This document shows, one piece after another, positions 1 to 13,007 of a stretch of 13,007 nucleotides of DNA. The translations under genes were made by a program, and so were the position numbers. Each line of letters opens with the position of its first letter. Positions within the stretch are counted from its first letter, which is position 1. The notes under the pieces were generated by a model. The model was not told the DNA's origin and ran no database searches. It saw nothing but the letters and a program-made list of their open reading frames with translations. The stretch comes from a virus, in the UHGV virus genome UHGV-0203085; one strand, 5' to 3'.

Positions 1-26
1 ATTATATCCATGTGTGCAAGTAAATT

Positions 27-200
27 TTATTGGTGTGTCACAGAGTCGATGAATGCCAGTAACTCGCGCTCCGCTTCTGCCTCCCTTTCTTCTAGCGACC
101 AGGTAGCGGATTCTTCTGTTGCCGTTGCTAAATCGGTTTTCACATCAATCATCGTGTCGATTAACGTTATTAGTCGTTCAGCCTGTTCTTTAGTAATCAT
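27..200 (-). CDS. hypothetical small protein, 57 aa (below the 60-aa cut-off of the supplied track)
   Basis: ATG at 198-200 (minus) with GGAG about 8 nt upstream; 57 codons to TAA (plus 27-29); translation MITKEQAERLITLIDTMIDVKTDLATATEESATWSLEEREAEAERELLAFIDSVTHQ. The overlapping + ORF 10..261 is low-complexity and is probably its antisense shadow. Confidence 0.35.
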   Translation of the reverse strand: MITKEQAERLITLIDTMIDVKTDLATATEESATWSLEEREAEAERELLAFIDSVTHQ

Positions 201-334
201 TGTTGCATCTCCTGCAATAGTCGCTTCGATTGTTGCGTTTGGTGAAAGTGTCGCTTTTTGACGACACTAATCTAAAGTTGTACGCTGCTACACAGCAGCG
301 TAAGTCACTCAGTAAAATCCCAAACTATTGAACA

Positions 335-529
335 TCACACTTCCGGCGGCTCTGGTAACGGCATCCAGTACGCCACGTCGCAGCTCCGGATGTTTGAATT
401 GTTCTCCATAAAACTATCCCAGCAGTAATTTTCATCAAGCCATTTAACTCCCACACTCTCACCATCGGTTACCAGCACATCGCTGAAATGCTCCGGCATC
501 CGCTCACTACACTTAATCCACTTACTCAT
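335..529 (-). CDS. DUF551-like phage protein, 64 aa
   Basis: ATG 527-529 (minus) preceded by GAGGTGA; N-terminal WIKCSERMPE and C-terminal YWMPLPEPP match the remembered DUF551 pattern (family assignment from memory, no search run). Confidence 0.6.
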   Translation of the reverse strand: MSKWIKCSERMPEHFSDVLVTDGESVGVKWLDENYCWDSFMENNSNIRSCDVAYWMPLPEPPEV

Positions 530-572
530 ATCTCACCTCATATTCATCGCAGTTCGCACACCAGCTTTCCAC

Positions 573-827
573 TTACCTTTCTGAGTAAGTAGATAGCATA
601 TCTAAGATCGATACATCAGACTTCGGAGAATCGCATTTTAACGCTTCATGCGTCTGATTCTTGTATGAACGCGAGAGCAGCACTTCGTCAGCACGAGATT
701 TGTACTGCACACCAGCTTTCCACGCCCGCCACGCGAGACGCGTCTTAACGTTCAGGTACTCTTTCTTCGAACCCTTGTTAACCGGCAGACCCTCTACGAC
801 GGCCCAACGTTCAAATGCTTCTCTCAT
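573..827 (-). CDS. hypothetical protein, 84 aa
   Basis: ATG 825-827 (minus) with GGGG about 7 nt upstream; protein-like composition; the + ORF 661..864 is antisense to it. Confidence 0.5.
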   Translation of the reverse strand: MREAFERWAVVEGLPVNKGSKKEYLNVKTRLAWRAWKAGVQYKSRADEVLLSRSYKNQTHEALKCDSPKSDVSILDMLSTYSER

Positions 828-1024
828 AACTCAACCCCCAGAACTTCACATTCACTGCGTCTAATGAATAGCGGTCCGTCATCAGTTTCGACTATAAACC
901 CATACCCATGCACTTCTACAACCTCAAACTCGTCCCCGACGGCCACGCCGAAATGGTAGAGCGGGTGGTCATCATAGGGCGCTGGTTGAAAACTGTTTAC
1001 CTATGTTATTCGGATCCTCATAAC

Positions 1025-1228
1025 TCATCTCCTACGTCTAACATTGTGCCCAGGGGCATAACACCGTGTTCTGTCTTTGCTTATCGACCAACCGTCAGAC
1101 CTTGCTTGCCTCGCACACTCAGACCACGTCTCCCCGGTATACTCCCCCGAACACGGCATACGCCATTGTTTTGAATTACACTCATCGCAATCACAATAGA
1201 GATGTACAGCATATCCCGCGGCTACCAT
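1025..1228 (-). CDS. hypothetical Cys-rich small protein (possible zinc-binding), 67 aa
   Basis: ATG 1226-1228 (minus) with GGGGG 5 nt upstream; cysteine cluster CDCDEC, PC, and C-x-APGH suggests a metal-binding ribbon. Confidence 0.45.
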   Translation of the reverse strand: MVAAGYAVHLYCDCDECNSKQWRMPCSGEYTGETWSECARQARSDGWSISKDRTRCYAPGHNVRRRR

Positions 1229-1288
1229 ACTAACCCCCGCAACGCGTGCACCACATAAACGGCGCTGACAATTAAAATGAACGGGTAA

Positions 1289-1492
1289 TTATCCACGGCA
1301 ACCTCCCTCAGAGTCGTCGGCACGAGCATCGTGGTTCGATGCCGTTCGTATGGAGCGCAGGAGTTTAACCAGCATCTCCGGTGATGATGTTGAAATTTCT
1401 TCACCATCAAGTGTGACAATCGCATATCGTTTAATTGTGAAATTAACTTTTATTAATCTATGATGTTTAAGTTCTTCAAATAATTCTTCCAT
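1289..1492 (-). CDS. hypothetical protein, about 67 aa
   Basis: ATG 1490-1492 (minus) with GGGG about 8 nt upstream; overlaps the TGA stop of the upstream gene (TGATG junction); the track ORF starts one codon earlier at GTG 1495. Confidence 0.4.
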   Translation of the reverse strand: MEELFEELKHHRLIKVNFTIKRYAIVTLDGEEISTSSPEMLVKLLRSIRTASNHDARADDSEGGCRG

Positions 1493-1689
1493 CACTTCGC
1501 CCCTTTGAATTTAAAATTGTTGCCGATGAGTTCTAAATATTCTGCGCTTACAGTTGCATGTCCACCAGTAAATACATTGCGAAGTTTACAAATAGAGGAA
1601 CTGCCTCTGTTGTTGGTGGAAAATACGGAGTACAAACATCCCGACTTTTTACTACGGACCAACTGACCCTTCTTAAACATAACCTTCAT
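1492..1689 (-). CDS. hypothetical small protein, 65 aa
   Basis: ATG 1687-1689 (minus), second in-frame ATG 9 nt downstream; first gene after promoter-like element D; N-terminal FKKGQLVRSKKSG resembles small KOW/DUF2158-like phage proteins (weak, from memory). Confidence 0.5.
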   Translation of the reverse strand: MKVMFKKGQLVRSKKSGCLYSVFSTNNRGSSSICKLRNVFTGGHATVSAEYLELIGNNFKFKGAK

Positions 1690-1707
1690 TCCTATGTCAC
1701 GTTTCGA

Positions 1708-1744
1708 TAAGTGAATAGTAACCTATTATGTTGGGGGCGTGCAA
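1708..1744 (-). promoter_or_regulatory. promoter-like element D (minus orientation): TTGCAC, 18 nt, TACTAT, then conserved TTCACTTA
   Basis: Minus-strand reading cTTGCACgcccccaacataataggtTACTATtcactta. It has 3 mismatches to the 28-bp core shared by elements A and B, and its downstream 21 bp (cgtttcgataagtgaatagta, plus 1700-1720) matches the window-end copy C with one mismatch. It lies about 20-50 nt upstream of the ATG at 1689. Confidence 0.4.
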
Positions 1745-2039
1745 GAGAATAGTTACGATGCCGTTGTGATTCTTTCGTTTAATGGGGTAGCGAGCGAAAC
1801 GAAACGAACGTGGTGCCGAAGGCACCAAGAGTGAGTGAGTGAGCTTGCGGTTCTAACCTGCGGCAAATCAGTAACTTAGATATTTTGGCGGGAATTACAA
1901 TAGACTTTGGGCCTCCCAAACGCGCCAGCGAGCCTCACTCCACACGCTACACGTGCTCGTTTCGCCTGCCGCGCGCCGCGGTCGCTTGTTCATACTTCAC
2001 AAGCTCAGGTGGAGCTTAGCATATTTTTAGTGAAAAGTC

Positions 2040-2055
2040 AACTATTCGAATAGTT
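2040..2055. promoter_or_regulatory. perfect 16-bp palindrome AACTATTCGAATAGTT (putative operator)
   Basis: Exact inverted repeat in the divergent region between elements D and A. Its half-site ACTATTC is the same heptamer found at the -10 region of elements A, B, C and D, and GAATAGTT recurs at 1747-1754. Confidence 0.4.
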
Positions 2056-2107
2056 TATTCCAACATTTACAATTGAGCGGAATAACTGGAATACGTAAAC
2101 AAATAGT

Positions 2108-2143
2108 TTGCACACCCCAATATAATAGGGTACTATTCAGTTA
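2108..2143 (+). promoter_or_regulatory. promoter-like element A: TTGCAC, 17 nt, TACTAT, then conserved TCAGTTA
   Basis: The 28-bp core ccaatataatagggtactattcagttaa is identical to element B. -35-like TTGCAC at 2108-2113, -10-like TACTAT at 2131-2136; an embedded TATAAT lies in the spacer. It is followed by AGGAGG and the ATG at 2162. Confidence 0.45.
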
Positions 2144-2161
2144 ACTTAAACAGGAGGGTGT

Positions 2162-2407
2162 ATGCAGGAGTTACCTAGTTTCGAACGTGAGTTCATTAGC
2201 GGTTTCATACCGGTTACTAATTTCAGTATACAGGATTTATTTGACTTAAGAGAAAACGGCAGACTTTGGGTGTGCAATGCCAAGGATGTTTCAAACGCTA
2301 GAGTATGGAACTTTAGTTTAATGCGCCGCCCGAACAAATCTGGTGAAGGTGCTGTTGGCATGGATTTGTTGCGGCGCAAAGGTAAGCTATTCATGAGAGT
2401 GCAGTAA
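2162..2407 (+). CDS. hypothetical protein, 81 aa (moron-like cassette A)
   Basis: ATG 2162 with AGGAGG 6 nt upstream; own promoter-like element upstream and an intrinsic terminator immediately downstream; opposite in orientation to the flanking minus-strand genes. Confidence 0.6.
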   Translation: MQELPSFEREFISGFIPVTNFSIQDLFDLRENGRLWVCNAKDVSNARVWNFSLMRRPNKSGEGAVGMDLLRRKGKLFMRVQ

Positions 2408-2411
2408 AACT

Positions 2412-2434
2412 AAGGCCCCGTTATGGGGCCTTTT
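2412..2434. terminator. bidirectional intrinsic terminator (stem AAGGCCCC / GGGGCCTT, loop GTTAT)
   Basis: 8-bp GC-rich stem at 2412-2419 and 2425-2432, followed by TTTT on the plus strand and by AGTTTTA on the minus strand. It sits between the stop of the + ORF (2407) and the stop of the minus ORF (2436). Confidence 0.6.
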
Positions 2435-2435
2435 A

Positions 2436-2897
2436 TCATTCTGGCTTCGTAACCTTCGCCGCTCTACTTACCACCTCTACACCATCGGCATCAGTAACTT
2501 TAACGAAGTATTCACCGACAGCATTAACCGTCAGAGAAAGAGTCTCTTCCGGGGCATTTACTACTTCCTTTCCGTCCTTGTACCAGGTCAGCACATACGG
2601 TGCTTTGCCTGCCTTAGCCTCGACAGTGATGATTGCGCTGCCGTCTGCCAGTTCCGTGTCTTTCGGTTGCACGGAGAAATACACGTCGCCCGCGTCCGCC
2701 AGATACGGAATTTCATAAAGCATACCCGCCGCCGGTAGTGCAATACCAGTTTTATCCGCAAACGGCATATCGTCTACTGGTGTACCGAGTACACTTTCAT
2801 CTTCAATAAATACCACATTCTCGCCGGAGCCAGACACGCGGGCGTACTGGACTACGCGACGCGACGGCACATCAGTTACTTTGAAAAATCCCATCAT
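2436..2897 (-). CDS. Ig-like (BIG-type) domain protein, 153 aa, probable virion-associated or decoration protein
   Basis: ATG 2895-2897 overlaps the TAA of the upstream head morphogenesis gene (TAATG coupling). C-terminal YVLTWYKDGKEVVNA...TLSLTVNAVGEYFVKVTDADG has the alternating pattern of an Ig-like beta sandwich. Confidence 0.6.
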   Translation of the reverse strand: MMGFFKVTDVPSRRVVQYARVSGSGENVVFIEDESVLGTPVDDMPFADKTGIALPAAGMLYEIPYLADAGDVYFSVQPKDTELADGSAIITVEAKAGKAPYVLTWYKDGKEVVNAPEETLSLTVNAVGEYFVKVTDADGVEVVSRAAKVTKPE

Positions 2898-4756
2898 TAT
2901 TCCCCTTTCAGATAATCAGCAACACGTTTATCGAGTTCCGCCATCTGCTTAAGTGTCAGCGGATTCCCGAAACCATCTACAGATATTACGCGAAACTCTT
3001 CCGGCGATATACCGCTGTTACGGAAAATCTTACCTCGCACCGGGCCGAGTGCTTCATCCACGAACCATGCCGGTTGTTGTTCAAGGAACTCGTAGTAAGT
3101 GGTGTCCGCGCTTACCTGAGTACCGCCGTCCGCACCCTTAGCTGCGCGTTTCGCTCCTTTATCGAGGAAGTCGAACTCTGAACTGATCACAGGCGCGGTT
3201 GTTGAGCGGCAGTTATGTGCTATAATTCCATTAGCAAGATACCAGTTCTGTTCATTTTCGAGGTTATAAACATGCCCGCAAAAATCAGCTTCACTAAAGA
3301 CCAAATCGACAACATCATCAAGCTCTACACCGACGGCATCGGACCAGTTGAAATCGGAAAGATTATCGGCGTTTCGTGTAGTCCAGTCATACGCGTTCTC
3401 AGAGAGAACGGCGTTACCATTCGCGGAGGCAGCGACGCTATGTTCATCCGAATGGCTAAAGCTACTCCCGAGGAGCGCCTCGCTCTCTCCGCCGCGGCGC
3501 ATGAAGCTGTCCGAGGGAGAAAGGCCGACCATGCTGAACTGCTTCGCAGAGCCAAAGCCAGGGAGGGAGTCATCAACGCCGGCAGTCACTGGGAGTTCCT
3601 TGTCAATGATTTGCTTATTCAGTCCGGACTTGACTTTATCCCAGGAAAGGCGGTCGACAAGTACAATCTCGACTTCGCCGTCGGTACCGTCGCCGTGGAA
3701 GTCTTCGGGGGAGGTTGGGCTTGTACTGACCGCCGCCGGATTGACCGTTACATTAGCCGCACTAAACAAATCGGAGAACTTGGCTACAACGTTGTGTTCC
3801 TTATGCTTGAGAGAGAGCGCAGAGTCCTTAGCGCACACGAGCTTGTCACCTACATTGAGAAGGCCGGAAGCAACCCAACCACTGGCGGTCAATACCTGGT
3901 GGTTTGGGGTGATAGACAAGGTGCGACCGGACTTTGTAGAGACATAGACTATAGTGCCTTTGTACGCCCGTTTAAAAATGTTAGAAACAGGGCTACCGGT
4001 AGATACTACAGTGTCCCCAAGTAAACAATTAGGGTGGGCCGGAGGCATCGGCCCTTTACCAATTTCCCACGTCATCCCGTCCCTGGCTCTGCAAATCGTA
4101 CTGGTACGACTATCAAGCGTTGACACCCACTCGTATTTCTCGATGATGTCGTCGTTCTGGCGGTACGTCTCGTTGCGGGCCTCGTTGGATACGTGAGCCA
4201 GCGCGGTGCGGATTACGGTAGCTGCATTACGTTCAGAGATGTCCGCCAGTCCACCAGCGCCTACGACATTCTTAACAATCTGCCGTGTCGTCTGGCCTTG
4301 GACAAAGCCCATCTTAACGCCGGTTACCAGGCGCGATACTTCTGTTTCACCCCAGCCCGACATCAGCTTAGTGAAGTCAACCGGCTTGTCGCTTAATGAT
4401 AAGGGTTGAAACTCGGCAGCGGCCCATACCTGTTCCGCGGTAGGCGTAATAAACTCGGCGTTAACGTTGGTGGCCAGCGTTTTTACGTTCCACTCTGCCT
4501 CATAAGCCGCCAGTTCTTTAAGGTCTTCTGTCAGTTTTGTTTGCCAGTCACCCGTAAGTCCCGCCAGTGCTTCTTCGAGGTCGCGTAACAGCTTATTTAG
4601 CCGCGCGGTACTACGACCGTCGTCGCCGAATAACAGCACCTGCCGTTTGATTTCGTCCCGCATCTCCTTAAGGAACGGCGCGAGGTCTTTCACTTCACCG
4701 GATGCGGTGCGTTGCAGCCATATCTGGTGGCTGATTAGAGATGTAAGTAAGCTCAT
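2897..4756 (-). CDS. head morphogenesis protein (Phage Mu F / SPP1 gp7-like) interrupted by an intein
   Basis: Long minus ORF; best start is ATG 4754-4756 with AGGAGGG 3-4 nt upstream (track ORF begins at TTG 4813 with no RBS). The N-extein ends ...WVSTLDSRTSTICRARDGMTWEIGKGPMPPAHPN, which I recall as the Mu F signature preceding HPNCRC. The gene lies directly downstream of the portal gene, as expected by synteny. Confidence 0.8.
   Translation of the reverse strand: MSLLTSLISHQIWLQRTASGEVKDLAPFLKEMRDEIKRQVLLFGDDGRSTARLNKLLRDLEEALAGLTGDWQTKLTEDLKELAAYEAEWNVKTLATNVNAEFITPTAEQVWAAAEFQPLSLSDKPVDFTKLMSGWGETEVSRLVTGVKMGFVQGQTTRQIVKNVVGAGGLADISERNAATVIRTALAHVSNEARNETYRQNDDIIEKYEWVSTLDSRTSTICRARDGMTWEIGKGPMPPAHPNCLLGDTVVSTGSPVSNIFKRAYKGTIVYVSTKSGRTLSITPNHQVLTASGWVASGLLNVGDKLVCAKDSALSLKHKEHNVVAKFSDLFSAANVTVNPAAVSTSPTSPEDFHGDGTDGEVEIVLVDRLSWDKVKSGLNKQIIDKELPVTAGVDDSLPGFGSAKQFSMVGLSPSDSFMRRGGESEALLGSSFSHSDEHSVAASANGNAVLSENAYDWTTRNADNLSDFNWSDAVGVELDDVVDLVFSEADFCGHVYNLENEQNWYLANGIIAHNCRSTTAPVISSEFDFLDKGAKRAAKGADGGTQVSADTTYYEFLEQQPAWFVDEALGPVRGKIFRNSGISPEEFRVISVDGFGNPLTLKQMAELDKRVADYLKGE
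3212..4027 (-). mobile_element. intein, 272 codons (Cys1 ... His-Asn, +1 Cys)
   Basis: In-frame insertion beginning CLLGDTVVS (block A; Cys codon = plus 4025-4027), with TLSITPNHQVLT (block B, T-x-x-H) and GWVASGLLNVGDKLV in the N-terminal Hint part. The C-terminal Hint part is ADFCGHVYNLENEQNWYLANGIIAHN, followed by +1 Cys (plus 3209-3211). The central region is S/A/D/G-rich with no LAGLIDADG, HNH or GIY-YIG motifs. Confidence 0.75.
3272..4024 (+). CDS. antisense-nested ORF, 250 aa: HTH plus DUF559/Vsr-like (PD-(D/E)xK-type) putative homing endonuclease
   Basis: ATG 3272 with GAGG about 8 nt upstream (an in-frame ATG at 3215 gives the 269-aa track ORF). N-terminal HTH-like IGPVEIGKIIGVSCSPVIRVLRENGV. 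Central block WEFLVNDLLIQSGLDF...YNLDFAVGTVAVEVFGGGW...RRRIDRYISRTKQIGELGYNVVFL matches the DUF559/Vsr pattern (D-F ... hEhDG.W ... R ... GY.V) as I remember it. The ORF is bounded by antisense stops at 3203-3205 and 4022-4024, so it spans the intein to within 2 codons. Confidence 0.55.
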   Translation: MPAKISFTKDQIDNIIKLYTDGIGPVEIGKIIGVSCSPVIRVLRENGVTIRGGSDAMFIRMAKATPEERLALSAAAHEAVRGRKADHAELLRRAKAREGVINAGSHWEFLVNDLLIQSGLDFIPGKAVDKYNLDFAVGTVAVEVFGGGWACTDRRRIDRYISRTKQIGELGYNVVFLMLERERRVLSAHELVTYIEKAGSNPTTGGQYLVVWGDRQGATGLCRDIDYSAFVRPFKNVRNRATGRYYSVPK

Positions 4757-4800
4757 AAGCCCTCCTGTAGTATCGCCAGTGTAACGCATAAAAATAATAT

Positions 4801-4836
4801 TTGCAGACACCAATATAATAGGGTACTATTCAGTTA
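4801..4836 (+). promoter_or_regulatory. promoter-like element B: TTGCAG, 17 nt, TACTAT, then conserved TCAGTTA
   Basis: The 28-bp core (4809-4836) is identical to element A. It lies in the divergent intergenic region between the head morphogenesis start (4756, minus) and the + ORF at 4861. Confidence 0.45.
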
Positions 4837-4860
4837 AACGACAACGAGGAGGAAGAAAAC

Positions 4861-5016
4861 ATGATTAATGCTAAAGAAGAGTTGCTCGCCCATCTGGATG
4901 GTAAAGATGTAGTTAAATGCGCCTGGTTTGCAGATTATGACGCAGATTACGGTTTCGTTAAGGGAGTAAATGGCTCCTGCGGGAGAATTACTCTCGCGGA
5001 GAATGGGAAAGCCTAA
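4861..5016 (+). CDS. hypothetical small protein, 51 aa (moron-like cassette B, first ORF; not in track)
   Basis: ATG 4861 with AGGAGG 8 nt upstream; translation MINAKEELLAHLDGKDVVKCAWFADYDADYGFVKGVNGSCGRITLAENGKA; TAA 5014-5016 overlaps the next ATG (TAATG). Confidence 0.45.
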   Translation: MINAKEELLAHLDGKDVVKCAWFADYDADYGFVKGVNGSCGRITLAENGKA

Positions 5017-5180
5017 TGGCTGCGCTTGATTTTGAATATCACAACGGTTACGGCGGTCAAAACTTCTTCGGCGTAATTTGGTACGAAGATGGTACATGGT
5101 CTTCTCGCGGAGAATACGATGGTTCTGAATGGTGGGAATATAATGCCGTGCCAGATGTGCCAGGAGAACTTAAGCGCTAA
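5016..5180 (+). CDS. hypothetical small Gly/aromatic-rich protein, 54 aa (moron-like cassette B, second ORF; not in track)
   Basis: ATG 5016-5018 coupled to the upstream stop; translation MAALDFEYHNGYGGQNFFGVIWYEDGTWSSRGEYDGSEWWEYNAVPDVPGELKR; TAA 5178-5180 followed 4 nt later by a terminator hairpin. Confidence 0.45.
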   Translation: MAALDFEYHNGYGGQNFFGVIWYEDGTWSSRGEYDGSEWWEYNAVPDVPGELKR

Positions 5181-5184
5181 AATT

Positions 5185-5210
5185 AAGGCCCCTTTCGGGG
5201 CCTTTTCTTA
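5185..5210. terminator. bidirectional intrinsic terminator (stem AAGGCCCC / GGGGCCTT, loop TTTC)
   Basis: Same stem sequence as the terminator at 2412-2434. Followed by TTCTTA on the plus strand and by AATTTTA on the minus strand. It lies between the + cassette (stop 5180) and the portal stop (5208-5210). Confidence 0.6.
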
Positions 5211-6701
5211 TTGCTGCTGTTGGTCTTGTGGAGATTGTTCCTGTCTTGCTGTAGCAGGAATCTCCCCTGCCACCTGAGTGGCAGCACCTAACGGCAGCGG
5301 TGTATCCTCGATAGCGTTCTGAATATCCTCGTCAGTCCAGTCGGTTACTCCAGCTTTACGCAATGCCGCGTAGTAAGCGGTAGCCGGTAACAGGCCCGCG
5401 TTAATATCAGCCATCCACTGTGCGCGGTCCTGAGCGGTCATCGGTTGCAGGAAGAACTCCATGTTCAGCTTGAACTCAATTTCTGTGCCTTCACGCAACC
5501 CCAGCATAGCAGCCACCCAGCGCAACGCATCGGTATACGCCATGCTTACGTTACGTGCGATTGTTGCCATAACAGACGTATCGGCACCACGTTGCAGGCG
5601 GGCTGATTCAGCGGTTATTTGCTGTGTCGGGGTAATAAGCTGCGCCCCAATCTGGATCGCCTGATTCTCTTTATCCAGCATGTTCTGTTTGGCAAGGTTG
5701 TTCTCTCCTGCCTGAACCAGAAACGCATTGCCGCCGTAACCGATGTTATGACCTGAACGCGACCCCATGCGAACGCCGTGGGGGTTGGCTTCCGCCCACT
5801 GTTCCATGCTCATGTTCTCGCCCGGGGCGATGAACAGAGTGGGTTGACCTACAACGAAGCTGGACTCCTCATTGTCCGCGCTGTTGCGAAAATGCCCGAT
5901 ATTAAGCTCGGCCAACGGCAGCAAAGGCGCATCGTCAATGGTTGCATCGTTGTTGCTTGCCCCGATGAACGTGAACGGGATTTTGCCGCGTAACTGTTCG
6001 CCGAGTTCCGGGAATATCTCGATTACTTCGTCCTGAGCGCCACCTTCGGCATCGAAGCGGTAAATGCGCTGACGATAGCGATCTTCGATAATGTCAAGGA
6101 CGCGGTACTGTTCACCAAATTTTGTTTCGAACTCTGCGCCTGGTTCCGAATATTCCCATACCTCACGCAGCACGACCATTGTCACGCGGTTCACTGAACC
6201 GATACGGGTCAGGCGCCAGTTGATGATGTTCTCTGCGGTGTAAAACGCGATGACCGGGTTTAATAACCCCGCGTTCTGTTCTGCTGCCGTCGCTGCGGCT
6301 GTCTCCGGCGCATCCACCAGCAAGCCTCCACGCCCCACTGAGTCAATCTCCATCAGCGTATCCTGCGCGTGCTGCCACAGCCCGACACCAGAACCGTCTG
6401 CATTGCGTAACAGGTATTCCAGTTCAGGCGGGATAATCTGTTCAGGGTCTTTGCGCATCACCGACCCCACCATCCCCGCCAGGGTACGTTTAGTGAAGTT
6501 GTAGCAGATAGCGCCGTTTTCGTATTCTTCCTGGCGCTGTGCTGCGTAGACCGGGTCGGGTTCATTCTTCCCGACGTTGCGCAGGTAACGGATAAGGTCG
6601 CCTTCCAGAGCGTGGCGGACCTTCTGCCATTTATCGAAGTGATGCAGCCATTCCCGGTGTTTTGTCTTAACACCCTGATTCTGACCGTTCATAGTTAACA
6701 T
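5208..6701 (-). CDS. portal protein (putative), 497 aa
   Basis: ATG 6699-6701 with AAGAGGA 7 nt upstream; size and position immediately after the large terminase and before the Mu F-like gene fit the usual terS-terL-portal-MuF synteny. No motif-level confirmation is possible by eye. Confidence 0.65.
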   Translation of the reverse strand: MLTMNGQNQGVKTKHREWLHHFDKWQKVRHALEGDLIRYLRNVGKNEPDPVYAAQRQEEYENGAICYNFTKRTLAGMVGSVMRKDPEQIIPPELEYLLRNADGSGVGLWQHAQDTLMEIDSVGRGGLLVDAPETAAATAAEQNAGLLNPVIAFYTAENIINWRLTRIGSVNRVTMVVLREVWEYSEPGAEFETKFGEQYRVLDIIEDRYRQRIYRFDAEGGAQDEVIEIFPELGEQLRGKIPFTFIGASNNDATIDDAPLLPLAELNIGHFRNSADNEESSFVVGQPTLFIAPGENMSMEQWAEANPHGVRMGSRSGHNIGYGGNAFLVQAGENNLAKQNMLDKENQAIQIGAQLITPTQQITAESARLQRGADTSVMATIARNVSMAYTDALRWVAAMLGLREGTEIEFKLNMEFFLQPMTAQDRAQWMADINAGLLPATAYYAALRKAGVTDWTDEDIQNAIEDTPLPLGAATQVAGEIPATARQEQSPQDQQQQ

Positions 6702-6713
6702 TGAATAATCCTC

Positions 6714-7964
6714 TTAAAGTGCGAAAGTCACCGGGATGTTGATTACTGGTTTAACCACCGGCATCTCATAAACTACAGGATAGCCGAGAGCATCCGCCAT
6801 ATGGTCGATGATGCCGTCTTTAGCTGGCTCTCCGTTATCGTCGTATGCCTGCTGCTCCAGCGTCTTCGCTATCTCAGGGCATAAGTGGTCGTTAACCCAC
6901 AGCTTACCTTTTTCCAGTGCGGTATTCACGGCTAAAACACGGTCTTTAACCGGAGGGTTGGCGGATTTAGCGCGAACATCGAACCCGGCCTGCTGGAGTA
7001 ATGCAATATCAGAGATTGACGCTGAGTTGGTTTTGCGGTTCTTGCCGCTGGCGTCAGGGTAGACGACAATACGGTGTCCTTGCGACTTCCACTTCTCGTT
7101 AATTACACGCACGGTGTCCGGCGTATCGAACAGGCCTTTCAGTTCTGCTACCGCGTGCCAGCCGTCTTTACGTTGCACATACACGGCGCTTGCGTTCTTC
7201 GTAACGTTGAAGTCCTGCCCGATGTACAGTGTGTCACCAGGTTGAATTGTCTCTTTGCTGCGGTGCTTACGTCGGTCATAGGCGTAATACACGCTGCCGG
7301 ATGTCAGGTTGACGAACTCACCATTAAGATACGCGTTAATCAGTTGCGCCGGGTAAGTCTCGGTCAGTGAGCTGATGTAATCCTGCGGCAGGAATCGCGC
7401 ATTCTCGTGTGTGGAAGCCTGCACCATCGAGTAACTCGGCGTCGGATTCTCTTTGAACTTGGCGTAGACGAACTTGAACCCTTCCGGCGTCGTGGTGACA
7501 GAGATGTGGTTAATTACACCTGGTATAACCAGACGCATACGGGCTACGATTTTGTTCCACGCCAGCTCAGCTTTCTCGCGGCTCAATACGTCCAGCTCAT
7601 CCACGACCGCAGCCGCGATTTTGAAGCCGACTATCGAGCCGGGGTTATCCATCGAGCGGCAGATAACAGTTCCGAGCACCGTCTTACCGCGAGTAACCAC
7701 GACTTCTTTGTCGCCGGATTTAACCAGCACATCAAGGCCGAGGAGGTTAGCCGCTTCCTCGAATGTAGGGTAGAAGATGTCGCGGATAGCCGGGTATGTC
7801 GGACCGAAGTAGCCCAGGCGCGTACCTGGGTGCTTGAGTATAAACGTAAGCAGGTCCAGGCAGCCAACAAATGTCTTACCACTACCGAAGCCCCCGACAT
7901 AGGCCTTGTATTTGTTATCGCAATTCAGGAACAGTGCCTGTGGTGCGGATAGCTGAATACTCAT
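6714..7964 (-). CDS. terL: terminase large subunit, 416 aa
   Basis: Walker A ATPase motif YVGGFGSGKT near the N-terminus (residues about 23-32); ATG 7962-7964 overlaps the stop of the upstream gene (ATGA); followed by the portal gene. Confidence 0.85.
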   Translation of the reverse strand: MSIQLSAPQALFLNCDNKYKAYVGGFGSGKTFVGCLDLLTFILKHPGTRLGYFGPTYPAIRDIFYPTFEEAANLLGLDVLVKSGDKEVVVTRGKTVLGTVICRSMDNPGSIVGFKIAAAVVDELDVLSREKAELAWNKIVARMRLVIPGVINHISVTTTPEGFKFVYAKFKENPTPSYSMVQASTHENARFLPQDYISSLTETYPAQLINAYLNGEFVNLTSGSVYYAYDRRKHRSKETIQPGDTLYIGQDFNVTKNASAVYVQRKDGWHAVAELKGLFDTPDTVRVINEKWKSQGHRIVVYPDASGKNRKTNSASISDIALLQQAGFDVRAKSANPPVKDRVLAVNTALEKGKLWVNDHLCPEIAKTLEQQAYDDNGEPAKDGIIDHMADALGYPVVYEMPVVKPVINIPVTFAL

Positions 7965-8506
7965 TCCTCCACCTCGCCCATGTTCGTTGTTACGATTTTA
8001 CCTACAGGCTCCGCAACACTGAAAATAATCTCAGTAGGTGCTGTTTCTTCTGTCGATTCAACTGGTTTCTCTTTTCCGAGGCCCAGCTTCGCGGCAGCAA
8101 ACGTAGCGGAGATGCCAGCGGCCCCCGTCTCGGTGAAATAGGCCTCTTCCAGAGCCTGTGCTGTCTCCCAGGCTTCTGCAAATGCGGGAATCTCGCGCAG
8201 CCACAGCTTAATAATCGGGATAGTGACGCCGATGTGTAGAGCAAAGCGGGCCAGTGATGGTGGCTTATCCTGAATCAGCGGGCGTTCATCGCCCTTAGAC
8301 GTAGGCACAAGCTCCCACGACGTGCGGTCGAAGAACTCGATTAATTCGTCGCAATAGTCCGGGTCCCACAACGCGGCGGAATTACGGGATGATTGATAAA
8401 GGCTCTGTTTACCGCGCGGTCGTCTACGGCGACGGTTTGCGCTAACAGCTTCTTCATGTGCAGCTTGCACCACCTCTGGCGATGGCTGCTTGAGTTTCAG
8501 CTTCAT
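7961..8506 (-). CDS. terS: terminase small subunit (putative), about 181 aa
   Basis: Immediately upstream of and translationally coupled to terL. Best start is ATG 8504-8506 with AAGGGGA 4-5 nt upstream (track ORF starts at GTG 8545). Basic N-terminal region (RRRRRPRGK) and a helical core are consistent with a small terminase; assignment is mainly by position. Confidence 0.5.
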   Translation of the reverse strand: MKLKLKQPSPEVVQAAHEEAVSANRRRRRPRGKQSLYQSSRNSAALWDPDYCDELIEFFDRTSWELVPTSKGDERPLIQDKPPSLARFALHIGVTIPIIKLWLREIPAFAEAWETAQALEEAYFTETGAAGISATFAAAKLGLGKEKPVESTEETAPTEIIFSVAEPVGKIVTTNMGEVEE

Positions 8507-8523
8507 AGAATCCCCTTGCATAT

Positions 8524-8579
8524 GCGTCTGACCATCAGAGCGCACCAGACGCGCCCTACGCGTCTAAATGGATTATATA
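8524..8579 (-). promoter_or_regulatory. terS leader: TATATAAT box (no -35) followed by two mutually exclusive GC-rich hairpins
   Basis: Minus strand reads cccttaTATATAATccatttAGACGCGtagggCGCGTCTGgtgcgctctgatggtCAGACGCatatgcaaggggattctATG. The heptamer GCGTCTG/CAGACGC occurs at plus 8524-8530, 8546-8552 and 8559-8565, allowing hairpin 8547-8565 or hairpin 8524-8552. Confidence 0.3.
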
Positions 8580-8600
8580 AGGGGATTGGGAGGGATGTAC

Positions 8601-8623
8601 AGAAAAGCCCTCCGTAGAGGGCT
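8601..8623 (-). terminator. intrinsic terminator for the minus-strand operon (stem AGCCCTC / GAGGGCT, loop CGTA, then UUUUCU)
   Basis: 7-bp stem at 8606-8612 and 8617-8623; on the minus strand it is followed by TTTTCT (plus 8600-8605). Located after the last small minus-strand ORF and before the terS leader. Confidence 0.55.
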
Positions 8624-8725
8624 TGTATCAGTTATATAGGCCGTGTCGTGGTGCTCTCTTACCGTCGCCGCCGTAATGGTCATTAGCTACGGCGATAGCC
8701 CAGGCGTTAGGGATGATTAGTAGTC

Positions 8726-8905
8726 TCATTTTAAGTATCTCAACAGGGCATCAGCGATACCCGATGTTACCAGGCCAAAAAACATAGGCCACCAGATGTA
8801 TCTGGGTAGATTGGTAAATGTTTCTGGCTTAGACCAGAAAGCCATTAAAAACGCGAACCAAAACACCATATAACTAATGTTGCTAAGTAATTCTAAAATA
8901 CTCAT
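8726..8905 (-). CDS. small hydrophobic membrane protein, 59 aa (not in track)
   Basis: ATG 8903-8905 overlaps the TGA of the upstream gene (ATGA); AGAGGAGA 7 nt upstream; translation MSILELLSNISYMVFWFAFLMAFWSKPETFTNLPRYIWWPMFFGLVTSGIADALLRYLK has two hydrophobic segments. Confidence 0.4.
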   Translation of the reverse strand: MSILELLSNISYMVFWFAFLMAFWSKPETFTNLPRYIWWPMFFGLVTSGIADALLRYLK

Positions 8906-9138
8906 TCCCCGCTCTCCTCTTTAGCAATGCGTTGCTCAGTTTTAGTGATACCCCGGCGCGTGAATAACACCGGGCTTGTTTTAACGTGCGTCATCAGACG
9001 GTTGTTATAAATTACATGACGCTCGCAATCAACGTCTTTGCTGTACTTGGCAATCGTCATTTCGTTGATGCCGGTTTGTCTGCATGTCTCCGCCATCGTG
9101 CCATATTCTTTTATCAGGTTCGGAATGCTGGTAATCAT
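8902..9138 (-). CDS. small HTH DNA-binding protein (putative regulator), about 78 aa
   Basis: ATG 9136-9138 overlaps the TGA of the upstream 56-aa ORF (track ORF starts at GTG 9162); helix-turn-helix-like segment MAETCRQTGINEMTIAKYSK. Confidence 0.5.
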   Translation of the reverse strand: MITSIPNLIKEYGTMAETCRQTGINEMTIAKYSKDVDCERHVIYNNRLMTHVKTSPVLFTRRGITKTEQRIAKEESGE

Positions 9139-9305
9139 CCTAAGAAATTCCTCGTTGTCCACATCGCATTAGGATATTTGCTATCGCGGTCCTGCACTAC
9201 GGCAATCATGTTACCGCGTTGCACCAGGCAGAAGTGCCGCTGTTGCTCGCCGTTATAGCGACGCCAGATTGCTTCTTCGATTGCTGCATTGATGTCACTA
9301 AACAT
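9135..9305 (-). CDS. hypothetical small protein, 56 aa (not in track)
   Basis: ATG 9303-9305 with GGGG 5 nt upstream; translation MFSDINAAIEEAIWRRYNGEQQRHFCLVQRGNMIAVVQDRDSKYPNAMWTTRNFLG; stop coupled to the next ATG. Confidence 0.35.
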   Translation of the reverse strand: MFSDINAAIEEAIWRRYNGEQQRHFCLVQRGNMIAVVQDRDSKYPNAMWTTRNFLG

Positions 9306-9388
9306 GTTTACCCCACAGAAACCCGACTAACAGCCCAAGGAAGTAACTAAGAACAACCAGACCGATAACCACCTCTGGACTCATACTC

Positions 9389-9571
9389 TCACCCCACTAT
9401 CTCATCGCCAAGCCACGCCGTCTCACGTATATCGTCAACCACACATGCGGCGTGCTCACGGCTAATTGCAAAAATGTAGAAGCTGAACTTCTTCCCGTCG
9501 GCGTCGATGTGGTTAACCGAGTAAGGCTTCCACAGGACGCCATCAATTACTACTGGCTCAGGCGCTTTCAT
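9389..9571 (-). CDS. hypothetical protein, about 60 aa
   Basis: Track ORF 9389..9580 (GTG start); the internal ATG 9569-9571 is the more likely start; protein-like sequence. Confidence 0.4.
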   Translation of the reverse strand: MKAPEPVVIDGVLWKPYSVNHIDADGKKFSFYIFAISREHAACVVDDIRETAWLGDEIVG

Positions 9572-9761
9572 CGTCAACACCGTAATCGAACTCAGGGGAA
9601 AGGAGTAGCTTCTGTTCTTCTTCCTTCAATTTCCCGAGTAACAACTTAAACGCCTCCAGTTGAAACTCTCCGTTAATCGACAACTGCCCGCCTAACGTCT
9701 GTTTCTCTGACTCAAGCACCAGAATACGACGCTCAAGTGATGCGATTGTGATTTTAGGCAT
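9558..9761 (-). CDS. hypothetical coiled-coil-like protein, about 67 aa
   Basis: Track ORF 9558..9770 (GTG start); ATG 9759-9761 with AGGTGG 4 nt upstream is the more likely start; LERRILVLESEKQTL...KLKEEEQKLL looks helical. Confidence 0.4.
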   Translation of the reverse strand: MPKITIASLERRILVLESEKQTLGGQLSINGEFQLEAFKLLLGKLKEEEQKLLLSPEFDYGVDDESA

Positions 9762-9939
9762 TGTCACCACCTTTGTTCAGGTTGAAGCGGTTAATCAGTT
9801 CACGGCGGGTCTCATAAAGCGACTCAACCATCTGCTCAGCTACCGCGATTTTAGTATTAAGGACGTACATCACGTGTCCGATGTCTACGCCGCTGTTAAC
9901 GGCCTCTACCATCATCTTTTCGTATTCGCGGTCAGTCAT
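9754..9939 (-). CDS. hypothetical protein, 61 aa
   Basis: ATG 9937-9939 overlaps the TGA of the upstream ORF (ATGA); protein-like sequence. Confidence 0.45.
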   Translation of the reverse strand: MTDREYEKMMVEAVNSGVDIGHVMYVLNTKIAVAEQMVESLYETRRELINRFNLNKGGDNA

Positions 9940-10094
9940 TCTTTACGCTCTCCCCACATGCGATTGAGATACTTGTTCTTGTCCGGCCCCGGGAAACTGT
10001 TACGTTTCATCAGCTCCTCACGTGTCGGGAACGGGGTGTGACTGACTTTACGGCCTACTCGTAATGGTTGGCTTACTGGACCTTGTTCGCTCAT
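9936..10094 (-). CDS. hypothetical small protein, 52 aa (not in track)
   Basis: ATG 10092-10094 with AGGAGA 7 nt upstream and an ATGA overlap with the upstream stop; translation MSEQGPVSQPLRVGRKVSHTPFPTREELMKRNSFPGPDKNKYLNRMWGERKE. Confidence 0.35.
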   Translation of the reverse strand: MSEQGPVSQPLRVGRKVSHTPFPTREELMKRNSFPGPDKNKYLNRMWGERKE

Positions 10095-10240
10095 TTCTTC
10101 TCTCCTGCATAAGCTGCTTTCAGTGCCTTCATCGCCGCAGCCCAGAACGAGTCTGCAGGAATGCTTCCACCCATGTTACTAACGGCGATGCGTGCCATCA
10201 GTTGCGCGTCATTAAATGCTTCGATATCTGTGATTTTCAT
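10091..10240 (-). CDS. hypothetical small protein, 49 aa (not in track)
   Basis: ATG 10238-10240 with GGAGA 7 nt upstream; translation MKITDIEAFNDAQLMARIAVSNMGGSIPADSFWAAAMKALKAAYAGEKK; the RBS context GGAGAGAAGAAATG is repeated at the next gene. Confidence 0.35.
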   Translation of the reverse strand: MKITDIEAFNDAQLMARIAVSNMGGSIPADSFWAAAMKALKAAYAGEKK

Positions 10241-10394
10241 TTCTTCTCTCCACATTTGCACGGTTTAAGCCCATTTTTGTAGTAGAAGGCGTCGCCACCT
10301 TCTTTCAACCATCCGTTTTGATGCTTGTCGCGACAAGTTATTATGTTCTTGTATAAAATATCTAATTCTTGTCTGCTAAGTTCACTTTTTGGTT

Positions 10395-10616
10395 TCACAC
10401 ATATTCCTCCATAAAATCTTTAATACTTACTTTCTTTCCGCAAGTAAGATAGTTAATAACCGCCTGCTCAGCCATCTCAAATGTCCACCCGCGGTCAAAC
10501 ATAATAGTTTGCATATAACTAGATTTAACCTCAGACGCTATAAGAGCTTTAACTTTTTTAACAGTCCATTTCTTATTTACTAAGGAGGCGTATTTACTTA
10601 TGTCTTCTACTTTCAT
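10395..10616 (-). CDS. hypothetical protein, 73 aa
   Basis: ATG 10614-10616 with GGAG about 9 nt upstream; first gene downstream of the sigma70-like promoter at 10650-10678. Confidence 0.5.
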   Translation of the reverse strand: MKVEDISKYASLVNKKWTVKKVKALIASEVKSSYMQTIMFDRGWTFEMAEQAVINYLTCGKKVSIKDFMEEYV

Positions 10617-10649
10617 TTTCTCTACTCCGTTCTCGTTGTCGATGAAGTA

Positions 10650-10678
10650 AATATAATAGGGTCGTAGGTAATAGTCAA
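10650..10678 (-). promoter_or_regulatory. sigma70-like promoter (minus): TTGACT, 17 nt, TATATT
   Basis: Minus-strand -35 TTGACT (plus 10673-10678) and -10 TATATT (plus 10650-10655) with a 17-nt spacer; located between the terminator at 10700-10732 and the ATG at 10616. Confidence 0.4.
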
Positions 10679-10699
10679 CTAGTCATTGCAGAAAATAGA

Positions 10700-10732
10700 T
10701 AAAAAAAATCCCGGCTGGGTCAGGGCCGGGAT
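10700..10732 (-). terminator. strong intrinsic terminator for the lysis operon (8-bp stem ATCCCGGC / GCCGGGAT then eight U)
   Basis: Stem at 10708-10715 and 10725-10732 with a 9-nt loop; on the minus strand it is followed by TTTTTTTT (plus 10700-10707); 65 nt downstream of the lysozyme stop. Confidence 0.65.
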
Positions 10733-10796
10733 AAAACTGGAGAGCAGAGGGATGGAACAGGAGGTTATTTAAGTATCGTCGGATTAGTCTTAGGTG

Positions 10797-11285
10797 TCAA
10801 CCTTTCACCGCACGCCCGATAGCCTCAGCCTCCTGCCACGGTTTACCGTCGAACAGCGCCAGACGACCGGCGGTACGGCGGCGCAGGCCAAGCAACGGTT
10901 TGCCGTTCTGGTTGATGAACCGCGCCAGCTTAGCCCGCAGCGTCGCAATATCGCCCGAGCGCAACGCCTTACCTGTTCCGGTAGTAGCGGCAATCACACC
11001 CGCGCCTGCGTTATAGACCAGGTCGCACACTGCATCGAACTGTGCTTGTGTCAGTGAATGGTTCGCTGCTGCGTCAACCGCGGCTACGGCCTTAGCCATA
11101 TCGCGATTCAGTAACAGGAGACCTTGGCCTGGGGTGATGGTCTTGCCTGGAGTTACATCTGGCCCGTAATGACCGTAACCAATAGTCAGGTACTTCTCGT
11201 TCGGTGTAGCACGATACACAGTTCCACGGAATCCCTCAAACGCGGCGGTAAAATGCAATCCATTATCTGAAATATTTCGAGACAC
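10797..11285 (-). CDS. endolysin, GH24 phage lysozyme (P22 gp19-like), about 162 aa
   Basis: Motifs ISDNGLHFTAAFEGFRGTVYRA...YLTIGYGHY...GKTITPGQ...LTQAQFDAVCDLVYNAGAG...GLRRRTAGRLALF follow the P22-type lysozyme pattern from memory. The likely start is GTG 11283-11285 with GGAGGG 7 nt upstream; the track ORF extends further upstream without an RBS. Confidence 0.8.
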   Translation of the reverse strand: MSRNISDNGLHFTAAFEGFRGTVYRATPNEKYLTIGYGHYGPDVTPGKTITPGQGLLLLNRDMAKAVAAVDAAANHSLTQAQFDAVCDLVYNAGAGVIAATTGTGKALRSGDIATLRAKLARFINQNGKPLLGLRRRTAGRLALFDGKPWQEAEAIGRAVKG

Positions 11286-11535
11286 GCTTATTCCCTCCGT
11301 ATGACAGCCACGCCTGGCGAATCTGGCGTAGCGCAACTAATGTGATTAACGTCTCAGGCAACGTGGGTGACATGCTGCCCTGTAACAGGTGGATACATCC
11401 GGCGGCGCAGACAATAGCGGTCAGGATATAGAGCACCCGACCAAATAGCCCGTCGTCAACGCTGGGATGATACACATTAAACAGCGATGTCCCCCCGATT
11501 GCCAGCATACCGCCGAACCAGAATAACTCATTCAT
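11263..11535 (-). CDS. second holin-like membrane protein, 90 aa (holin or antiholin candidate)
   Basis: ATG 11533-11535 overlaps the end of the upstream holin gene (ATGAATGA); two hydrophobic segments (FWFGGMLAIGGTSLF and VLYILTAIVCAAGCIHLL) and a basic C-terminus; the track ORF 11263..11715 is an N-terminally over-extended version. Confidence 0.45.
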   Translation of the reverse strand: MNELFWFGGMLAIGGTSLFNVYHPSVDDGLFGRVLYILTAIVCAAGCIHLLQGSMSPTLPETLITLVALRQIRQAWLSYGGNKRVSKYFR

Positions 11536-11836
11536 CTGTACCCCCTCGACGTGCGATGTATTCCCCAGCGACGATACCGGAGAGACGGGAATAGATAGGC
11601 ATCCAGAGAATAGCGATAATGAAGCCCAGGCCAGCGATTTCACGGTCGCCCGTGATGCCGAACCATTGAGCTGCGAGAGGTGCACCAAATACGGCGCAAG
11701 TGAAGCCGGTTGCAATAAAGCAGAAGCCGTCTATGGGGCCGGAAATAACGGACTTATGTTGTCGTAGCCCGATTACCCCTCCGGCGAGTGCGGCAGCGAG
11801 AAGCCACCCCGTCACTGTTTCAGTAAATTTATCCAA
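11528..11836 (-). CDS. holin (putative, three hydrophobic segments), 102 aa
   Basis: TTG start 11834-11836 with GGAGGA 6 nt upstream; hydrophobic helices and a charged C-terminal tail; first gene of the holin-holin-lysozyme cassette. Confidence 0.55.
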   Translation of the reverse strand: MDKFTETVTGWLLAAALAGGVIGLRQHKSVISGPIDGFCFIATGFTCAVFGAPLAAQWFGITGDREIAGLGFIIAILWMPIYSRLSGIVAGEYIARRGGTDE

Positions 11837-11842
11837 GATGAA

Positions 11843-11880
11843 TCCTCCAGGTGCGTATTAAGTATGCAGTAACTGGAGGA
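11843..11880 (-). promoter_or_regulatory. RBS-sequestering hairpin in the holin leader (anti-SD UCCUCCAG pairs with SD CUGGAGGA)
   Basis: Perfect 8-bp inverted repeat, plus 11843-11850 tcctccag and 11873-11880 ctggagga, separated by 22 nt; on the minus-strand mRNA the downstream arm is the holin Shine-Dalgarno. Confidence 0.35.
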
Positions 11881-11911
11881 TACCACGGGTAGGAATTATC
11901 CTAATAACGGT

Positions 11912-12205
11912 TTATTTATGTCTCCAGATGTATTGTCGTCTCTGCGGTTTCGTCGGAATATCATCGTACCCCAGCGATTTCCAGTAATTAAATAGCCGAT
12001 TAGCGATAGCAGCGCGTTCTGGTGTTTTAAACTCACCGAGATTCACGGCCTTCCCATTCTGGAATCCACAGGCGCGGACAGCTTTGCGTCGGGCCTGAAC
12101 CTCTGGGTACAGCGCGTTACCCCGGCGTTTGTATATTCTGGTGTTCGCCCTCGGTGACAGCGGGGCAAGGCCACTTCGTTTCAGGATGTCAGTTGCGAGT
12201 GTCAT
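11912..12205 (-). CDS. putative DNA-binding protein with AP2-like (or integrase arm-like) motif, 97 aa
   Basis: ATG 12203-12205; segment RACGFQNGKAVNLGEFKTPERAAIANRLF resembles the G-K-x-x-x-L-G-x-F-x-T-x-E-x-A-A core of AP2 / HNH-associated DNA-binding domains (from memory). Confidence 0.45.
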   Translation of the reverse strand: MTLATDILKRSGLAPLSPRANTRIYKRRGNALYPEVQARRKAVRACGFQNGKAVNLGEFKTPERAAIANRLFNYWKSLGYDDIPTKPQRRQYIWRHK

Positions 12206-12408
12206 TATTTCTCATGTTTACCAAGTCGCTTAGGTGAGCAGATAGCGCGTACCTCTGAATCGTTAGGCTTGTCACCCTGAAACAGAAAGTGCGCGTTCTC
12301 CGCGGCGCGTGCCGCTGACTGGCACGCCTCCATCGAGTAAAACGTTTCTGATGCCGTGAGGTGCATCTGGCCCGCAGACAACACCCAGATAAATAAGATG
12401 CTGGTCAT
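12205..12408 (-). CDS. small protein with N-terminal signal/anchor-like hydrophobic segment, 67 aa
   Basis: ATG 12406-12408 overlaps the upstream stop (ATGA); N-terminus MTSILFIWVLSAGQMHLTAS is hydrophobic; two Cys in the mature part; no lipobox. Confidence 0.45.
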   Translation of the reverse strand: MTSILFIWVLSAGQMHLTASETFYSMEACQSAARAAENAHFLFQGDKPNDSEVRAICSPKRLGKHEK

Positions 12409-12848
12409 TGGAGTACAGCCTTGCGGTAGCGAACTATGTCATTATGCATACCATTGTGTCGCCAAAAGCAGACGCTAGCATCTCTTTTCGTGCCGTTAAT
12501 CTCGTTAGCGGGCAAGCCGTATATGGTTTCACCGTCGCGGTAAATCACATCGACAAGTGTTCCGCGAGGCACAGGGCAATATCCTCCTTGCCACTCAATC
12601 CAGCATGACTCCTGTGTATCGTCTTTACGGCGACTAGATTGCTCCTGTTCGCGCATAAGTTTGTACGCCTCCACATCACCGGTAGCTGTAGCCAGCGCCA
12701 GATGCAATTCCTTAATCTGCGCCGAAGCATCGCGTAACTGATTCTTAAGTGACTGCACCTCATGCGCCAGGTCTTCGCACTGGTTGTTACTGACCTGCTG
12801 CTGTAGTTGGTCAATCAGGTACTCAAATACTTCGTTTTTATTGTTCAT
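12405..12848 (-). CDS. hypothetical coiled-coil protein with Trp-rich C-terminal domain (possibly Ead/Ea22-like), 147 aa
   Basis: ATG 12846-12848; N-terminal heptad-like QQQVSNNQCEDLAHEVQSLKNQLRDASAQIKELHLALA; C-terminal WIEWQGGYCPVPRGTLVDVIYRDGETIYGLP...FWRHNG. Confidence 0.55.
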   Translation of the reverse strand: MNNKNEVFEYLIDQLQQQVSNNQCEDLAHEVQSLKNQLRDASAQIKELHLALATATGDVEAYKLMREQEQSSRRKDDTQESCWIEWQGGYCPVPRGTLVDVIYRDGETIYGLPANEINGTKRDASVCFWRHNGMHNDIVRYRKAVLQ

Positions 12849-12966
12849 ATTCTTCGCTCACTCCGTTATAGACGCCGTTGTAATCACCGTCGCAGATGAA
12901 CGGGTAGAGCATATCTTCGTACTCGTCCTGCAACTTACCCAAAGTTACTTCACTATAGTCTTTCAT
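12838..12966 (-). CDS. hypothetical acidic micro-protein, 42 aa (not in track)
   Basis: ATG 12964-12966 with GGAGAG 8-10 nt upstream; translation MKDYSEVTLGKLQDEYEDMLYPFICDGDYNGVYNGVSEEYEQ; first ORF downstream of element C; its stop overlaps the next gene start. Confidence 0.3.
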   Translation of the reverse strand: MKDYSEVTLGKLQDEYEDMLYPFICDGDYNGVYNGVSEEYEQ

Positions 12967-12990
12967 CTTCTGTCTCTCCTCTCGTTTCGA

Positions 12991-13007
12991 TAACTGAATA
13001 GTAGTCT
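12991..13007 (-). promoter_or_regulatory. promoter-like element C (minus orientation), truncated by the window edge
   Basis: Minus strand reads ...agacTACTATTCAGTTAtcgaaacg; the 13-bp core TACTATTCAGTTA is identical to elements A and B, and the 21 bp at plus 12983-13003 match element D (1700-1720) with one mismatch. The -35 region would lie beyond position 13007. Confidence 0.3.

Follow-up and report, generated by a model that had tools for sequence, protein, structure and literature searches.

Comparative sequence analysis identifies a conserved structured RNA of ~112 nt in a noncoding stretch of phage DNA, with base pairs kept by compensatory changes beyond what controls produce. The element lies on the minus strand of a window of 13,007 nucleotides (the whole stretch of DNA analyzed), which sequence comparison assigns to Kagunavirus (Guernseyvirinae), as DNA of a K1G-like virulent E. 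coli siphophage. The best explanation of the noncoding stretch, in which we have moderate confidence, is a minus-strand transcription unit with a folded leader that would act in cis.

RESULTS

Genomic setting of the element

Nucleotide comparison of the whole window returned matches in 484 records. The noncoding stretch with its flanks matched ~186 phage records at 80-99% identity; the stretch itself is found at 92-94% identity in ~20 phage records, and its right half in 181 records. In complete relatives, positions 1658-2041 fall in the early divergent region, which is bounded by the first leftward early gene on one side and by an HTH/helicase-primase module on the other (Shashou 37884-37502, 93.8% identity). 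Window positions 1898-2093 have a second match, in the intergenic DNA that separates the Hoc-like gene from the spanin genes (86% identity in Shashou, at 5715-5521).

An initial annotation of the stretch had listed (CGAAA)2 plus CGAACG at 1795-1810, a GGTGCC-gaa-GGCACC hairpin at 1812-1826, a (GAGT)3GAG microsatellite at 1829-1843 and a CCGCG-cgc-CGCGG inverted repeat at 1969-1981, and had bounded it by a repeated promoter-like motif (1708-1744) and a 16-bp palindrome (2040-2055). Direct reading of the sequence found each of these in place (Table 1). The GC-rich hairpins described there do exist, not as separate structures but as parts of one larger fold.

Table 1. Coordinates of the RNA element, its promoter, the downstream hairpin, flanking motifs and genes in the 13,007-nt window
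Feature	Position	Strand	Remarks
Small early genes	1-1689	minus	
First early gene	1492-1689	minus	
Repeated "phage promoter" motif TTGCAC..CCAACATAATAGGnTACTATTCA	1708..1744	minus	Directly upstream of the first early gene; neighbor of the element
Further copies of the repeated promoter motif	2108-2143; ~4801-4836; 12980-13007 joined to 1-20	plus; plus; minus	
Interrupted U-rich tract CGUUCGUUUCGUUUCG, the (CGAAA)2 CGAACG of the initial annotation	1795..1810	minus	3′ of the hairpin
Terminator-like hairpin UGGUGCC-UUC-GGCACCA	1811..1827	minus	Terminator scan; 196 nt past the inferred start
(GAGT)n / (CTCA)n microsatellite	1829..1846		5′ flank of the hairpin in the transcript
Spacer of ~48 nt, element to hairpin region	1847..1894	minus	..AAGUUACUGAUUUGCCG..; early and late copies partly homologous (alignments)
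Structured RNA element, ~112 nt	1895..2006	minus	Covariance model R1, 96.3 bits, minus strand only
5′ hairpin SL1	2004-1999 with 1989-1984	minus	Within the structured element
Long irregular rod	1981-1916	minus	Within the structured element
Apical hairpin of the rod, CACG/CGUG	1955-1952 with 1946-1943	minus	
Conserved 3′ tail ...GGAGGCCC..UCUAUUG	3′ end of the element at 1895..2006	minus	
Stretch shared by early and late copies, with the joining point	1965..2041		Early-type left of 1965, late-type from 1965 rightwards
Extended −10, TGcTAAGCT	2013..2021	minus	TG 2021-2020, variable n 2019, TAAGCT 2018-2013; 17-nt spacer to the −35
−35 hexamer TTGACT	2036..2041	minus	Sequence read; near-invariant among copies
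16-bp palindrome AACTATTCGAATAGTT	2040..2055		Abuts the −35; late-copy context only
Hoc-like Ig-domain protein, intein-containing Mu-F-like head morphogenesis protein, portal, TerL, TerS (first part)	2436-13007	minus	
Small genes, lysis genes, further early genes (after TerS)	within 2436-13007	minus	

Covariation supports a 5′ hairpin and a long rod

Single-sequence folds concur in showing the hairpin GCUUGU...ACAAGC at the 5′ end, followed by a long rod, at the base of which CCG-C-GG[N]GCG pairs with CGC[N']UU-CGG. The center of the element diverges strongly between lineages while the hairpins stay at the same places: the apical hairpin is CACG/CGUG in type A1 and CACGU/ACGUG in type A2, CGGGAC/GUCCUG in type B, CGGUGC/GCACUG in type C, CGGGGC/GCCCUG in type D, GUGCC/GGCAC in type E, and GGGCGC/GCGCCC or GGGCGU/ACGCCC in Jerseyvirus. 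The internal loops, the rod base (CCGCGG...UUCGG) and the 3′ tail are conserved in sequence, whereas the helices covary.

We built a covariance model (R1) from a 19-sequence alignment with the 5′ hairpin and rod structure. It matched every Kagunavirus locus on the gene-sense strand at 90-136 bits and Jerseyvirus at 37-45 bits, on that one strand only in every genome, and the window at 2006-1895 with 96.3 bits (E about 1e-23), which is more than chance would give. Covariation was counted on a model-guided alignment of 39 distinct sequences. In this alignment, which is fitted to the model, 94.6% of cells pair, compared with 82.3 ± 0.6% after shuffling and 29-45% when partners were slid by 1-3 columns, and the covariation score of 0.313, versus 0.112 for shuffled data, was reached by 0 of 500 shuffles. 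The initial annotation had proposed a covariance check across related phages, and the result is strong covariation, with 15 of the 29 pairs changed on both sides. Single pairs take several Watson-Crick types (e.g., CG20/UA14/AU3; AU16/UG7/GC6/CG5/UA3). A structure-blind MAFFT alignment concurs, with 92.1% of cells paired versus 85.5% in the control and 30-40% for slid partners; one rod-base pair there is CG in 11 sequences, UA in 6 and AU in 2, with 0 mismatches.

The same counts assign the structure to the minus (gene-sense) strand, since G.U cells number 115 and A.C cells 11, which brings standard pairs to 94.6% on this strand and 84.8% on the opposite one. A plus-strand small RNA (−10 TACAAT at 1897-1902, hairpin at 2001-2017 with a T run) was also considered and rejected: late copies are without a usable −10, the T run does not adjoin the hairpin, and the G.U/A.C balance favors the other strand. 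RNAalifold found little structure in the plus-strand MAFFT alignment because the hairpins are misaligned in it; the program also suggested a long-range pair, GCUC[C/G]...[G/U/C]GAGC.

The case for the structure is comparative and not thermodynamic, since the single-sequence folding energy is within the ordinary range at this base composition, with z = −1.0 in the window and −2.1 in a late copy. In place of the rod base, a local CCGC/GCGG hairpin could form, and one compensatory change keeps it. Because two copies (L021 and L025) fit this local hairpin better than the long-range rod base, the element may have alternative folds. In early copies, the rod arms look strikingly complementary by eye to the sequences on either side of the downstream hairpin; this is unproven, as duplex energies gave z of −0.6 to −3.2 against mononucleotide shuffles and were not consistently better than these.

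The window had no match in Rfam 15 at gathering thresholds, and a search of 1650-2200 with E up to 10 returned only chance-level mir-759 and H19_3. No tRNA or tmRNA was found by scanning, and the literature searched on promoters or RNA-seq in Kagunavirus, Guernseyvirinae and Jerseyvirinae does not describe the element. We conclude that the element represents a new RNA family, of a general kind that is familiar, and that the papers searched had reported only the flanking PHIRE motif.

A conserved promoter-type sequence precedes the element

Directly upstream of the RNA, a comparison of 37 distinct copies shows little or no variation in TTGACT, TG and TAAGCT, with TCGACT in a single copy. Among the −35 alignment positions, A158-C161 and A163 are invariant and A162 is conserved in at least 90%. 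By comparison, the n of TGn is free (C, G or A in the transcribed strand), and some eight positions of the spacer differ among the same 37 copies. The layout is common to 53 copies in the retrieved loci, and the homologous place in Jerseyvirus Ent1 reads TAGACT-17-TGtTACGCT. A simple sigma-70 consensus scan did not list this promoter because its −10 hexamer, TAAGCT, matches TATAAT at only three of six positions. The sequence nevertheless combines a TTGACA-like −35, a 17-nt spacer (17 ± 1 nt being typical), TGn, and conserved T1, A2 and T6, and the conservation pattern at 2041-2013 is, on alignment, that of an extended −10 sigma-70 promoter. We infer that the promoter fires and that transcription starts at a G at ~2006. 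In both native contexts the promoter is directed toward the downstream genes. The main text of the sole Kagunavirus RNA-seq paper does not mention intergenic regions, promoters or small RNAs.

Other regulatory sequences flank the element. The repeated promoter motif has the PHIRE consensus tgAATAGTa-ccTATTat-T in Kagunavirus genomes (PMC9825357, PMC7203180), and these two papers do not report the element. The PHIRE motif and the element are both regulatory sequences that recur in these genomes. The motif lies on both sides of the element (1708-1744 and 2108-2143), and its CTATT/AATAG word also occurs in the 3′ tail of the element and in the palindrome. The two differ in that the motif is ~35 bp of DNA without RNA structure, present ~7 times per genome, whereas the element spans ~150 bp and is present twice. 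The palindrome AACTATTCGAATAGTT sits beside every late copy and is missing from early ones. On its other side, Shashou and Ent1 have a divergent promoter-like site, TTTACA-18-AATAAT with a TG, and the window counterpart is TTTACA-18-AATACG at 2066-2095. The palindrome is a probable operator between two divergent promoters. The protein binding arrays proposed in the initial annotation would apply to the flanks, in the form of the palindrome and the repeated promoter motifs, and not to the stretch itself.

Hairpins and terminators lie downstream of the element

The hairpin UGGUGCC-UUC-GGCACCA is kept in the closest early copies. In other Kagunavirus lineages, a GC-rich hairpin, GGGUGGGC-UAAC-GCCCACCC, takes the same place instead, with no U run directly after it. 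In the late copy of Shashou, the hairpin GCCCAGC-UUUAAG-GCUGGGC followed by UUUACUU lies 194 nt past the start (5782-5801), just upstream of the spanin ribosome-binding site, and Jerseyvirus has GCCCGGC-UUAC-GCCGGGC at this position. The hairpins at 1827-1811 and at Shashou 5782-5801 both pass a simple terminator scan. Their U tracts are interrupted (CGUUCGUUUCGUUUCG and UUUACUUAUC, respectively), and with tracts interrupted or weak, the downstream hairpins may not terminate. The GAGT/CTCA units upstream of the hairpin number 3 here and in most relatives and 6 in L010 (phage Golestan), so that the repeat number does vary between isolates, as the initial annotation had suggested checking.

The late operon contains further terminators, one of them after the capsid gene, and Ent1 has an annotated terminator 26 nt before the scaffold gene. 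A consensus scan of the late operon upstream of the post-capsid terminator found no good sigma-70 promoter.

Kagunavirus genomes carry two copies of the element

Of the complete Kagunavirus contigs retrieved, nearly all have both copies, a late one before the spanin/scaffold/capsid/neck/tail-tube operon and an early one before the leftward early operon. Since the late copy is the only one in the whole genome of Jerseyvirus Ent1, it is probably the ancestral copy, from which duplication in Kagunavirus would have produced the early one. Early and late copies sometimes swap interiors: one copy in late context (L013) has an interior like that of some early copies. In early copies, a second promoter motif lies between the hairpin and the genes, and the leader is therefore not obviously needed there. 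A pattern scan of bacterial genomes returned chance matches only, 0 of 80 passing the model; no unrelated viral contig passed it either, and only further Kagunavirus and Jerseyvirus contigs did.

The window itself has a single element. Because its last 28 bases and first ~20 rebuild one copy of the repeated promoter motif, and because relatives align straight across this end/start junction, the window reads as a closed circle of 13,007 bp, the segment between two direct copies of one element. In Esher4, the order is the late copy, the counterpart of window 2438..12782, ~300 bp, and the counterpart of window 1..2041, which ends in the early copy; the two copies of an IMG/VR contig are separated by 13,044 bp. 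Over positions 1898-1964, identity is 97-99% to the nearest early copies (type A1), 84-87% to early copies of other types and ~52% to late ones, and positions 1965-2041 with the right flank are 96-99% identical to late copies. By these alignments, the element of the window is an early/late chimera, because the window is the circularized 13-kb segment between an early and a late copy. What the initial annotation had called a divergent region is accordingly not native intergenic DNA but a junction produced by collapse or recombination of two element copies.

None of the retrieved loci spans the join (1658-2500). The same early-to-late join is present in a second, independent metagenome contig, OIHY01001419.1 (5.2 kb, Esher4-like), with identities of 97% on one side of the join and 92% on the other. 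We consider the circle to be more probably an assembly artifact, the short loop in the figure-of-eight graph of a two-copy repeat, than a product of real phage recombination.

The element would act in cis as a leader

We propose that host sigma-70 RNA polymerase initiates at the extended −10 promoter (2041-2013), and that the first ~110 nt of the transcript (2006-1895) would fold into the 5′ hairpin and the long irregular rod. About 195 nt from the start, the polymerase would reach the terminator-like hairpin (1827-1811). The folded leader would then have its effect in cis, on the transcript of which it is part or on the complex that transcribes it. It may set the amount of transcription that passes the proximal hairpin and the internal terminators of the long operons; it may shield the 5′ end of the transcript and thereby stabilize it. 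In the most specific version, it would cause protein-independent processive antitermination, as the HK022 put RNA does. A cis-acting leader would fit best with the promoter, an RNA that begins at ~+3, the covarying helices, the hairpin at a fixed distance, the internal terminators and the two copies, taken together. We infer the 3′ end of the RNA and all of its function from sequence. A transcribed, structured leader acting in cis seems to us rather likely; that it acts specifically by antitermination is, by analogy, a tentative proposal.

Other readings of the stretch were weighed against this one. Encoding of a small protein is very improbable. Open frames of 32-48 aa occur on both strands (mechanical ORFs of 43-48 aa with TTG starts overlap the stretch, and a minus-strand ATG ORF, 1993->1895, has 32 aa), and annotators have called genes here in a few genomes, GenBank listing 35-36-aa hypothetical proteins such as Shashou gp056 and gp007. 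However, the two annotations are on different strands in the two copies. From one copy type to another, indels of one or two bases put every frame out of register or cut it short, and the ATG ORF ranges from 17 to more than 32 aa, is unrelated past codon 7, and is missing in type E and in Jerseyvirus. Base pairing, not codons, governs the substitutions. Across 39 distinct copies no ORF is conserved in frame or length, and neither Pfam nor PHROGs has a match to these ORFs; the region is therefore non-coding, and the statement of the initial annotation that it holds no plausible ORF is right in substance. It is unlikely that the small ORFs annotated in the element are genes.

That annotation had also offered a small RNA, a replication origin or binding arrays within the stretch as explanations, and the first of these agrees with the conserved, covarying, structured minus-strand RNA and its own promoter, whereas nothing found supports an origin and binding arrays would apply to the flanks. 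The RNA could, though we think it unlikely, stand alone as a ~195-nt molecule ending at the hairpin, with trans action on host or phage targets or binding of a protein. The paralogs of a genome, two in number, would then each be expressed from a strong host-type promoter. Such a molecule would account for the succession of promoter, structured body and terminator-like hairpin, the distance to which is conserved (196 and 194 nt), and a binding surface would fit single-stranded motifs (UUCGGAAGGGCC, UCUAUUG, GAGUG loop) that are conserved among covarying helices; the genes downstream of early copies also have a separate promoter. What counts against it, besides the poor U tracts at the hairpins, is the late context: no other promoter motif was seen between the terminator of the Hoc gene and the spanin/scaffold/capsid genes, and transcription from the element must therefore continue into these genes. 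An element acting as DNA, its hairpins formed in the DNA itself and not in RNA, has a still smaller probability in our view; it could be a protein-binding region, a recombination site or a replication origin (transcription-primed, or with a single-strand initiation hairpin). The early copy adjoins the helicase-primase module in native genomes, the transcript strand is G-rich by eye (not counted), early and late copies swap sequence (L013), and two independent contigs are joined through the element. An origin in particular is not supported by anything found, and the probably ancestral copy belongs to the late structural operon, far from replication genes. This copy, the sole one in Jerseyvirus, is embedded among the late structural genes and has their orientation. 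Neither iterons nor an AT-rich unwinding block are present, and conserved tandem G.U pairs with strand-specific pairing fit RNA better; G.T pairs destabilize DNA hairpins. A DNA-level role would also leave the promoter-type conservation directly upstream unexplained.

DISCUSSION

The folded leader proposed here can be compared with RNAs that control transcription in lambdoid phages. The put RNA suppresses termination in cis without phage proteins and needs the zinc-binding domain of the RNA polymerase β′ subunit. HK022 putL and putR are cis-acting antiterminator RNAs of a lambdoid phage (PMC9378689). Like the element, put is present as a pair of paralogs in each genome, one in each of two major operons, where it forms part of the transcribed leader and has terminators downstream; putL begins within a few nucleotides of a sigma-70 promoter start (~+3 for the element, from its predicted start), and put forms two stem-loops with bulges and internal loops. 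The location of the element is accordingly of the put type, a promoter-proximal leader in terminator-containing operons with two copies per Kagunavirus genome. The two differ in size (~70 nt for put, ~110 nt for the element) and in shape, put being a V of two similar stems and the element a short hairpin with a long rod. They also differ in their hosts, HK022 being lambdoid and the hosts of the element virulent Guernseyvirinae, in which one copy serves late genes. When model R1 was run over the whole HK022 genome with filters off, nothing was found near PL/PR, putL or putR; the only matches were a partial one of 17 bits at PR′ and one of 6 bits. The PR′ match covers the 5′ hairpin only, in a different register relative to the promoter, and is therefore not homology. 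By this one test, the element is not a put homolog, and since the model is blank at putL and putR, we say that the element may work like put, by analogy, and not that it is a member of the put family. A whole new class of protein-independent antiterminators in virulent Guernseyvirinae, with copies that also serve as a recombination substrate shedding a 13-kb circle, is a speculative reading to which we give little weight; within it, the terminators of the late operon would be passed, and in Kagunavirus those of the early operon too.

The λ unit of PR′, 6S RNA and tR′ with Q resembles the element in its strong host-type promoter, noncoding transcript of ~195 nt and terminator-like hairpin, the 6S RNA being 194 nt long. 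Like the late copy, the λ late leader stands directly before late genes that start with lysis genes (here the spanins) and go on to structural ones. A conserved covarying structure is not a defining feature of 6S RNA, whereas the leader of the element has one. Late control of the λ type involves a gene for the Q antiterminator together with a Q-binding element and a sigma-dependent pause at the promoter. T4 oriF/oriG and ColE1 RNA II are transcription-primed origins. By analogy, they may be likened to the element in having a promoter and then a structured transcript (G-rich by eye in the element), a likeness that extends to a place near replication genes for the early copy only. The element differs from such origins in being without an AT-rich unwinding element and in having its probably ancestral copy in the late region.

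As candidates for therapy and food safety, hundreds of Kagunavirus and Jerseyvirus phages are being isolated and sequenced, and their genome papers describe regulation only through the PHIRE-predicted promoter motif. Our results add a well-supported structured RNA with a host-type promoter, found upstream of the operon that encodes the most abundant virion proteins, with a second copy upstream of the early genes. The two direct copies of ~145 bp account for 13-kb "circular genomes" of these phages in metagenome collections, whether spurious or real, and for their chimeric contigs there. The helices and loops of the element can be mutated directly, which makes it testable. To our knowledge, only few RNA-only antitermination systems have been described; if control of read-through proves true, the element would be one more, from virulent phages.

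A closed circle with an early-to-late join

The 13,007-bp window is a closed circle (ends 1-13007) and is the same as the genome segment bounded by the two copies of the element, the promoter and structured RNA that Kagunavirus genomes carry in an early and a late version. The early-to-late join lies at 1965-2041, and the window is without capsid, tail and replication genes. We found the identical join in a second, independent metagenome contig of 5.2 kb (OIHY01001419.1, hereafter L279; 2137-2280). Either assembly repeatedly creates this circle and its join as an artefact, or they are a genuine subgenomic product of recombination.

The head morphogenesis protein has 638 aa in the window versus about 347 aa in the related phages Shashou and Esher4. 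Residues ~271-534 form an intein splicing domain (Pfam PF14890), showing that an intein lies within this gene.

Features located in the window
Feature	Position	Strand	Remarks
Phage promoter motif, copy 1	1708-1744	-	~35 bp, TTGCAC..CCAAnATAATAGGnTACTATTCA
Phage promoter motif, copy 2	2108-2143	+	
Phage promoter motif, copy 3	~4801-4836	+	
Phage promoter motif, copy 4	12980-13007 joined to 1-20	-	
Perfect palindrome, 16 bp	2040-2055		exactly between two back-to-back promoter-like sites, the element's promoter and the second site below
Second promoter-like site	2066-2095	+	TTTACA-18-AATAAT with TG; window version AATACG
81-aa ORF	2162-2407	+	strong ribosome-binding site
Head morphogenesis gene	2897-4813	-	Mu-F/SPP1 gp7-like, 638 aa
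Insertion in head morphogenesis gene	about 3203-4024	-	

Sequence relationships of the element RNA

On the minus-strand RNA, the (CUCA)n repeat and the (UUUCG)n tract flanking the terminator-like downstream hairpin (1795-1860) are complementary to the two arms (1925-1975) of the rod, the long irregular helix of the element RNA. Type E, one of the early-copy sequence types, has the corresponding complementarity with other sequences (ACGCAACGC / GCGUUGCGU). Compared with mononucleotide shuffles, arm/flank duplex energies gave z from -0.6 to -3.2 and were not consistently better.

Two element copies in differing contexts, L025 and L021, share an identical paired departure at columns 41 and 116 of the alignment of element copies: one rod-base position has U in place of G, and a position that is not its partner has C in place of U. 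This departure is not accounted for by Watson-Crick pairs of the rod; it is compatible with a local-hairpin alternative or with sequence exchange between copies.

The covariance model of the element RNA also gave a weak match (17 bits) at the late promoter PR' of HK022 (36892-36959). PR' and the element's promoter both start with TTGACTTTT; only the 5' hairpin aligned, overlapping the -10 region, and we judged this partial match a coincidence.

Phage promoter motifs and an accessory gene

AATAGT/ACTATT words flank each of the four copies of the phage promoter motif, already reported from PHIRE analyses of Kagunavirus genomes (PMC9825357), and every copy stands immediately 5' of the start of a gene. 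The examined records of relatives such as Shashou have no annotated gene for a phage RNA polymerase.

In Shashou and the Jerseyvirus Ent1, a bidirectional terminator faces the second promoter from only ~15-30 nt beyond it, so that a very short RNA is expected from this promoter. The window and phage GZMU_E2010 carry, beyond the second promoter, an inserted gene of 81 aa that has a promoter motif of its own. Its product has no Pfam match, and the ORF is found in some relatives (GZMU_E2010) but missing in Shashou, Esher4 and L279. The 81-aa ORF is an accessory gene, inserted into the late divergent promoter region.

Follow-up and report, generated by a model that had tools for sequence, protein, structure and literature searches.

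A palindrome at the edge of a conserved TATTC/GAATA box array upstream of a predicted late promoter in Guernseyvirinae phages

What is the role of a perfect 16-bp palindrome that lies between promoter-like elements pointing in opposite directions? This question is raised by the window analyzed here, viz., the whole 13,007-bp stretch of viral DNA, which is approximately 90% identical to the E. coli phages of the genus Kagunavirus (Guernseyvirinae) and whose + strand has its counterpart in the minus strand of phage Schulenburg (MK931438.1). An earlier note on this DNA had read the palindrome as a putative operator, at which a single dimeric regulator would control both the divergent early-like and moron promoters. 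The anatomy on which that reading was built is exactly as described: the palindrome is a perfect 8+8 dyad, its end lies 52 bp before the -35 of promoter-like element A and its start 297 bp after that of element D, and two further half-sites, GAATAGTT at 1747-1754 and AATAGTT at 2102-2108, are both present.

2040..2055, no strand assigned: palindrome AACTATTCGAATAGTT, made up of box 4 (GAATA, 2048-2052) and box 5 (TATTC, 2043-2047) of the array described below
2108-2143: promoter-like element A
4801-4833: promoter-like element B
12980-13007 and 1-19: promoter-like element C
1708-1743: promoter-like element D

Taken alone, a 16-bp palindrome is not significant, because a perfect palindrome of at least this length also turned up when the window was shuffled with its dinucleotides preserved, in 106 of 500 trials (21%). 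Its sequence is nevertheless more than a chance occurrence, since it is conserved: 29 of 32 homologous loci from IMG/VR have it in exact form. A scan of the window and two complete relatives for the full palindrome showed it to be unique, with no other copy at up to three mismatches. Within Kagunavirus, the entire 100-nt region is about equally conserved, so that the palindrome cannot be told apart from its flanks. It is altered in five of 38 distinct Kagunavirus upstream sequences, each time on one side only, and no compensatory change was found among the relatives' variants. In the sister genera Jerseyvirus and Cornellvirus the palindromic symmetry is lost, while the neighboring TATTC boxes are retained; the proximal half of the palindrome is confined to Kagunavirus, its place being taken in the other two genera by an A-tract (CAAAAAG/AAAAAG). 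The one-sided variants, together with the lack of symmetry in Jerseyvirus and Cornellvirus, argue that the dyad itself is not under long-term selection. That the palindrome might itself act as a promoter, with AACTAT serving as a -10 on either strand, was considered and rejected, as there is no usable -35 or TGn element at the right spacing.

The unit that is conserved across genera is, but for one box, an array of five short boxes packed into about 55 bp, with the palindrome supplying two of them.

2043..2093, minus strand: five-box TATTC/GAATA array, supported by shuffles and a three-genus alignment

Read on the + strand, the boxes are TATTC (2043-47), GAATA (2048-52), TATTCC (2056-61), GGAATA (2079-84), and GGAATA (2088-93). 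On the minus strand, the window thus reads TATTCC-agt-TATTCC-N17-GGAATA-aac-TATTC-GAATAG-TTGACT, for which the Jerseyvirus counterpart is TATTCC-agt-TATTCC-N17-GGAATA-ctt-TATTC-AAAAAG-TAGACT and that of Cornellvirus, which has more TATTC words inside the promoter spacer, is TATTCC-aat-TATTCC-N16-GGAATA-aat-TATTC-CAAAAG-TGGACT. Four boxes are invariant in the three genera, including box 4 of the palindrome (GAATA on the + strand, 2048-2052); what persists is a dyad, GGAATA-N3-TATTC, and a distal direct pair. Identity across the three genera extends to 23 of 23 shared-box positions versus 9 of 29 positions between the boxes (Fisher P = 8e-8, a value inflated because the boxes were defined after the alignments were seen). 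None of 100 shuffles, whether made from the window or from two genomes, attained a density of five words per 60 nt; the maximum was 3-4 and the mean 2.0-2.4.

A second cluster of the same boxes, also conserved in the three genera, lies outside the window between the o-spanin and scaffold genes, where GGAATATTCTGGAATAGTTGCC...TGGAATAATTTATTCTTGACA is followed by a conserved CCGGGnGGCCCGG hairpin.

Schulenburg 7005-7075, with counterparts at ~30763 in PV845598.1, ~6463 in L108 (Jerseyvirus) and ~26575 in L107: second box cluster

In Schulenburg, no site in the whole genome has denser boxes than the array and this cluster, which also rank among the densest in the genomes of GZMU_E2010, Ent2 (Jerseyvirus), and SP-031 (Cornellvirus); the array by itself is one of the top two sites in all four. 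No recognizable -10 was found downstream of the second cluster. We regarded as fortuitous a further TATTC-rich spot at ~11559 of the window, which falls within coding sequence and is loosely spaced.

The array abuts a leftward promoter, P_rep, that we predict on the minus strand.

2013..2041, minus strand: P_rep, a predicted sigma-70 extended -10 promoter, recognized from its sequence and conserved architecture

Here, the -35 TTGACT (2041..2036) is separated by a 17-nt spacer from the -10 TAAGCT (2018..2013), which is preceded by TGc (2021..2019). This combination of TGn with TAnnnT, and a -35-like hexamer 17 nt upstream, is that of sigma-70 extended -10 promoters. Only three of the six -10 positions match the consensus, among them the critical T-12, A-11, and T-7, and a simple promoter scan missed P_rep for this reason. 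Homologous promoters read TAGACT-17-TGtTACGCT in Jerseyvirus, TGGACT-17-TGaTAACCT in Cornellvirus, and TTGACT-17-TGaTAAGCT in a more distant group; hence, the hexamer positions, the spacing, and the TGn are kept across the groups though the flanks have diverged. The palindrome meets this promoter directly, its bases 2040-2041 being the first two of the -35 (a 2-bp overlap). From the position of the -10 alone, the start is predicted at ~2006/2005. A start at G2006 would place the palindrome at -34 to -49, with its center (2047/2048) at -41.5, and the remaining boxes at about -50/-55, -73/-78, and -82/-87.

The earlier note had instead located the palindrome relative to elements A and D, of which promoter A reads in the opposite direction to P_rep.

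2108..2161, + strand: promoter A with leader and RBS for an 81-aa ORF (2162-2407), in a variable cassette outside the conserved block

Promoter A consists of TTGCAC (2108-2113), a 17-nt spacer, and TACTAT (2131-2136). Where present, it drives different genes in different phages, and some relatives have nothing there; the product of the 81-aa ORF (2162-2407) has no Pfam or PHROG match, and the gene at this position in Schulenburg is annotated as a sliding clamp. A tie to promoter A finds no support on comparison: eight relatives have neither this promoter nor the gene behind it, yet retain the block 2040-2093, which there runs directly into the Hoc terminator. This survival of the block where A is absent indicates that the palindrome belongs with P_rep. 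In the relatives, it lies between a Hoc-like gene and the spanin/scaffold/capsid operon.

Immediately after the P_rep -10 begins a structured leader RNA.

1896..2006, minus strand: structured leader RNA, recognized by covariation and covariance-model matches, belonging to no Rfam family
Schulenburg 6315-6424 and 37913-38023; L108 (Jerseyvirus) 5789-5885: copies of the leader in relatives

This RNA of ~110 nt is built from a hairpin (H1), a closing helix (P1), and two inner helices (P2 and P3); its internal loops GGAGCG and GAGUGUAG are conserved. We scored a hand-drawn H1/P1/P2/P3 model on 17 Kagunavirus sequences and found 90.8% of the cells to be paired, versus 30-38% with the 3' partners slid by 1-3 columns. 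The covariation score was 0.224, against 0.120 in shuffles (0 of 500 reaching 0.224). Two pairs display three Watson-Crick types each (CG/UA/AU and AU/UA/GC), and the co-varying arms include GGAC/GUCC, GUGC/GCAC, CACG/CGUG, GUGCC/GGCAC, and CGGAC/GUCCG. The 30 G.U cells modestly favor the minus sense, with 90.8% paired as opposed to 85.6% on the opposite strand. As the MFE z-score is only -0.49, folding energy is uninformative, and the case for the structure is one of covariation and not of energy. Covariance-model matches are seen twice per Kagunavirus genome, once in the window, once in the metagenome contig OIHY01001419.1, and once in the Jerseyvirus Ent2; the search of Cornellvirus recovered no leader copy, the leader having diverged there. 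An Rfam search returned no family for the leader, only two chance-level matches (E = 0.57 and 0.72), both at the Hoc terminator. Two other identities were rejected: no tRNA was found in the GC-rich region, and a small minus-strand ORF across the repeat (MNKRPRR...) is at odds with copies that differ by 1-nt indels within the covarying hairpins. In the Schulenburg record, the small hypothetical ORFs 008, 057, and 058, which are annotated over the leader and its downstream flank, are probably spurious.

Hairpins follow both Kagunavirus leader copies, ahead of the next genes.

Schulenburg 6470-6515; L045 ~1290-1330: hairpin upstream of the i-spanin gene
1811..1827, minus strand: hairpin resembling a terminator (GGUGCC-UUCG-GGCACC, U-rich tail), situated between leader RNA and promoter D

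At the Hoc locus, the hairpin is a co-varying GCCCCGC/GCGGGGC stem, 11 nt before the i-spanin RBS, with the variants GCCCCGC/GCGGGGC, GCCCGGC/GCCGGGC, and GCCCUGC/GCAGGGC between lineages. Its function within the late leader may be termination, processing, or stabilization. At the early locus, the hairpin is the GGUGCC-UUCG-GGCACC stem, which precedes promoter D. A (GAGT)n microsatellite (1829-1843), also situated between leader and promoter D, differs among relatives in its number of repeats, being longer in L007 and shorter in Schulenburg.

Based on these observations, we propose that the palindrome is the promoter-proximal end of a TATTC/GAATA regulatory array upstream of the late promoter P_rep, a reading to which we assign a probability of about one half. 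In an intact Kagunavirus genome, P_rep lies between the Hoc-like and i-spanin genes and would transcribe the ~110-nt structured leader, followed by the spanin-scaffold-capsid-tail operon. A box-binding protein, probably encoded by the phage, would occupy the array and thereby set initiation at the late promoter. The perfect dyad of Kagunavirus arises from the additional inverted box that adjoins the -35, and from it a dimer could touch RNA polymerase. As the block is conserved, non-coding, promoter-proximal, and rich in one short motif, an operator-like, protein-binding role is plausible, and this part of the earlier interpretation stands; its other part, the shared control of the early-like and moron promoters through elements A-D, finds no support. 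The palindrome is thus most likely a putative binding site for a regulator of P_rep. No simple dimer fits the array, because the box orientations and spacings are mixed (overlapping, 0, 3, and 17 nt).

The rival that fares best, while still unlikely in our estimate, dispenses with a dedicated regulator: an AT-rich UP-element or region of curved DNA would aid the alpha subunits of RNA polymerase or a host nucleoid protein at a strong promoter, with the symmetry of the palindrome in Kagunavirus being accidental. UP elements are A/T-rich tracts at -38 to -59 that resemble AAAAAARNR, the form of the proximal subsite in E. coli promoters, or AWWWWWTTTTT. The A-tract of Jerseyvirus and Cornellvirus (CAAAAAG/AAAAAG) resembles the proximal subsite; Kagunavirus has GAATAG at this place. 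The insignificance of the palindrome on its own and the failure of its symmetry to be conserved across genera point in the same direction. However, it is specific words, TATTCC and GGAATA, that occupy the conserved positions, with the AT-rich spacers between them diverging freely, and the boxes recur in the second cluster where no -10 can be recognized.

As to its topology, the window was found to be a closed circle of 13,007 bp, one arc of a ~44-kb Kagunavirus genome. This conclusion follows from promoter C, which is split over the window ends, with the -10 region CTGAATAGTA at 12994-13003 and the -35 GTGCAA at 14-19, and from the wrapped interval 12848->199, whose 358 nt equal the 358 nt of PV845598.1, the closest complete genome; joined, the halves of promoter C match the intact promoter of the relatives. 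Relative to complete genomes, the arc starts at promoter D and takes in small genes, lysis genes, terS, terL, and the genes for the portal, a Mu-F-like head morphogenesis protein, and a Hoc-like protein. The gene for the Mu-F-like protein (2900-4813, minus strand, 638 aa) carries an intein splicing domain (PF14890, 38.6 bits, exceeding the cut-off), which corresponds to a stretch of ~830 bp that is missing from its Schulenburg homolog.

1898..2041, no strand assigned: ~145-nt direct repeat (P_rep core and leader), recognized by comparison with complete relatives

This repeat exists in two copies, 31 kb apart, in Schulenburg and PV845598.1, and in a single copy in the window. In the complete genomes, the copy beside the Hoc-like gene has the palindrome and that in the early divergent region is without it: the early-locus repeat ends in ...AAAAGTCAA followed by C or T, with different sequence afterwards, placing the homology break at 2041/2042. 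The copy of the window is chimeric, with its left part and middle of the early-locus type and its right end of the Hoc-locus type, and the crossover maps inside CCGCGGTCGCTTGTTCATACTTCACAAGCTCAGG (CCGCGG...CTCAGG, ~1975-2009). All 32 palindrome-bearing loci recovered from IMG/VR and GenBank have the beginning of the spanin/late operon, and never promoter D, on their left side; the window alone among the compared palindrome-bearing sequences has a left flank and a repeat middle that are both of the early-locus type. No GenBank phage record covers at least 80% of 1690-2165, the junction is absent from the IMG/VR contigs and GTDB genomes, and the wrap-around sequence is absent from IMG/VR; three proteins of the window have no record. 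The same junction is present in one independent metagenome contig, OIHY01001419.1, which is 80-90% identical to the window. The junction joining D to A could have arisen in assembly, through collapse on the repeat, or be that of a real sub-genomic recombinant with terminase and portal genes. As the window is a circle closed on the repeat, the D-A pairing is not native; the 'divergent control region' of the earlier note is the junction of the circle and is absent from every isolate genome searched.

1708..1754, minus strand: promoter D, with its -35 at 1743..1738, -10 TACTAT at 1720..1715, and the upstream half-site AACTATTC at 1754..1747

Promoter D is part of the early divergent locus in complete genomes. 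The proposal that one dimeric regulator binds both the palindrome and the ACTATTC in the -10 regions of A-D, coordinating early-like and moron promoters, has several patterns in its favor. The heptamer is indeed in the -10 region of all four promoter-like elements, and the window holds seven copies of it (1713-, 1747-, 2041+, 2048-, 2132+, 4825+, and 12996-) versus 1.46 expected, a count that none of 200 shuffles reached. Further, A-D contain an internal dyad, AATAG-N4-CTATT, and a similar module, TATAATAGCGAACTATTCAC, lies upstream of a Cro-like gene in Schulenburg, in an intergenic region where CTATTC occurs twice. Nevertheless, we consider this proposal improbable. Elements A-D have the -10 region TACTATTC, their TACTAT being preceded at 17 nt by TTGCAC, and thus fit ordinary host sigma-70 promoters (TTGCAC-17-TACTAT); the heptamer needs no second explanation, because TACTAT is the sigma-70 -10 hexamer, to which TC is added. 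As A-D are a single repeated promoter family, their four heptamers amount to one evolutionary event. Moreover, promoter A is missing from the eight palindrome-keeping relatives, and promoter D is adjacent to the palindrome in the chimeric circle only. The half-site before D is not constant, relatives having AACTAATC, AACTATTA, or AACTGCTC there or lacking it, and promoters B and C are without such an upstream half-site. Cornellvirus has the box array without an A-type promoter at up to nine mismatches. Finally, a dimer would need to bind a lone half-site in A-D. Hence, the action of one regulator on the A-D -10 regions as well finds no support in the comparative data.

In the published passages on Kagunavirus repeats, seven elements of the A-D type were detected by PHIRE, with the consensus tgAATAGTa-ccTATTat-T, and assigned to a phage-encoded RNA polymerase (PMC9825357); no RNA polymerase gene is listed in the four annotated genomes that we examined. 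The promoter and terminator passages of PMC9825357 and PMC7203180 mention neither the palindrome nor the box array nor P_rep. More generally, our search of the Guernseyvirinae transcription literature found PHIRE and ARNold predictions in genome reports only, and no transcriptome or binding data.

As to the protein that would bind the boxes, the HTH protein put forward in the earlier note (8902-9162) is NinH-like at 25.8 bits, below the Pfam cut-off of 29.8, and falls in a PHROG of unknown function. Other candidates in the relatives are Cro-like and HTH_17 genes. We rejected the Cro-like protein as the box binder, as the CTATTC pair upstream of its gene in Schulenburg is not kept in Jerseyvirus and Cornellvirus and leaves it without support. 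Among the host factors, none of the sites of CRP, FNR, Fis, IHF, ArgR, RcsB, DnaA, OmpR, and ArcA fits both sequence and spacing on inspection against their consensuses.

Weakest, and in our view very improbable, is the idea that the boxes serve DNA metabolism as origin iterons or packaging/recombination sites, with the palindrome marking where the recombining repeat ends: a 17-nt AT-rich spacer framed by both direct and inverted repeats, two clusters flanking the spanin genes, the homology break of the ~145-nt repeat at 2041/2042, and the recombinant appearance of the window and one other contig across the repeat would suit it, but the crossover at ~1975-2009 lies upstream of the palindrome, which rules out the palindrome as the crossover site, the repeat stops at the -35 just as a duplication of promoter and leader would, and the replication genes and the pac-bearing terS are elsewhere.

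A regulatory array upstream of P_rep remains the reading that we prefer, and it can be extended, more speculatively, to the locus as a whole. The array, P_rep, and the leader could constitute an undescribed late-transcription switch of the Guernseyvirinae, a possibility to which we give a low probability. In such a switch, a box-binding phage protein would gate initiation, and the leader, which in Kagunavirus is duplicated and heads both long rightward operons, would alter elongation, e.g., through put- or Q-like read-through of the hairpins that follow. The two leader copies would also recombine to yield 13-kb sub-genomic circles with packaging genes. The leader on its own may act in elongation control (put- or Q/qut-like) or in mRNA stability.

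As a class, the palindrome is most likely an ordinary element, a candidate site at which a regulator would bind ahead of a phage promoter; greater novelty lies in the structured leader RNA and the conserved box arrays. The Guernseyvirinae (Kagunavirus, Jerseyvirus, and Cornellvirus) are among the most often isolated phages of E. coli and Salmonella, and in their published annotations the A-D repeats appear as 'phage RNA polymerase promoters' while small ORFs cover the structured leader. If our reading is true, it would provide a concrete late promoter, a short DNA motif as bait for the regulator, and an RNA element that annotations lack. A warning comes with it, in that the apparent divergent control region of the window is a junction missing from complete genomes.

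The proposed arrangement invites comparison with several known systems. Among the activator sites of middle and late phage promoters, those of Mu Mor/C are dyads centered near -43.5, and class II CRP/FNR-type sites are centered at -41.5. Like these, the palindrome is a dyad that adjoins or overlaps the -35 of a predicted sigma-70 late promoter, with its center at ~-41.5 relative to the predicted start. In contrast to them, its sequence matches no such consensus and the dyad is genus-specific; moreover, with a good -35 and an extended -10, the Kagunavirus P_rep may not need an activator. The palindrome is also comparable in length to the OR/OL operators of lambda, 434, and P22 (14-17 bp, bound by Cro/CI dimers) and, like them, lies in a promoter region; as in the lambdoid phages, small HTH proteins are encoded and the relatives have a Cro-like gene. 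However, it is a single copy and not a tandem set, it overlaps the -35 by only 2 bp, and its symmetry is not conserved beyond the genus. Unlike in the lambdoid phages, there is no adjacent cognate repressor gene, and the Kagunavirus-type phages are virulent. With the PHIRE repeats, i.e., elements A-D, the palindrome shares the ACTATTC word.

For the leader, the nearest parallels are lambda PR'-qut/6S RNA with Q and the HK022 put RNAs, which are leader elements acting on the elongating polymerase. The Kagunavirus leader has no sequence similarity to lambda qut or HK022 put and is a multi-helix domain rather than two stem-loops, and no Q-like gene was identified. It is present as two paralogous copies per genome, each heading a rightward operon, and the order of parts is the same as in the lambda PR'-qut and HK022 put systems: a conserved promoter, an immediate structured leader, hairpins, and then a long operon.

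Follow-up and report, generated by a model that had tools for sequence, protein, structure and literature searches.

Organization of the cassette A locus

The window analysed here is a 13,007-nucleotide stretch of UHGV virus genome UHGV-0203085, a Kagunavirus (Guernseyvirinae) segment of the coliphage type. Positions 2094-2434 of its plus strand hold a compact unit, termed cassette A, in which a promoter motif, a ribosome-binding site (RBS), an open reading frame (ORF) and a hairpin follow one another. The ORF (2162-2407, +) starts with an ATG and encodes a basic protein of 81 amino acids; an AGGAGG RBS lies at 2152-2157, 4 nt 5' of the ATG. At 43.1%, the G+C content of this ORF is below that of the window (50.1%) and of the gene to its right (51.1%). 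The latter (2436-2897, -) is a Hoc-like Ig-domain head decoration gene (phrog_3945, E 5e-85, with weak Ig-domain matches), the conserved right neighbour of the site and convergent with the cargo gene. A first interpretation, the sequence-only reading, had proposed at this place a stand-alone, moron-like promoter-ORF-terminator unit: the ORF and its translation, the RBS and the overall architecture are all found as proposed.

A second unit of the same design, cassette B (4801-5204, +), carries the promoter motif and the terminator stem of cassette A around two small ORFs (4861-5016 and 5016-5180, +), and is inserted between head-morphogenesis and portal genes. Its site is empty in most relatives (span of 207 nt versus 601).

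Promoter motif and expression platform

The segment upstream of the cargo gene (2094-2161, +), referred to as the expression platform, contains a -35 hexamer TTGCAC (2108-2113, +) separated by a 17-nt spacer from a -10 hexamer TACTAT (2131-2136, +), and also a TATAAT (2121-2126, +). From the sequence, transcription is predicted to start near 2143 (+). TTTGCA with an 18-nt spacer is an alternative reading of the -35 element; at 8/12 positions, the match of the hexamers to the sigma-70 consensus is weak. A generic sigma-70 scan (at least 9/12) lists no promoter at cassette A; the promoter-like element claimed earlier is nonetheless borne out as a recurring motif. A 58-nt repeat holding it is found at 2087-2144 and, upstream of cassette B, at 4780-4837 (81% identity); the element also occurs in inverted orientation before the first early gene (1708-1744), and a further copy spans the window ends, making four copies where 0 are expected. 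A pattern with fixed spacing retrieved a single copy, the spacer length varying by 1 nt, and the core pattern ATAATAGNNTACTATTCA was used instead, with 3 in-window matches against 0.00 expected.

Complete genomes of relatives contain 6-7 copies of the motif. Besides the cassette A slot, these mark the first early gene, an internal early gene, the surroundings of the DicA-like repressor gene and an antiparallel cassette of the tail module. In the window, and likewise in phages L008 and L009, the first early gene is preceded by the same promoter core. The distant homologue of Salmonella phage TS6 is preceded at the aligned position by TTGACA-17-TAATAT, a near-consensus sigma-70 promoter.

The literature on Kagunavirus morons, promoters and transcriptomes yielded generic category counts, a PHIRE motif and one coarse time course only. 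The PHIRE promoter motif of Kagunavirus fBC-Eco01, tgAATAGTa-ccTATTat-T, occurs seven times per genome and was credited to a phage-encoded RNA polymerase (PMC9825357). Window positions 2122-2139 (ATAATAGGGTACTATTCA), at the head of a transcription unit, match its reverse complement, and the copy numbers per genome are equal. In contrast to the phage-polymerase view, no such gene is annotated in L AB-2017 or RP180. Host polymerase assisted by a phage regulator would be the more economical explanation, because the motif overlaps sigma-70-like hexamers. The palindrome AATAG-N4-CTATT (2124-2137), which overlaps the -10 region, would resemble an operator.

Since the early operon and cassette B also begin with this motif, we infer that the cassette A promoter belongs to the class of the early-operon promoter and that the cassette may be expressed early. 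Host RNA polymerase would then probably transcribe it, early in infection and in the direction opposite to that of the late head operon; the transcript would probably stop at the hairpin, and the unit would probably be shut off together with the other early promoters. The resolution of the published Kagunavirus time-course transcriptome does not allow the cassette A gene to be placed, and the phage used there may lack this gene.

The predicted terminator hairpin

The hairpin (2412-2432, both strands) begins 5 nt past the stop codon and is shared by the convergent cargo and Hoc-like genes. It reads AAGGCCCC-GTTAT-GGGGCCTT followed by TTATCATT, with a GC-rich stem of 8-9 bp. The folding energy of its 46-nt context is -18 kcal/mol (z = -2.8 for the plus strand and -3.7 for the minus strand), and 0 occurrences of the exact AAGGCCCC-N4-GGGGCCTT arrangement are expected by chance. 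Relatives, with the same or a different cargo, keep the stem unchanged and differ in the loop (gttat, aaac, gtaat, ataac, tttc, ataat, attac). The identity of the stem with that of the cassette B terminator (5185-5204), noticed in the sequence-only reading, holds letter for letter, and the promoter is common to both cassettes as well. The same reading had called the terminator bidirectional, which is sustained only in part: the plus-strand tail UUUUAUCAUU provides a short U-tract (2431-2434 and beyond), whereas the minus-strand tail AGUUUUAC is a poor one. Efficient termination on the minus strand is doubtful because, in complete relatives, the Rz, scaffold and capsid genes lie beyond the hairpin and late transcription has to cross it.

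A slot with variable contents

The flanks of the slot are conserved in 181-310 related phage records and its contents differ. Cassette A is far from conserved in all relatives, as only 4 of the flank-conserving phage records carry its ORF at this site, and the refuting condition named in the sequence-only reading is not borne out. Unrelated cargos fill the slot in most of the remaining records; they include a 67-aa protein (Bas71), a sliding-clamp-like protein (fEg-Eco19), an HNH/'endonuclease VII' protein (LSPA1), methyltransferases and a pair of small genes. The slot is empty in phages K1G, K1ind1, K1ind3, L AB-2017 and FSL SP-101 (span of 495 versus 801). Its left flank (2042-2093, +) displays 94-100% identity in 8 relatives and is kept whatever the cargo, empty-slot phages included, with the presence/absence boundary just past 2093. 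In the empty-slot phage L AB-2017, this flank reads ...ggaataactggaata and is followed directly by a hairpin; in this alternative state of the slot, the entire promoter-ORF block is absent.

In phages that carry other cargos, 63-64 nt of the platform are 98-100% identical to the window, against only 86-91% for the adjoining Hoc-like gene. Thus fEg-Eco19 gp23c, Bas71_0006 and LSPA1_07 share with cassette A the site, the orientation and a near-identical promoter, 5'UTR, RBS and terminator, but their ORFs are unrelated to that of cassette A. To note, the fEg-Eco19 annotators had already marked gp23c as 'DNA polymerase III beta subunit; possible moron gene product'. Conversely, in phages with the same ORF the match to the window ends at about position 2138. 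These comparisons show that promoter, 5'UTR, RBS and terminator form a platform resident in the lineage rather than an imported one, in which only the ORF is swapped. The window itself would be a recombinant, its 5'UTR being of the type otherwise joined to different cargos, and the exchange of cargos may proceed by homologous recombination within the conserved platform and terminator.

The coding strand

The plus-strand ORF has a median dN/dS of 0.09, with a conserved ATG and AGGAGG, and in five phages its homologues lie co-oriented inside the early operon, translationally coupled through GTGATG. This ORF is a genuine gene that encodes a protein and evolves under purifying selection. On the opposite strand, an ORF of 82 codons (2146-2394, -) starts with an ATG and runs antisense to the cargo gene; RefSeq annotates an extended equivalent in RP180 as ORF6 (5783-6136). 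Were this the real gene, co-directional with the head genes, there would be no antiparallel cassette at all. In relatives, the antisense frame remains open for the most part, and its third codon positions also accumulate variable sites; these positions, however, coincide with the third positions of the plus frame. The codon-position test is therefore uninformative, and was replaced by dN/dS, start and stop conservation and genomic context. The antisense ATG becomes an Ile codon in 8/8 relatives, in-frame stops occur in 5 relatives, and the dN/dS of this frame (0.18) is twice that of the plus frame. Furthermore, it possesses no RBS, its start would fall inside the terminator, it would run antisense within a compact early operon in five phages, and it is the plus-strand ORF that other annotators have called. 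We consider it extremely unlikely that the antisense frame is a gene. As a candidate gene it is rejected on its unconserved ATG, its stops and its higher dN/dS; this shadow ORF is no gene, and RefSeq RP180 calls the wrong strand at the cassette A slot.

The 81-residue protein and its family

The plus-strand product is a basic protein of 9.5 kDa (pI 10.0) and belongs to a very small family restricted to Guernseyvirinae. The 21 family sequences compared are 75-98 amino acids long and share 31-93% identity with the window protein, the distant homologues detected at the protein level standing at 31-39%. Residues E8, F15, L29, L35, R55, P57-N58-K59-S60-G61, L70 and L76 are invariant in 21/21 sequences, among them an R-x-P-N-K-S-G loop at residues 55-61. 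The family is rare: it is present in 15 of 50,697 phage records and at 5 loci in IMG/VR, and 27 clusters represent it among 5.8 billion proteins. When 1.84 billion representatives were searched exhaustively with an HMMER profile, only three clusters came up, all of the same family. The AlphaFold model is confident (pLDDT 86.8, pTM 0.75). Homology search and structure prediction, the follow-up proposed with the first reading, thus gave a small family and a confident fold, and no informative match.

That reading had recognized no motif in the protein, in agreement with the outcome of the searches: no significant profile or fold match is found in PADLOC, Pfam, PHROGs, NCBIfam or PDB, and a profile search against PDB sequences gives chance-level matches only. 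When all family members are scanned against PHROGs, the only hit is phrog_30617 (unknown function), obtained with two distant members. An Rfam search of the whole window gives no match at cassette A and sub-threshold matches elsewhere only.

Members of the family reside in two further contexts. In other Kagunaviruses they are encoded by the second gene of the early operon: NTEC3 gp37, 590B, phiSD1 gp28 and VIPECOMC04_00024 are 74-75% identical to the window protein and retain every invariant residue, RRPNKSG among them. They differ from cassette A in being a second, translationally coupled gene instead of a stand-alone antiparallel cassette, and in having short C-terminal extensions (84-98 aa). 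In Jersey-like Salmonella phages, the family member is an antiparallel single gene located between the scaffold gene and a 114-aa ORF, which we take to be Rz-like and which is not annotated so. As a side observation, the homologue in phiSD1 is labelled 'tail length tape measure protein', a mis-annotation.

Several features of the locus would also fit a unit acting at the level of RNA or transcription, by insulating or dampening the late head operon or through a cis-antisense RNA, the peptide being incidental. The platform, promoter and hairpin, is better conserved than its cargo and accommodates unrelated ORFs; the unit and the Hoc-like gene are convergent and have the hairpin in common; and cassette B, like the tail module of relatives, repeats the same design. 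Yet phages of the K1G type are viable without the promoter, and the platform is therefore dispensable. The purifying selection on the ORF, the homologues at 31-39% identity elsewhere, including in early operons whose co-directional genes leave no room for an antisense role, and the fold predicted with confidence all speak against the RNA-level explanation, which is improbable.

The slot might also be kept by selfish mobile genes such as homing endonucleases, the 81-aa ORF being a passenger or remnant without benefit to the phage. One alternative cargo is indeed an HNH-type nuclease, that of LSPA1, and genes for HNH homing endonucleases are close by in fEg-Eco19, as well as in the early region of NTEC3. 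However, the 81-aa protein has neither nuclease motif nor nuclease family match, selection has been purifying across three genomic contexts down to 31% identity, and no endonuclease gene accompanies the ORF in the window, GZMU_E2010 or RP180. We give very little credence to this explanation.

The product of cassette A could, speculatively, be an early host-takeover or counter-defence factor, and it is possible, if doubtful, that it binds host nucleic acid or protein through the RxPNKSG loop. In the predicted structure, this Arg-x-Pro-Asn-Lys-Ser-Gly binding loop would sit at the N-terminus of helix 3.

Left context and circularity of the window

To the left of the slot, a repeat of ~145 bp (1898-2041, +) forms the junction at which the 13-kb circle of the window would be closed. 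It includes a promoter-like site, TTCACA-18-CATATT (1996-2025), and folding of its RNA gives no convincing structure (z -2.2 and -0.4). Complete relatives carry this repeat twice, once upstream of the slot and once in the early divergent control region: positions 1898-2041 match both 13368-13510 and 24339-24482 in L008, and both 6135-6279 and 38056-38200 in RP180. The copies within one genome are 78-80% identical, and the crossover lies in an identical core. The two ends of the window, positions 13007 and 1, correspond to neighbouring bases of L AB-2017 (22682 and 22683). The window thus appears to be a rotated circle closed through the repeat, with a left context that is chimeric or circular, and the true left neighbour in the source phage has to be deduced from relatives. 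In the complete ones, the genes to the left of the slot are those for the Rz/Rz1 spanin, scaffold and capsid. The cassette had been placed next to a divergent control region, which is literally correct in the window; this adjacency is due to the closure of the circle in the repeat and gives way, in complete relatives, to the Rz/Rz1, scaffold and capsid genes. The antiparallel orientation stands, as the plus-strand cassette opposes both the minus-strand Hoc-like gene and the head genes of complete relatives.

The same evidence bears on the idea that the rightward arm of the control region begins with the ORF, which would hence be a core early gene and not an insertion in the head module. In the window, the control region is directly followed by the ORF, the promoter of which is of the early class, and homologues exist in the early operons of other Kagunaviruses. 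Against this, bases 13007 and 1 are contiguous in L AB-2017 and the repeat is found at both loci of complete genomes; Rz, scaffold and capsid genes lie at the left in every complete relative with this cargo at the slot; and the early-operon homologues belong to the opposite arm, that of the small early genes, not to the helix-turn-helix/helicase arm. It is thus very unlikely that the ORF is a core early gene.

Comparison with morons

As an insertion in the head module, cassette A invites comparison with morons, reportedly defined by Juhala and Hendrix as extra promoter-gene-terminator units amid conserved genes, for example in the late regions of HK97 and lambda. Similar to the morons of lambdoid phages, cassette A is an autonomous unit, present or absent at one junction in collinear genomes, of deviant G+C content and located in a late structural module. 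Its own promoter is directly upstream on the sequence, the hexamer-bearing motif lying 18-54 nt 5' of the ATG, and its own terminator directly downstream. Variable slot contents, low G+C and homologues in two other genomic contexts thus support the moron-like reading. Unlike in lambdoid morons, the promoter and terminator are resident and lineage-specific, and the promoter would be of the phage's own early class. Moreover, Kagunaviruses are described in the literature as lytic and without lysogeny genes, and no integrase is annotated in L AB-2017 or RP180; this leaves no place for expression from a prophage or for lysogenic conversion. The strict moron label, which involves prophage expression, is therefore inapplicable, and 'moron-like' is used instead: what stands is an extra unit at a variable site, and what does not is an imported platform, a temperate carrier and the neighbourhood of the control region.

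Taken together, cassette A is quite probably a stand-alone accessory transcription unit in a hypervariable cargo slot of the head module of a Kagunavirus-type siphophage. It represents an ordinary kind of phage accessory slot, the cargo of which is a rare small basic protein.

Implications

Among coliphages, Kagunaviruses are common as therapeutic candidates and as models, for example in the BASEL extension. The site between the Hoc-like and Rz genes appears to be a tolerated, self-expressing cargo slot, bounded just past 2093 on the left and by the terminator on the right, and such a defined slot would be useful in phage engineering as a place for payload insertion. For those who assemble these genomes, the 145-bp and promoter-motif repeats can close or break assemblies. 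For annotators, the conserved plus-strand frame may help to correct the strand called at this slot in RefSeq RP180.

Counter-defence genes tend toward hypervariable, early-expressed slots. The 81-aa protein is, for this reason, a reasonable though unproven candidate for screening. A broader and more tentative proposal, on which we place limited weight, is that the RxPNKSG protein may be a new early counter-defence or host-takeover effector with a fold so far absent from solved structures, and that the Guernseyvirinae platforms, namely the cassette A slot, cassette B and the tail-module cassette, may form a lineage-wide 'plug-in' system in which unrelated genes would be exchanged at the RBS and terminator.

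Content of the slot in Kagunavirus relatives

The window belongs to the Kagunavirus group of the Guernseyvirinae, siphophages that infect E. coli and Salmonella (megablast). Among the 484 phage records matching the 13,007-bp window, the best exhibit 88-92% identity over 60-73% of its length, and none covers 80% or more. On the minus strand, a PHROG scan identifies a Hoc-like head decoration protein (2436-2897), a head morphogenesis protein (2897-4813), the portal (5208-6701), the large (6714-7964) and small (7961-8545) terminases and the endolysin (10797-11336), along with many small early genes. The head morphogenesis protein is 638 amino-acids long instead of 347 in phage L AB-2017, which has no counterpart of ~824 nt of its gene (3203-4025); this stretch may correspond to an intein or to an inserted domain. 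To note, the annotation of the related phage fEg-Eco06 mentions a “minor head protein with inserted intein”.

Cassette A, the plus-strand unit antiparallel to the head genes, conforms to the description made from the sequence alone: an ATG-initiated ORF of 81 amino acids (2162-2407), with the translation given there, is preceded by an AGGAGG ribosome-binding site (2152-2157). The ORF has a G+C content of 43%, versus 50% for the window. Five bases past its stop codon is a hairpin of 8-9 bp (2412-2432, AAGGCCCC-GTTAT-GGGGCCTT) followed by TTATCATT, and the predicted folding energy of the 46-nt hairpin context is -18 kcal/mol (z -2.8). The identical stem recurs at 5185-5204, at the end of cassette B, as had been claimed; chance occurrence of an exact AAGGCCCC-N4-GGGGCCTT is not expected. 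In the relatives compared, the stem is unchanged behind differing cargos, while the loop is variable.

A 401-nt query over cassette A retrieved 181 phage records, with full coverage in only four and the flanks alone in the others; an 801-nt query retrieved 310, with spans of 495 to about 1,270 nt. The moron-like interpretation was incompatible with a cassette conserved in all relatives; the content of the slot varies. The 81-aa ORF occupies it in GZMU_E2010, RP180 (two records) and LM08P2, a 67-aa protein in phages of the Bas70-76 type, a 173-aa “sliding clamp / DNA pol III beta” annotated as “possible moron” in fEg-Eco19, a 179-aa HNH-type “endonuclease VII” in LSPA1, adenine methyltransferases in ER23 and S119, and two small genes in phiSD1 and Golestan. 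The slot is empty in K1G, K1ind1, K1ind3, FSL SP-101 and L AB-2017; there, ...ggaataactggaata (window 2079-2093) runs straight into a hairpin.

On inspection of the sequences, unrelated ORFs are preceded by a nearly identical promoter, 5'UTR and ribosome-binding site. This platform (2094-2157) displays 98-100% identity over 63-64 nt to phages carrying other cargos, as compared to only 86-91% for the adjacent Hoc-like gene. Phages harboring the same 81-aa ORF match only up to about 2138, and then possess a different 5'UTR; the window's 5'UTR (2139-2157) is the version otherwise joined to other cargos (fEg-Eco19, Bas71). The joining of this 5'UTR to the 81-aa ORF points to a recombinant unit, with a putative crossover at the ribosome-binding site. 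The second position of the early operon is occupied in the window by a 67-aa ORF without PHROG match (1222-1425, minus strand) and in NTEC3-type phages by a homologue of the 81-aa protein; this family thus makes use of a second variable site.

Cassette B, located between the head morphogenesis and portal genes, comprises the same promoter motif (4801-4836), two plus-strand ORFs of 51 (4861-5016) and 54 amino acids (5016-5180; phrog_3972, function not known) and the common terminator stem (5185-5204). Most relatives have nothing at this junction, and Salmonella phage S532 has an “amidase” there; coverage of the cassette stays below 80% in every phage record.

A putative promoter motif shared with early genes

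A generic sigma-70 scan called no promoter directly upstream of the 81-aa ORF, and the promoter claim thus required other evidence. A 58-nt repeat links 2087-2144 to 4780-4837, upstream of cassette B (81% identity). The motif core, inverted, also precedes the first early gene (1708-1744) and spans the window ends (12991-13007 and 1-5). The four copies read TTGCA(C/G), 8-9 nt, ATAATAG-NN-TACTATTCA, and each is followed by a Shine-Dalgarno sequence and an ATG 13-22 nt downstream; the core has three in-window matches for 0.00 expected. L AB-2017 and RP180, both complete relatives, contain 6-7 copies each; these precede the first early gene, an internal early gene and the antiparallel cassette of the tail module, surround the DicA-like repressor gene and, in RP180, also precede the cassette A slot. 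A PHIRE analysis of Kagunavirus reported the reverse complement of this motif, seven per genome (PMC9825357). In Salmonella phage TS6, whose homologue is 40% identical, the 5'UTR is alignable and TTGACA-17-TAATAT occupies the corresponding positions, which supports TTGCAC (2108-2113) and TACTAT (2131-2136) as the putative -35 and -10 elements.

The palindrome AATAG-N4-CTATT overlaps the -10 region (2124-2137) and is a plausible operator. It is also borne by the copies at 4817-4830 and 1714-1727 (minus strand), and genome-wide in L AB-2017 and RP180, where variant motif copies cluster around the DicA-like repressor gene; together, palindrome and clustering resemble a shared operator. The fBC-Eco01 study attributes the motif to a phage-encoded RNA polymerase (PMC9825357). 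As no RNA polymerase gene is annotated in L AB-2017 or RP180, transcription by the host polymerase is the economical assumption. Cassette A would be expressed early, because its motif is shared with early genes. Beyond the window, the same motif heads the antiparallel tail-module block of L AB-2017 (4743-4800) and RP180 (15980-16015), which encodes a phosphoesterase, a polynucleotide kinase/phosphatase and an ATPase; hence, one early-class promoter appears to serve all antiparallel late-region insertions of these phages.

Coding strand and features of the 81-aa protein

An 82-aa ORF lies antisense to the 81-aa gene (2146-2394), and RefSeq annotates its equivalent in RP180 (NC_048181.1) as ORF6 (5783-6136). 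Variable columns fall at third codon positions in both frames; as these coincide, a codon-position test says nothing about the strand. The plus-frame ATG and AGGAGG are conserved among relatives, while all eight have an Ile codon in place of the antisense ATG and five possess an in-frame stop. Median dN/dS is 0.09 for the plus frame versus 0.18 for the antisense frame. Plus-frame homologues, with identities as low as 31%, include the second early-operon gene of NTEC3, 590B, phiSD1, VIPECOMC04 and EP-B-K_E2, in the same orientation as the operon and translationally coupled (GTGATG). With its unconserved start, stops and higher dN/dS, the antisense ORF is a shadow ORF, and RP180 ORF6 is an annotation error on the strand opposite to the real gene. 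The label “tail length tape measure protein” of the phiSD1 homologue is also an annotation error.

The 81-aa protein is basic (pI 10.0, net charge about +3.5) and rare: 15 of 50,697 phage records contain it, each with a single match, besides 5 loci in IMG/VR. At 90% identity, 5.8 billion proteins yielded 27 clusters, and an exhaustive profile search retrieved 3 of 1.84 billion representatives. The family occurs in three contexts, the cassette A slot, the second early-operon gene and Jersey-like Salmonella phages, in which it is an antiparallel single gene adjoining the scaffold gene. Invariant residues include E8, F15, L29, L35, R55, P57-N58-K59-S60-G61, L70 and L76. AlphaFold, using an alignment including distant members, predicted the order helix, strand, helix, strand, strand, loop, helix, strand (pLDDT 86.8, pTM 0.75), the invariant loop directly preceding the last helix. 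Pfam, PHROGs, NCBIfam and PADLOC returned no or chance-level matches, a PDB profile search E-values of 0.34 or worse, and BFVD (E 3.6e-3 or worse) only uninformative, uncharacterised small phage proteins. Context and composition tentatively suggest an early role directed at the host (takeover or counter-defence), in which the basic invariant loop would mediate binding; confidence in any specific function is low.

A probable circle closed within a repeat

Window bases 13007 and 1 adjoin in L AB-2017 (22682|22683), and the window ends split one promoter motif. The left 2 kb, the proximal early operon, lies beyond the window's right end in complete genomes, where the cassette is flanked on its left by a small ORF, Rz/Rz1 and the genes for the scaffold and the capsid. 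The stretch 1898-2041, belonging to a direct repeat of ~145 bp, has two counterparts in each complete relative, one in the early divergent control region and one upstream of the slot, which are 78-80% identical to each other. The left part of the window copy is closer to the control-region copy and its right part to the slot copy, with the switch in an identical core (~1975-2008). In RP180, the two repeats are 13,074 bp apart when measured across the packaging genes, versus 13,007 bp for the window. Together, the joined ends, the switch and the similar distance make the window look like a rotated circle closed within the repeat, which may have arisen artificially during assembly or by real recombination. 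Three independent metagenomic contigs with TS6-type homologues (L018-L020) end 110-137 nt upstream of the gene, consistent with the suggestion that assemblies of these phages are routinely interrupted at repeated promoter or control sequences.

Comparison with morons

The moron-like reading of cassette A is supported by its own predicted promoter and terminator, its presence/absence polymorphism and its deviant G+C content, all features of classical morons. Three points amend it: the temperate lifestyle and prophage expression of classical morons do not apply; promoter and terminator are resident in the phage lineage and not imported; and the left neighbours in complete relatives are Rz/Rz1, scaffold and capsid genes. 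The nearest known counterparts are the other cargos found at this site, and that of fEg-Eco19 already bears the label “possible moron”. Cassette A is a well-delimited accessory-gene slot with a rare, uncharacterised cargo, and we consider this architectural and evolutionary explanation probable. The result is of use for annotation and engineering, and the 81-aa protein is a candidate for anti-defence screening.

Follow-up and report, generated by a model that had tools for sequence, protein, structure and literature searches.

A class 1 intein in a phage MuF-like head gene and the probable homing endonuclease gene on its opposite strand

What is the function of the long interior of an intein that, in the frame of the intein, matches no known domain? 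This question is raised by a virus genome (UHGV-0203085), of which a stretch of 13,007 nucleotides, here called the window, was analysed; no tRNA was found in these 13 kb. A sequence-only reading of the window had placed a class 1 intein in a Mu F-like head morphogenesis gene on the minus strand and had called its interior unusual. The intein call alone is routine, and the intein is already known: it is annotated in sister phages, namely in Escherichia phage Snoke, and mentioned for the Jerseyvirus UPWr_S phages. The value of the locus lies in the interior.

In this Salmonella/E. coli phage the intein interrupts a head-assembly gene. The assignment as MuF-like, already made in the sequence-only reading, is borne out by a match to the head morphogenesis family phrog_241 (E=1.6e-147) and by a Pfam match to Phage_Mu_F (PF04233), which covers amino acids 167-263 and ends at the insertion point. 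The PF04233 score is 45.2 bits for the unspliced protein (profile positions 8-107) and 51.5 bits for the spliced one (positions 8-111 of 112), with a cut-off of 29.6. By translation, the intein is contained in a single uninterrupted open frame of 638 codons (2897..4813, minus strand). In annotated relatives the start is the ATG at 4756, giving the 619-aa precursor and a spliced product of 347 aa, and orthologues are annotated with the same start and length.

Minus-strand translation of 3212-4027 yields 272 residues, CLLGDT...GIIAHN, followed by a Cys, exactly as had been proposed. The signature residues Cys1, Thr40-Pro-Asn-His43, GHVYNL, His271-Asn272 and the +1 Cys are present. The insert alone matched Intein_splicing (PF14890) with 41.2 bits (E=1.9e-10; curated cut-off 35.8), which is the outcome of the Hint profile search that had been suggested as a check. 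The predicted spliced extein of about 347 aa also found its intein-free counterpart: the conceptual splice junction aligned with Escherichia phage vB_EcoS_fFiEco03 colinearly, in one piece and with 98% identity, and the MuF gene of this phage has exactly 1044 nt (347 aa) and lacks the intein segment. Hence the segment is not an ordinary domain that intein-free homologues carry colinearly. In the junction search, 1127 phage records had 80% or more of the junction at a single place. The insertion-site motif, which the earlier reading had called close to HPNCRC, is HPN/CRS in the window phage and xxN/CRC in other hosts. This confirms a class 1 intein at the HPN/CRS site of the MuF-like gene. The features of the locus are compiled in Table 1.

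Table 1. Features of the intein locus on both strands (window positions; aa, amino acids)
Feature	Position	Strand	Description	Evidence
MuF-like head morphogenesis gene	2897..4756	-	619-aa precursor including the intein; stop codon 2897-2899	ORF list, translation, Pfam, PHROGs, orthologues
N-extein	4028..4756	-	243 aa; C-terminal end ...PPAHPN	sense-frame dN/dS 0.12
Class 1 intein	3212..4027	-	272 codons, Cys1 to Asn272	translation, PF14890, segment missing from the 347-aa fFiEco03 allele
Intein block A (CLLGDTVVSTGSP)	3989..4027	-	nucleophile Cys1 at 4025-4027	
Intein block B region (TLSITPNHQVLTASG)	3878..3922	-	Thr40, His43	TPNHP conserved in alignment; AF2 strands, pLDDT 61-76
Intein interior	3332..3802	-	residues 76-232; stop-free, otherwise unconstrained linker	sense dN/dS 1.11, codon-position pattern, AF2 pLDDT
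Intein block F (GHVYNLENEQNWY)	3239..3277	-	G251 H252 V253 Y254 N255	invariant in alignment; sense dN/dS 0.02-0.11
Intein block G (NGIIAHN)	3212..3232	-	penultimate His and terminal Asn	H271 and N272 invariant
+1 Cys	3209..3211	-	residue 1 of the C-extein (CRSTTAPV...)	
C-extein	2900..3211	-	104 aa	sense dN/dS 0.09
Antisense homing endonuclease gene (probable)	3272..4024	+	250 aa and stop (TAA 4022-4024, which pairs with the TTA of intein codon Leu2); in codon register with the intein	
Endonuclease part under purifying selection	3272..3802	+	aa 1-177: HTH region and nuclease core	
Vsr-fold nuclease core	3581..3802	+	about aa 104-177; conserved E108 (3593-3595), Y131-N132-x-D134 (D134 3671-3673), E143-V-F-G-G-G-W149 (3698-3718)	
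Endonuclease C-terminal tail	3803..4021	+	aa 178-250, opposite the intein N-terminal splicing domain	
Endonuclease ATG	3272..3274	+	reverse complement of CAT, the block F codon for His252	
Shine-Dalgarno-like GAGG	3260..3263	+	8 nt 5' of the ATG; reverse complement of block F Asn-Leu codons	
Candidate extended -10 promoter TGcTATAAT	3218..3226	+	reverse complement of block G Ile-Ile-Ala-His codons	

The two ends of the intein behave as parts of a splicing protein. Sense-frame dN/dS in the splicing blocks is 0.02-0.36, and in the survey of viral contigs described below (537 contigs) the 80 best loci have the motif C[LFV]xGDT on the N-side as well. The AF2 model of the intein has beta strands at residues 8-66 and 234-271, with a pLDDT of only 60-76 (residues 21-68 and 224-249) and an overall mean of 42. 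Autocatalytic splicing is predicted from the strong sense-frame constraint on the blocks and from the importance that we assume for the head gene.

The interior behaves differently. Its dN/dS is 1.11 in the sense frame versus 0.13 in the antisense frame, and its variable sites pile up at position 1 of the sense codons (e.g. 25/2/6 at the three positions of a 30-codon bin versus 97/63/214 in the N-extein). AF2 predicts disorder for residues 69-223, with a pLDDT of 25-36. Neither Pfam nor PHROGs contained a family matching the interior in the intein frame; with these searches empty and disorder predicted, an in-frame endonuclease of the LAGLIDADG, HNH or any other type was rejected. The interior is the reverse complement of the homing endonuclease gene on the plus strand and not a functional domain of the intein. 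The interior that the earlier reading had called unusual is no functional part of the intein; in the intein frame it is neutral and predicted to be disordered.

On the plus strand the picture is that of a folded, conserved protein. Opposite intein codons 76-232 the antisense dN/dS is 0.13 (pN/pS 0.20); it is 0.24-0.31 across from codons 233-252. The mean pLDDT of the AF2 model was 85.5 for the plus-strand protein versus 42 for the intein, with similarly deep alignments, both of them shallow (14-18 sequences). The protein has a Vsr-like nuclease fold with an N-terminal DNA-binding region: its profile matches I-Bth0305I (3r3p, E=6.7e-6), and members of the family are matched by the Pfam models MTES_1575, HTH_7 and HTH_23. 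The composite EDxHD motif (E170, D196, N208, H213 and D222 in I-Bth0305I) is partly present in the window protein. E108, D134 and an extra acidic residue, E143, are conserved, there is no conserved Asp aligned with D222, and the position of the catalytic His213 is taken by Ala150 in the window protein, by Ala or Ser in its closest relatives and by His in distant ones (P0013-P0017). Because the catalytic motif is incomplete, the protein is not a strict EDxHD member and is filed as a Vsr-fold/MTES_1575/DUF559-like relative. Given the partial motif, the nuclease may work by a different chemistry or be less active.

The C-terminal tail of the endonuclease is a different case. Opposite intein residues 42-75 the antisense pN/pS is 1.08 and the sense pN/pS 0.48; opposite residues 1-41 the comparison is ambiguous, with 0.32 against 0.35. 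The alignment with a free-standing homologue stops at position 261 of the 300 positions of the profile. A true dual-coding domain was rejected on the neutral own-frame value opposite residues 42-75 and on this early end of the free-standing homologue. The tail is probably a passenger of the sequence coding for the N-terminal splicing domain.

From 3215 to 4024, both strands have an open frame. Dual reading extends over about 530 bp, where one frame is kept for function and the other has only to avoid stops. Among 18 Leu and 12 Ser codons the endonuclease gene uses no TTA, CTA or TCA (P=4.6e-3 with the phage's own codon usage). When IMG/VR was surveyed with one peptide pattern, relatives of the endonuclease turned up on 537 viral contigs. 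In 79 of the best 80 of these loci, which are the closest to the query and thus biased towards embedded copies, the codon-aligned opposite frame had no stop at all, versus about 12 stops in each of the other opposite frames. Hence the arrangement is common and not rare. The opposite strand of a free-standing homologue from Acinetobacter phages carries many stops. The sense frame of the interior is thus held open by selection. A fractured gene or split intein is ruled out by the uninterrupted 638-codon frame, with 79 of the best 80 of the 537 related loci being uninterrupted as well.

The initiation signals of the endonuclease gene lie inside the two C-terminal splicing blocks. The start codon is kept in 58/58 members of the family. 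The block F His codon opposite it is CAT in 54 of the 58 distinct members and CAC, which turns the start into GTG, in the other four (p=3e-12). At the Shine-Dalgarno position 32/58 members have GGAG, GAGG or AGGA. The extended -10 box was spotted by eye and then followed by a pattern search: the match to TGNTATAAT is the sole one on both strands of the window, the TGCTATAAT box is likewise unique there, and the TGcTATAAT box, a candidate promoter, is conserved in the Jersey-like and Vibrio homologues. A generic sigma-70 scan gave no plus-strand promoter 5' of the endonuclease gene; it passed over the box, a match to the consensus, because a -35 element is absent. From these features the plus-strand gene is predicted to be expressed.

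A possible interpretation is that intein and endonuclease form an obligate two-strand unit. Selection would act on blocks F and G in two ways at once, for the protein motifs and for the start codon, ribosome-binding site and promoter of the antisense gene; the His codon would be fixed as CAT since it doubles as the ATG; and the unit would be conserved from actinophages to enterobacterial phages and have moved as a whole among at least three MuF sites and RtcB. We give this extended interpretation about an even chance; no such double role of the blocks was found in the literature consulted. The overlap offers a testable handle, since mutations that are synonymous in one frame can abolish the other.

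Homologues of the endonuclease, 24-98% identical, are antisense to a MuF/minor-head-like gene in 10 of 11 distant loci examined. Those antisense to MuF inteins come from phages of Vibrio, Gordonia, Mycobacterium, Klebsiella, Aggregatibacter, Idiomarina and Edwardsiella, and the family accompanies inteins at three different MuF sites as well as in RtcB. In Acinetobacter phages the endonuclease gene stands free, beside a complete intein-less MuF gene and convergent with it, and these phages were for that reason rejected as a link to split inteins. In most of the records examined the endonuclease gene is unannotated.

Compared with Jersey-like phages, the window shows an N-extein identity of 48-78% and a C-extein identity of 75-92%, and the intein between them reaches 88-99%; at the N-terminal intein boundary the value rises from about 70% to 98% in one step. 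Of 196 close relatives, no more than 58 cover the gene over its whole length, and the distribution of the intein among close relatives is sporadic. Because nucleotide identity jumps at the intein borders, homing appears to have been recent, and the comparison shows a recent horizontal spread of the intein between phages. The plus-strand gene most likely spreads the intein as a homing endonuclease; alternatively, the high identity of the intein could stem from ordinary recombination instead of nuclease-driven homing.

Very probably, then, the element is a mobile intein consisting of two genes on opposite strands of the same 816 bp. On the minus strand, the MuF-like precursor would be translated straight through the insert. 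Intein residues of about 1-75, with blocks A and B, and of about 233-272, with blocks F and G, would form the class 1 Hint splicing domain, and the linker of about 157 residues between them would have no function as a protein, its sole requirement being the absence of stop codons. Self-excision would join ...PPAHPN to CRSTT... and yield the 347-aa head protein. On the plus strand, blocks F and G, read in reverse complement, would supply the start codon, the ribosome-binding site and a probable promoter for a 250-aa protein, in which a helix-turn-helix region at the N-terminus is combined with a Vsr-fold nuclease related to I-Bth0305I. The nuclease most likely cuts the intein-less MuF gene of co-infecting phages near HPN/CRS; this target and its cleavage are indirectly suggested by the identity steps at the borders and the sporadic distribution. 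Repair from the intein-bearing genome would copy the entire two-strand unit, which is homing.

Could the intein nevertheless be a canonical one-strand intein, whose interior encodes a novel domain in the intein frame and whose plus-strand frame is a by-product of codon usage? An antisense frame in codon register is the one most easily kept open, another gene in the window has an open run of 193 codons, and the pattern FHGDG.D.EV.IV is conserved in the intein frame. This pattern, however, mirrors the nuclease motif YN.DF...VAVEVFGG. Moreover, the opposite dN/dS values of the two frames, a sense product with no family match and a very low pLDDT, and an antisense product matching Vsr and I-Bth0305I nucleases by profile, Pfam and fold make such an intein scarcely credible. 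A chance antisense ORF was rejected because of the distribution of variable sites over codon positions, the dN/dS values, the matches in fold and profile, and the 79 open frames among the best 80 of the 537 loci.

The present role of the antisense gene can be judged in different ways. It could be a relic, unexpressed or inactive, in a functional intein that is inherited vertically or transferred by ordinary recombination. The Ala in place of the catalytic EDxHD His in the window clade would fit a relic, and some VSR-like cases look vertically inherited according to a 2025 preprint (bioRxiv 10.1101/2025.01.02.630785). Yet purifying selection on the plus frame is as strong as on the exteins and none of the 58 family members has lost the start codon; also, the intein is much more similar between Kagunavirus and Jerseyvirus than the exteins are, with sharp boundaries, and it occurs sporadically among close relatives. 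We thus regard a relic as unlikely. An expressed protein with another role, be it a transcription regulator, a nuclease for inter-phage exclusion or an antisense regulator of the head gene, seems very unlikely to us, even though HTH domains dominate the N-terminal half, a free-standing homologue adjoins the intein-less MuF gene in Acinetobacter phages, and phage nuclease genes are known at recombination boundaries (PMC10055350). Against such a role, the endonuclease is strictly tied to inteins, both at three MuF sites and in RtcB, it travels with the intein, and the nearest relative that has been characterised is a genuine homing endonuclease.

The preferred reading, a mobile intein with genes on both strands, explains why such inteins look decaying or linker-rich to annotation pipelines. 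Compact HTH and Vsr-fold nucleases, and inteins that tolerate an unstructured insert of 157 residues, are also of some interest for protein engineering.

Among known systems, the closest are the capsid morphogenesis protein of Escherichia phage Snoke (CPT_Snoke_004, MK931441), in which a GenBank note gives a 273-residue intein (Cys244-Cys516, PF14890), and the Jerseyvirus UPWr_S phages, for which the intein is mentioned (PMC8425127). Gene and insertion site are the same, and the intein shares 97% nucleotide identity. Those records annotate the intein on the strand of the head gene only, and in Snoke the antisense endonuclease gene is unannotated. The window phage is a different isolate, with a best gene-level match of 93.3%. 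In the fractured genes of Dassa et al. (2009; PMC2677866), whose loci are mainly phage-derived, a Vsr-like endonuclease gene stands free between the two parts of a split intein. They share with the window the endonuclease superfamily, the canonical insertion region of the endonuclease and expression signals of its own. However, host gene and intein are broken in two there and splice in trans, whereas the window intein frame is open and gives one precursor, for which cis-splicing is expected. I-Bth0305I, the prototype of the EDxHD family (Taylor et al. 2011, PMC3239194; PDB 3R3P), is encoded in a recA group I intron; compared with it, the window protein has Ala at the catalytic His213 and no identifiable equivalent of Asp222.

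An endonuclease on the opposite strand is also found in the antisense LAGLIDADG endonuclease inteins (Synechocystis DnaX and others; Gorbalenya 1998, as cited in the preprint named above), which belong to a different endonuclease family. That preprint, by Gosselin, Arsenault and Gogarten, describes antisense VSR-like HEN inteins in minor capsid genes of actinophages. In the portion of its text that was searched, the terms start codon, promoter and ribosom- are absent, and a strand-specific dN/dS test and an IMG/VR survey were not found; the overlap of the initiation signals with blocks F and G appears to be undiscussed there. Its inteins and the window element have in common a contiguous intein, a Vsr-/EDxHD-like endonuclease on the opposite strand, a minor capsid (MuF-like) gene as host and an HHpred link of the endonuclease to 3R3P, and the Gordonia and Mycobacterium homologues found here belong to the preprint's set, with the same arrangement. 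Unlike these actinophages, the phages that carry the element here infect Gammaproteobacteria, Guernseyvirinae among them. The window element is a further case of the published antisense Vsr-like endonuclease inteins.

On the evidence below, the insert in the MuF-like head gene is an intein, whose splicing we infer. Minus-strand translation reads ...PMPPAHPN / CLLGDTVVSTGSPV ... TLSITPNHQVLTASGWVASGLLNVGDKLV ... ADFCGHVYNLENEQNWYLANGIIAHN / CRSTTAPV... (slashes mark junctions) and reproduces exactly the 272 codons and the junction text quoted in the sequence-only reading. A profile search of the insert gave 41.2 bits with the Pfam model PF14890 (Intein_splicing), above its curated cut-off of 35.8, and Cys1, Thr40-x-x-His43, block F GHVYNL, His271-Asn272 and a +1 Cys were all found. 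The C-terminal residues are invariant in the alignment of homologues, and the splicing blocks have a sense-frame dN/dS of 0.02-0.36. The head gene matches phrog_241, head morphogenesis (PHROGs, E=1.6e-147); its closest gene-level match has 93.3% identity, and the phage belongs to the Kagunavirus/Jerseyvirus group of the Guernseyvirinae. The Pfam match to Phage_Mu_F covers residues 167-263, up to the insertion point; upon conceptual splicing it scores 51.5 instead of 45.2 bits and extends to profile position 111 of 112. The conceptual splice junction (148 aa) aligns with Escherichia phage vB_EcoS_fFiEco03 as a single colinear piece with 98% identity, and the fFiEco03 gene (1044 nt, 347 aa) is just as long as the window gene without the 272 codons, as had been proposed for the spliced extein. 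Searched with this junction, 1127 phage records covered at least 80% of it at one place. Motifs, profile score and the 347-aa intein-less allele together bear out the intein first noted.

Positions of the features (in the window, except the last two rows)
Feature	Position	Strand	Basis or remark
Long open frame with head gene and insert	2897..4813	-	ORF list
Intein insert, 272 codons	3212-4027	-	translation
ORF codon-aligned with intein	3215..4024	+	ORF list
Own-frame-constrained part of endonuclease, aa 1-177	3272-3802	+	selection test
SD-like GAGG, 8 nt upstream of ATG	3260-3263	+	complement of block F Asn-Leu codons
Candidate promoter box TGCTATAAT	3218-3226	+	complement of block G Ile-Ile-Ala-His codons
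BUCT629 (L020) endonuclease homologue, free-standing, 297 aa	2306-3199	+	
BUCT629 (L020) intein-less MuF	3193-3969	-	

The finding is correct yet ordinary: the intein is already known and annotated. The orthologue in Escherichia phage Snoke (MK931441) is called "intein-containing capsid morphogenesis protein" and carries an intein mat_peptide, and a 2021 paper mentions an intein in the Jerseyvirus UPWr_S phages (PMC8425127); Snoke and UPWr_S phages have the same intein with 95-97% nucleotide identity. In several relatives (GenBank MZ560703, MT677934, OQ507916 and OL519843) the head gene is labelled 'NAD+--asparagine ADP-ribosyltransferase', probably propagated from the association of MuF with ADP-ribosyltransferase.

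The intein interior, which had appeared odd, is explained: it is a homing endonuclease gene read in reverse complement. That the plus strand, not the intein frame, is the functional coding sequence here is shown by several independent tests. Eight phages were aligned without gaps over 1860 nt; variable sites at sense codon positions 1/2/3 numbered 97/63/214 in the N-extein and 24/15/90 in the C-extein. In three 30-codon bins of the interior they numbered 25/2/6, 14/2/5 and 24/8/14, mostly at position 1, and thus the changes gather at the antisense wobble position. By the Nei-Gojobori method, dN/dS of intein codons 76-232 was 1.11 in the sense and 0.13 in the antisense frame, that of the exteins 0.09-0.12 and 1.26-1.99, respectively. 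AlphaFold2 gave a mean pLDDT of 85.5 for the plus-strand protein versus 42 for the intein (25-36 at residues 69-223) at similar alignment depths. The conserved intein-frame motif FHGDG.D.EV.IV is the mirror of the plus-strand active-site motif YN.DF....VAVEVFGGGW.

The best solved relative of the plus-strand family profile is I-Bth0305I (PDB 3R3P, E=6.7e-6), and among 18 family members eight match Pfam REase_MTES_1575 and six HTH_7 or HTH_23; therefore the protein is assigned as an HTH plus Vsr-fold nuclease. I-Bth0305I was characterised, and the EDxHD family named, by Taylor et al. 2011 (PMC3239194). Unlike that family, the window endonuclease has Ala150 at the catalytic His position and no conserved equivalent of Asp222, and it is not a strict EDxHD member. 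The Ala (W149-A150, window 3716-3721, +) corresponds to H69 of Vsr and H213 of I-Bth0305I. The closest relatives have Ala or Ser there despite strong purifying selection on the gene; some relatives have a His two positions earlier instead (GGHW). The final 73 codons lie opposite the N-terminal splicing domain of the intein, and the stop codon TAA pairs with intein codon 2. Across from intein residues 42-75, the sense and antisense frames have pN/pS values of 0.48 and 1.08, respectively; across from residues 1-41 the value is about 0.3 in either frame. A free-standing homologue aligns to profile position 261 of 300 and no further, and AF2 confidence in the tail is moderate. In our reading, the tail is carried along by the Hint coding sequence as a passenger.

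The intein frame is held open "on purpose". TTA, CTA and TCA are absent from the 18 Leu and 12 Ser codons of the endonuclease gene (P=4.6e-3 from the phage's own codon usage), and in each of the other window genes the equivalent opposite frame contains 1-11 stops. Ten divergent GenBank phages (of Vibrio, Gordonia (three), Mycobacterium, Klebsiella, Aggregatibacter, Idiomarina, Edwardsiella and E. coli (fEg-Eco06)) have the element open on both strands. With one peptide pattern, 537 IMG/VR contigs were found to encode endonuclease relatives. In 79 of the best 80 of these loci (GC content 41-70%) the codon-aligned opposite frame is stop-free over 205-257 codons; each of the other opposite frames has about 12 stops on average. 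A natural control is provided by Acinetobacter phages BUCT629 and IME285, where a free-standing homologue lies beside an intein-less MuF and the strand opposite the homologue has many stops. In the simplest reading, translation of the precursor would have to run through the insert, with splicing in cis. The sole locus of the best 80 with intein-frame stops opposite the endonuclease gene (three; L031, 1168-1860) could be a decaying copy, a split copy or a sequencing error.

The splicing blocks and the expression signals of the endonuclease overlap. Family members share a conserved N-terminus (MPAK...), which in the window begins at 3272; its ATG is the His252 codon of block F read in reverse complement. 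Of 58 distinct family members, 54 have CAT and four have CAC as this codon (binomial p=3e-12 versus equal use), i. e. ATG or GTG on the opposite strand; His codons in the window's other genes are CAT 13 and CAC 17 times. A strong SD core occupies the GAGG position in 32 of the 58. The box further upstream, kept in Jersey-like and Vibrio homologues, is a candidate promoter by consensus match only; TGNTATAAT occurs once in the whole window, both strands included.

Compared in 60-nt bins with Jerseyvirus jersey, the Kagunavirus-like window phage shows 48-78% identity in the N-extein, 88-99% in the intein and 75-92% in the C-extein; at the N-terminal intein border it jumps from 70% to 98%. Only 58 of 196 close-relative records span the whole gene, and intein-less alleles exist with exteins 98% identical. 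This identity pattern, the sporadic presence and the use of other sites fit active homing; on sequence alone, ordinary recombination could also have produced them. A related intein (32% identity) interrupts an RtcB RNA ligase gene in metagenomic contig L022 (1501-2790, +; ...EAIN/CFPGDT...IIAHN/CHHNY), and the antisense ORF for an HTH plus Vsr-like protein (1672-2346, -) again starts at the His codon of block F. Hence the two-strand unit has changed its host gene.

In fEg-Eco06 (L008, 865-2856, -) the HPN/CRS site of the Kagunavirus head gene is empty, a different intein sits 20 codons upstream of it (STT/C...VKN/CRARDG), and the antisense ORF has just 24% identity to the window endonuclease. 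Mycobacterium phage Sejanus (L004) uses a third site, VWV/C...VHN/CTIDGKTRPSH, in a large MuF-protease fusion, and Gordonia phages (L003/L012) have an intein at an xxN/CRC site; the antisense ORFs of these loci are open, each starting at the block F His codon. In Acinetobacter phage BUCT629 (also in L007) the free-standing homologue (297 aa) is convergent with the intein-less MuF (...PM-CKCRAK...) and overlaps its end by 7 nt, an arrangement that could be ancestor-like or derived relative to the embedded one.

Elsewhere in the window, the gap that separates the decoration-protein gene (2436-2897, -) from a plus-strand ORF (2162-2407) contains a GC-rich hairpin (2412-2432) that has T-runs on either strand; it matches the bidirectional terminators for which Snoke has annotations there. 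About 450 nt (1690-2145) contain no ORF of at least 60 aa on either strand. Some relatives (SGP009) have a tRNA-Ser annotated between the spanin and decoration-protein genes; ARAGORN found no tRNA in the whole window.

Vsr-like endonuclease genes between split-intein halves were reported by Dassa et al. 2009 (PMC2677866). In actinophages, Gosselin, Arsenault and Gogarten (bioRxiv 10.1101/2025.01.02.630785) found minor capsid genes, among others, to carry contiguous inteins whose VSR-like endonucleases are encoded antisense. The searched text of this preprint lacks the terms start codon, promoter and ribosom-, and no strand-specific selection test was seen in its sections 8 and 15 and keyword matches. 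For the window element, splicing, endonuclease expression and cleavage are predictions; its importance, which we consider moderate, lies in the two-strand design and the signals overlapping the splicing blocks. For the actinophage endonucleases the preprint reports the same HHpred link to 3R3P, and the Gordonia and Mycobacterium homologues belong to their group. Hence the window element joins, from enterobacterial phages, a known group of inteins with antisense endonucleases.

Follow-up and report, generated by a model that had tools for sequence, protein, structure and literature searches.

A phage head-gene intein with a Vsr-like gene on its opposite strand: a probable composite mobile unit

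The window, which is the whole analysed stretch of 13,007 nucleotides from UHGV virus genome UHGV-0203085, carries on its minus strand a head gene interrupted by an intein, and on its plus strand a long open frame opposite this intein. The locus raises the question whether the antisense frame is a by-product of codon usage or a gene, and, if it is a gene, whether its product is the homing endonuclease of the intein on the other strand.

The interrupted head gene and the open frame opposite its intein

The minus-strand ORF is listed as 2897..4813, and the following features were assigned within it.

2897..4756, minus strand: MuF/SPP1-gp7-type head (capsid) morphogenesis gene; ATG 4754-4756, product begins MSLL, stop codon included
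3212..4027, minus strand: class-1 intein of 272 codons, from Cys1 to His-Asn272, followed by a +1 Cys; Pfam Intein_splicing match
3818..4027, minus strand: Hint N-terminal splicing region, intein codons 1-70 (CLLGDTVV ... TPNHQVLT ... GD)
3212..3319, minus strand: Hint C-terminal splicing region, codons 237-272 (DDVVDLV..GHVYNLE..WY..NGIIAHN), with strands predicted by AF2
3320..3817, minus strand: sense-strand interior of the intein, codons 71-236, a passenger linker whose amino acids are without selection

The head morphogenesis ORF was identified by matches to Pfam Phage_Mu_F (E=1.9e-11) and phrog_241 (E=1.6e-147), and its 1860-nt homologs in Guernseyvirinae carry the annotation 'head morphogenesis protein'. 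The same protein matched Pfam PF14890 Intein_splicing with 38.6 bits (curated gathering cut-off, 35.8 bits), and this domain was present in nine of ten diverse relatives (E<=1e-4). The insertion point is the MuF motif PPAHPN|CRS. All splice-junction residues are present, namely Cys1-LLGDTVV (Cys1 codon 4025-4027), block B TPNH (TxxH), the C-terminal end IIAHN and the +1 Cys. In an alignment of related inteins (A2), T40, N42, H43, H271 and N272 are conserved, and G251, H252, V253, Y254, N255, Y263, H271 and N272 of the Hint-C region are invariant. For the Hint N-terminal region, beta-strands were predicted with pLDDT values of 51-84 (AF2). Judged from these residues and matches, the head gene is interrupted by an intein, and phage Snoke has an intein annotation for the same element (PMC6776784). 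The intein presumably splices, because viable, isolated phages need MuF-type head proteins. The sense-strand interior was predicted with a pLDDT of about 25, and residues 69-226 were all below 50 (AF2/AlphaFold). No Pfam domain was found in this interior, and no LAGLIDADG, HNH or GIY-YIG domain was found in the minus-strand protein of the window or in ten diverse relatives; the preliminary description, made from the sequence alone, had likewise seen no endonuclease motif there.

The coordinates of the antisense frame were re-read and proved identical to those first described, including the codon register with the intein and the offset of 6 nt. The plus strand is open from 3206 to 4021 and then stops with TAA 4022-4024, opposite the TTA codon of intein Leu2. 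The in-frame plus-strand stops on either side are located at 3203-3205 (antisense of the C-extein Ser codon TCA) and at 4121-4123. A further plus-strand ORF of 199 aa is present in the third frame (3348..3947), which differs from the selected frame.

The codons TTA, CTA and TCA, claimed earlier to be missing from the intein after Leu2, were counted once among its 272 codons (Leu2 itself), compared to 9 of 243 in the N-extein and 2 of 104 in the C-extein; about 10 would be expected in the intein from the window's own codon usage. Viewed from the other strand, the expectation for the plus ORF is about 5.1 antisense stops, resulting in P(0)=0.004. Related loci were included in the comparison if they had a recognisable plus ORF, and in 82 of these 83 the ORF is enclosed by a long open frame of the minus strand in the codon-aligned register (register 0); stops in the antisense frame are absent from the related inteins. 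An antisense frame kept open in this way across relatives is far beyond chance. Only in the codon-aligned register can both frames remain open just by the choice among synonymous codons, with TTA, CTA and TCA avoided, which accounts for the use of this register throughout the relatives.

The plus-strand gene, its predicted fold and the frame under selection

The following plus-strand features were assigned to the ORF and its product.

3272..4024, plus strand: antisense gene for a putative homing endonuclease (250 aa and TAA), in codon register with the intein frame
3293..3406, plus strand: helix-turn-helix (HTH) DNA-binding module, aa 8-45, one copy in the window protein
3584..3811, plus strand: Vsr-like / PD-(D/E)xK nuclease core, aa ~105-180; Y131, N132, D134, V142 and E143 invariant
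3890..4021, plus strand: beta-rich C-terminal endonuclease tail (aa 207-250), antisense to the Hint N-terminal region

Placement of the protein was done by a family alignment, a PDB profile search and structure prediction. Used alone, the window protein gave sub-threshold matches to Pfam (HTH_7, E=0.015; MTES_1575, E=0.13) and a sub-threshold 'DNA binding protein' match to PHROGs. The profile of the family alignment (A1) matched 3r3p_A with E=6.7e-6, and among 18 family members MTES_1575 was detected in eight and DUF559 in four. The whole protein was predicted by AlphaFold with a pLDDT of 85, and it shows a Vsr-like nuclease fold and an N-terminal HTH/NUMOD DNA-binding region. Most relatives have two or three HTH copies. 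The tail was predicted as strands with pLDDT values of 74-88 (AF2) and is shorter in some relatives (L001, L100). The domains proposed earlier, Hint N and C on the minus strand and an HTH plus a DUF559/Vsr-like nuclease on the plus strand, were all recovered, the latter two by way of the family profile and the predicted structure and not by a Pfam search with the window protein alone.

In alignment A1, D134 and E143 are invariant and correspond to the metal-binding D196 of I-Bth0305I and to its Glu at the Vsr Phe62 position. The position of the general-base His (H213 of I-Bth0305I, and Vsr) is occupied by Ala150 in the window protein (GGGW-A-CTD); it is Ala or Ser in the window's clade, and His was found only in the clade of P0013-P0017. 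D222 of I-Bth0305I was aligned by the profile opposite the Tyr of an RYI motif, near which conservation of D153 and D158 is limited to the window's clade. With Ala at the place of the general base and no evident equivalent of D222, the catalytic mechanism, and even the activity, of the protein is uncertain.

For 12 Guernseyvirinae genes, minimum substitution numbers were determined separately for sense codon positions 1/2/3. The counts were 137/75/380 in the N-extein, 29/16/149 in the C-extein and 5/1/14 in the sense-constrained Hint-C region, and 126/23/50 in intein codons 71-236. Substitutions in the interior are thus concentrated at sense position 1 (equivalent to antisense position 3), and those in the exteins and Hint ends at sense position 3. 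In the same genes, the interior has 151 amino-acid changes in the sense frame versus 64 in the antisense frame. Frame statistics were also compiled pairwise (76 distinct sequences, 201 pairs). Changes synonymous on the plus and nonsynonymous on the minus strand exceeded the converse mostly 3- to 14-fold over intein codons ~73-232, with codons 83-92 as the single balanced bin, and the ratio flipped at both intein ends. In the Hint N-terminal part, the sense frame is favoured at codons ~33-72, and codons ~3-32 are conserved equally in both frames. The Hint N-terminal region does not evolve more slowly than the interior (about 1.1 versus 1.2 minimum substitutions per codon), whereas strict dual coding predicts that it should. 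Of these results, only the balance of the two frames at codons 3-32 favours a dual constraint. In the intein interior, the plus frame is the frame under purifying selection, and the plus-strand ORF is a genuine gene.

These data leave next to no room for the reading that codon usage or chance accounts for the antisense ORF and that the sense interior is a real, novel in-frame endonuclease or another functional domain. Long codon-aligned antisense ORFs do arise by chance, and an open run of 193 codons lies opposite another gene of the window. However, the interior is selected in the plus and not in the sense frame, and the sense interior combines its low pLDDT with the lack of a Pfam domain. 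The plus-strand protein, moreover, is confidently predicted in a known nuclease fold and has a free-standing homolog. A functional domain in the sense interior is effectively refuted by the selected frame, the pLDDT values and this homolog.

Relatives of the plus ORF were found by tblastn in 106 phage records. The matches include Vibrio, Gordonia, Mycobacterium, Klebsiella, Aaphi23, Edwardsiella, Idiomarinaceae and a Helicobacter prophage at 23-45% identity, and each of the eight that were inspected lies on the strand opposite a MuF-type gene. Relatives are encoded by 532 stretches in IMG/VR, and in predicted-protein databases only 18 matches to the endonuclease were obtained among 5.8 billion clusters. 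The gene is missing or 'hypothetical' in essentially all of the approximately 100 GenBank phage records carrying it, because the long MuF ORF is the only one that standard gene callers report. The same family of intein plus antisense gene was also detected in RtcB and at a second MuF site in phage Sejanus. In three Acinetobacter phages, a free-standing homolog is located beside a MuF gene that has no intein. The protein of one of them, P1068, aligned end-to-end to the last residue with the Aaphi23 antisense ORF (32% identity, E=2e-42). Opposite the P1068 gene, no convincing motifs of Hint remnants were found, and all three antisense frames are full of stops.

Expression signals, insertion site and mobility

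Three candidate expression signals and the two sides of the insertion site were located as follows.

3272..3274, plus strand: start codon ATG, the reverse complement of CAT, codon of the conserved block-F His (GHVYNLE)
3260..3263, plus strand: putative Shine-Dalgarno sequence GAGG, 8 nt before ATG 3272, the reverse complement of block-F Asn-Leu codons
3218..3226, plus strand: TGCTATAAT, candidate promoter element of the extended -10 type, followed by the ATG at a distance of 45 nt
4028..4045, minus strand: insertion-site flank in the N-extein (codons PPAHPN), putative homing target
3194..3211, minus strand: insertion-site flank in the C-extein (codons CRSTTA), putative homing target

ATG, GTG or TTG is present at the position of 3272 in 60 of 66 distinct loci, and an SD-like motif in 48 of these 66. 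The block-F His codon is CAT in 55 and CAC in 4 cases, compared to a background of 39% CAT (binomial p=2e-18, an approximate value, as the sequences are related and the codon-bias p-values ignore this relatedness). The block-F Leu codon is CTC in 35 of 50 loci, with a background of 22%. The putative -10 element, TGCTATAAT, is the reverse complement of the block-G Ile-Ile-Ala-His codons. It was spotted by reading the sequence and then assessed by pattern search and codon statistics. Searched on both strands of the 13-kb window, TGNTATAAT occurs once, at 3218-3226. A TATAAT-like box is found at the same 45-nt spacing in most loci, and the Ile-Ile pair is encoded by ATT-ATA in 24 of 29 loci versus 5.9% expected. 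A scan for two-hexamer consensus promoters found nothing upstream of the plus ORF and missed this box because there is no good -35 hexamer; a terminator scan around the plus ORF was negative. The start codon, the ribosome-binding site and the -10 box, as they are read here, are kept by a strong bias among synonymous codons.

Two start codons had been offered in the preliminary description. ATG 3272, with GAGG confirmed at 3260-3263, is probably the start, and ATG 3215 was discarded, since the -10 box lies downstream of it and the relatives keep the start at the block-F His position. Expression of the endonuclease would be independent of the late structural operon, given that its signals are written as reverse complements of block F and G codons.

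The free-standing homologs next to intein-less MuF genes, together with the Vsr-like genes known as free-standing inserts between split-intein halves (PMC2677866), would suit a reading in which endonuclease gene and intein are two independent selfish elements and no co-adapted unit. This is very unlikely, as Hint block F and G codons, kept by codon bias, make up the start codon, ribosome-binding site and -10 box, the ORF runs across the Hint N-terminal region, and the combination is retained across phyla even where the proteins share only 23-45% identity. The shared signals, the overlap with Hint N and the conservation across phyla argue for a long co-evolution as one unit.

A closer connection of the two strands, obligately interlocked and not just overlapping, is proposed tentatively; taken jointly, its three parts are given somewhat less than an even chance. 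Blocks F and G would double as the start codon, ribosome-binding site and extended -10 promoter of the endonuclease. The first ~30 codons of the intein and the last ~30 codons of the endonuclease would be truly dual-coding and specify two folded parts. Finally, a free-standing Vsr-like gene by the 3' end of MuF, the state seen in P1068, would have given rise to the contiguous intein via a codon-aligned inversion, a route that would be an alternative outcome to the 'fractured' split-intein genes.

The full insert was present in 58 phage records, and the site was uninterrupted in 93. The consensus of the insertion site is CCnCCnGnnCATnnnAAn|TGCCGn (41 distinct loci). An intein-less allele, AHPNCRSTT, in a Kagunavirus (L091) is contiguous across the junction and reads PPAHPNCRSTTAPV. 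Phages with and without the element have also been reported in the Snoke paper, LSPA1 with the intein and K1ind2 without it (PMC6776784). Where two carriers were compared (window versus L097), identity was 96.8% in the intein, 69.5% in the N-extein and 79% in the C-extein, and in 60-nt bins it jumped from 52-83% to 93-100% at the intein borders. In a search for a palindromic target around the insertion site, as known from I-Bth0305I, only AATT was palindromic, which is uninformative. The intein identity of about 97% across exteins of about 70-80%, together with the 93 empty-site records, points to recent homing.

The same data bear on a reading in which the plus-strand protein is real and conserved but is not, or is no longer, the homing nuclease of the intein. 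It would instead have a DNA-binding or nicking role, e.g. in regulation, in exclusion of competitor phages or as a maturase-like helper, and the intein would spread by ordinary recombination. Ala150 at the general-base position in the window's clade is in line with this reading, as is the apparent vertical inheritance of several antisense VSR-like inteins according to the preprint (bioRxiv 10.1101/2025.01.02.630785). It is nevertheless considered improbable, since D134 and E143, which match the metal-binding Asp and the family-specific Glu, do not vary, the intein is far more similar than the exteins with sharp borders, and the occurrence of one element at one conserved site in phages of several phyla, and in RtcB, is a signature of site-specific homing.

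The preferred reading is that of a composite mobile unit on both strands, with a Hint intein on the minus and a Vsr-like homing endonuclease on the plus strand, and it is held to be very probable. This is the dual-coding unit suggested earlier, which is borne out by the switch of the selected frame, the predicted fold and the architecture of the related loci; all computational checks suggested with it turned out in its favour. The MuF precursor would be translated straight through the 272-residue intein, whose Hint N (~70 aa) and Hint C (~36 aa) parts would fold and splice. The ~160 presumably disordered residues between them would be the codon-aligned reverse-complement reading of the plus gene. 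From 3272-4024, this gene would yield a 250-aa protein with an HTH module and a Vsr-like core of the I-Bth0305I ('EDxHD') kind. Judged from the known behaviour of its family, the enzyme may, in a mixed infection, cut the intein-less MuF allele at or near the conserved site encoding PPxHxN|CR(S/C), and the cut allele could then acquire both intein and endonuclease gene by recombinational repair.

Significance and comparison with known systems

Recognition of the gene explains how a 'large intein' without a visible endonuclease has spread between Jersey-like and K1-like phages, and why recombination breakpoints fall exactly at the intein borders. The family, with hundreds of viral contigs from several bacterial phyla, shows that a translated element can carry a whole gene within it if this gene is inverted and codon-aligned, with the putative expression signals as reverse complements of the splicing motifs. 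This provides a concrete, testable model of how mobile inteins originated ('splicing domain first, endonuclease later') and how they relate to split inteins. Should the tentative interlocking of the strands be true, the family would be the most widespread natural case of long antiparallel dual coding in bacteriophages and a tractable E. coli/Salmonella system for the acquisition of endonucleases by inteins. The element is directly testable, because natural intein-free sister alleles exist in phages of E. coli and Salmonella.

The arrangement, first thought not to have been described for inteins, has precedents. Antisense LAGLIDADG genes in inteins of Synechocystis DnaX and a Chloroflexus SpoVR-like protein (Gorbalenya 1998; Gogarten 2002), as cited in the preprint (bioRxiv 10.1101/2025.01.02.630785), share the opposite-strand endonuclease in a contiguous intein; to the extent described there, the nuclease is LAGLIDADG in those inteins and Vsr-like here. 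For minor capsid proteins of actinophages, full inteins with antisense VSR-like HENs were described by Gosselin, Arsenault and Gogarten (bioRxiv 10.1101/2025.01.02.630785). The window element is a new enterobacterial case of this class: its intein is contiguous, has an antisense Vsr-like ORF and lacks a structured in-frame domain.

With the actinophage inteins it shares the MuF/minor capsid host gene, the unstructured in-frame middle and the match of the antisense gene to 3R3P. The plus ORF of the window is directly homologous to the antisense ORFs of Gordonia and Mycobacterium phage MuF inteins, with 36% identity (E=2e-26) to that of Gordonia phage Vivi2. The window type differs in its occurrence in Guernseyvirinae siphophages of E. 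coli and Salmonella and in the single HTH module of the window protein, compared to several in the actinophage proteins. The preprint is silent on codon register, the selection switch and embedded expression signals.

The fractured genes (Dassa et al. 2009, PMC2677866) have in common with the window the nuclease superfamily, the phage or metagenomic context and the insertion point of the nuclease gene between the N-terminal blocks and block F. They consist of three same-strand ORFs with a split intein and require trans-splicing. In the window the gene is inverted and codon-aligned, so that the intein stays contiguous and could splice in cis.

I-Bth0305I (Taylor et al. 2011, PMC3239194; PDB 3R3P) has the same order of an N-terminal HTH/NUMOD-type region and a C-terminal Vsr-like catalytic domain, and D134 and E143 of the window protein correspond to its D196 and to the family-specific Glu at the Vsr Phe62 position. 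It is encoded on the sense strand of a group I intron, has H213 in place of Ala150 and shares 17% sequence identity with the window protein. Nuclear group I introns with antisense endonuclease genes (e.g. PMC9548176) likewise combine a self-splicing element with a gene on the opposite strand. These introns are removed as RNA, and the antisense gene therefore leaves their sense frame unconstrained, whereas the sense frame of the window intein must stay open and be translated.

Host gene, intein and antisense open frame

The minus-strand ORF 2897..4813 was identified as a MuF/SPP1-gp7-type head-morphogenesis gene (Pfam Phage_Mu_F, E=1.9e-11; phrog_241, E=1.6e-147). In close relatives, this gene is annotated from an ATG at 4756, with a length of 1860 nt, and in several relatives the product is labelled 'NAD+--asparagine ADP-ribosyltransferase'. 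The Pfam Intein_splicing match within the ORF scored 38.6 bits against a curated cut-off of 35.8, in agreement with the Hint splicing domain that the preliminary description had placed on the minus strand. The element already bears the name 'large intein' in the record and genome announcement of phage Snoke (PMC6776784).

Features of the intein locus
3212..4027, minus strand: intein of 272 codons, starting with Cys (CLLGDTVV...) and ending ...NGIIAHN, followed by Cys
3272..4024, plus strand: antisense endonuclease gene (plus ORF), 250 aa
3719..3721, plus strand: codon 150 of the plus ORF, matching the general-base His of I-Bth0305I and Vsr in the alignment; Ala in the window, Ala or Ser throughout its clade

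Opposite the intein, the plus strand holds an open stretch at 3206..4021, closed by TAA at 4022-4024 and codon-aligned with the intein at a 6-nt offset. The coordinates previously assigned to this frame, and to the stops that flank it (3203-3205 and 4121-4123), were correct. The proposed depletion of TTA, CTA and TCA codons was borne out by counting: the intein holds one (Leu2), versus 9 of 243 codons in the N-extein and 2 of 104 in the C-extein, and about 10 were expected in the intein from the codon usage of the window itself. Stops antisense to the plus ORF were expected about 5.1 times (P(0) = 0.004). Of 83 related loci in which a plus ORF was recognisable, 82 had it enclosed by a long open frame on the minus strand, and the register was codon-aligned in each of them. 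From the genetic code, this would be the sole register whose antisense stops (TTA, CTA, TCA) are all synonymously avoidable, which may be why it is universal among the loci.

A third long ORF (3348..3947, plus strand, 199 aa, TTG start) uses a different plus frame inside the intein from the one for which selection was shown. Between the minus-strand MuF and portal genes, at 4861..5180, there are two small plus-strand ORFs (51 and 54 aa), and a plus-strand hypothetical gene is annotated in the same gap of an intein-less Kagunavirus locus (L091). The antisense ORF is annotated, whole or in part and only as 'hypothetical protein', in a few GenBank records, such as Salmonella phage PK1 (844..1653, plus strand) and vB_StyS-sam (1230..1631, plus strand).

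Selection and predicted structure

Minimum substitutions were counted per sense codon position in a gap-free alignment of 12 Guernseyvirinae MuF genes. The counts at positions 1/2/3 were 137/75/380 in the N-extein, 29/16/149 in the C-extein and 5/1/14 in Hint-C (codons 237-272), each with the normal excess at position 3. In intein codons 71-236 the pattern was inverted (126/23/50); codon alignment of the two frames makes sense position 1 equivalent to antisense position 3. The intein interior had 151 amino-acid changes in the sense frame versus 64 in the antisense frame. A second test covered a far more divergent set, 76 distinct sequences compared in 201 pairs. Codon changes silent in the plus frame and non-silent in the minus frame exceeded the reverse mostly 3- to 14-fold over codons ~73-232, with one balanced bin (codons 83-92); the ratio of plus-silent to minus-silent changes flipped in Hint-C and in codons ~33-72, and the frames were balanced in codons 3-32. 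The plus ORF is a real gene: the per-frame comparison proposed in the preliminary description shows purifying selection on it in the interior.

The HTH and DUF559/Vsr-like nuclease read from the plus strand were recovered with several tools. Among 18 family members, Pfam matches were obtained to MTES_1575 (8), HTH_7 (8) and DUF559 (4); the family profile matched 3r3p with E=6.7e-6, and the plus protein was modelled by AlphaFold2 from an 18-sequence alignment with a mean pLDDT of 85.5. For the sense-strand intein (AlphaFold2, 12 sequences), both Hint parts were predicted as beta-strands (pLDDT ~50-84), and residues 69-226 had a pLDDT of ~25 and hardly any secondary structure. As had been supposed for the sense interior, no in-frame endonuclease domain was found in the window protein or in ten diverse relatives.

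The EDxHD prototype I-Bth0305I relies on D196, H213 and D222, together with a conserved Glu where Vsr has Phe62 (PMC3239194). In the window protein, Asp134 aligns with D196 and Glu143 with the Phe62-position Glu; Asp134 and Glu143 do not vary within the family. Opposite H213 stands Ala150, a position at which His is confined to a second clade. Three residues further on, a conserved (S/T)D might replace the general-base His. No clear equivalent of D222 was seen in the family and profile alignments. Judged from model and alignment, the plus protein would thus resemble an EDxHD/Vsr enzyme in fold and working, but departs from it at one defining motif position. Its putative endonuclease activity is supported only indirectly, by the purifying selection and by the homing footprint.

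Mobility, candidate expression signals and family

Related phages with and without the insert were compared, and both exist. In a comparison of the window with Jerseyvirus celemicas, identity was 96.8% for the intein, versus 69.5% for the N-extein and 79% for the C-extein. Identity in 60-nt bins is 52-83% outside and 93-100% inside the intein, with the change falling exactly on its borders. A search with the synthetic extein-extein junction retrieved the uninterrupted allele from 93 phage records, mostly Kagunavirus, at 88-90% identity. The intein-less allele reads ...PPAHPNCRSTT... in L091, and at the DNA level, e.g. in K1H or vB_EcoS-22664BS2, ...CCGGCCCACCCTAAT^TGCCGCTCAACA... (caret, insertion point). 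In these alignments, the identity steps and empty alleles are the classical footprint of what would be recent homing with short co-conversion tracts.

Candidate expression signals of the plus ORF coincide with conserved splicing motifs of the intein. ATG 3272 is the reverse complement of CAT, the block-F His codon (GHVYNLE), and GAGG at 3260-3263 is that of the next Asn-Leu codons (AAC CTC). TGCTATAAT at 3218-3226, 45 nt upstream of ATG 3272, corresponds to the extended -10 consensus and is the reverse complement of the block-G Ile-Ile-Ala-His codons. Among 66-67 distinct loci, a start codon was located at the block-F His position in 60, and this His was encoded by CAT 55 times and by CAC 4 times (CAT background 39%). 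Ile-Ile was encoded ATT-ATA in 24 of 29 loci (5.9% expected) and Leu by CTC in 35 of 50 (background 22%). The p-values of these codon biases (1e-12 to 3e-25) ignore sequence relatedness; synonymous sites should be saturated at 30-40% protein identity. In a pattern search, TGNTATAAT occurred once in the 13-kb window. A two-hexamer promoter scan did not report the -10 box, and no terminator was found. TGCTATAAT is regarded as a candidate promoter element.

The plus ORF retrieved 106 phage records by tblastn, among them Jersey-like phages (75-98% identity), Vibrio (45%), Gordonia (36-38%) and, at 23-31%, Mycobacterium, Klebsiella, Aaphi23/S1249, Edwardsiella, Idiomarinaceae and a Helicobacter prophage. 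In all eight non-Jersey-like relatives examined, the match was antisense to a MuF-type gene. In IMG/VR, 532 stretches encoding relatives were found. One locus (L019, ~1000..2200), near-identical to another (L014), has a one-base frameshift in the interior, where endonuclease ORF and sense intein frame are both disrupted at a single point; this could reflect a sequencing error, decay of the copy or a naturally 'fractured' form.

The usual insertion site is the conserved MuF motif PPxHxN^CR(S/C). In Mycobacterium phage Sejanus (740..4084, minus strand), intein and antisense gene occupy a second MuF site (..VVVHN^CTIDGKTRPSH..); the usual NCRC motif, ~50 residues downstream, is intact. In a metagenomic contig (L100), an RtcB RNA-ligase gene (2498..3790, plus strand) harbours an intein belonging to this family (GHVYNLS..NGIIAHN^C), along with an antisense ORF (2669..3334, minus strand, 221 aa) encoding a homologous HTH and Vsr-like domain. 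The second MuF site and the RtcB copy show that the unit of intein and antisense gene can change its target, including the host protein. Gene calling split RtcB into two ORFs that share 2498-2501; a frameshift could explain this, as could an assembly error.

Acinetobacter phage P1068 carries a free-standing homolog as an ordinary gene (2306..3199, plus strand), so the endonuclease protein family exists independently of any intein. This gene, present in identical copies in two other Acinetobacter phages (three phages altogether), runs convergently towards an intein-less 261-aa MuF gene (ending ...PMCKCRAKL...), overlaps its 3' end by a few bases and lies ~50 nt from the intein insertion motif. 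Stops are abundant in all its antisense frames. Similarity of its 5' leader (..LHERMHM..) to the antisense of block F in embedded copies hints at a possible escape from an intein. The protein aligns end to end, including the C-terminal tail, with the Aaphi23 antisense ORF (32% identity, E=2e-42). In embedded copies this tail lies opposite the Hint N-terminal region; it appears to be part of the endonuclease protein and is shorter in Gordonia phage Vivi2 and in the RtcB copy.

Comparison with known systems

In 'fractured genes', a Vsr-like endonuclease gene is flanked by the two halves of a split intein, the three ORFs sharing one strand, and Vsr-like domains were then not known in inteins (PMC2677866). 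Contiguous actinophage inteins with an antisense endonuclease, LAGLIDADG or VSR-like, have since been described by Gosselin, Arsenault and Gogarten in a 2025 preprint (10.1101/2025.01.02.630785), the VSR-like ones being located in minor capsid proteins and matching 3R3P by HHpred. For antisense LAGLIDADG inteins, the preprint gives credit to Gorbalenya 1998 and Gogarten 2002. The arrangement is therefore already known, and the earlier suggestion that it might be undescribed for inteins is not supported. The mechanistic reading, a dual-coding unit with Hint on one strand and its endonuclease on the other, is supported by selection, structure and family architecture. Codon register, per-frame selection, promoters and start-codon placement receive no mention in the preprint, and several features of the window intein merit experimental follow-up. 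Unlike the actinophage inteins, the window member comes from enterobacterial Guernseyvirinae phages, and its assignment as a new Guernseyvirinae example of the recently described antisense VSR-like inteins is well supported.

Follow-up and report, generated by a model that had tools for sequence, protein, structure and literature searches.

A putative promoter-operator module ahead of early and accessory transcription units in Kagunavirus and Jerseyvirus phages

Operators and accessory cassettes in described phages

In lambdoid phages, the operators OR and OL, which are bound by Cro and CI, present a short dyad that overlaps the -10 hexamer or the spacer of sigma-70 promoters, and a small HTH_3 protein is encoded beside the divergent promoter pair bearing these sites. 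The operators of phage 434 are 14 bp long, with arms of 4-5 bp. The C1 operators of phage P1 and the gp71 stoperators of mycobacteriophage L5 are each one short site repeated at many promoters for coordinated control. Accessory genes, on the other hand, are carried by the morons of lambdoid phages and by the PeSL (promoter-plus-stem-loop) cassettes of T4-type phages, the latter reportedly the subject of Arbiol et al. 2010; in both, a small variable ORF stands between essential genes together with its promoter and terminator.

Here we describe a set of repeated elements in a window of 13,007 nt (the whole stretch of viral DNA that was analysed), which megablast assigns to Kagunavirus (Guernseyvirinae), a genus of E. 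coli siphoviruses. With moderate confidence, we interpret the four elements A to D in this window as copies of a promoter-operator module that stands ahead of early and accessory transcription units in both Kagunavirus and Jerseyvirus. So interpreted, the module would resemble the lambdoid and 434 operators in having a 14-bp dyad laid over the -10 hexamer or the spacer, and in the presence of an HTH_3 gene beside a divergent promoter pair with two sites. Unlike the lambdoid phages, however, Kagunavirus is virulent and has neither a CI partner nor an integrase, and instead of tripartite sites the module has single sites dispersed over about eight promoters genome-wide. In this respect it is closer to the P1 C1 operators and the L5 stoperators, although the sites of P1 and L5 are asymmetric and belong to temperate phages, whereas the module site is a dyad on the promoter cores of a virulent phage. 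Further, the L5 stoperators act within transcription units, while the module dyad is centred on promoter cores.

The two accessory cassettes headed by elements A and B are similar to morons and PeSL cassettes in their composition and their position between essential genes, and also in that they occur in some relatives only, with conserved borders. They differ in that their promoter would be the regulated early promoter of the phage itself instead of an independent one. A second difference from PeSL concerns border-bounded excised mini-circles, cassettes A and B being known here from their sequence.

The motif itself has been recorded before: phage Jersey has it annotated as promoters, and PHIRE recovered it in phage fBC-Eco01. 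The GenBank record of Jersey (NC_021777, regulatory features) lists the orthologous sites as sigma-70 promoters of the type TTGACA(N15-18)TATAAT; among these, 39893-39920 is the counterpart of element C, and 29238-29266 and 32925-32953 are dyad-bearing replication promoters. In fBC-Eco01, seven "phage RNAP promoters" found by PHIRE carry the same motif reverse-complemented (PMC9825357), and two of them, PP1 and PP2 (TGAATAGTACCCTATTATAT), correspond in reverse complement to elements B and A. That paper credits the sites to a phage RNA polymerase for which the genome has no gene, a published attribution that the present analysis corrects. Neither the Jersey record nor the fBC-Eco01 paper mentions the dyad, its registers, or a link to an HTH regulator, and we did not find the operator reading, the three registers, or the cassette frame in the Jerseyvirinae, Kagunavirus, and K1G promoter literature searched, where the fBC-Eco01 PHIRE table and a single coarse RNA-seq study were the only relevant data.

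The Guernseyvirinae (Kagunavirus and Jerseyvirus) are widely used in biocontrol of E. coli and Salmonella and are represented in the BASEL reference collection. For these phages, a module of about eight sites with a named candidate regulator amounts to a testable model of temporal control. The module also marks two hot spots of accessory-gene swapping, sites A and B, which are natural places to seek genes for anti-defence or exclusion, and at which payloads could safely be engineered.

The window and its four elements

Megablast finds several hundred relatives of the window among Escherichia and Salmonella phages, the closest being Escherichia phage vB_EcoS_GZMU_E2010 (PV845598), with 92% identity across 73% of the window. 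The genes lie mainly on the minus strand, in the order small early genes, holins and endolysin, terminase small and large subunits, portal (DUF4055), Mu-F-like head-morphogenesis protein, and Hoc-like protein. Early, lysis, terminase, portal, and MuF genes are thus present, and replication, capsid, and tail genes are absent. A search of the whole window against Rfam at gathering thresholds gave no matches. JGI metagenomes contain no exact match to the window, an exact-protein look-up was likewise negative, and only relatives turned up in IMG/VR, GenBank phages, PLSDB, and E. coli genomes.

The bases matching positions 13007 and 1 adjoin in PV845598 and in four IMG/VR contigs of 41-45 kb, and the 13-kb arc corresponds to PV845598 from 31397 to its end plus 1 to 777. 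The two copies of a 145-bp direct repeat in PV845598 lie at 634-777 and 31397-31539 and are 89% identical. As the end bases are adjacent in the relatives and the arc is closed via the 145-bp sequence, we treat the window as a closed circle, whether it is a deletion derivative (a defective mini-genome) or the product of an assembly path that ran through the repeat. Two consequences follow for the elements. Element C, which is split between the two ends, becomes complete once they are joined; and elements D and A are neighbours in the window because the circle closes at the 145-bp sequence between them. They are divergent neighbours only in this 13-kb molecule, and lie 13 kb or 31 kb apart in complete genomes. 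The coordinates of the elements and associated features are given in Table 1.

Table 1. Coordinates of the elements and associated features in the 13,007-nt window
Feature	Position	Strand	Description
Element C, 5' part	1..19	-	-35 TTGCAC 19-14 with most of the spacer; directly adjoins 13007 in all relatives
First gene 3' of D	1492..1689	-	65 aa, phrog_12538
Element D	1707..1744	-	-35 TTGCAC 1744-1739; 18-nt spacer; -10 TACTAT 1720-1715; dyad 1714-1727
145-bp sequence	1898..2041	.	Closure point of the 13-kb circle; two copies in complete genomes, one in the window
Element A	2108..2144	+	-35 TTGCAC 2108-2113; 17-nt spacer; -10 TACTAT 2131-2136; dyad AATAGGGTACTATT 2124-2137
Cassette A cargo gene	2162..2407	+	81 aa; without Pfam or PHROG family
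Cassette A terminator	2412..2432	.	AAGGCCCC-loop-GGGGCCTT and T run; scored on both strands
Element B	4801..4837	+	-35 TTGCAG 4801-4806; 17-nt spacer; -10 TACTAT 4824-4829; dyad 4817-4830
Cassette B cargo	4861..5180	+	Overlapping ORFs 4861-5016 and 5016-5180, joined by TAATG
Cassette B terminator	5185..5204	.	Same sequence family as cassette A terminator
Related sigma-70-like promoter	10650..10678	-	TTGACT-17-TATATT; only the CTATT half of the dyad; third copy of ATATAATAGGG
First gene 3' of C	12838..12966	-	42 aa, phrog_35344
Element C, 3' part	12991..13007	-	-10 TACTAT 13003-12998, then TCAGTTA; dyad spans the window join

The original prediction described A and B as sharing an identical 28-bp core, and this holds exactly: CCAATATAATAGGGTACTATTCAGTTAA occurs twice, at 2117-2144 and 4810-4837 on the plus strand, with 0 expected from 200 shuffles. 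The cores are preceded by TTGCAC in A and by TTGCAG in B, as had been stated, and the ends first assigned to the two elements fall one base short. Element D is a real diverged copy, although it has four mismatches in the gapless 28-bp core and not the three first counted. Element C is indeed cut by the window edge, with TACTATTCAGTTA at 12991-13003 on the minus strand; a search with this sequence returned four sites with at most two mismatches, compared with 0.21 expected. Read across the join 13007|1, C becomes TTGCAC-ACATGGATATAATAGAC-TACTAT. The 21-bp match claimed between C and D is present as TACTATTCA-x-TTATCGAAACG, with identity at 20 of the 21 positions. The elements also precede a ribosome-binding site on the matching strand, as had been noted, with the -10 hexamer starting 21-25 nt before the Shine-Dalgarno sequence (a gap of 15-19 nt), which is followed by the start codon. 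Lastly, the words TATAAT and AATAGGG attributed to the spacer are found in A and B, whereas D has CATAAT and AATAGGT and C has TATAAT and AATAGAC.

Inside the 145-bp repeat, a leftward promoter TTGACT-17-TAAGCT (2008-2041, minus strand) is abutted at its -35 by a perfect 16-bp palindrome, AACTATTCGAATAGTT, at 2040-2055, in which the words AATAG and CTATT appear in reverse order; this promoter is HP1 in fBC-Eco01. We considered a small RNA transcribed from this promoter (about 2001 to 1800, minus strand) and rejected it, its folding being no better than that of shuffled sequences (z = -0.07).

Promoter, dyad, and candidate binder across related genomes

When three complete Kagunavirus genomes were scanned with a position-weight matrix, each proved to have four strong copies, whose genomic positions are fixed; complete relatives carry 4-5 copies of the module. 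Altogether, about 65 copies in related genomes (complete genomes and IMG/VR loci) fall into five positional classes, and every one of them lies upstream of, and faces, the first gene of a transcription unit, in agreement with the orientation originally proposed. Class 1 (element D) precedes small early genes, and class 2 (element C) precedes the early genes through endolysin. Class 3, without an element in the window, precedes an exonuclease operon opposing the tail genes. Class 4 (element A) precedes an accessory cassette, and class 5 (element B) a second accessory cassette found in some genomes only. A sixth, weaker relative lies upstream of a lone 71-aa HTH gene, where AATATGGTACTATTCA is kept without a -35 hexamer and with an extended -10 (TGgTACTAT). 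Element A has orthologous copies in four loci (L002, L003, L004, and L125), and the promoter region of B matches 41 GenBank phage records. Two variants may be decaying copies: in locus L123 (IMG/VR 3300018471_000014) a CA-repeat expansion, ACACACACAC, stretches the spacer of the class-2 promoter to about 23 nt, and in locus L049 the -35 (TTACAG), the -10 (TACCAT), and the dyad arm of the class-4 copy are all mutated.

The placement of these copies and the constancy of their hexamers support the promoter part of the original prediction as far as comparison can; its phage-polymerase or sigma-factor part is not supported. Constant across paralogues, orthologues, and the two genera are TTG, TAnnnT, and a spacing of 17-18 bp, with TACTAT as the -10 in A-D and the roughly 65 related copies and TATAGT, TATATT, or TATTAT in other registers. 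Positions 4-6 of the -35 vary (TTGCAC, TTGCAG, TTGCGC, TTGCAT, and TTGACA), and the Jersey copy of C reads TTGACA-18-TACTAT. Since TTGCAC matches TTGACA at only three of six positions, TTGCAC-17-TACTAT scores 7/12 relative to the consensus; it is below the threshold of a consensus promoter scan, which misses it. By simple hexamer counting, opposite-strand pairs are equal or better at A, B, and the class-3 copy, and orientation was therefore taken from gene context and from the hexamers conserved between paralogues. On the strand opposite B, the consensus scan reports TTGTCG-18-TATTAT (4844..4815), a predicted promoter facing the MuF gene start at 4756.

Several other assignments were tried and set aside. 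Taking the best hexamers at each dyad produced spurious opposite-strand pairs for the TTGCAC class and was unusable for orientation. The spacer TATAAT as the true -10 has no conserved -35 at 16-18 bp upstream in any class. Promoters of the sigma-32, sigma-54, sigma-28, and sigma-E types and the T4 MotA box do not fit in spacing or sequence (compared by eye with the consensus sequences), nor do the sites of the host regulators ArgR (ArgR box), CRP, LexA, and Fur.

In the mechanism that we propose, host RNA polymerase with sigma-70 would read TTGCAC as the -35 and TACTAT as the -10 across the 17/18-bp spacer, and would start about 7 nt 3' of TACTAT (predicted at about 2143 for element A); the resulting leaders, 18-25 nt long, would run into the strong ribosome-binding site.

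The original prediction regarded the spacer as unusually conserved. This is true of its -10-proximal half, while the 4-8 nt next to the -35 vary freely in the orthologues of element C. What stays invariant in the spacer is AATAG, and CTATT inside TACTATT completes a dyad, AATAG-N4-CTATT. This dyad occurs seven times in the relative Bas70 (43 kb), compared with 0.04 expected, five times in Jerseyvirus skrot (0.03 expected), and three times in the window, or four when C is counted across the join. In an unbiased count of 5-mer dyads, it ranks first in Bas70 and Jersey, and not in the more distant Salmonella phage SE1 and Serratia phage Eta. As in operator sites of the Cro/CI type, it is thus found far above chance with all copies at promoters. 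Of 30 distinct class-2 sequences, 29 retain AATAG and 28 retain CTATT, the orthologues of C and D having been gathered by their upstream flank only.

The position of the dyad relative to the hexamers is not fixed. In the TTGCAC-type promoters it lies at -20 to -7. Three of the seven Bas70 dyads, however, are in near-consensus promoters (TTGACA/TTGACG, 17 nt, TATAGT) before replication/recombination genes, where TGAATAGTnnnCTATTATA, the wider motif, has an inverted orientation with respect to transcription and the dyad lies at -25 to -12. In the class-3 promoter of Jersey (TTGCAT-17-TATTAT) it is shifted by 3 bp compared with the Kagunavirus orthologue. The N4 centres also differ (GGTA, GATA, GCTA, ACTA, TTCG, CGAA, CTAA, TGTT, and AGTA) while the arms are fixed; the flanks TAT (left) and CA (right) are conserved but asymmetric.

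Because the dyad is fixed, slides relative to the hexamers, and tolerates any centre, it points to an operator and not to a polymerase contact, and an embedded dyad acting as operator is the best supported explanation of the conserved spacer. Among the explanations of the spacer originally put forward, a repressor covering the -10 region likewise has the best support, given that the dyad recurs at other promoters and in other registers. As the arms are only 5 bp long and the right arm overlaps the -10, part of the invariance could nevertheless be driven by the polymerase. According to this model, the conserved part of the spacer would be the left arm of a 14-bp dyad, unread by the polymerase, and the right arm would lie inside the -10. 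A dimeric phage DNA-binding protein on the dyad would block the polymerase, and early, accessory, and replication promoters would consequently all be turned down together. More tentatively, it is possible that in this virulent siphovirus family the whole pre-late programme is under one Cro-like repressor, with a 14-bp operator in at least three registers, and that the pair of promoter-operator and terminator forms a portable frame in which co-infecting phages exchange accessory (host-interaction) genes under a common switch.

The best candidate for the dyad-bound protein is the 71-aa HTH_3 protein of complete relatives; a near-copy of the dyad is found in the promoter of its gene. This Cro/CI-type protein (71-72 aa; HTH_3, E = 3.9e-13) is encoded in all Kagunavirus and Jerseyvirus genomes, by a gene that is transcribed alone and opposes the replication genes. 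Of the two dyads in the intergenic region, which are separated by about 44 bp, one is in the gene's own promoter and the other in the divergent replication promoter. The link between protein and site is putative. The alternative candidate is a 60-aa HTH_17 (excisionase-like) protein; both genes are outside the 13-kb window. A comparison for co-variation of regulator and operator did not discriminate, because the regulators of Kagunavirus, Jerseyvirus, and SE1 resemble each other too closely in their recognition helices; SE1 has a related regulator and degenerate dyads only. RNA-seq of the Kagunavirus vB_Eco_K1B4, which resolves timing at the gene level only, listed only four early genes, one of them an HTH-domain gene, and assigned a "specific DNA binding" gene to the middle group. 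Judging by gene order, the early gene is probably HTH_17 and the middle-period gene HTH_3. As the HTH_3 gene would then peak in the middle period and the HTH-domain gene early, the binder could be another protein than HTH_3.

Accessory cassettes, alternative explanations, and further features of the window

Elements A and B form the 5' ends of self-contained, moron-like cassettes, each consisting of the promoter, a variable small gene, and a conserved bidirectional terminator formed by a GC-rich hairpin and a T run, on the plus strand and opposing the minus-strand head-gene operon. As with morons and PeSL cassettes, each has its own promoter, ORF, and terminator, and is variable in presence and cargo. 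The terminator of cassette A is shared with the convergent Hoc-like gene, and cassette B separates the MuF gene from the portal gene. In cassette B, the second ORF matches phrog_3972 (unknown function) at profile positions 40-92 of 113, and the first ORF has no match; the cargo may be one frameshift-split gene or a coupled pair. No Pfam families were found in the cassette cargo proteins of the window. The window's cassette B cargo occurs in one IMG/VR contig and in no GenBank phage, and the B cassette as a whole is absent from PV845598, NTEC3, and Bas70.

At least five unrelated cargo genes are found at site A, and at least five at site B, with the same promoter and terminator. The proteins encoded at site A in relatives are 33, 57, 67, 81, and 179 aa long, and those at site B are 52, 71, 94, and 173 aa long, in addition to the 51 + 54 aa pair of the window. 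The first gene after class 3 also differs, encoding either a membrane protein of 63 aa or a secreted protein of 108 aa. The terminator family AAGGCCCC-N4-GGGGCCTT (2405-2437 and 5178-5210 in the window) is used by relatives at other convergent junctions as well, for example helicase/tailspike and major tail/exonuclease operon.

The likeness between copies exceeds the dyad, with ACCCCAAyAT, the leader, and the ribosome-binding site common to classes 1, 3, 4, and 5, and at one replication promoter the promoter-leader region is conserved whole between genera. Together with the movement of cassettes as units, this would be expected if the elements were plain host sigma-70 promoters without a dedicated regulator, duplicated as promoter-leader modules and homogenised by recombination between copies or between co-infecting phages. 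We consider this unlikely, as it does not explain why the same 5+5-bp arms occur in promoters of another architecture, in three registers, inverted, and with variable centres, or why the arms stay fixed beside varying spacer bases. Recombination might instead be the main role of the repeats, which would then be homology blocks for accessory-gene swaps, like the PeSL cassettes of T4-type phages, with transcription being secondary. That the cargo at sites A and B differs by phage between an invariant promoter and terminator, and that terminators of the same family stand at other convergent junctions, is in line with such a role. Classes 1 and 2 and the replication promoters, however, keep the module or the dyad and border no cassette, making this very improbable as the main function, and a role as homology blocks would in any case be compatible with the promoter-operator reading.

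Two further explanations invoke a phage factor in transcription itself. An activator or sigma-remodelling factor, as at the middle promoters of T4, might read the spacer and offset the weak -35, which is poor relative to the consensus and yet strictly conserved as TTGCAC(A/G)C in a module of only 7/12; the relatives do encode two small HTH proteins. An activator had also been among the original proposals, and is unlikely given that conservation extends over the -10 hexamer or the spacer: at -20 to -7 or -25 to -12, the dyad occupies positions without known activators. MerR-type promoters have spacers of 19-20 nt, compared with 17-18 nt here, and the near-consensus replication promoters, which need no help, bear the same dyad. 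Unlike at the MotA-dependent middle promoters of T4, a hexamer is found at the canonical -35 distance instead of a MotA box at -30, and a Pfam search of the 47 unassigned proteins of Bas70 found no MotA/AsiA-like domains. Taken together, we give an activator or remodelling factor a slim chance. The other explanation, stated in the fBC-Eco01 paper and also raised originally, is that these are promoters of a phage-encoded RNA polymerase or sigma factor. The PHIRE motif labelled as phage RNA polymerase promoters (tgAATAGTa-ccTATTat-T) does occur seven times in fBC-Eco01, and the conserved block of about 20-30 bp is similar in length to T7-type promoters. Nevertheless, the motif contains sigma-70-like -35 and -10 hexamers at canonical spacing, and at the replication promoters the motif is inverted relative to the genes. 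The complete relatives have no RNA polymerase or sigma domain: none was found by Pfam in the 47 unassigned Bas70 proteins, where the only DNA-binding matches are HTH_3, HTH_17, and NinH, and no polymerase or sigma gene is annotated in four complete relatives (the window's own genome being incomplete). In the complete relatives, all proteins longer than 600 aa have an assigned function (tape measure, tail protein, tail spike, DNA polymerase, or helicase-primase), which leaves no place for a single-subunit polymerase. We therefore regard this explanation as close to refuted. The promoter-operator reading is the one that we retain for elements A-D.

Other features of the window were observed in the course of this analysis. 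The related promoter at 10650..10678 is annotated as a promoter in Jersey (42343-42371). Just upstream of it, and 3' of the endolysin gene, is a terminator consisting of CCCGGC, a 9-nt loop, GCCGGG, and T8, which the scan missed; promoter and terminator lie within 10650-10735 (minus strand). This promoter and the endolysin-side terminator separate the transcription unit of element C from the terminase/head unit.

The MuF gene (2897-4756, minus strand) contains an intein at 3211-4024, and a 269-aa ORF (3215-4024, plus strand) with an HTH and a Vsr-like endonuclease spans this intein exactly, in antisense. Relative to PV845598, substitutions at codon positions 1/2/3 number 7/2/15 in the plus-strand ORF versus 15/2/7 in the minus-strand frame, a third-position bias that favours the 269-aa ORF as the probable coding frame. 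Full-length homologues of this ORF have 27-52% identity, and some are named very-short-patch-repair endonuclease; the homologue in a marine phage contig (L132) is also antisense inside an Intein_splicing ORF. Antisense VSR-like homing endonucleases have been described in full inteins of actinophage minor capsid proteins (2025 preprint; bioRxiv 10.1101/2025.01.02.630785), and phage Snoke has an intein in its MuF gene (PMC6776784). A MuF intein with an antisense ORF would extend the actinophage architecture to coliphages.

Elsewhere, 144 bp of the window (565-708, inside the minus-strand ORF 573-827) have 96-97% identity to an unannotated stretch of small plasmids (2.9-4.6 kb) of E. coli, Salmonella, Citrobacter, and Klebsiella. 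This stretch is absent from the closest phage relative, and looks like a mosaic exchange between phage and small plasmids.

Follow-up and report, generated by a model that had tools for sequence, protein, structure and literature searches.

The two overlapping micro-ORFs that lie on the plus strand between the head-morphogenesis gene and the portal gene of the virus genome UHGV-0203085 are, with a probability that we put at about 0.92, the two halves of one 106-codon accessory gene that is one G short, the shift between them being non-programmed. The whole stretch of DNA analyzed here, 13,007 nucleotides of this genome, is referred to as the window. The locus is no new gene arrangement; it belongs to a catalogued but uncharacterized gene family, of which it is an ordinary copy that is either disrupted or wrongly recorded.

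Two reading frames and one missing base

The region from 4780 to 5212 forms a plus-strand unit that is flanked on both sides by minus-strand genes (Table 1). One of these, the MuF-like head-morphogenesis gene, matches the Pfam models Phage_Mu_F and Intein_splicing. The two micro-ORFs, the AGGAGG motif, the TAATG junction, the terminator, and the 13-bp direct repeat all lie where the original prediction had placed them. ORF1 and ORF2 overlap by one base in the context CC-TAATG-GC at 5012-5020, and their start positions modulo 3 (1 and 0, respectively) put ORF2 in the -1 frame with respect to ORF1. In the record of Salmonella phage Shemara, a ribosome-binding site is annotated at the position equivalent to the AGGAGG of the window. 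Both products had been described as rich in Gly, Tyr, Trp, Asp, and Glu, which holds for ORF2 (50% of its residues) and fits ORF1 less well (only 33%). A minus-strand ORF of 87 aa (4834..5097) was also considered as a real gene and was rejected; both conservation and dN/dS track the plus-strand frame.

Table 1. Coordinates of the features discussed in the text (window numbering).
Feature	Position	Strand	Remarks
MuF-like head-morphogenesis gene	4756..2900	-	619 aa; extent from full-length match to E2010 protein
Promoter-like element	4780..4837	+	Core 4801-4829, TTGCAG-N17-TACTAT
Shine-Dalgarno AGGAGG	4847..4852	+	8 nt before the ATG at 4861
PHROG 3972-family gene, single	4861..5180	+	320 nt here vs 321 nt in closest relatives; frameshifted
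ORF1	4861..5016	+	51 aa, as it reads in the window
ORF1 codons 1-35			True N-terminus
ORF1 codons 36-51			VNGSCGRITLAENGKA; out of frame, run to a fortuitous stop
ORF1-frame tail peptide			VNGSCGRITLAENGK
Missing-base site	4962..4964	+	GGG in window, GGGG in relatives
True-frame codons S36-L52	4965..5015	+	SKWLLRENYSRGEWESL; encoded by neither micro-ORF product
RNA hairpin	4974..5001	+	CUCC-U-GCGGGAG / CUCUCGC-GGAG; formed by GCGGGAGAAT and CGCGGAG repeats
Shorter repeat GCGGGAGAAT	4979-4988		
13-bp repeat, copy 1 (TCTCGCGGAGAAT)	4992..5004	+	S-R-G-E-(W) in true frame
Shorter repeat GCGGAGAAT	4996 and 5107		
ORF2	5016..5180	+	54 aa; C-terminal 54 codons of the gene; start is an internal Met codon
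13-bp repeat, copy 2 (TCTCGCGGAGAAT)	5103..5115	+	S-R-G-E-(Y), same frame, inside invariant motif
Intrinsic terminator	5185..5212	+	Stem-loop 5185-5204 (8 pairs, 6 G-C), then T-rich TTCTTATT
Portal gene	6701..5208	-	DUF4055 in relatives; stop codon 5208-5210

Related loci had been proposed as the place to look for two separate ORFs, and the opposite was found. Five close relatives each carry one uninterrupted ORF of 105-109 codons, which occupies the same slot between the MuF-like and portal genes in four of the five. The proteins of Shemara (QEA10339.1, 105 aa), the homologues P0001, P0002, and P0003 (106-109 aa), and the product of the IMG/VR contig L019 are all encoded by single ORFs and cover 99% of the product obtained by adding one G to the window copy (hereafter the repaired product). 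Their identity to it ranges from 78 to 96%, being 89-96% for the last four, among which the copy of L019 is 96% identical. More than 30 contigs that encode P0001, P0002, or P0003 show the gene order of the window, with the MuF-like gene (-) followed by the gene (+) and the portal gene (-). When the whole cassette was searched against phage records by blastn, only Shemara was matched (74% identity), with a single annotated gene of 105 codons. The joined protein retrieved 389 homologues; the 120 listed were 97-133 aa long with 87-100% query coverage, the closest of those listed being 82-93% identical and 105-109 aa long, and in 210 of the 212 phage records, a single location accounted for at least 80% of the query. 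The suggestion that one gene had been split by a frameshift was thus borne out, with a single ORF in every close relative and a window copy that is one base short.

In DNA alignments against L003, L009, L013, L019, and Shemara, a single 1-nt gap in the window is the sole length difference inside the gene. Positions 4960-4967 read AAGGGAGT in the window and AAGGGGCGT or GAGGGGAGT in the relatives; across the break site, the window has GTTAAGGGAGTAAATGG, L003 has GTTAAGGGGCGTAAATGG, and both L013 and L019 have GTTGAGGGGAGTAAATGG. Divided into codons, the window reads GTT AAG GGA GTA AAT GG where L003 reads GTT AAG GGG CGT AAA TGG and L013 and L019 read GTT GAG GGG AGT AAA TGG. Homology in the ORF1 frame stops at K-G (4960-4965), and no homologue was found for the residues that follow codon 35 in this frame. 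In the ORF2 frame, homology starts at G-S-K-W (from 4962), right after a TAA at 4959-4961; this frame is open from 4962, and its stretch upstream of the ATG, GSKWLLRENYSRGEWESL, is identical to P0003. The shift had been supposed to sit at the junction of the two ORFs, a position that has to be corrected to the G run 52 nt upstream of TAATG.

The repaired product is a protein of 106 aa and 12.3 kDa with a pI of 4.5 and 19% aromatic residues. Compared with its relatives, the repaired gene gave dN/dS values of 0.20-0.27, indicating purifying selection, and no other lesion was found in it. Given these two properties, the event is either recent or artefactual. The ATG of ORF2 corresponds to an internal Met of the peptide SLMAAL (...ESLMAAL...), which is replaced by Ile in Shemara, and the TAATG overlap is a by-product of the frameshift.

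Family membership and predicted fold

As had been suggested, the in silico fused product was used for homology searches, and it matched phrog_3972 from end to end (residues 1-106 to profile positions 1-92 of 113; E value, 7.1e-24). ORF2 alone matched profile positions 40-92 (E value, 4.8e-19), whereas ORF1 alone had no PHROG match; neither ORF1 nor ORF2, searched separately, had a match in Pfam. ORF2 contains the family-invariant motif GYGGQ...W...DGTW..RGEYDGSEWW. All 11 residues that are invariant in a 118-sequence alignment of the family (L43, Y63, Q70, W77, W83, R86, E88, Y89, D90, G91, and E93 in P0003 numbering) are present in the repaired product, L43 being located inside the stretch that neither micro-ORF encodes. 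The family norm is one uninterrupted ORF of approximately 100-130 codons, from which the window copy departs by its 1-nt deletion. The window gene is a disrupted allele of PHROG 3972 and not an intact member.

A profile search against 1.84 billion representative proteins yielded 2,516 family clusters at 50% identity, and nearly all of the best 150 of these match in one stretch spanning profile positions 1-104. No model matching the family was found in Pfam or NCBIfam, PADLOC returned noise only, and a sequence profile search of the PDB revealed no relative; fold relatives were not detected among solved structures. Ten longer family members were scanned for domain fusions, of which one contained an FGE-sulfatase domain and the others none, a result that gives no hint of the function. 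Searches of the literature for the PHROG 3972 identifier, its motif, or the product name used in T5 found no papers.

The AlphaFold2 model of P0003 (pLDDT 85; pTM 0.76) consists of a helix (4-12), two strands (18-25 and 40-43), a second helix (49-58), and a three-stranded meander (72-98). The break maps to a loop ahead of strand 40-43 that is modelled with low confidence and is prone to indels. According to this model, only the first helix and the first strand are left in ORF1, and ORF2 has the meander preceded by the last part of the second helix. Residues 36-52, which are absent from both products, comprise strand 40-43, most of helix 49-58, and the invariant Leu. Because neither product holds this part of the fold, the gene as written is predicted to have lost its function.

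The homologue in phage T5 (AAX12000.1, "prophage pi3 protein 38-like sequence") is flanked by putative early promoters and belongs to the early tRNA region. In three unrelated contigs, the family gene was found among small early and replication genes, and in two of these three, Gad2-like anti-defence genes lie 1-3 genes away from it. Early expression by the host RNA polymerase is predicted. The protein may be small, acidic, and made early in order to bind some host factor and so serve host takeover or counter-defence, a tentative guess that is drawn only from size, charge, timing, and neighbourhood and is more likely to be wrong than right. The family is a lead for functional work, being large, strongly conserved in its C-terminal motif, and carried as a mobile unit among Guernseyvirinae.

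The plus-strand unit, its slot, and its repeats

The 58-nt element upstream of the gene is 81% identical to positions 2087-2144, which lie upstream of a second cassette (cassette A). Its 29-nt core recurs there at 2108-2136 with two mismatches, where no recurrence is expected by chance. The element is identical in L003, L009, L013, and L019 and precedes other plus-strand cargo genes in many Kagunavirus records. Its hexamers, TTGCAG and TACTAT at a spacing of 17, match 7 of 12 consensus positions, and a sigma-70 scan called no plus-strand promoter. It is thus conservation, and not the consensus score, that justifies the term promoter-like. A promoter function is predicted from the conserved sequence. 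Cassette A is itself a plus-strand unit (2087-2440) with an ORF of 81 aa.

The terminator abuts the minus-strand stop codon of the portal gene and is 74% identical to that of cassette A at 2407-2440. It is conserved together with the gene in L003, L009, L013, L019, and Shemara. The slot between the MuF-like and portal genes is empty in Snoke and E2010, with a spacer of 69 nt. In Shashou, it is occupied by a sliding-clamp-like gene preceded by the same upstream element, and in the window, L003, L009, L013, and L019, it is occupied by the PHROG 3972 gene. In Shemara, the gene and its terminator are found at a different junction, where they are flanked by the scaffold and o-spanin genes. The unit is moron-like, as had been proposed, since related phages may carry it, lack it, or have another gene in its place.

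The two copies of the 13-bp repeat had been assigned to different reading frames. Their positions are right, and the frame assignment is not: both copies start at 0 modulo 3, which is the phase of ORF2, and the apparent difference arose from assigning copy 1 to ORF1. Copy 2 is identical in all close relatives, and the site of copy 1 matches copy 2 at 11-12 of 13 positions in them. An exact repeat of 13 nt within the 320-nt gene was obtained in 0.1% of 5000 dinucleotide-preserving shuffles, and the repeat is therefore not due to chance. Repeats of at least 10 nt occurred in 4.4% of shuffles, and the 9-10-mers are unremarkable. An internal duplication of the protein was considered as the source of the repeat and was rejected; copy 1 is unconserved across the family, in addition to the incomplete match (11-12 of 13) in close relatives. 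Similar peptides and codon choices that coincide in this lineage account for the repeat, which is neither an ancient duplication nor a recoding signal. The GCGGGAGAAT and CGCGGAG repeats form the arms of an RNA hairpin, and the 81-nt fold that contains it had a z-score of -1.9. This hairpin is no evidence for recoding, because the two arms pair in L013 as well, in spite of its intact frame.

Origin of the break and comparison with known systems

The plus-strand unit is self-contained, consisting of the promoter-like element, AGGAGG, the gene, and the terminator, and is inserted antisense between the MuF-like and portal genes of a Kagunavirus-like phage. One G of an ancestral GGGG is missing from it at 4962-4964. 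Translation from the real start therefore leaves the frame after codon 35, continues through 16 junk codons, and ends at the stop at 5014-5016. The remaining 70 codons stay open in the -1 frame, where the internal Met gives the look of a second ORF. The locus should be annotated as a single gene from a catalogued phage family that is frameshifted or a pseudogene, and not as two micro-proteins or a recoding site.

Programmed frameshifting, mutation, and sequencing error had all been named as possible origins; the first found no support, and the other two remain. The sequence by itself does not tell whether the phage has truly mutated or the record is wrong by one base. That an accessory gene which the phage can do without was recently hit by a real mutation has even odds or a shade better, and the gene is clearly dispensable for this phage group, since E2010 and Snoke, the closest full genomes, lack it. 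The competing account is an error of sequencing or assembly, in which the gene is intact in the phage, with GGGG and all 106 codons, and only the deposited consensus is short of one G; we regard it as a serious contender at somewhat below even odds. Such an error would fit a single-base difference within a homopolymer in a gene that is otherwise perfect and under purifying selection, as well as one-base breaks of the same gene family known from other database records. The allele was also seen nowhere else in the collections searched: scans for its exact pattern in viral, metagenome (two scans), and genome collections were negative, and no exact protein match was obtained for ORF1, ORF2, or the portal protein. 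On the other hand, four G make a rather short run for an error of the usual homopolymer kind, and the neighbouring genes (8.4 kb) contain 69 runs of at least 4 nt, 12 of them of at least 5 nt, and not one frame break. The window is not generally prone to homopolymer errors, because these 69 other runs are unbroken, and all 17 E2010 proteins with a counterpart in the window map full-length in a single frame. The clean rest of the window argues mildly against an artefact.

Explanations in which the split is functional are far less probable. In a programmed -1 frameshift, ribosomes would slip at G_GGA (4962-4965) with the help of the hairpin and make a 106-aa protein alongside the 51-aa product. 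ORF2 does lie in the -1 frame, and if the P-site tRNA-Gly moved back by one base from GGA to GGG, the ancestral K-G-S-K-W would result. A hairpin of approximately 11 bp begins 8 nt downstream of GGA, which would suit the 5-9 nt spacing of a stimulatory structure. This is nevertheless very improbable, as no X_XXY_YYZ heptamer exists anywhere in ORF1, which offers only the tetramers G_GGA (4962) and A_AAT (4968), and the modest hairpin is shared with an intact relative. The two-frame layout is present in none of the five close relatives and in none of the family clusters listed (150 of approximately 2,500). The A-site codon would be GUA, which is not known to stall ribosomes in E. coli and also counts against a programmed shift. 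A real GGG allele with a leaky, non-canonical -1 slip at G_GGA, assisted by the hairpin and yielding some full-length protein, deserves equally little credence; if true, a leaky recoding site would have arisen anew and would in part make up for the frameshift in this accessory gene. It is just as hard to credit that two genuine micro-proteins are made by termination-reinitiation at TAATG, whether they act on their own or come together as a split protein. An overlap such as TAATG is a classic signal for coupling, and ORF2 keeps the most conserved motif of the family, but in the single gene of the relatives the ATG corresponds to an internal codon that is conserved as Met or Ile, and no homologue exists for the 16 residues at the end of ORF1. 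Moreover, the strand, most of the helix, and the invariant Leu at residues 36-52 are missing from both products, and the layout occurs in no relative. A non-programmed loss of one base, in the phage or in the record, remains the preferred reading.

Several known systems resemble the unit in part. A moron, in the lambdoid sense, is an insert between conserved genes that forms an autonomous unit of promoter, gene, and terminator. The window unit is alike in being self-contained, having both a Shine-Dalgarno sequence and a terminator of its own together with the shared upstream element, and in being polymorphic at the same junction. It differs in that its promoter is putative and its phage group consists of virulent siphoviruses (Guernseyvirinae), and lysogenic conversion is therefore not its expected role. 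Programmed -1 frameshifts are known in phages and bacteria, for example, in the tail assembly chaperone G/GT and in dnaX. The window shares with these the ORFs in the 0 and -1 frames and a structure downstream of a possible slip site; in contrast to them, it has no slippery heptamer, its arrangement is unconserved, and its relatives encode the fused product directly.

PHROG 3972 itself is represented by QEA10339.1 of Shemara and AAX12000.1 of T5, with which the repaired product shares full-length homology, a length of approximately 105 aa, and the invariant motif, whereas the window copy is one base short and split. In T5-type phages, the gene is located in the early tRNA region and is co-directional with its neighbours, unlike the antisense insert in the head-gene block of the window. 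A comparable split was found in Salmonella phage 8sent1748 (MT653146), in which a member of the same family is annotated as two small ORFs (QNI21486 and QNI21485) as a result of a 1-base deletion relative to T5, its closest relative. That split is independent; it belongs to another lineage (Tequintavirus), lies at another position, and has the context GAATT-GG. One-base breaks recur in records of the PHROG 3972 family.

Second moron-like unit and a possible promoter facing the MuF-like gene

A second moron-like unit, designated cassette A, was found on the plus strand of the window at 2087-2440, where it lies antisense relative to the Ig-like decoration gene next in order. Its promoter-like element and terminator resemble those of the frameshifted PHROG 3972 gene between the MuF-like head gene and the portal gene, as listed in the table below. 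The product of its ORF shared 90% identity with XYO05452 of the related phage E2010, and nothing in Pfam, NCBIfam, or PHROG matched it.

The element upstream of the PHROG 3972 gene is itself overlapped by a minus-strand sigma-70-like site directed at the start of the MuF-like gene (4756). The arrangement of these motifs suggests back-to-back, divergent promoters; portal read-through across the cassette would therefore perhaps not be needed, and the MuF-like gene may be independent of it.

Coordinates of the additional features in the window
Feature	Position	Strand	Remark
Promoter-like element of cassette A	2108-2136	+	Same element as upstream of the 4861..5180 gene
AGGAGG of cassette A	2152	+	
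Cassette A ORF, 81 aa	2162..2407	+	
Cassette A terminator	2407-2440	+	Similar to the terminator of the 4861..5180 unit
Intein	about 3209-4027	-	In the MuF-like gene
Antisense ORF, 269 aa	3215-4024	+	Within the intein of the MuF-like gene
Sigma-70-like site, TTGTCG-18-TATTAT	4815-4844	-	Overlaps the plus-strand promoter-like element

Other damaged or mis-assembled copies and the neighborhood of the family

Damaged or mis-assembled copies from this gene family were also observed elsewhere. In Salmonella phage 8sent1748 (MT653146, 500-846), the T5-type homologue is cut by an independent single-base deletion (GAATT-GG, compared with GAATTCGG in T5); the two resulting pieces, 38 and 51 aa long, are each annotated as a hypothetical protein. 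The homologue P0008 (103 aa), located on a 44.7-kb Shemara-like Logan contig, has an additional DSDY repeat and diverges at its C-terminus after SEWW, reading FRMVGVQ. These changes look like a short tandem duplication or a frameshift in the sequence, and P0008 is one more allele that is damaged or mis-assembled.

In two large phage contigs unrelated to each other, Gad2-like genes (PF26128, Gabija anti-defence 2; L043 5056-5904 and L044 2789-3388) were located one to three genes away from a PHROG 3972 homologue, in early modules with DnaB and DNA polymerase.

The slot between the MuF-like and portal genes holds other plus-strand cargo in Escherichia phage Shashou (2078-2599), where the annotated product is a DNA polymerase III sliding clamp (173 aa) and the gene is preceded by the same upstream element as the PHROG 3972 gene of the window. 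The same arrangement occurs in Sciku and phage 26. On the other side of the portal gene, the related contig L003 carries a 204-aa HNH_3 endonuclease gene (4848-5462) that separates it from the large terminase gene; in the window the two genes adjoin directly (6701-6714), without the HNH_3 gene.

Open frame opposite the intein of the MuF-like gene

The intein of the MuF-like gene is covered nearly exactly by a plus-strand ORF, leaving approximately 810 nt open on both strands. This frame is also open in Snoke, L013, and E2010, with 97% protein identity, and is not annotated in the Snoke and E2010 records. Its product showed weak matches to Pfam HTH_7 (E value, 0.015) and to PHROG DNA-binding families (about 5e-4), and a PD-(D/E)xK-like motif was spotted by eye at its C-terminus. 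L003 has a different intein with a 365-aa antisense open frame, which shares 24% identity over 214 aa with the 269-aa ORF (tblastn; E value, 1.5e-7). The 269-aa ORF is possibly a homing-endonuclease-like gene that lies opposite an intein, on the other strand.

Follow-up and report, generated by a model that had tools for sequence, protein, structure and literature searches.

The window, a stretch of 13,007 nt, comes from a Kagunavirus-like siphophage (Guernseyvirinae). On its minus strand, the packaging operon terS-terL-portal has its control region just 5' of the small terminase gene terS. This terS leader consists of an ordinary host-type promoter and of two side-by-side RNA hairpins, called here HP1 and HP2, and is common to hundreds of related phages. 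Read along the minus strand, the order of elements is terminator (8624-8600), TGTACA, 18 nt, TATAAT (8577-8572), HP1 (8566-8546), HP2 (8545-8522), Shine-Dalgarno sequence (8517-8511) and ATG (8506). The individual features are the following.

8600..8624, minus strand: intrinsic terminator, an exact 8-bp inverted repeat with stem AAGCCCTC (8624-8617)/GAGGGCTT (8612-8605) and loop TACG, then TTTTCT
8596..8601, minus strand: -35-like hexamer TGTACA, 18 nt 5' of the -10 box, with 4 of 6 consensus matches
8566..8587, minus strand: two pyrimidine-rich anti-Shine-Dalgarno-like segments, AATCCCCTTATATA (8587-8574) and TATAATCCATTT (8577-8566), complementary to the Shine-Dalgarno/ATG region
8572..8577, minus strand: -10 hexamer TATAAT, the 3' six bases of TATATAAT, as expected of a sigma-70 -10 element
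8565, minus strand: predicted transcription start, an A 7 nt past the -10 box, placed by the usual -10 to +1 spacing
8546..8566, minus strand: HP1, stem U-AGACGCG-U / G-CGCGUCU-G with triloop AGG
8522..8545, minus strand: HP2, GUGCG-C-UCUGA-UGG-UCAGA-CGCAU
8504..8517, minus strand: Shine-Dalgarno sequence AAGGGGA (8517-8511) and terS ATG (8506-8504), unpaired in the leader folds
7961..8506, minus strand: terS, small terminase subunit, 181 aa (phrog_3064 terminase, E = 8.6e-73)
5177..5204, minus strand: terminator-like hairpin 3' of the portal gene, AAGGCCCC-GAAA-GGGGCCTT then AATTTTAG

The terminator at 8600..8624 closes the preceding operon, which is made up of small genes and lysis genes. 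Its stem reads GCCCGC/GCGGGC in Jerseyvirus and Cornellvirus, with a compensatory T-A to G-C change, and AGCCCGCC/GGTGGGCT in Dhillonvirus; a T-tract follows it in these three groups as well as in the window. Within the packaging operon, the stop codon of terS overlaps the start of terL. The terS-terL-portal transcript probably ends at the hairpin 3' of the portal gene, which is seen in the sequence and was also reported by the opposite-strand terminator scan, and terminators flank the operon on both sides. The gene after portal is preceded by another, repeated 20-nt motif (4832-4813).

A preliminary description of the locus had proposed that a regulatory leader of terS, with a -10 box, lies just 3' of the operon terminator and that its GC-rich repeats form an RNA structure, and in these respects it is supported. 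The minus-strand elements that it had listed are indeed present, namely TATATAAT (8579-8572), AGACGCG (8565-8559), TAGGG (8558-8554), CGCGTCTG (8553-8546) and, 15 nt further on, CAGACGC (8530-8524), together with the terminator hairpin at 8624-8605 and its TTTTCT. The promoter was misjudged, since it had been described as devoid of a recognisable -35 element and possibly as a late promoter in need of an activator. TGTACA sits 18 nt 5' of TATAAT and, unlike the diverging spacer between them, is unchanged in Kagunavirus and Jerseyvirus; in a promoter scan, the two hexamers score 10 of 12 matches. Other lineages have TTGCC(T/A) or TTGCTA at 17 nt, TTGCC(T/A) being the form in Cornellvirus, phiEap-2 and the Pantoea and Klebsiella lineages, and Dhillonvirus and Vibrio phage NF carry an extended -10 element, TGnTATAAT. 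In each lineage examined, either a -35-like hexamer lies at 17-18 bp or the -10 box is extended by TGn, and the need for an activator is not supported. Positions 1, 2, 4, 5 and 6 of the -10 box are invariant among 27 distinct leaders, position 3 alone being variable (TACAAT in Jerseyvirus), and the box is retained in Dhillonvirus, Klebsiella phage VLCpiS11a and Vibrio phage NF. With such -10 and -35 or extended -10 elements, the promoter is, by its sequence, of the sigma-70 (housekeeping) type. The -10 box stands 5-9 nt from the base of HP1 in all lineages, across three different promoter architectures. A start at the usual distance, 6-8 nt past the -10 box for sigma-70 promoters, would leave 0-2 unpaired nt 5' of HP1, and the terS-terL-portal mRNA would then probably begin with this hairpin. 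No transcriptome, 5'-end, RNA half-life or probing data were found in the literature on Guernseyvirinae and Dhillonvirus.

The HP1 stem is made of seven Watson-Crick pairs between two U.G pairs (8-9 bp) and holds the first and middle copies of the heptamer on which the preliminary description had focused. HP2, which reads (G/A)TGCG-C-TCTGA-TGG-TCAGA-CGCAT as DNA, has a lower 5-bp stem, a 1-nt bulge, an upper 5-bp stem and a UGG triloop (10 bp in total). This second hairpin had been overlooked, and the third heptamer copy, previously seen as an alternative partner of the middle one, belongs to its 3' arm. The 'three heptamers' are the two arms of HP1 and the 3' arm of HP2. The two-hairpin fold is both the minimum-energy and the centroid structure of the window leader. 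In the lineages folded, 0-2 nt lie between HP1 and HP2; about 4 nt of single strand follow HP2, whose end is put at 21 nt in total from the ATG. A purine-rich Shine-Dalgarno sequence (GGGGA, GAGGA, GGAGA or AAGGG) lies 4-9 nt 5' of the ATG in all lineages and is unpaired in the minimum-energy fold of seven of eight. There is no U-tract 3' of either hairpin. The folding z-scores of single sequences are modest, from -1.7 to -2.5 in most lineages. Rfam (release 15), searched with 8400-8750 up to E = 10, returned three chance-level matches (E = 0.32-7.8), none of them on the hairpins.

The relatives were compared in a MAFFT alignment of the 27 distinct leaders (A1) and in a hand-curated table of 14 lineage representatives including Dhillonvirus; a model-based realignment (A3), which misplaced the 2-nt bulge of the Cornellvirus-type HP2, was dropped. 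HP1 and HP2 covary in these relatives, and the alternative hairpin does not. Over the 27 leaders, 97.8% of the 459 cells of HP1 and HP2 are paired, against 15-57% in slid controls, and 19 cells are changed on both sides, as many as in none of 500 shuffles; many of the aligned leaders are close relatives, and such cell counts exceed the number of independent events. Pairing amounts to 97.4% of the cells in HP1, with G-C to U.G, C-G to U.G and A-U to G.U changes, and to 98.1% in HP2, where pair 42-52 (numbering of A1) is C-G in 15 leaders, A-U in 11 and G-C in one. Among the 14 representatives, 96% of the cells are canonical, with up to five pair types per position. The RNAalifold consensus consists of HP1 and HP2, and the two-hairpin fold is the minimum-energy structure in seven of the eight lineages folded independently, the exception being Cornellvirus St162.

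The stems drift and the architecture stays. The HP1 stem sequences of L267, Dhillonvirus and VLCpiS11a differ and yet pair, and the upper stem of HP2 is ACCGA/UCGGU in L267, GCCGA/UCGGC in Dhillonvirus and GCGUA/UACGC in VLCpiS11a, a Klebsiella phage with wholly different stem sequences and an unchanged architecture. HP1 is degenerate in Pantoea-type leaders, where it is reduced to 4-5 bp. The triloops AGG (HP1) and UGG (HP2) are near-invariant across the 14 representatives while the stems vary. Wobble cells are asymmetric, 32 being valid on the sense strand only versus five on the antisense strand only. Since the G-U changes pair on the sense strand only, HP1 and HP2 would act as RNA rather than as a DNA site. 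Between Kagunavirus and Jerseyvirus, identity amounts to 84% in the hairpin region (A1), versus 51-57% at the third codon positions of terS, and the hairpins appear to be under purifying selection. The leader architecture is still found in phages whose TerS identity has fallen to 32-36%, and the leader is 76-82% identical between lineages with 32% TerS identity. A covariance model of the element (R1), run with filters off on the window and on the complete relative EF2-1 (42.6 kb), found one copy per genome, with terS as its sole location. A metagenome scan with the pattern AGGGSGYGN{10,14}TGRTGGTCA, which is too degenerate, gave at least 120 stretches and was uninformative; the matches listed were chance ones, none of them had a leader-like context, and R1 had no match in the 100 loci searched.

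The reading preferred here, with a probability of about 0.6, is that of a sigma-70 promoter followed by two independent RNA hairpins that would provide 5'-terminal protection and tuning of terminase expression. The upstream operon would end at the intrinsic terminator and host RNA polymerase with sigma-70 would start immediately after it, at about A8565, at the foot of HP1, so that HP1 would become the 5' end of the terS-terL-portal mRNA. HP1 and HP2 would fold independently and leave the Shine-Dalgarno sequence and the terS ATG exposed. The 5'-terminal structure would shield the packaging mRNA from 5'-end-dependent decay, and the hairpins would keep the ribosome-binding site open and its surroundings defined, thereby setting the level of terminase and portal synthesis. 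Such a role in protection and tuning is the most likely one for this leader.

Stem-loops at the very 5' end of mRNAs, preceded by some 2-4 unpaired nt at most, are reported to have a stabilising effect, and their removal to reduce mRNA half-life. Known stabilising leaders are that of phage T7 gene 10 and the Escherichia coli ompA 5' UTR, in which hp1 and hp2 lie 5' of the ribosome-binding site. As in ompA, a hairpin would lie at the predicted 5' end or a couple of nt from it, a second one precedes a single-stranded ribosome-binding site, and the leader belongs to a set of genes whose dosage is important. Both hairpins also show, like ompA-type elements, a structure conserved over sequence, with loops that are conserved as well. 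The terS leader differs from that of ompA by its size (about 60 nt versus 133 nt), by its conserved loop sequences and by the lack of sequence similarity, and its role in mRNA half-life is proposed by analogy. A more specific function is also hinted at, because a pure 5' stabiliser needs no conserved loops, yet AGG and UGG are near-invariant; given this strict loop conservation, some factor may also recognise the hairpins.

Two other functions had been suggested at the outset, an RNA switch and a protein-binding site at which packaging begins. The switch, or attenuator, would have the middle heptamer pair with the first or the third copy and thereby toggle transcription or the translation of terS. 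It is true that the middle copy can pair with either neighbour, both 7-bp pairings being exact in the window (I9 and I10), and that some 6 nt separate the third copy from the Shine-Dalgarno sequence, but the two states are far from balanced: the constrained alternative fold is worse by 8.3 kcal/mol (-14.8 vs -23.1 kcal/mol) and its pair probabilities in the ensemble are 0.0. The alternative helix is broken at pair 32-52 by a central C.U mismatch in 12 of the 27 leaders, that is in every lineage besides Kagunavirus, it has no change on both sides, and it is paired in no larger a percentage of cells than the shuffle mean, whereas the third copy covaries with its own partner in HP2. The two pairings are not both conserved and are not comparable in stability, and neither state would terminate transcription, for lack of a U-tract, or hide the ribosome-binding site, the Shine-Dalgarno sequence being free in both. 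A switch is thus highly improbable. As for the heptamers, AGACGCG occurs four times in the window versus 2.0 expected, a number reached by 31 of 200 shuffles, and CAGACGC six times versus 1.9 (none of 200 shuffles), its copies being scattered over the window; such counts are weak evidence, and it is because of its conservation that the element is considered to be more than chance. In the packaging hypothesis, the small terminase would read the two palindromic elements as DNA, with the first headful cut nearby. Sites of this kind, pac or cosB, lie 5' of terS in several phages (SPP1, lambda). Like SPP1 pacL/pacR and lambda cosB, the element is unique in the genome, stands directly 5' of the small-terminase gene and is conserved together with the terS-terL module, here in headful-packaging phages; moreover, several public records start within or beside it. 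The conservation of base pairing nevertheless speaks against a double-stranded DNA read by a protein, because such a site would conserve its bases, without strand asymmetry. Unlike in the SPP1 and lambda sites, the conservation of HP1 and HP2 is that of pairing on one strand: the stems vary freely with compensation as long as pairing is kept, including in the 32 G.U cells that are mismatched on the other strand. Bulged 5-bp arms would not extrude as cruciforms, and the leader remains well conserved where TerS is 32% identical. The record starts, which were considered as possible physical genome ends, fall on the TATAAT box or on the upstream ATG of the annotation, or follow 'terS first' conventions. 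For relatives, published PhageTerm runs gave permuted genomes with no defined ends, hence no ends mapped to the element, and no literature on pac sites was found for Guernseyvirinae and Dhillonvirus phages. A packaging site is therefore improbable. A separate resemblance between the HP1 apex of Cornellvirus (GGTGCGCAGGGC) and the 12-nt cohesive end of phage Chi (GGTGCGCAGAGC) was taken as chance; Chi cos adjoins helix-turn-helix and primase genes, with no HP2-like element and no terS nearby.

Two further explanations were considered. The triloop hairpins could be a binding platform read by a specific factor, either a translational repressor or activator of host or phage origin or RNA polymerase itself, as with the put antiterminator RNAs of HK022. 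The HK022 put RNA is made of two adjacent stem-loops (about 70 nt) and is present in two operons. The near-invariant AGG and UGG loops on drifting stems would fit such a platform, and the terS leader, like put and nut sites, is a structured RNA that acts in cis and lies close to where a phage operon begins, with two promoter-proximal stem-loops, as in put, 0-2 nt apart early in the transcript. It is shorter than put (about 45 nt), shows no similarity to any Rfam family and has a single copy per genome, whereas HK022 has one put site per regulated operon, 5' of the terminators to be read through. No terminator has to be crossed inside the terS operon, and read-through is not obviously needed, because the operon appears to end at the first strong terminator 3' of portal and the genes beyond it carry a repeated promoter-like motif themselves. 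A lambda-type nut site (a conserved, single-stranded boxA resembling CGCUCUUA and then a boxB hairpin) was also considered and rejected: the boxA-like CGCUCUGA is found only in Kagunavirus, inside the covarying HP2 stem, and is replaced by CGCUAUGA or CGUUAUGA in other lineages and absent from Dhillonvirus. Such a platform is unlikely. The other explanation concerns transcripts that read through the terminator, in which an anti-Shine-Dalgarno sequence embedded in the promoter would bury the ribosome-binding site. The segment TATAATCC..., with the spacer AATCCCCTT in Kagunavirus, lies 5' of the promoter's own start and would pair with the Shine-Dalgarno/ATG region, so that terS and terL would be translated solely from RNA begun at the terS promoter. 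In IS10/Tn10, fold-back inhibition reportedly blocks the transposase ribosome-binding site in read-through transcripts. The terS locus resembles it in that sequence 5' of its own start complements the ribosome-binding site and that only transcripts from outside can form the helix; it departs from it by a weak and lineage-dependent support and by a 5' arm that overlaps the -10 box. The inverted repeat concerned (I2, 14 nt) is 86% complementary, and the Shine-Dalgarno sequence is sequestered in the fold of a 161-nt read-through RNA (-54.9 kcal/mol, z = -4.3). The helix, P0, is paired in 82.4% of its cells versus 44-52% in slid controls, and four of its pairs are changed on both sides, in 12 cells, a count reached by none of 500 shuffles; in Jerseyvirus, the change from TATAAT to TACAAT coincides with that from ATT(A/C)TA to ATTG(T/C)A. 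A complementarity of 8-9 bp is present as well in Dhillonvirus and Klebsiella VLCpiS11a, and cognate duplexes outscore non-cognate ones (permutation p = 0.03). The duplex is strong in the majority variant of Kagunavirus, in Jerseyvirus, SE1, phiEap-2, Hafnia, Dhillonvirus and VLCpiS11a, but in five of 13 lineages, the window's own CCATTT variant among them, it is weak, with -2 to -6 kcal/mol, and does not outperform shuffled sequences. Moreover, with one pyrimidine-rich and one purine-rich strand, the shuffle mean already reaches 79.6% paired; four of the 12 pairs are invariant and hence uninformative, the Kagunavirus spacer copy varies (ATCACC, ATCCAC, ATACCC) without compensating change, RNAalifold does not predict the helix, and other constraints act both on the -10 box and on the AT-rich stretch that separates the Shine-Dalgarno sequence from the ATG. 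Fold-back inhibition is thus a tentative, weakly supported addition, which would supplement the promoter-and-hairpin explanation and not replace it. An equally tentative proposal combines both features into an undescribed, clade-wide cis-regulatory RNA, with loops that would be read by a factor, jointly with the anti-Shine-Dalgarno sequence hidden in the promoter, which would silence read-through. If this were true, a factor would set the timing or the amount of terminase and portal synthesis in Guernseyvirinae and Dhillonvirus.

Guernseyvirinae and Dhillonvirus are among the Salmonella and E. coli phages most often isolated for therapy and food biocontrol. A promoter with a structured 5' UTR is a familiar kind of element, and what is gained here is a new, well-supported RNA motif and no new mechanism. 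A single, strongly conserved structured leader 5' of terS-terL-portal is also a candidate handle for tuning terminase expression or for building reporters.

The leader also bears on where terS starts. Position 1 of the PHROG 3064 profile aligns to the Met at 8506. An N-terminal extension of TerS, or a leader peptide, beginning at the annotated GTG at 8545 was considered and rejected, its frame not being conserved: it is kept in Kagunavirus, Jerseyvirus, St162 and phiEap-2, interrupted in Hafnia TS33 (frameshift), Pantoea AH01 (ATG TAG) and SE1 (TGA), and Dhillonvirus is out of frame. The substitutions observed in this frame are all non-synonymous, and the pattern points to a hairpin region that is non-coding. 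In many public records, the terS start is set 39-45 nt too far 5', on an (A/G)TG located within HP2.

The preliminary description of the element upstream of terS picked out a genuine, biologically meaningful feature but parsed it wrongly. Rather than an alternative-hairpin switch, the packaging operon has a sigma-70-type promoter and, after it, a conserved 5′ leader of two hairpins. The listed sequences are all present on the minus strand: the terminator stem AAGCCCTC/GAGGGCTT (8624-8605) followed by TTTTCT, the TATATAAT box (8579-8572), AGACGCG-TAGGG-CGCGTCT(G) (8565-8546) and CAGACGC (8530-8524). The promoter had been described as lacking a recognisable -35, but TGTACA sits 18 nt 5′ of TATAAT, with 10/12 matches to the sigma-70 consensus. 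The third heptamer, seen as a possible partner of the middle copy, belongs to a separate hairpin, GUGCG-C-UCUGA-UGG-UCAGA-CGCAU (8545-8522, hereafter HP2), adjacent to the first one (8566-8546, HP1).

The 1.4 kb around the leader has matches in 276 phage records (60-95% identity), almost all of them Escherichia and Salmonella siphophages of the subfamily Guernseyvirinae (Kagunavirus, Jerseyvirus). All genes near the leader in the window lie on the minus strand:

Upstream of terS, minus strand: run of small genes and endolysin
7961-8506, minus strand: terS (phrog_3064, E = 8.6e-73)
6714-7964, minus strand: terL
5208-6701, minus strand: portal

The close, fully annotated relative EF2-1 carries on one strand small genes, two holins, a lysin and NinH-like genes, leading to terS, terL and portal. 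Since a GC-rich hairpin followed by AAUUUUAG (5204-5177) lies directly 3′ of the portal stop codon and a different, repeated 20-nt motif precedes the next gene, the leader most likely serves terS-terL-portal only. Two near-identical GC-rich hairpins of the form AAGGCCCC-loop-GGGGCCTT are found at 5185-5204, 3′ of the portal gene, and at 2412-2432, 3′ of a Hoc-like decoration gene. Both are T-rich on either side, look like bidirectional terminators, and are followed by a gap with short ORFs on either strand.

Leaders were collected from 50 IMG/VR loci, GenBank records (Jerseyvirus, Cornellvirus, phiEap-2, Hafnia TS33, Pantoea AH01, Klebsiella VLCpiS11a), further viral contigs and Dhillonvirus; 27 distinct Guernseyvirinae leaders were aligned and scored on the two-hairpin structure. 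The -10 box is invariant in this alignment save for its third base. TGTACA at 18 bp is retained in Kagunavirus and Jerseyvirus while the spacer changes, and TTGCC(T/A) is found at 17 bp, with unrelated spacers, in Cornellvirus, phiEap-2, Pantoea-type and Klebsiella phages. The Hafnia -35 is TTGCTA. Dhillonvirus has TGnTATAAT, retained despite a 14-nt change in its distance to the terminator. Vibrio phage NF shares the terminator and extended -10 arrangement, but its leader is unstructured, so that the hairpins are a specific mark of the Guernseyvirinae and Dhillonvirus clade. In every lineage the distance from the -10 box to HP1 is 5-9 nt; with a start at the usual spacing, predicted at A8565, HP1 would form the very 5′ terminus of the transcript. 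The literature search found no 5′-end or transcriptome data for these phages.

Folded from 8566, the RNA forms two adjacent hairpins (-24.2 kcal/mol), as both minimum-energy and centroid structure, leaving the Shine-Dalgarno and AUG free. The RNAalifold prediction consists of these two hairpins alone. Standard pairs occupy 97.8% of the 459 cells of the alignment (one base pair in one sequence each), a level reached by 0/500 shuffles, whose mean is 92.7%; 19 cells are changed on both sides (again 0/500), and controls with the register slid are 15-57% paired. The clearest single case of covariation is the HP2 upper stem, UCUGA/UCAGA in Kagunavirus and UAUGA/UCAUA in all other Guernseyvirinae, a C-G to A-U exchange. 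More distant members diverge further, with the UGG triloop retained in all these variants (CGG in the relative L268), and the HP1 loop is AGG or UGG in all lineages compared. Canonical pairs make up 96% of the stem cells in a set of 14 lineage representatives, and a single position can show as many as five pair types.

Stem variants of the two hairpins
HP2 upper stem, Pantoea: UGUGG/UCACA
HP2 upper stem, relative L267: ACCGA/UCGGU
HP2 upper stem, Dhillonvirus: GCCGA/UCGGC
HP2 upper stem, Klebsiella VLCpiS11a: GCGUA/UACGC
HP1 stem, window: AGACGCG/CGCGUCU
HP1 stem, Cornellvirus: AGGUGCG/CGCGUCU (two G.U pairs)
HP1 stem, Dhillonvirus: AGAUGGC/GCCGUCU or AGGUGGU/GCCACCU
HP1 stem, VLCpiS11a: GUGGCCC/GGGCCGC

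The comparison of relatives suggested in the preliminary description thus reveals covariation for HP1 and HP2, but not for the alternative helix. Both 7-bp inverted repeats behind that idea are exact in the repeat finder (I9, I10), but folding and alignment speak against a switch. Imposing the alternative helix makes the fold 8.3 kcal/mol less stable, and its pairs have a probability of 0.0. Its central pair is broken in 12/27 leaders, none of its pairs has both partners changed, and the share of cells that pair is the same as the shuffle mean. Heptamer counts across the window are unconvincing taken alone.

A covariance model of HP1 and HP2 detects a single copy in the window and a single one in a complete relative. 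The HP1 heptamer recurs elsewhere in the window in a perfect 10-bp palindrome, AGACGCGTCT (736-745), where the model gives no match. The motif appears to be undescribed: Rfam gives no match, and the papers searched do not mention it. Such a leader is a familiar class of element.

Whether the leader acts as RNA or DNA bears on the suggestion of a packaging (pac) site. Non-Watson-Crick cells are G.U on the terS sense strand only in 32 cases and on the opposite strand only in 5. Several have independent origins; A to G at the third HP1 pair, for one, is seen in a Kagunavirus, a Jerseyvirus-type leader and Cornellvirus. This bias, together with stems that drift freely while remaining complementary, is characteristic of a transcribed RNA structure, and a double-stranded DNA palindrome read by a protein would not give such a pattern. 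Between Kagunavirus and Jerseyvirus the hairpin region is 84% identical, against only 51-57% for these genomes at the third codon positions of terS, and the two-hairpin architecture is kept where TerS identity is only 32-36% over about 90 residues. A pac site is improbable: the way the region is conserved does not fit a site read in double-stranded DNA, and published analyses give permuted, headful genomes without defined ends. An 11/12 likeness between the Cornellvirus HP1 apex and the phage Chi cohesive end has no supporting context and is regarded as chance.

An IS10-like fold-back inhibition, in which an anti-Shine-Dalgarno in the promoter acts on read-through RNA, is a possible though rather unlikely addition. 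The -10 box and the bases just after it (TATAATCC...) are complementary to the terS Shine-Dalgarno/ATG region, with a second complementary copy, AATCCCCTT, in the Kagunavirus spacer; only transcripts that pass the upstream terminator would contain them. In the fold of the 161-nt read-through RNA the ribosome-binding site is buried (z = -4.3), cognate duplexes are better than non-cognate ones (p = 0.03), and Dhillonvirus and VLCpiS11a keep 8-9-bp complementarity to the ribosome-binding region. Pairing in the helix reaches 82%, against 44-52% with the register slid, and four of its pairs have both partners changed, but base composition alone gives 79.6%; duplexes are weak in 5/13 lineages, the window's own variant included, and RNAalifold does not call the helix. 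A put-like antitermination role is disfavoured because the leader is single-copy and its operon bounded. There is room for a specific factor binding the hairpin loops, since a simple stabiliser leaves the near-invariant AGG and UGG unexplained.

Public annotations (many GenBank/IMG records, e.g. L026, L035, L044, L134, L140) often begin terS 39-45 nt early, at an (A/G)TG inside HP2 (8545, minus strand), and several records are linearised at that codon. A coding leader is rejected: a frameshift in Hafnia TS33, ATG TAG in Pantoea AH01 and TGA in SE1 interrupt the frame from 8545, and all substitutions in it are non-synonymous. In Dhillonvirus the upstream (A/G)TG is out of frame. The PHROG profile begins at the 8506 methionine and a purine-rich Shine-Dalgarno precedes the corresponding ATG in all lineages. 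These comparisons indicate the ATG at 8506 as the true start.

Similarity among relatives ends precisely at the terminator's upstream boundary (L011, L018, L023, L006 and L025 against window 8625-8700), and the small genes 5′ of it differ from phage to phage, so that the terminator-promoter-leader block looks like a mosaic (recombination) boundary. In Salmonella phage SE126_1PISJ (L126), Jerseyvirus-type hairpins and terS follow a Kagunavirus-type promoter and spacer (TATAAT, ATCCCCTT); this phage is apparently recombinant, its junction lying inside the leader.

The 20-nt motif TGAATAGTACCCTATTATAT lies at 4813-4832 (minus), 2120-2139 (minus) and 1712-1731 (plus) in the window, and at 14176, 25696, 4456, 6047 and 846 in the relative L141; copies differ by 0-3 mismatches, with none expected by chance. 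It precedes several gene blocks (head morphogenesis, spanin/scaffold/coat, tail chaperone) and differs from the terS promoter. A match to it is the PHIRE motif tgAATAGTa-ccTATTat-T reported for Kagunavirus fBC-Eco01, there ascribed to a phage RNA polymerase. Because no phage RNA polymerase gene is seen in the annotated relative, the motif more likely represents a class of phage-specific promoters or operators that the host polymerase uses. The Mu-F-like head-morphogenesis protein (2897-4813, minus strand) has 638 residues against 347 in EF2-1, and its residues 271-534 form a Pfam Intein_splicing domain; its gene has therefore been interrupted by an intein, as reported for the related phage Snoke.

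Follow-up and report, generated by a model that had tools for sequence, protein, structure and literature searches.

The chain of short minus-strand open reading frames (ORFs) examined here is an already recognisable accessory small-gene operon of Kagunavirus and Jerseyvirus phages, located in the lysis-packaging interval. The window, the whole 13,007-nt stretch of DNA that was analysed, comes from what is, judged by its sequence, a Kagunavirus-like siphophage (Guernseyvirinae). The locus probably (roughly 80%) forms one transcription unit made up of promoter P2, a conserved 5' UTR, twelve small genes and an intrinsic terminator. It is of an ordinary, largely known kind, with modest new details; in phage genomes, runs of small hypothetical genes whose stops and starts overlap are the rule.

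Gene layout

Twelve minus-strand ORFs run from 10616 to 8628 and tile 1,989 nt, with the endolysin gene on one side and the terminase small subunit gene (terS) on the other. Their sizes, in order, are 73, 53, 49, 52, 61, 67, 60, 28, 56, 78, 59 and 33 aa:

A73, 10395..10616, minus strand: 73-aa cassette gene, 35% GC, no known family
B53, 10237..10398, minus strand: 53-aa cassette gene, GTG start, conserved C22/H26/C47/C49
C49, 10091..10240, minus strand: core gene, 49 aa, phrog_2180, in 34 of 35 relatives; pN/pS 0.45
D52, 9936..10094, minus strand: core gene, 52 aa, DUF2737 (PF10930); pN/pS 0.23
E61, 9754..9939, minus strand: core gene, 61 aa, phrog_1402, helical; pN/pS 0.35
F67, 9558..9761, minus strand: 67 aa, coiled-coil-like, phrog_9023
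G60, 9389..9571, minus strand: core gene, 60 aa, phrog_10509, small beta3-alpha-beta protein; pN/pS 0.09
H28, 9298..9384, minus strand: probable 28-aa single-pass membrane microprotein, sequence MSPEVVIGLVVLSYFLGLLVGFLWGKHV, optional cassette
I56, 9135..9305, minus strand: core gene, 56 aa, phrog_5407, full length in 34 of 35 relatives; pN/pS 0.07
J78, 8902..9138, minus strand: core gene, 78 aa, NinH-like helix-turn-helix (HTH), phrog_268; pN/pS 0.10
K59, 8726..8905, minus strand: 59-aa membrane protein, 38% GC, optional cassette, phrog_10956; pN/pS 0.51
L33, 8628..8729, minus strand: 33-aa soluble microprotein, phrog_32259, last before the terminator; pN/pS 0.13

Ten of the eleven junctions overlap, seven by 4 nt (ATGA or GTGA), two by 8 nt and one by 14 nt, and the remaining junction is a 4-nt gap. 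Across 36 genomes, 254 of 320 array junctions overlap, 149 of these by 4 nt. A sigma70-type promoter (10678..10650) opens the operon and a hairpin terminator (8624..8605) closes it, both of them conserved. All sequence elements of a coupled polycistronic layout are present: one strand, stops and starts overlapping or a few nucleotides apart, one promoter and one terminator.

A preliminary description had placed a chain of at least ten ORFs between a promoter at about 10650 and a terminator at about 8610. Both signals are found and are conserved in relatives, and every ORF it named lies on the minus strand at the coordinates given there, except the last, which exists but encodes 33 aa (8628..8729) rather than 34 aa (8625..8729). 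The chain itself is confirmed and gains two ORFs (10395..10616 and 10237..10398) upstream of the range first described. The number of ORFs below the 60-aa cut-off, given as five, is corrected to six of the ten, or seven of the full twelve.

Coding status and selection

All twelve ORFs have intact, length-conserved homologues and show frame-specific purifying selection, with pN/pS values of 0.07-0.52 across 35 relatives; on these comparative grounds they are real protein-coding genes under purifying selection. Conservation across related phages had been proposed as one check on the chain, and no relative with disrupted frames was seen. The fairly high pN/pS of F67, K59 and C49 (0.45-0.52) is due in part to the mosaic nature of these families. 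That the chain, or part of it, consists of frames open by chance in non-coding or decaying sequence is hardly conceivable. Short ORFs easily arise by chance, and two frames in the region are indeed spurious, namely a 36-aa ORF at 8573..8683 (pN/pS 0.54, without third-position bias, spanning the terminator) and a TTG frame of 26 codons that covers the P1 region (interrupted in the source window and in Jerseyvirus). For the twelve genes, however, such an origin is refuted by the length-conserved homologues and frame-specific selection, and nine of the twelve proteins are assigned to PHROG families. Purifying selection in the own frame of each ORF, taken with the 254 overlapping junctions, places the chain pattern beyond chance.

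Core genes

The conserved core comprises C49, D52, E61, G60, I56 and J78, while F67 belongs to it only partly: its N-terminal half is conserved and its C-terminal half variable, with lengths of 31-99 aa in relatives. D52 matches PF10930 at 38.9 bits, above the Pfam gathering cut-off of 25. DUF2737 homologues occur in 550 phage records, lambdoid phages included, and a literature search matched the term 'DUF2737' in no paper. Some records name this gene as a 'NinZ/nin-region' gene; the designation was rejected for D52, since the DUF2737 homologue of HK75 adjoins abc2 in the early-left (pL) operon. The AlphaFold2 model of G60 reaches a mean pLDDT of 84.5, and a structural neighbour search with it returned none that was significant. 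Natural in-frame fusions in the array retain the C-terminal core of G60.

J78, earlier described as an HTH protein, proves to be a homologue of lambda NinH by BLASTP (35% identity over 51 residues across the HTH, E 3e-10). It matches phrog_268 with E 1.7e-30 and PF06322 (Phage NinH) with 26.0 bits and E 8.6e-6, below the 29.8 gathering cut-off; it has no NCBIfam match, and a PDB sequence search found nothing. Its single-sequence AlphaFold2 model is unusable because of a pLDDT of 50.8. Lambda NinH is a Fis-like nucleoid-associated protein and requires N18, R30, T32, K35, H45, H55 and R56 for DNA binding (PMC7166090). J78 aligned to it keeps T32, K35, H45 and H55, loses the other three of the seven (N18 to T, R30 to E, R56 to V), and carries an S29 to N change that matches Fis N84.

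Accessory cassettes and mosaicism

The array consists of a conserved backbone and fixed slots, where a cassette the size of a gene is kept in some genomes and missing or exchanged in others. Breaks in homology lie no more than about 10 nt from start codons, and the 36 genomes together hold more than 40 small-protein families. The cassettes in the source window are A73, B53, H28, K59 and L33. Solely from their absence in relatives, the optional cassettes appear dispensable.

Most probably, H28 is a genuine microprotein that crosses the membrane once. Its pN/pS is 0.17 in its own frame versus 1.04 and 2.32 in the other frames (14 nucleotide alleles), and its invariant residues include G8 and G17xxxG21xxxG25, with an interfacial FLWGK. 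It occurs in 17 of 35 relatives and in 63 phage records, mostly unannotated, and matched no PHROG family. An in-frame H28-I56 fusion in relatives, which would be Rosetta-stone evidence, was considered and discarded: the two genes lie in different frames and I56 has a GTG start. The preliminary description had called the 28-aa peptide hydrophobic and the 59-aa protein a membrane protein, and both are strongly hydrophobic, with Kyte-Doolittle maxima over a 19-residue window of 2.66 for H28 and 1.66 for K59. H28 may act by glycine-zipper helix-helix packing, either self-associating or binding a membrane partner.

Ten of the 35 relatives carry K59, at 30-86% identity, and two hydrophobic segments reach threshold in its family. 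L33 is found in 26 of 35 relatives and keeps its position behind differing upstream genes. A73 is absent from the 35 relatives and from 50,697 isolate phage records; its eight metagenomic homologues are all 73 aa long and 71-100% identical, and comparison with a homologue on a 48-kb contig of an unrelated phage gives a pN/pS of 0.18. B53 likewise has no counterpart among the 50,697 phage records. Two metagenomic homologues, sitting in other phage contexts, keep CRDKHQNGWLKEGGD...PCKC, and B53 is possibly a zinc-binding mini-protein. A73 and B53 share a low GC content, are foreign to known isolates and are found in other phage contexts.

Promoters, leader and terminators

The regulatory features of the interval are as follows:

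P1, 10772..10800, minus strand: promoter-like TTGACA-17-GATACT, 10 of 12 matches to the consensus, overlapping the stop codon of the endolysin gene
Pyrimidine-rich block, 10700..10766, minus strand: CCUCCUG and CAUCCCUCU, then a U-rich tract, a hairpin (10708..10732) and U8
P2, 10650..10678, minus strand: sigma70-type TTGACT-17-TATATT, predicted promoter of the micro-ORF operon
5' UTR, 10617..10643, minus strand: conserved, Shine-Dalgarno sequence ACGGAGTAGAGAAaATG, next gene differing among phages
Operon terminator, 8597..8624, minus strand: predicted intrinsic terminator, AGCCCUCU-ACGG-AGGGCU, then UUUUCUGU, hairpin at 8605..8624
P3, 8572..8601, minus strand: promoter-like TGTACA-18-TATAAT ahead of the terminase small subunit gene, conserved

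The P2 hexamers are invariant in both Kagunavirus and Jerseyvirus, and the Jerseyvirus PVP-SE2 record annotates the equivalent site as a promoter. At the ATG directly after the conserved 5' UTR, 32 homology breakpoints are located. The terminator hairpin at 8605..8624 (dG -15.4 kcal/mol, z -4.7) is identical in nearly all relatives and conserved wherever terS is present, and its equivalent in PVP-SE2 is annotated as a rho-independent terminator. Promoter use, termination and translational coupling in the source phage are read from sequence and comparison, and are put forward as probable.

Upstream of P2, the P1 hexamers are invariant and its spacer variable across Kagunavirus and Jerseyvirus, and the site is retained even in phages with a different upstream lysis gene. 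The block at 10700..10766 is present in 445 phage records. Its hairpin (10708..10732; dG -13.8 kcal/mol, z -3.3) has 8 pairs, one of them covarying (UA in 9, CG in 8) and one G-U, and is predicted to terminate lysis-cassette and P1 transcription; the block may encode an RNA of 65-70 nt or serve as an attenuated leader. An Rfam scan of 8400..10900 gave no family above threshold, and a simple consensus terminator scan flagged neither this hairpin nor that at 8605..8624. Specific pairing of the pyrimidine-rich P1 RNA with ribosome-binding sites of the chain was rejected, the duplex energies being no better than those of shuffled seeds (z -1.1 to +1.4).

Proposed working of the operon

Shine-Dalgarno sequences often lie inside the last codons of the preceding gene; GEKK followed by the stop, encoded by GGAGAGAAGAAATGA, is found twice. 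Ribosomes ending one gene may re-initiate on the next, and by such gene-to-gene re-initiation one consensus promoter and the host RNA polymerase would express the whole set. Genes with poor ribosome-binding sites, for example J78 and L33, would also be served. The short conserved junctions (ribosome-binding site plus ATG) could act as recombination points. The backbone would carry a conserved function, the Fis/NinH-type DNA-binding protein included, and the optional cassettes may be accessory proteins that fit the phage to particular hosts.

Timing and function

The region had been labelled early, a label that is not supported: the unit adjoins the endolysin gene and terS, and RNA-seq of Kagunavirus K1B4, the one transcriptome of a relative, with coarse temporal classes, assigns just four genes to the early class and the NinH gene to the 'middle' one, alongside lysozyme and structural genes (PMC12645636). 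The supplementary tables of that study give no per-gene temporal classes for the genes neighbouring the NinH gene (PMC12645636).

Among the known-function families of Pfam, PHROG and NCBIfam, the chain ORFs matched only NinH-like and DUF2737, and the searches linked no chain protein, by sequence or by fold, to a characterised anti-phage-defence or anti-defence protein. The roles in host takeover, superinfection exclusion and anti-defence raised in the preliminary description therefore stay conjectural. In their fuller form, these roles would make the chain a set of early microproteins transcribed from P2 by host RNA polymerase at once after infection, including counter-defence cassettes shaped by an arms race and an HTH regulator comparable to the Aca proteins, which regulate anti-CRISPR operons; this is possible but unlikely. 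Kagunavirus phages are reported to be highly sensitive to restriction-modification systems (PMC11990801), which speaks against the family having a broad anti-restriction activity. A study of phage genome reduction (PMC9825161) is uninformative on the operon, as its subjects are Skatevirus and Ackermannviridae phages.

The position of the chain directly between endolysin and terS also raises the question of service to the late modules, with H28 and K59 substituting for antiholin, spanin or disruptin and J78 bending packaging-site DNA for the terminase, as modelled by IHF at lambda cos. The lysis cassettes of three relatives are without an annotated spanin, the K59 family, with its two hydrophobic segments, is holin-like in size and layout, two relatives carry another 30-aa glycine-zipper peptide directly after the endolysin gene, and the K1B4 NinH gene is co-expressed with lysozyme and structural genes. 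Such service is nevertheless very unlikely, as the operon has its own promoter and is insulated on both sides by conserved terminators, K59 does not end in a charged tail as holins do, and the family searches found no holin, spanin or terminase accessory factor homologue. H28 is missing in about half of the relatives and K59 in 25 of 35, so neither is an essential lysis component. As a class II holin or pinholin, K59 was rejected specifically: its C-terminus is only LRYLK, it lies 1.9 kb downstream of the endolysin gene behind a terminator, it is found in few relatives and it matches no holin family.

A broader reading is quite unlikely: that the locus is the main host-adaptation or counter-defence hotspot of Guernseyvirinae and holds a new H28-type family of phage membrane microproteins and, separately, a P1-terminator small RNA. 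Under it, the H28-type glycine-zipper peptides of 27-32 aa, mostly unannotated, would occupy a slot interchangeable with a tail-anchored coiled-coil or an ASCH/DUF3850-like protein, and would act on a membrane protein of the host or of a prophage by binding it, for instance so as to stop a membrane-bound defence system or exclude a superinfecting phage. The conserved P1-to-terminator module would encode a new phage small RNA common to more than 400 phages.

The preferred reading, a small-gene accessory operon of a largely known kind, brings a gain in annotation. A gene for a 27-32-aa membrane protein, under clear purifying selection, is missing in most deposited Kagunavirus annotations, and the spurious overlapping frames can be dropped; beyond this, the finding is ordinary for phage genomes. 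If the cassettes are host-interaction factors, the array would be a compact natural modular library of more than 40 families under one conserved promoter. The small Kagunavirus genomes (about 41-44 kb) have been put forward as attractive synthetic-biology models (PMC11990801).

Comparison with known systems

H28-type proteins (27-32 aa) resemble bacterial and phage glycine-zipper single-pass microproteins in their one hydrophobic helix, invariant GxxxGxxxG and basic C-terminal anchor, but differ from the characterised ones in that H28 has no sequence relative of known function. The array as a whole resembles hyperplastic or moron-rich regions and acr-aca operons in its fixed slots, its insertions and replacements at gene boundaries, its many orphan small proteins, its strong promoter and the conserved HTH gene inside the operon. 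Unlike these systems, it shows no known anti-defence match and no demonstrated operator-like repeats, and seven backbone genes are conserved rather than the HTH gene alone.

Like the lambda nin region (ninB-ninI), the operon holds small, overlapping, largely dispensable mosaic genes, a NinH protein among them. The nin region, however, is flanked by replication gene P and antiterminator Q and depends on antitermination of transcription from pR, whereas the present operon has a promoter and a terminator of its own and is flanked by lysis and packaging genes. NinH is the only gene in common, the DUF2737 homologue of HK75 being in the pL operon.

The closest counterparts are the endolysin-terminase units of other Guernseyvirinae: ORF_01-06 of Jerseyvirus PVP-SE2, gp69-77 of Kagunavirus Golestan and gp13-21 of NTEC3. 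These units share the position, the upstream terminator, the promoter, the 5' UTR, the core genes (DUF2737, NinH-like) and the closing terminator, with 88-92% nucleotide identity in the shared parts, and the PVP-SE2 record independently annotates a terminator, a promoter, six ORFs and a terminator. The source operon differs in beginning with A73 and B53, absent from the 50,697 deposited phage records, and in carrying the 28-aa gene that most records leave unannotated.

Genomic position and gene structure

Megablast against 50,697 phage records matched 8500..10700 to 369 records at 88-92% identity, all from siphophages of the Guernseyvirinae (Kagunavirus of Escherichia, Jerseyvirus of Salmonella). 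The best single record spans no more than 79% of the query, so the region is mosaic. Three annotated relatives, EF2-1, Golestan and NTEC3, show what flanks the matching stretch: on one side a lysis cassette of two holins and an endolysin, on the other the gene for the terminase small subunit (terS). In them the stretch holds nine to ten genes labelled 'hypothetical protein', along with one 'NinH family protein' and one 'DUF2737 family protein'. The lysis cassettes of three Kagunavirus records (L001-L003) have no spanin (Rz/Rz1 or u-spanin) annotated beside the two holins and endolysin. The chain and both flanking genes occupy the minus strand of the window, which reads as twelve consecutive ORFs, A73 to L33, named by letter and length in amino acids.

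Features of the locus in transcription order
10797..11336, minus, endolysin (PF00959), flanking gene
within 10700..10800, minus, P1, promoter-like, TTGACA-17-GATACT
before the chain, minus, P2, promoter, TTGACT-17-TATATT
10395..10616, minus, A73
10237..10398, minus, B53, GTG start
10091..10240, minus, C49
9936..10094, minus, D52
9754..9939, minus, E61
9558..9761, minus, F67
9389..9571, minus, G60
9298..9384, minus, H28
9135..9305, minus, I56
8902..9138, minus, J78
8726..8905, minus, K59
8628..8729, minus, L33
8605..8624, minus, terminator hairpin, 8-bp GC-rich with U-rich tail, dG -15.4 kcal/mol
within 8530..8601, minus, P3, conserved promoter-like site before terS, directly past the operon terminator, TGTACA-18-TATAAT
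7964..8506, minus, terminase small subunit (phrog_3064), flanking gene

The junctions comprise seven ATGA/GTGA overlaps of 4 nt, two overlaps of 8 nt, one of 14 nt and one gap of 4 nt. At several of them the Shine-Dalgarno sequence of a gene lies within the final codons of the gene before it, with GGAGAGAAGAAATGA (...GEKK*) found at B53/C49 and again at C49/D52. The start codons chosen yield lengths of 150, 159, 186, 171 and 237 nt, in agreement with the annotation of relatives. Junctions overlap in 254 of 320 cases across 36 genomes, and the coupling architecture is general among them; from it we infer translational coupling. The ORF coordinates of the preliminary description hold on the minus strand, excepting the last ORF, put at 34 aa (8625..8729), which is actually 33 aa and ends at 8628; its range of 8625-10240 does contain micro-ORFs, leaving out the first two genes, A73 and B53.

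Evidence for coding

Conservation of the micro-ORFs was assessed in 35 relatives (32 from IMG/VR, three from GenBank) by Nei-Gojobori pN/pS over all unique alleles. Values lie between 0.07 and 0.52 for ten ORFs: I56 0.07, G60 0.09, J78 0.10, L33 0.13, H28 0.22, D52 0.23, E61 0.35, C49 0.45, K59 0.51 and F67 0.52. H28 is under clear protein-level selection, because pN/pS over 12 same-register alleles is 0.17 in the proposed frame versus 1.04 and 2.32 in the alternative frames. Neither A73 nor B53 has a counterpart among the 35 relatives or a match in any of the 50,697 deposited phage records by DNA search or tblastn, their homologues being metagenomic only. In a 5.8-billion-protein collection, A73 has eight homologues, all of 73 aa and 71-100% identical, and B53 has two that keep its Cys/His/Cys/Cys pattern; a comparison of A73 with one homologue, carried by an unrelated 48-kb phage contig, gives a pN/pS of 0.18 at 69% nucleotide identity. 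The pN/pS values and metagenomic homologues therefore identify all twelve ORFs as real genes. PHROG families, each of unknown function, cover nine of the twelve, with none for A73, B53 and H28.

A73 also matches, at 100% identity, a protein entry titled 'MAG TPA: hypothetical protein [Caudoviricetes sp.]', which makes a metagenome-assembled phage the probable origin of the window. An overlapping 36-aa ORF (8573..8683), which spans the terminator and carries no selection signal, was rejected as spurious.

Promoters, terminators and leader

The ~190 nt from the endolysin stop to the first micro-ORF hardly vary within Kagunavirus and are ~75-79% identical in Jerseyvirus, forming a block present in 445 Guernseyvirinae phage records. 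In this block P1 is followed by a pyrimidine-rich stretch, then a hairpin and U8, then P2 and a conserved 5' UTR that closes with the start codon of the first gene, whichever that is. P1 and P2 have invariant hexamers and variable spacers in both genera, and the hairpin at 8605..8624 (z -4.7) is kept in every relative directly behind whichever gene stands last, corroborating the promoter (P2) and terminator originally proposed. A simple terminator scan listed neither hairpin of the unit; both were called from folding, conservation and the independent annotation of PVP-SE2, whose GenBank record shows the same layout of terminator, promoter, six small ORFs and terminator.

Downstream of P1 (10700..10800, minus), a conserved and unstructured segment of ~35 nt, rich in pyrimidines (CCUCCUG...CAUCCCUCU), precedes a U-rich tract, the hairpin and U8. 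This region is a candidate for a ~65-70-nt Hfq-type small RNA or a lambda pR'/tR'-like attenuated leader, judged by its layout. One base pair of the hairpin covaries (UA:9/CG:8), no Rfam family matches the region, and no specific pairing was found with the operon's ribosome-binding sites.

In the terS leader, past P3, the palindrome AGACGCG-TAGG-GCGCGTCT is conserved, being identical in almost all relatives. Possible roles are an operator, an RNA structure or a component of the packaging signal; folding around it (8530..8601) is not exceptional (z -1.4).

Mosaicism and cassette exchange

BLASTN coverage separates a conserved backbone from exchangeable cassettes. C49, D52, E61, G60, I56 and J78 are covered by 31-35 of the 35 relatives and F67, variable in its C-terminal half, by 18-34, with L33 covered by 26, H28 by 17, K59 by 10, and A73 and B53 by none. 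HSP ends accumulate at most 10 nt from start codons (32 at A73, 29 at C49, 28 at D52, 23 at K59, 20 at H28, 14 at L33). GC content is 35-38% in A73, B53 and K59 versus 46-52% in the other nine genes, consistent with recent import of these three.

The G60-I56 slot takes four forms: an empty 23-nt junction reusing the same GGGGTGAG...ATG sequence; H28; a coiled-coil protein of 82-86 aa with a C-terminal membrane anchor; and a 76-aa ASCH/DUF3850-like protein, presumably carrying that domain by the look of its sequence, with or without H28. Alternative cassettes were seen in relatives L012, L015, L021, L026 and L020, L027, L031, L033, L034. The last residues of the coiled-coil protein resemble the C-terminus of H28, and in L027 an internal deletion has left a 34-aa version of a cassette. 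Clustering all tiled ORFs of the 36 genomes placed more than 40 small-protein families in the variable slots.

In metagenomic gene calls, natural in-frame fusions link the conserved last 38 residues of G60 to N-termini from C49, E61 or F67. Their retention of this segment suggests a selected functional core. Proteins P0024, P0031, P0034 and P0036 are such in-frame deletions, retaining DGKKFSFYIFAISREHAACVVDDIRETAWLG.

Predicted proteins, timing and function

H28 forms one hydrophobic helix (Kyte-Doolittle 2.66), and members of the K59 family show two hydrophobic segments, in agreement with the single-helix 28-aa peptide and two-helix 59-aa membrane protein first described. All 14 H28 alleles share G8, G17xxxG21xxxG25 and F-x-W-G-K/R; glycine zippers generally point to helix packing, as this one suggests for H28. 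Directly past the endolysin stop, L009 and L021 carry a 30-aa ORF, MTEIDFILLSIGVGAVVGAFWGAIDAFRKG, fused to the lysis cassette at its end. With its acidic N-terminus, GxxxGxxxG zipper and FWG motif it resembles H28, and it may represent a second family of H28-like membrane microproteins at a different slot. No chain protein matches PADLOC or NCBIfam.

The locus is most likely a self-contained accessory operon of translationally coupled genes, with a conserved backbone, including a Fis/NinH-like predicted DNA-binding protein (J78), and hot-swappable cassettes, which probably serve as conditionally useful host-interaction factors. Gene structure and mosaicism are directly shown by the data; coupling, the dispensability of cassettes and their part in host interaction are inferred. 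H28 and K59 cannot be essential lysis components, because many relatives lack them. A broad anti-restriction role of the backbone is unlikely, since Kagunavirus phages are highly sensitive to restriction-modification systems in the BASEL study, which also found variable sensitivity to Old (PMC11990801).

The host-type promoter would allow early expression. The assignment to an early region is nevertheless unestablished, as the chain lies between late modules and the single available Kagunavirus transcriptome, a coarse classification of 57 annotated ORFs with only four early genes, places the NinH gene in a group of 42 'middle' genes that also includes those for lysozyme and capsid (PMC12645636).

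Comparison with known phages

The locus is already present in hundreds of deposited genomes, annotated as hypothetical proteins, and at least one annotation already covers its promoter and terminator frame. New are the frame-specific evidence for a 27-32-aa membrane peptide of the H28 type as a gene, two cassettes (A73, B53) previously unseen in isolate phages, and the quantified cassette exchange at gene starts. A CDS overlaps H28 in five of 40 records (four distinct phages) sampled from 63 matching phage records, one of the five being mislabelled 'Major capsid protein'.

The 78-aa HTH protein of the preliminary description, J78, proves homologous to lambda NinH, with 35% identity over 51 residues (E 3e-10). 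Lambda NinH is a nucleoid-associated protein of Fis-like type that forms dimers and bends DNA, and its overproduction is toxic (PMC7166090). J78 retains T32, K35, H45 and H55 of lambda NinH; because it scores below the Pfam threshold (26.0 vs 29.8 bits) and has lost N18, R30 and R56, it is classed by sequence as NinH-like, not a verified NinH member. D52 belongs to DUF2737, whose lambdoid homologues include the HK75 gene adjoining abc2 in the early-left operon.

Follow-up and report, generated by a model that had tools for sequence, protein, structure and literature searches.

A hairpin masks the Shine-Dalgarno (SD) sequence of the first lysis gene in the window, by which we mean the whole 13,007-nt stretch of viral DNA analysed here, and comparison of five related phage lineages indicates that the pairing of this hairpin is under selection. 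The same comparisons suggest that the pairing most likely acts at the RNA level, on the sense strand of the holin gene. There is, in our judgement, about an even chance that the junction is arranged like that of T4 gene e, with an occluded SD in RNA that reads through from upstream and a cassette mRNA of its own that lacks the anti-SD arm. Most likely, the hairpin would silence only stray early transcripts and leave the working lysis mRNA unthrottled.

The window is a mosaic siphophage of the Kagunavirus type (Guernseyvirinae), about 90-93% identical to many E. coli phages. All genes at the junction, those of the upstream operon as well as those of the lysis cassette, lie on the minus strand (Table 1). 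The upstream operon consists of tightly packed small genes and ends at 11912, leaving a 75-nt gap to the holin gene. The stop codon of its last gene lies 30 nt ahead of the hairpin, and translational coupling from this gene was rejected because of that distance. The first gene of the cassette is annotated as 'class II holin-like' in relatives and is missing from the RefSeq record of one of them, LSPA1. The canonical intrinsic terminator that closes the cassette is listed as T21 in PMC9825357 (Suppl. Table S2), and we used it as an internal positive control for terminator scoring. A strong promoter, TTGACT-17-TATATT, follows this terminator; beyond it come about 2 kb of small genes and, after these, genes for terminase, a portal-like protein and head morphogenesis. 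At the holin, there is no copy of the 18-mer promoter-like motif that recurs in the phage.

An earlier sequence-only reading had assigned the holin a strong GGAGGA SD and a TTG start codon, and both assignments hold up. All of over 80 relatives have this TTG, and homologues with a shared N-terminus, MDK.. in Dhillonvirus and (M)DDK.. in Jerseyvirus, have an ATG or GTG aligned with it; on this evidence, the TTG at 11836-11834 is the true holin start. Translation from it begins (M)DKFTETVTGW with no second Met, and the next in-frame start-like codon is a GTG at codon 8 that has no SD.

Table 1. Features at the junction between the upstream operon and the lysis cassette (window coordinates)
Feature	Position	Strand	Details
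Last gene of the co-directional upstream operon	11912..12205	(-)	97 aa; PHROG 9632
Conserved regulatory block, 70 nt	11837..11906	(-)	diversity 0.033 vs 0.348 at synonymous sites
Alternative -10 candidate GATAAT	11895..11900	(-)	GAGACA 18 nt upstream
Candidate extended -10 TGgTATCCT	11877..11885	(-)	overlaps 5' arm; predicted +1 A11870
5' arm of hairpin (anti-SD arm)	11873..11881	(-)	AUCCUCCAG; from sequence and fold
Loop, 22 nt	11851..11872	(-)	UUACUGCAUACUUAAUACGCAC; holds predicted +1 (A11870)
3' arm of hairpin	11842..11850	(-)	CUGGAGGAU; includes SD GGAGGA (11848-11843)
Post-hairpin tail	11834..11841	(-)	spacer UCAUC (11841-11837) and UUG start (11836-11834)
First lysis gene, holin-like membrane protein	11528..11836	(-)	102 aa; PHROG 2359 'holin', E = 4e-29
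Remainder of lysis cassette (second holin and endolysin)	10797..11535	(-)	
Second holin	11535-11263	(-)	PHROG 2508
Endolysin	11285-10797	(-)	PF00959
Canonical intrinsic terminator closing the cassette	10701..10731	(-)	UCCCGGC..GCCGGGA + U8; terminator score +45

A hairpin over the holin Shine-Dalgarno

On the minus strand, UCCUCCAG (11880-11873) and CUGGAGGA (11850-11843) are perfect complements with 22 nt between them, as the sequence-only reading had described, and an extra pair, A11881-U11842, brings the stem from the 8 bp given there to 9 bp (5 G-C). The closing U11842 also supplies the first base of the 6-nt spacer, UUCAUC, between SD and start. Secondary-structure prediction, which had been proposed as a check, found the hairpin in both the MFE and the centroid structures (RNAfold). 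The isolated hairpin has a dG of -14.2 kcal/mol, and the 53-nt region that contains it has z = -3.7, with none of 200 shuffles folding equally well. For read-through RNA spanning -120..+40, the predicted probability that the SD is unpaired is 0.002, and the predicted cost of opening the stretch from the SD through start+5 is 12.8 kcal/mol. When about 35 heuristically called genes of the window were ranked by SD accessibility, the holin SD was the least accessible among the credible ones (mean probability of being unpaired 0.07).

By itself, a 9-bp inverted repeat is within chance for 13 kb and not significant: counting perfect inverted repeats with a stem of 9 bp or more and a loop no longer than 30 nt, the window holds two, and Markov simulations give an expectation of 0.8 +/- 0.8. 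The weight of the hairpin thus comes from its position over the SD and its conservation across relatives, not from repeat statistics alone. The sole match to the Rfam 15 covariance models was a chance snoRNA on the opposite strand (E = 3.7), and membership of a known RNA family was rejected on this ground. A search within the window for a partner complementary to the loop gave nothing beyond chance 7-mers. A small hairpin further upstream, UUAGGAUAAUUCCUAA (11903-11888), was also considered and discarded as a conserved structure, since each of its two common polymorphisms disrupts a pair and the outlier L074 lacks it.

Conservation within the window's own lineage (K) was assessed in more than 80 genomes and metagenome contigs with holins down to 76% amino-acid identity, and nucleotide diversity was computed over 45 unique relatives. 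Diversity is 0.348 at third codon positions of the holin, 0.033 over the 70 nt upstream of the start, 0.020 in the loop and 0.005 in the 5' arm; the 3' arm is invariant in the 45 unique sequences (0.000). The low diversity of the loop relative to the third codon positions argues that the loop sequence itself is constrained. An identical block follows the 97-aa gene, a gene for an HslV-like peptidase or, in LSPA1, a truncated J1-type Jerseyvirus gene. Because the block is the same whatever its upstream neighbour, it is a module that travels with the holin gene.

Few variants were seen in the arms. In the 5' arm, A->G in L041 and L119 leaves a G·U pair, and CCAG->CUGG in the 66%-identity outlier L074 leaves two; in the 3' arm, U->C in the metagenome sequence L127 creates an A·C mismatch and breaks a pair. 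Changes in the loop lengthen the stem to 11-14 bp in L027, LSPA1 and L074. No significant covariation was found within K: seven of the nine pairs are constant throughout, and shuffles reach the same values. The antisense strand of the main K group folds at least as stably as its sense strand.

Pairing across related lineages

Holin homologues head the lysis cassette in four further groups, and a hairpin stands at the same place in each of them. These are Dhillonvirus (D; holin 45-50% identity), a group made up of Klebsiella KLB22, E. coli KW1E and metagenomes (KL; ~35% identity), the typical Jerseyviruses (J1) and a group that we call J2. In all five lineages, the hairpin covers an SD-like G-run in its 3' arm, 5-11 nt ahead of the first lysis gene. 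The stem sequences differ among the lineages through compensatory and G·U changes, reading AUCCUCCAG/CUGGAGGAU in K, AAUCUCCG(AAG)/(UUU)CGGAGAUU in J1, CUCCGUAUGG/CUAUACGGAG in J2, AGUCCCAGUGAG/CUUACUGGGACU in D, and UCCCCGGA/UUCGGGGA, GCCCCGGUAA/UUAUCGGGGU or AUCCCCAAA/UUUGGGGAU in KL. J2 has three compensating versions of the upper stem, with the variants GUAGUG/CAUUAC and GUAGGG/CCUUAC, and no U-tract. The junctions read gTGaTATAGTCCCAGTGAGctaaaaCTTACTGGGACTTTTTTATG in D, aTG[t/c]TAATCTCCGAAGgtaaaccaacTTTCGGAGATTTTTTATTGTG in J1 and TG[a/c]TAA[T/C]CTCCGTATGGaaaccaaCCTATACGGAGtcctctcaccgATG in J2, and in KL they consist of TTGACC-17/18-TA(C/A)(T/C)AT, the stem, U7-8 and ATG. Fold z-scores across the lineages range from -2.8 to -6.7. 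An A/C-rich motif recurs in the loops of D, KL and J, and every lineage has a suboptimal initiation feature, be it TTG, GTG, a weak SD or a long spacer.

Cross-lineage MAFFT alignments placed the arms out of register and were left out of the pair counts; a covariance model built from K was therefore used. This K-only model detects the J1 hairpins (E = 0.01-0.055), aligns KL in a slipped register and misses D and J2. In the resulting K-J1 alignment, all eight pairs are kept, three of them by two-sided changes, and none of 2000 shuffles reach the observed pairing; one pair is seen as A-U, G·U, A·C and G-C. It is the retention of a hairpin over the SD by five lineages, with different stem sequences, that indicates selection on the pairing.

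The two strands were compared for fold stability. In L074, the sense strand folds better (-13.8 vs -4.5 kcal/mol for antisense), and of nine hairpins tested from J, D and KL, seven fold better in the sense strand, by 1.9-3.5 kcal/mol. The exceptions are J1_L082, which ties, and KL_L073, which is slightly better antisense. In L074 and the seven hairpins, it is G·U pairs that favour the sense-strand fold, which points to RNA rather than a DNA palindrome.

Searched exhaustively with HMMER, the holin family yielded only 19 clusters at 50% identity. Among distant relatives of the holin, those in Pantoea MED16 and L078 have a free SD, with a terminator standing apart 30-70 nt upstream, and those in Pectobacterium Wc4-1 and L079 lack any analogue of the hairpin. 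Scans of the wider holin family with P0025 and P0034 brought nothing new.

Promoter-like and terminator-like elements at the hairpin

In each lineage, part of the 5' arm is covered by a -10-type element: TG[g/c]TATCCT in K, TG[t/c/a]TAA[T/C]CT in J, TGaTATAGT in D and the -10 of TTGACC-17/18-TAnnAT in KL. In K, J1, J2 and D, a TGnTA lies directly 5' of the arm, and the TG, T-12, A-11 and T-7 are invariant. The n of this TGnTA is polymorphic (G in 25 and C in 20 sequences in K, at 11883; t/c in J1; a/c in J2). This polymorphism destroys a possible G·U extension of the stem with no compensation, which favours a promoter reading over a structural one. In KL, the -35 TTGACC and the -10 TAnnAT are invariant over four unrelated spacers of 17-18 nt. 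The KL promoter lies in non-coding DNA just past the upstream stop, its -10 abuts or overlaps the first bases of the stem, and it was called by the scan as overlapping the hairpin.

Counted 7 nt from each hexamer, the predicted +1 of every lineage is a purine (A11870 in the window) where the 5' arm has its distal end. RNA beginning at the predicted +1 has a more accessible SD in silico. For the window, the predicted opening cost is 8.8 kcal/mol, vs 12.8 kcal/mol for read-through RNA, and the probability that the SD is unpaired rises from 0.002 to 0.17; a weak residual pairing of the SD with codons ~8-12 is predicted for this shorter RNA. In LSPA1, D and KL, the cost is 11-20 kcal/mol for read-through RNA vs 3-6.5 kcal/mol from the predicted +1, and the probability rises from 0.000-0.014 to 0.31-0.59. 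The corresponding values for L074 are 5.4 vs 4.8 kcal/mol, and 0.28 rising to 0.58.

The candidate promoter of the window's own lineage is a weak one. Its hexamer, TATCCT, agrees with the consensus at four of six positions and lacks a good -35; pairing with the SD region constrains five of the six bases as well, and about 13 chance occurrences of the motif TGNTANNNT are expected per strand in 13 kb. Most K genomes have the alternative GATAAT (11900-11895) unchanged; L074 has GATACC instead, and the -35 of this candidate is not conserved in the HslV context. If GATAAT were used, the whole hairpin would lie within the mRNA. For fBC-Eco01, the published in-silico lists of promoters and terminators contain no entry in the gap ahead of the holin, and we found no transcription start, RNA-seq or transcript map in the literature on Kagunavirus, Jerseyvirus and Dhillonvirus.

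Terminator character was scored with a stem-plus-tail formula, reportedly that of d'Aubenton-Carafa from 1990. The hairpins scored +34 in D, +20 to +33 in KL, -0.7 in L074 (borderline), -16 in LSPA1 and -32 in the window, beside +45 for the post-endolysin control. The terminator scan called the D and KL hairpins terminator-like and did not call that of the window. The short loop of an intrinsic terminator (~3-8 nt) is found in D, KL and J1, and the window has 22 nt instead. Nor does the window have an uninterrupted U-tract directly 3' of the stem: its tail, UUCAUCUU, is weak and interrupted, with a tail score of 2.76 vs 6.09 for the phage's own terminator. In three lineages (J1, D, KL), hairpin and U-tract form a predicted canonical intrinsic terminator, and termination is a plausible function there. 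The Center for Phage Technology annotation of the Jerseyvirus Shelanagig (NC_073195) marks a terminator at 39324-39360 with an RBS at 39347-39350 inside it and a CDS from 39361. K and J2 keep the hairpin without a good U-tract, and termination thus cannot explain its retention in these lineages.

Readings of the junction and known systems

In the arrangement that we prefer, polymerases entering from the upstream operon would transcribe both arms of the hairpin, and the anti-SD arm would pair with the holin SD in the read-through RNA, so that no holin would be made from it. In the sister lineages with a U-tract, the hairpin would also terminate most of this RNA. The -10 of the cassette promoter (TGgTATCCT, 11885-11877) would sit on the DNA encoding the 5' arm, and the cassette mRNA would start near A11870, in the loop, without the anti-SD arm and with its GGAGGA free. 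TTG, GTG, weak SDs or long spacers would hold holin output modest, and the junction would insulate the holin from upstream, presumably earlier, transcription. We infer the transcription start, the read-through from upstream and the effects on translation and timing. The gene order is compatible with upstream transcripts reading into the holin, and the position of the junction, 30 nt past the stop of a packed co-directional operon and at the head of a cassette with its own terminator, lends the arrangement some support. Also in its favour are the stems that keep their pairing while changing in sequence, the covariation between K and J1, the sense-strand folds, the promoter elements on the 5' arm, the lower predicted opening cost of RNA from the predicted +1, and the precedent of T4 gene e. 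An opening cost of ~13 kcal/mol together with a TTG would allow almost no translation if every mRNA carried the hairpin. Against this arrangement, the loop is conserved far beyond the needs of a spacer, which a role as 5'-UTR explains only loosely. The weak -10 in K, the chance frequency of its motif, the GATAAT alternative, the missing covariation within K, the mismatch in L127, the residual SD pairing and the antisense fold in K also count against it.

In T4, the RBSs of gene e, soc, 49 and I-TevI are occluded on early read-through RNA, and the late promoter lies within the DNA of the 5' strand (McPheeters et al. 1986, as reviewed in PMC3014915); the structure lowers translation of gene e ~100-fold (PMC3014915). 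The junction in the window resembles gene e in that co-directional, earlier genes precede a lysis gene whose SD is sequestered by a hairpin, and a candidate promoter element lies on the hairpin's 5' strand, such that promoter-proximal RNA would lack that strand; the rationale, avoiding premature lysis, would also be the same. It differs in that the gene here is a holin and in T4 an endolysin, and in that the predicted promoter is a host sigma70 promoter (extended -10 or -35/-10), whereas that of T4 is the gp55-dependent TATAAATA. Moreover, the hairpins of three sister lineages carry a U-tract and resemble an intrinsic terminator, and the arrangement is predicted here, while in T4 it was shown by experiment.

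The hairpin, combined with the TTG, had been read from the sequence as a device that restrains or times holin translation. The occlusion of the SD in silico and the selection on the pairing in five lineages speak for that claim; not supported is its assumption that the 5' arm belongs to the working holin mRNA. If it did belong there, through read-through or through the GATAAT promoter, the hairpin and the TTG would constantly throttle the holin and set the time of lysis, and the conserved A/C-rich loop may then be a ribosome standby site. Such a throttle would account for the in-silico occlusion itself, for selection on something besides termination in J2 and K, which retain the hairpin without a good U-tract, and for the strong conservation of the loop and the A/C-rich motif common to the D, KL and J loops. 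The invariance of GATAAT in most K genomes and the suboptimal initiation feature of each lineage fit as well, and the translation rate of the lambda S holin is known to set lysis time (bioRxiv 10.1101/2025.05.14.654169). We nevertheless consider a constant throttle rather unlikely. An opening cost of ~13 kcal/mol with a TTG predicts near-silence, given the ~100-fold loss in T4 gene e (PMC3014915), and the upstream stop, 30 nt from the arm, is too distant for a terminating ribosome to melt the stem. In J1, D and KL, most upstream RNA would end before the start codon, and the conserved TGnTA and -35/-10 elements on the 5' arm would be left unexplained; GATAAT, for its part, has no conserved -35 and is lost in L074.

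The terminator scores in D, KL and J1 (+20 to +34 vs +45 for the control), the scan calls and the RBS annotated inside the Shelanagig terminator are what would be expected if the hairpin were only a leaky intrinsic terminator or attenuator of the upstream operon, its overlap with the SD being a by-product of packing with no translational role; the separate terminator upstream of the holin in Pantoea MED16 and L078 is in line with this. We consider this quite improbable, because the window hairpin is a poor terminator (22-nt loop, tail UUCAUCUU, score -32, no call by the scan), J2 keeps its stem by compensatory changes without any U-tract, and the SD-like G-run is in the 3' arm in all five. We give little credence to a factor binding site, be it a DNA operator over the promoter or a protein- or sRNA-bound hairpin, or to a 5' stabilising or processing element. 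Diversity in the 70-nt block, including the loop, is ~10-fold below that of synonymous sites, the arm centres lie 31 bp or about three helical turns apart, and the antisense fold of the main K group is as stable as the sense fold; but the DNA is no longer symmetric where L041, L074, J, D and KL pair by G·U only, stem sequences that vary by lineage are unsuited to a shared protein site, and the stem is too short for RNase III. The loop, moreover, has no complementary partner in the window beyond chance 7-mers, and the hairpin has no Rfam match. An active lysis timer, in which a late phage protein or RNA binds the loop and either opens or locks the SD or switches between terminator and anti-terminator, is likewise a long shot. 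Candidate targets would be the A/C-rich motif of the D, KL and J loops and the 22-nt loop in K, which is ~17-fold less diverse than synonymous sites. If true, a timer of this kind would mean that the holin is gated in trans in virulent siphophages without an RNA polymerase of their own. We also compared the junction with a lambdoid Q-type antitermination unit (pR'-tR' ahead of the lysis genes). The GATAAT candidate followed by the hairpin would fit its geometry; however, the three upstream proteins are without a convincing Pfam match, and in KL the promoter abuts the hairpin, so that its RNA cannot contain the terminator.

The sequence-only reading had also likened the hairpin to the sdi structure of lambda S, a stem-loop that governs the accessibility of the GGGGG SD serving the Met1 start (bioRxiv 10.1101/2025.05.14.654169). 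The likeness extends to an SD-containing stem-loop just upstream of the holin start and, presumably, to holin translation that is kept low. The dual-start motif is absent: lambda sdi splits initiation between two in-frame starts, for the antiholin S107 and the holin S105, whereas the gene in the window has a single TTG. The window hairpin is also longer (9 bp and a 22-nt loop) than that of lambda (nt -21 to -7), and it overlaps promoter-like and terminator-like elements. We therefore treat lambda sdi as the looser analogy, and T4 gene e as the closer precedent. The terminator with internal RBS in Shelanagig stands at the homologous junction of a sister genus, where the SD forms the 3' arm and the U-tract separates it from the start codon; the window differs in its 22-nt loop, its interrupted U-tract and a score far below that of its own terminator. 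The mRNAs of type I toxins such as tisB and hok are inert at full length and active in a 5'-shortened form. They too encode a small membrane-damaging protein, with the RBS hidden in the longer RNA, but they are activated by RNA processing and opposed by an antisense RNA, whereas here a second promoter would give the shorter RNA, and no antisense partner was found in the window.

The class of mechanism is known; its implementation and the phage groups are new. In the literature searched, we found no description of the junction, and one GenBank annotation marks the J1 hairpin as a terminator with an RBS. Few coliphages and salmonella phages are isolated more often than Kagunavirus, Jerseyvirus and Dhillonvirus, and we know of no account of how they silence the holin early. 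If the arrangement that we prefer is correct, a form of insulation so far restricted to T4-type phages, which have a late sigma factor of their own, would extend to siphophages that depend on the host polymerase. A sigma70 promoter, a terminator-like hairpin and an SD would then be built within ~50 nt, in a module that accompanies the holin gene in one piece. Phage fitness is decided by the timing of lysis, which is also relevant to therapeutic phages, and the junction would offer a target of ~70 nt for mutational tuning of lysis time. For annotation, a simple rule is that an unannotated TTG or GTG gene after such a hairpin would be the first lysis gene.

Organization of the lysis cassette

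A canonical intrinsic terminator closes the lysis cassette, and a strong sigma70 promoter lies ~22 nt past it. Because this terminator is followed by this promoter at the cassette end, we conclude that the lysis cassette is a separate transcription unit. Within the cassette, the SD of the second holin, GAGGGGG, is also mostly paired in predicted folds (P unpaired 0.12), and the ATG of this gene overlaps the stop of the first holin (ATGAATGA); the two holin-like genes may thus be translationally coupled.

Conserved loops and other inverted repeats

The loops of the junction hairpin, which lies over the SD of the first holin, were compared among the window and its relatives, and their conservation is above what a spacer should need. 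An A/C-rich loop motif (CUAAAAC, CUAACAC, GUAAACCAAC, GAAACCAAC) is common to the Dhillonvirus lineage, the Klebsiella KLB22/E. coli KW1E group, lineage J1 (typical Jerseyviruses) and lineage J2, while the stems differ. The conserved loops could act as a 5'-UTR enhancer, as a standby site for ribosomes or as a binding site.

A second arm pair, UAUUCUCUGG ... CUGGGGAAUA with a loop of ~34 nt, looks similar to the junction hairpin and is located in the holin coding region, immediately upstream of the second holin's SD. A covariance model derived from the window's own lineage matches this in-holin pair in the relative L027 (E = 0.03). The pair may be a coincidence within coding sequence. Besides the junction, the sole other perfect 9-bp short-loop inverted repeat in the window is TACGCTGCTgtgtAGCAGCGTA, which carries no U-tract.

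Features of the window and its relatives (window coordinates unless a relative is named)
Feature	Position	Strand	Detail
Cassette terminator	10731-10701	-	UCCCGGC..GCCGGGA + U8
sigma70 promoter	10678-10650	-	TTGACT-17-TATATT
Second holin SD and stop/start overlap	11528-11547	-	
Second holin SD	11547-11541	-	
Hairpin loop	11851-11872		
Hairpin loop, L045	615-620		
Hairpin loop, L065	about 558-564		
Hairpin loop, L080	561-570		
In-holin arm pair	11559-11612	-	
In-holin arm pair, L027	1721-1783		
Inverted repeat	281-302	-	
HslV-like gene, L043	646-1086		also many other relatives
LSPA1 junctions (L044, NC_026017)	860-1386		
fTaEco03 duplication (L002, MT711528)	2040-2420		
18-mer	1712-1729	+	
18-mer	2122-2139	-	
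18-mer	4815-4832	-	
Mu-F-like protein	2897-4756	-	PF04233

Insertions and rearrangements at the junction

In about one-third of the relatives, a gene for an HslV/NTN-hydrolase-like peptidase stands between the 97-aa gene, the last of the upstream operon, and the holin junction; typical Jerseyviruses carry this gene at the same position. Salmonella phage LSPA1 has two tandem junctions. The first consists of a Jerseyvirus-type hairpin with the first 32 codons of a Jerseyvirus-type gene, and the second of a Kagunavirus-type 70-nt block followed by a TTG holin that the RefSeq record does not annotate. On the left, the recombination boundary lies at TATTAGGAT, as it does in genomes where the HslV-like gene is upstream. 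Phage fTaEco03 contains a ~300-nt tandem duplication spanning the last part of the 97-aa gene, the entire junction and the first ~35 holin codons; the duplication yields a truncated 43-codon ORF annotated as 'putative antiholin/holin class II protein'.

A repeated motif and a possible intein

The 18-mer TGAATAGTA[A/C]CCTATTAT, which includes the palindrome AATAG..CTATT, occurs three times in the window versus 0.01 expected by chance, and was not found at the holin junction. It equals the repeated 'phage promoter' motif of which PHIRE reported seven copies in Kagunavirus fBC-Eco01 (PMC9825357, Table S2). Finally, residues 252-515 of the Mu-F-like head-morphogenesis protein also match the intein splicing domain PF14890 (E = 1e-9), suggesting that an intein is inserted in this structural-gene product.
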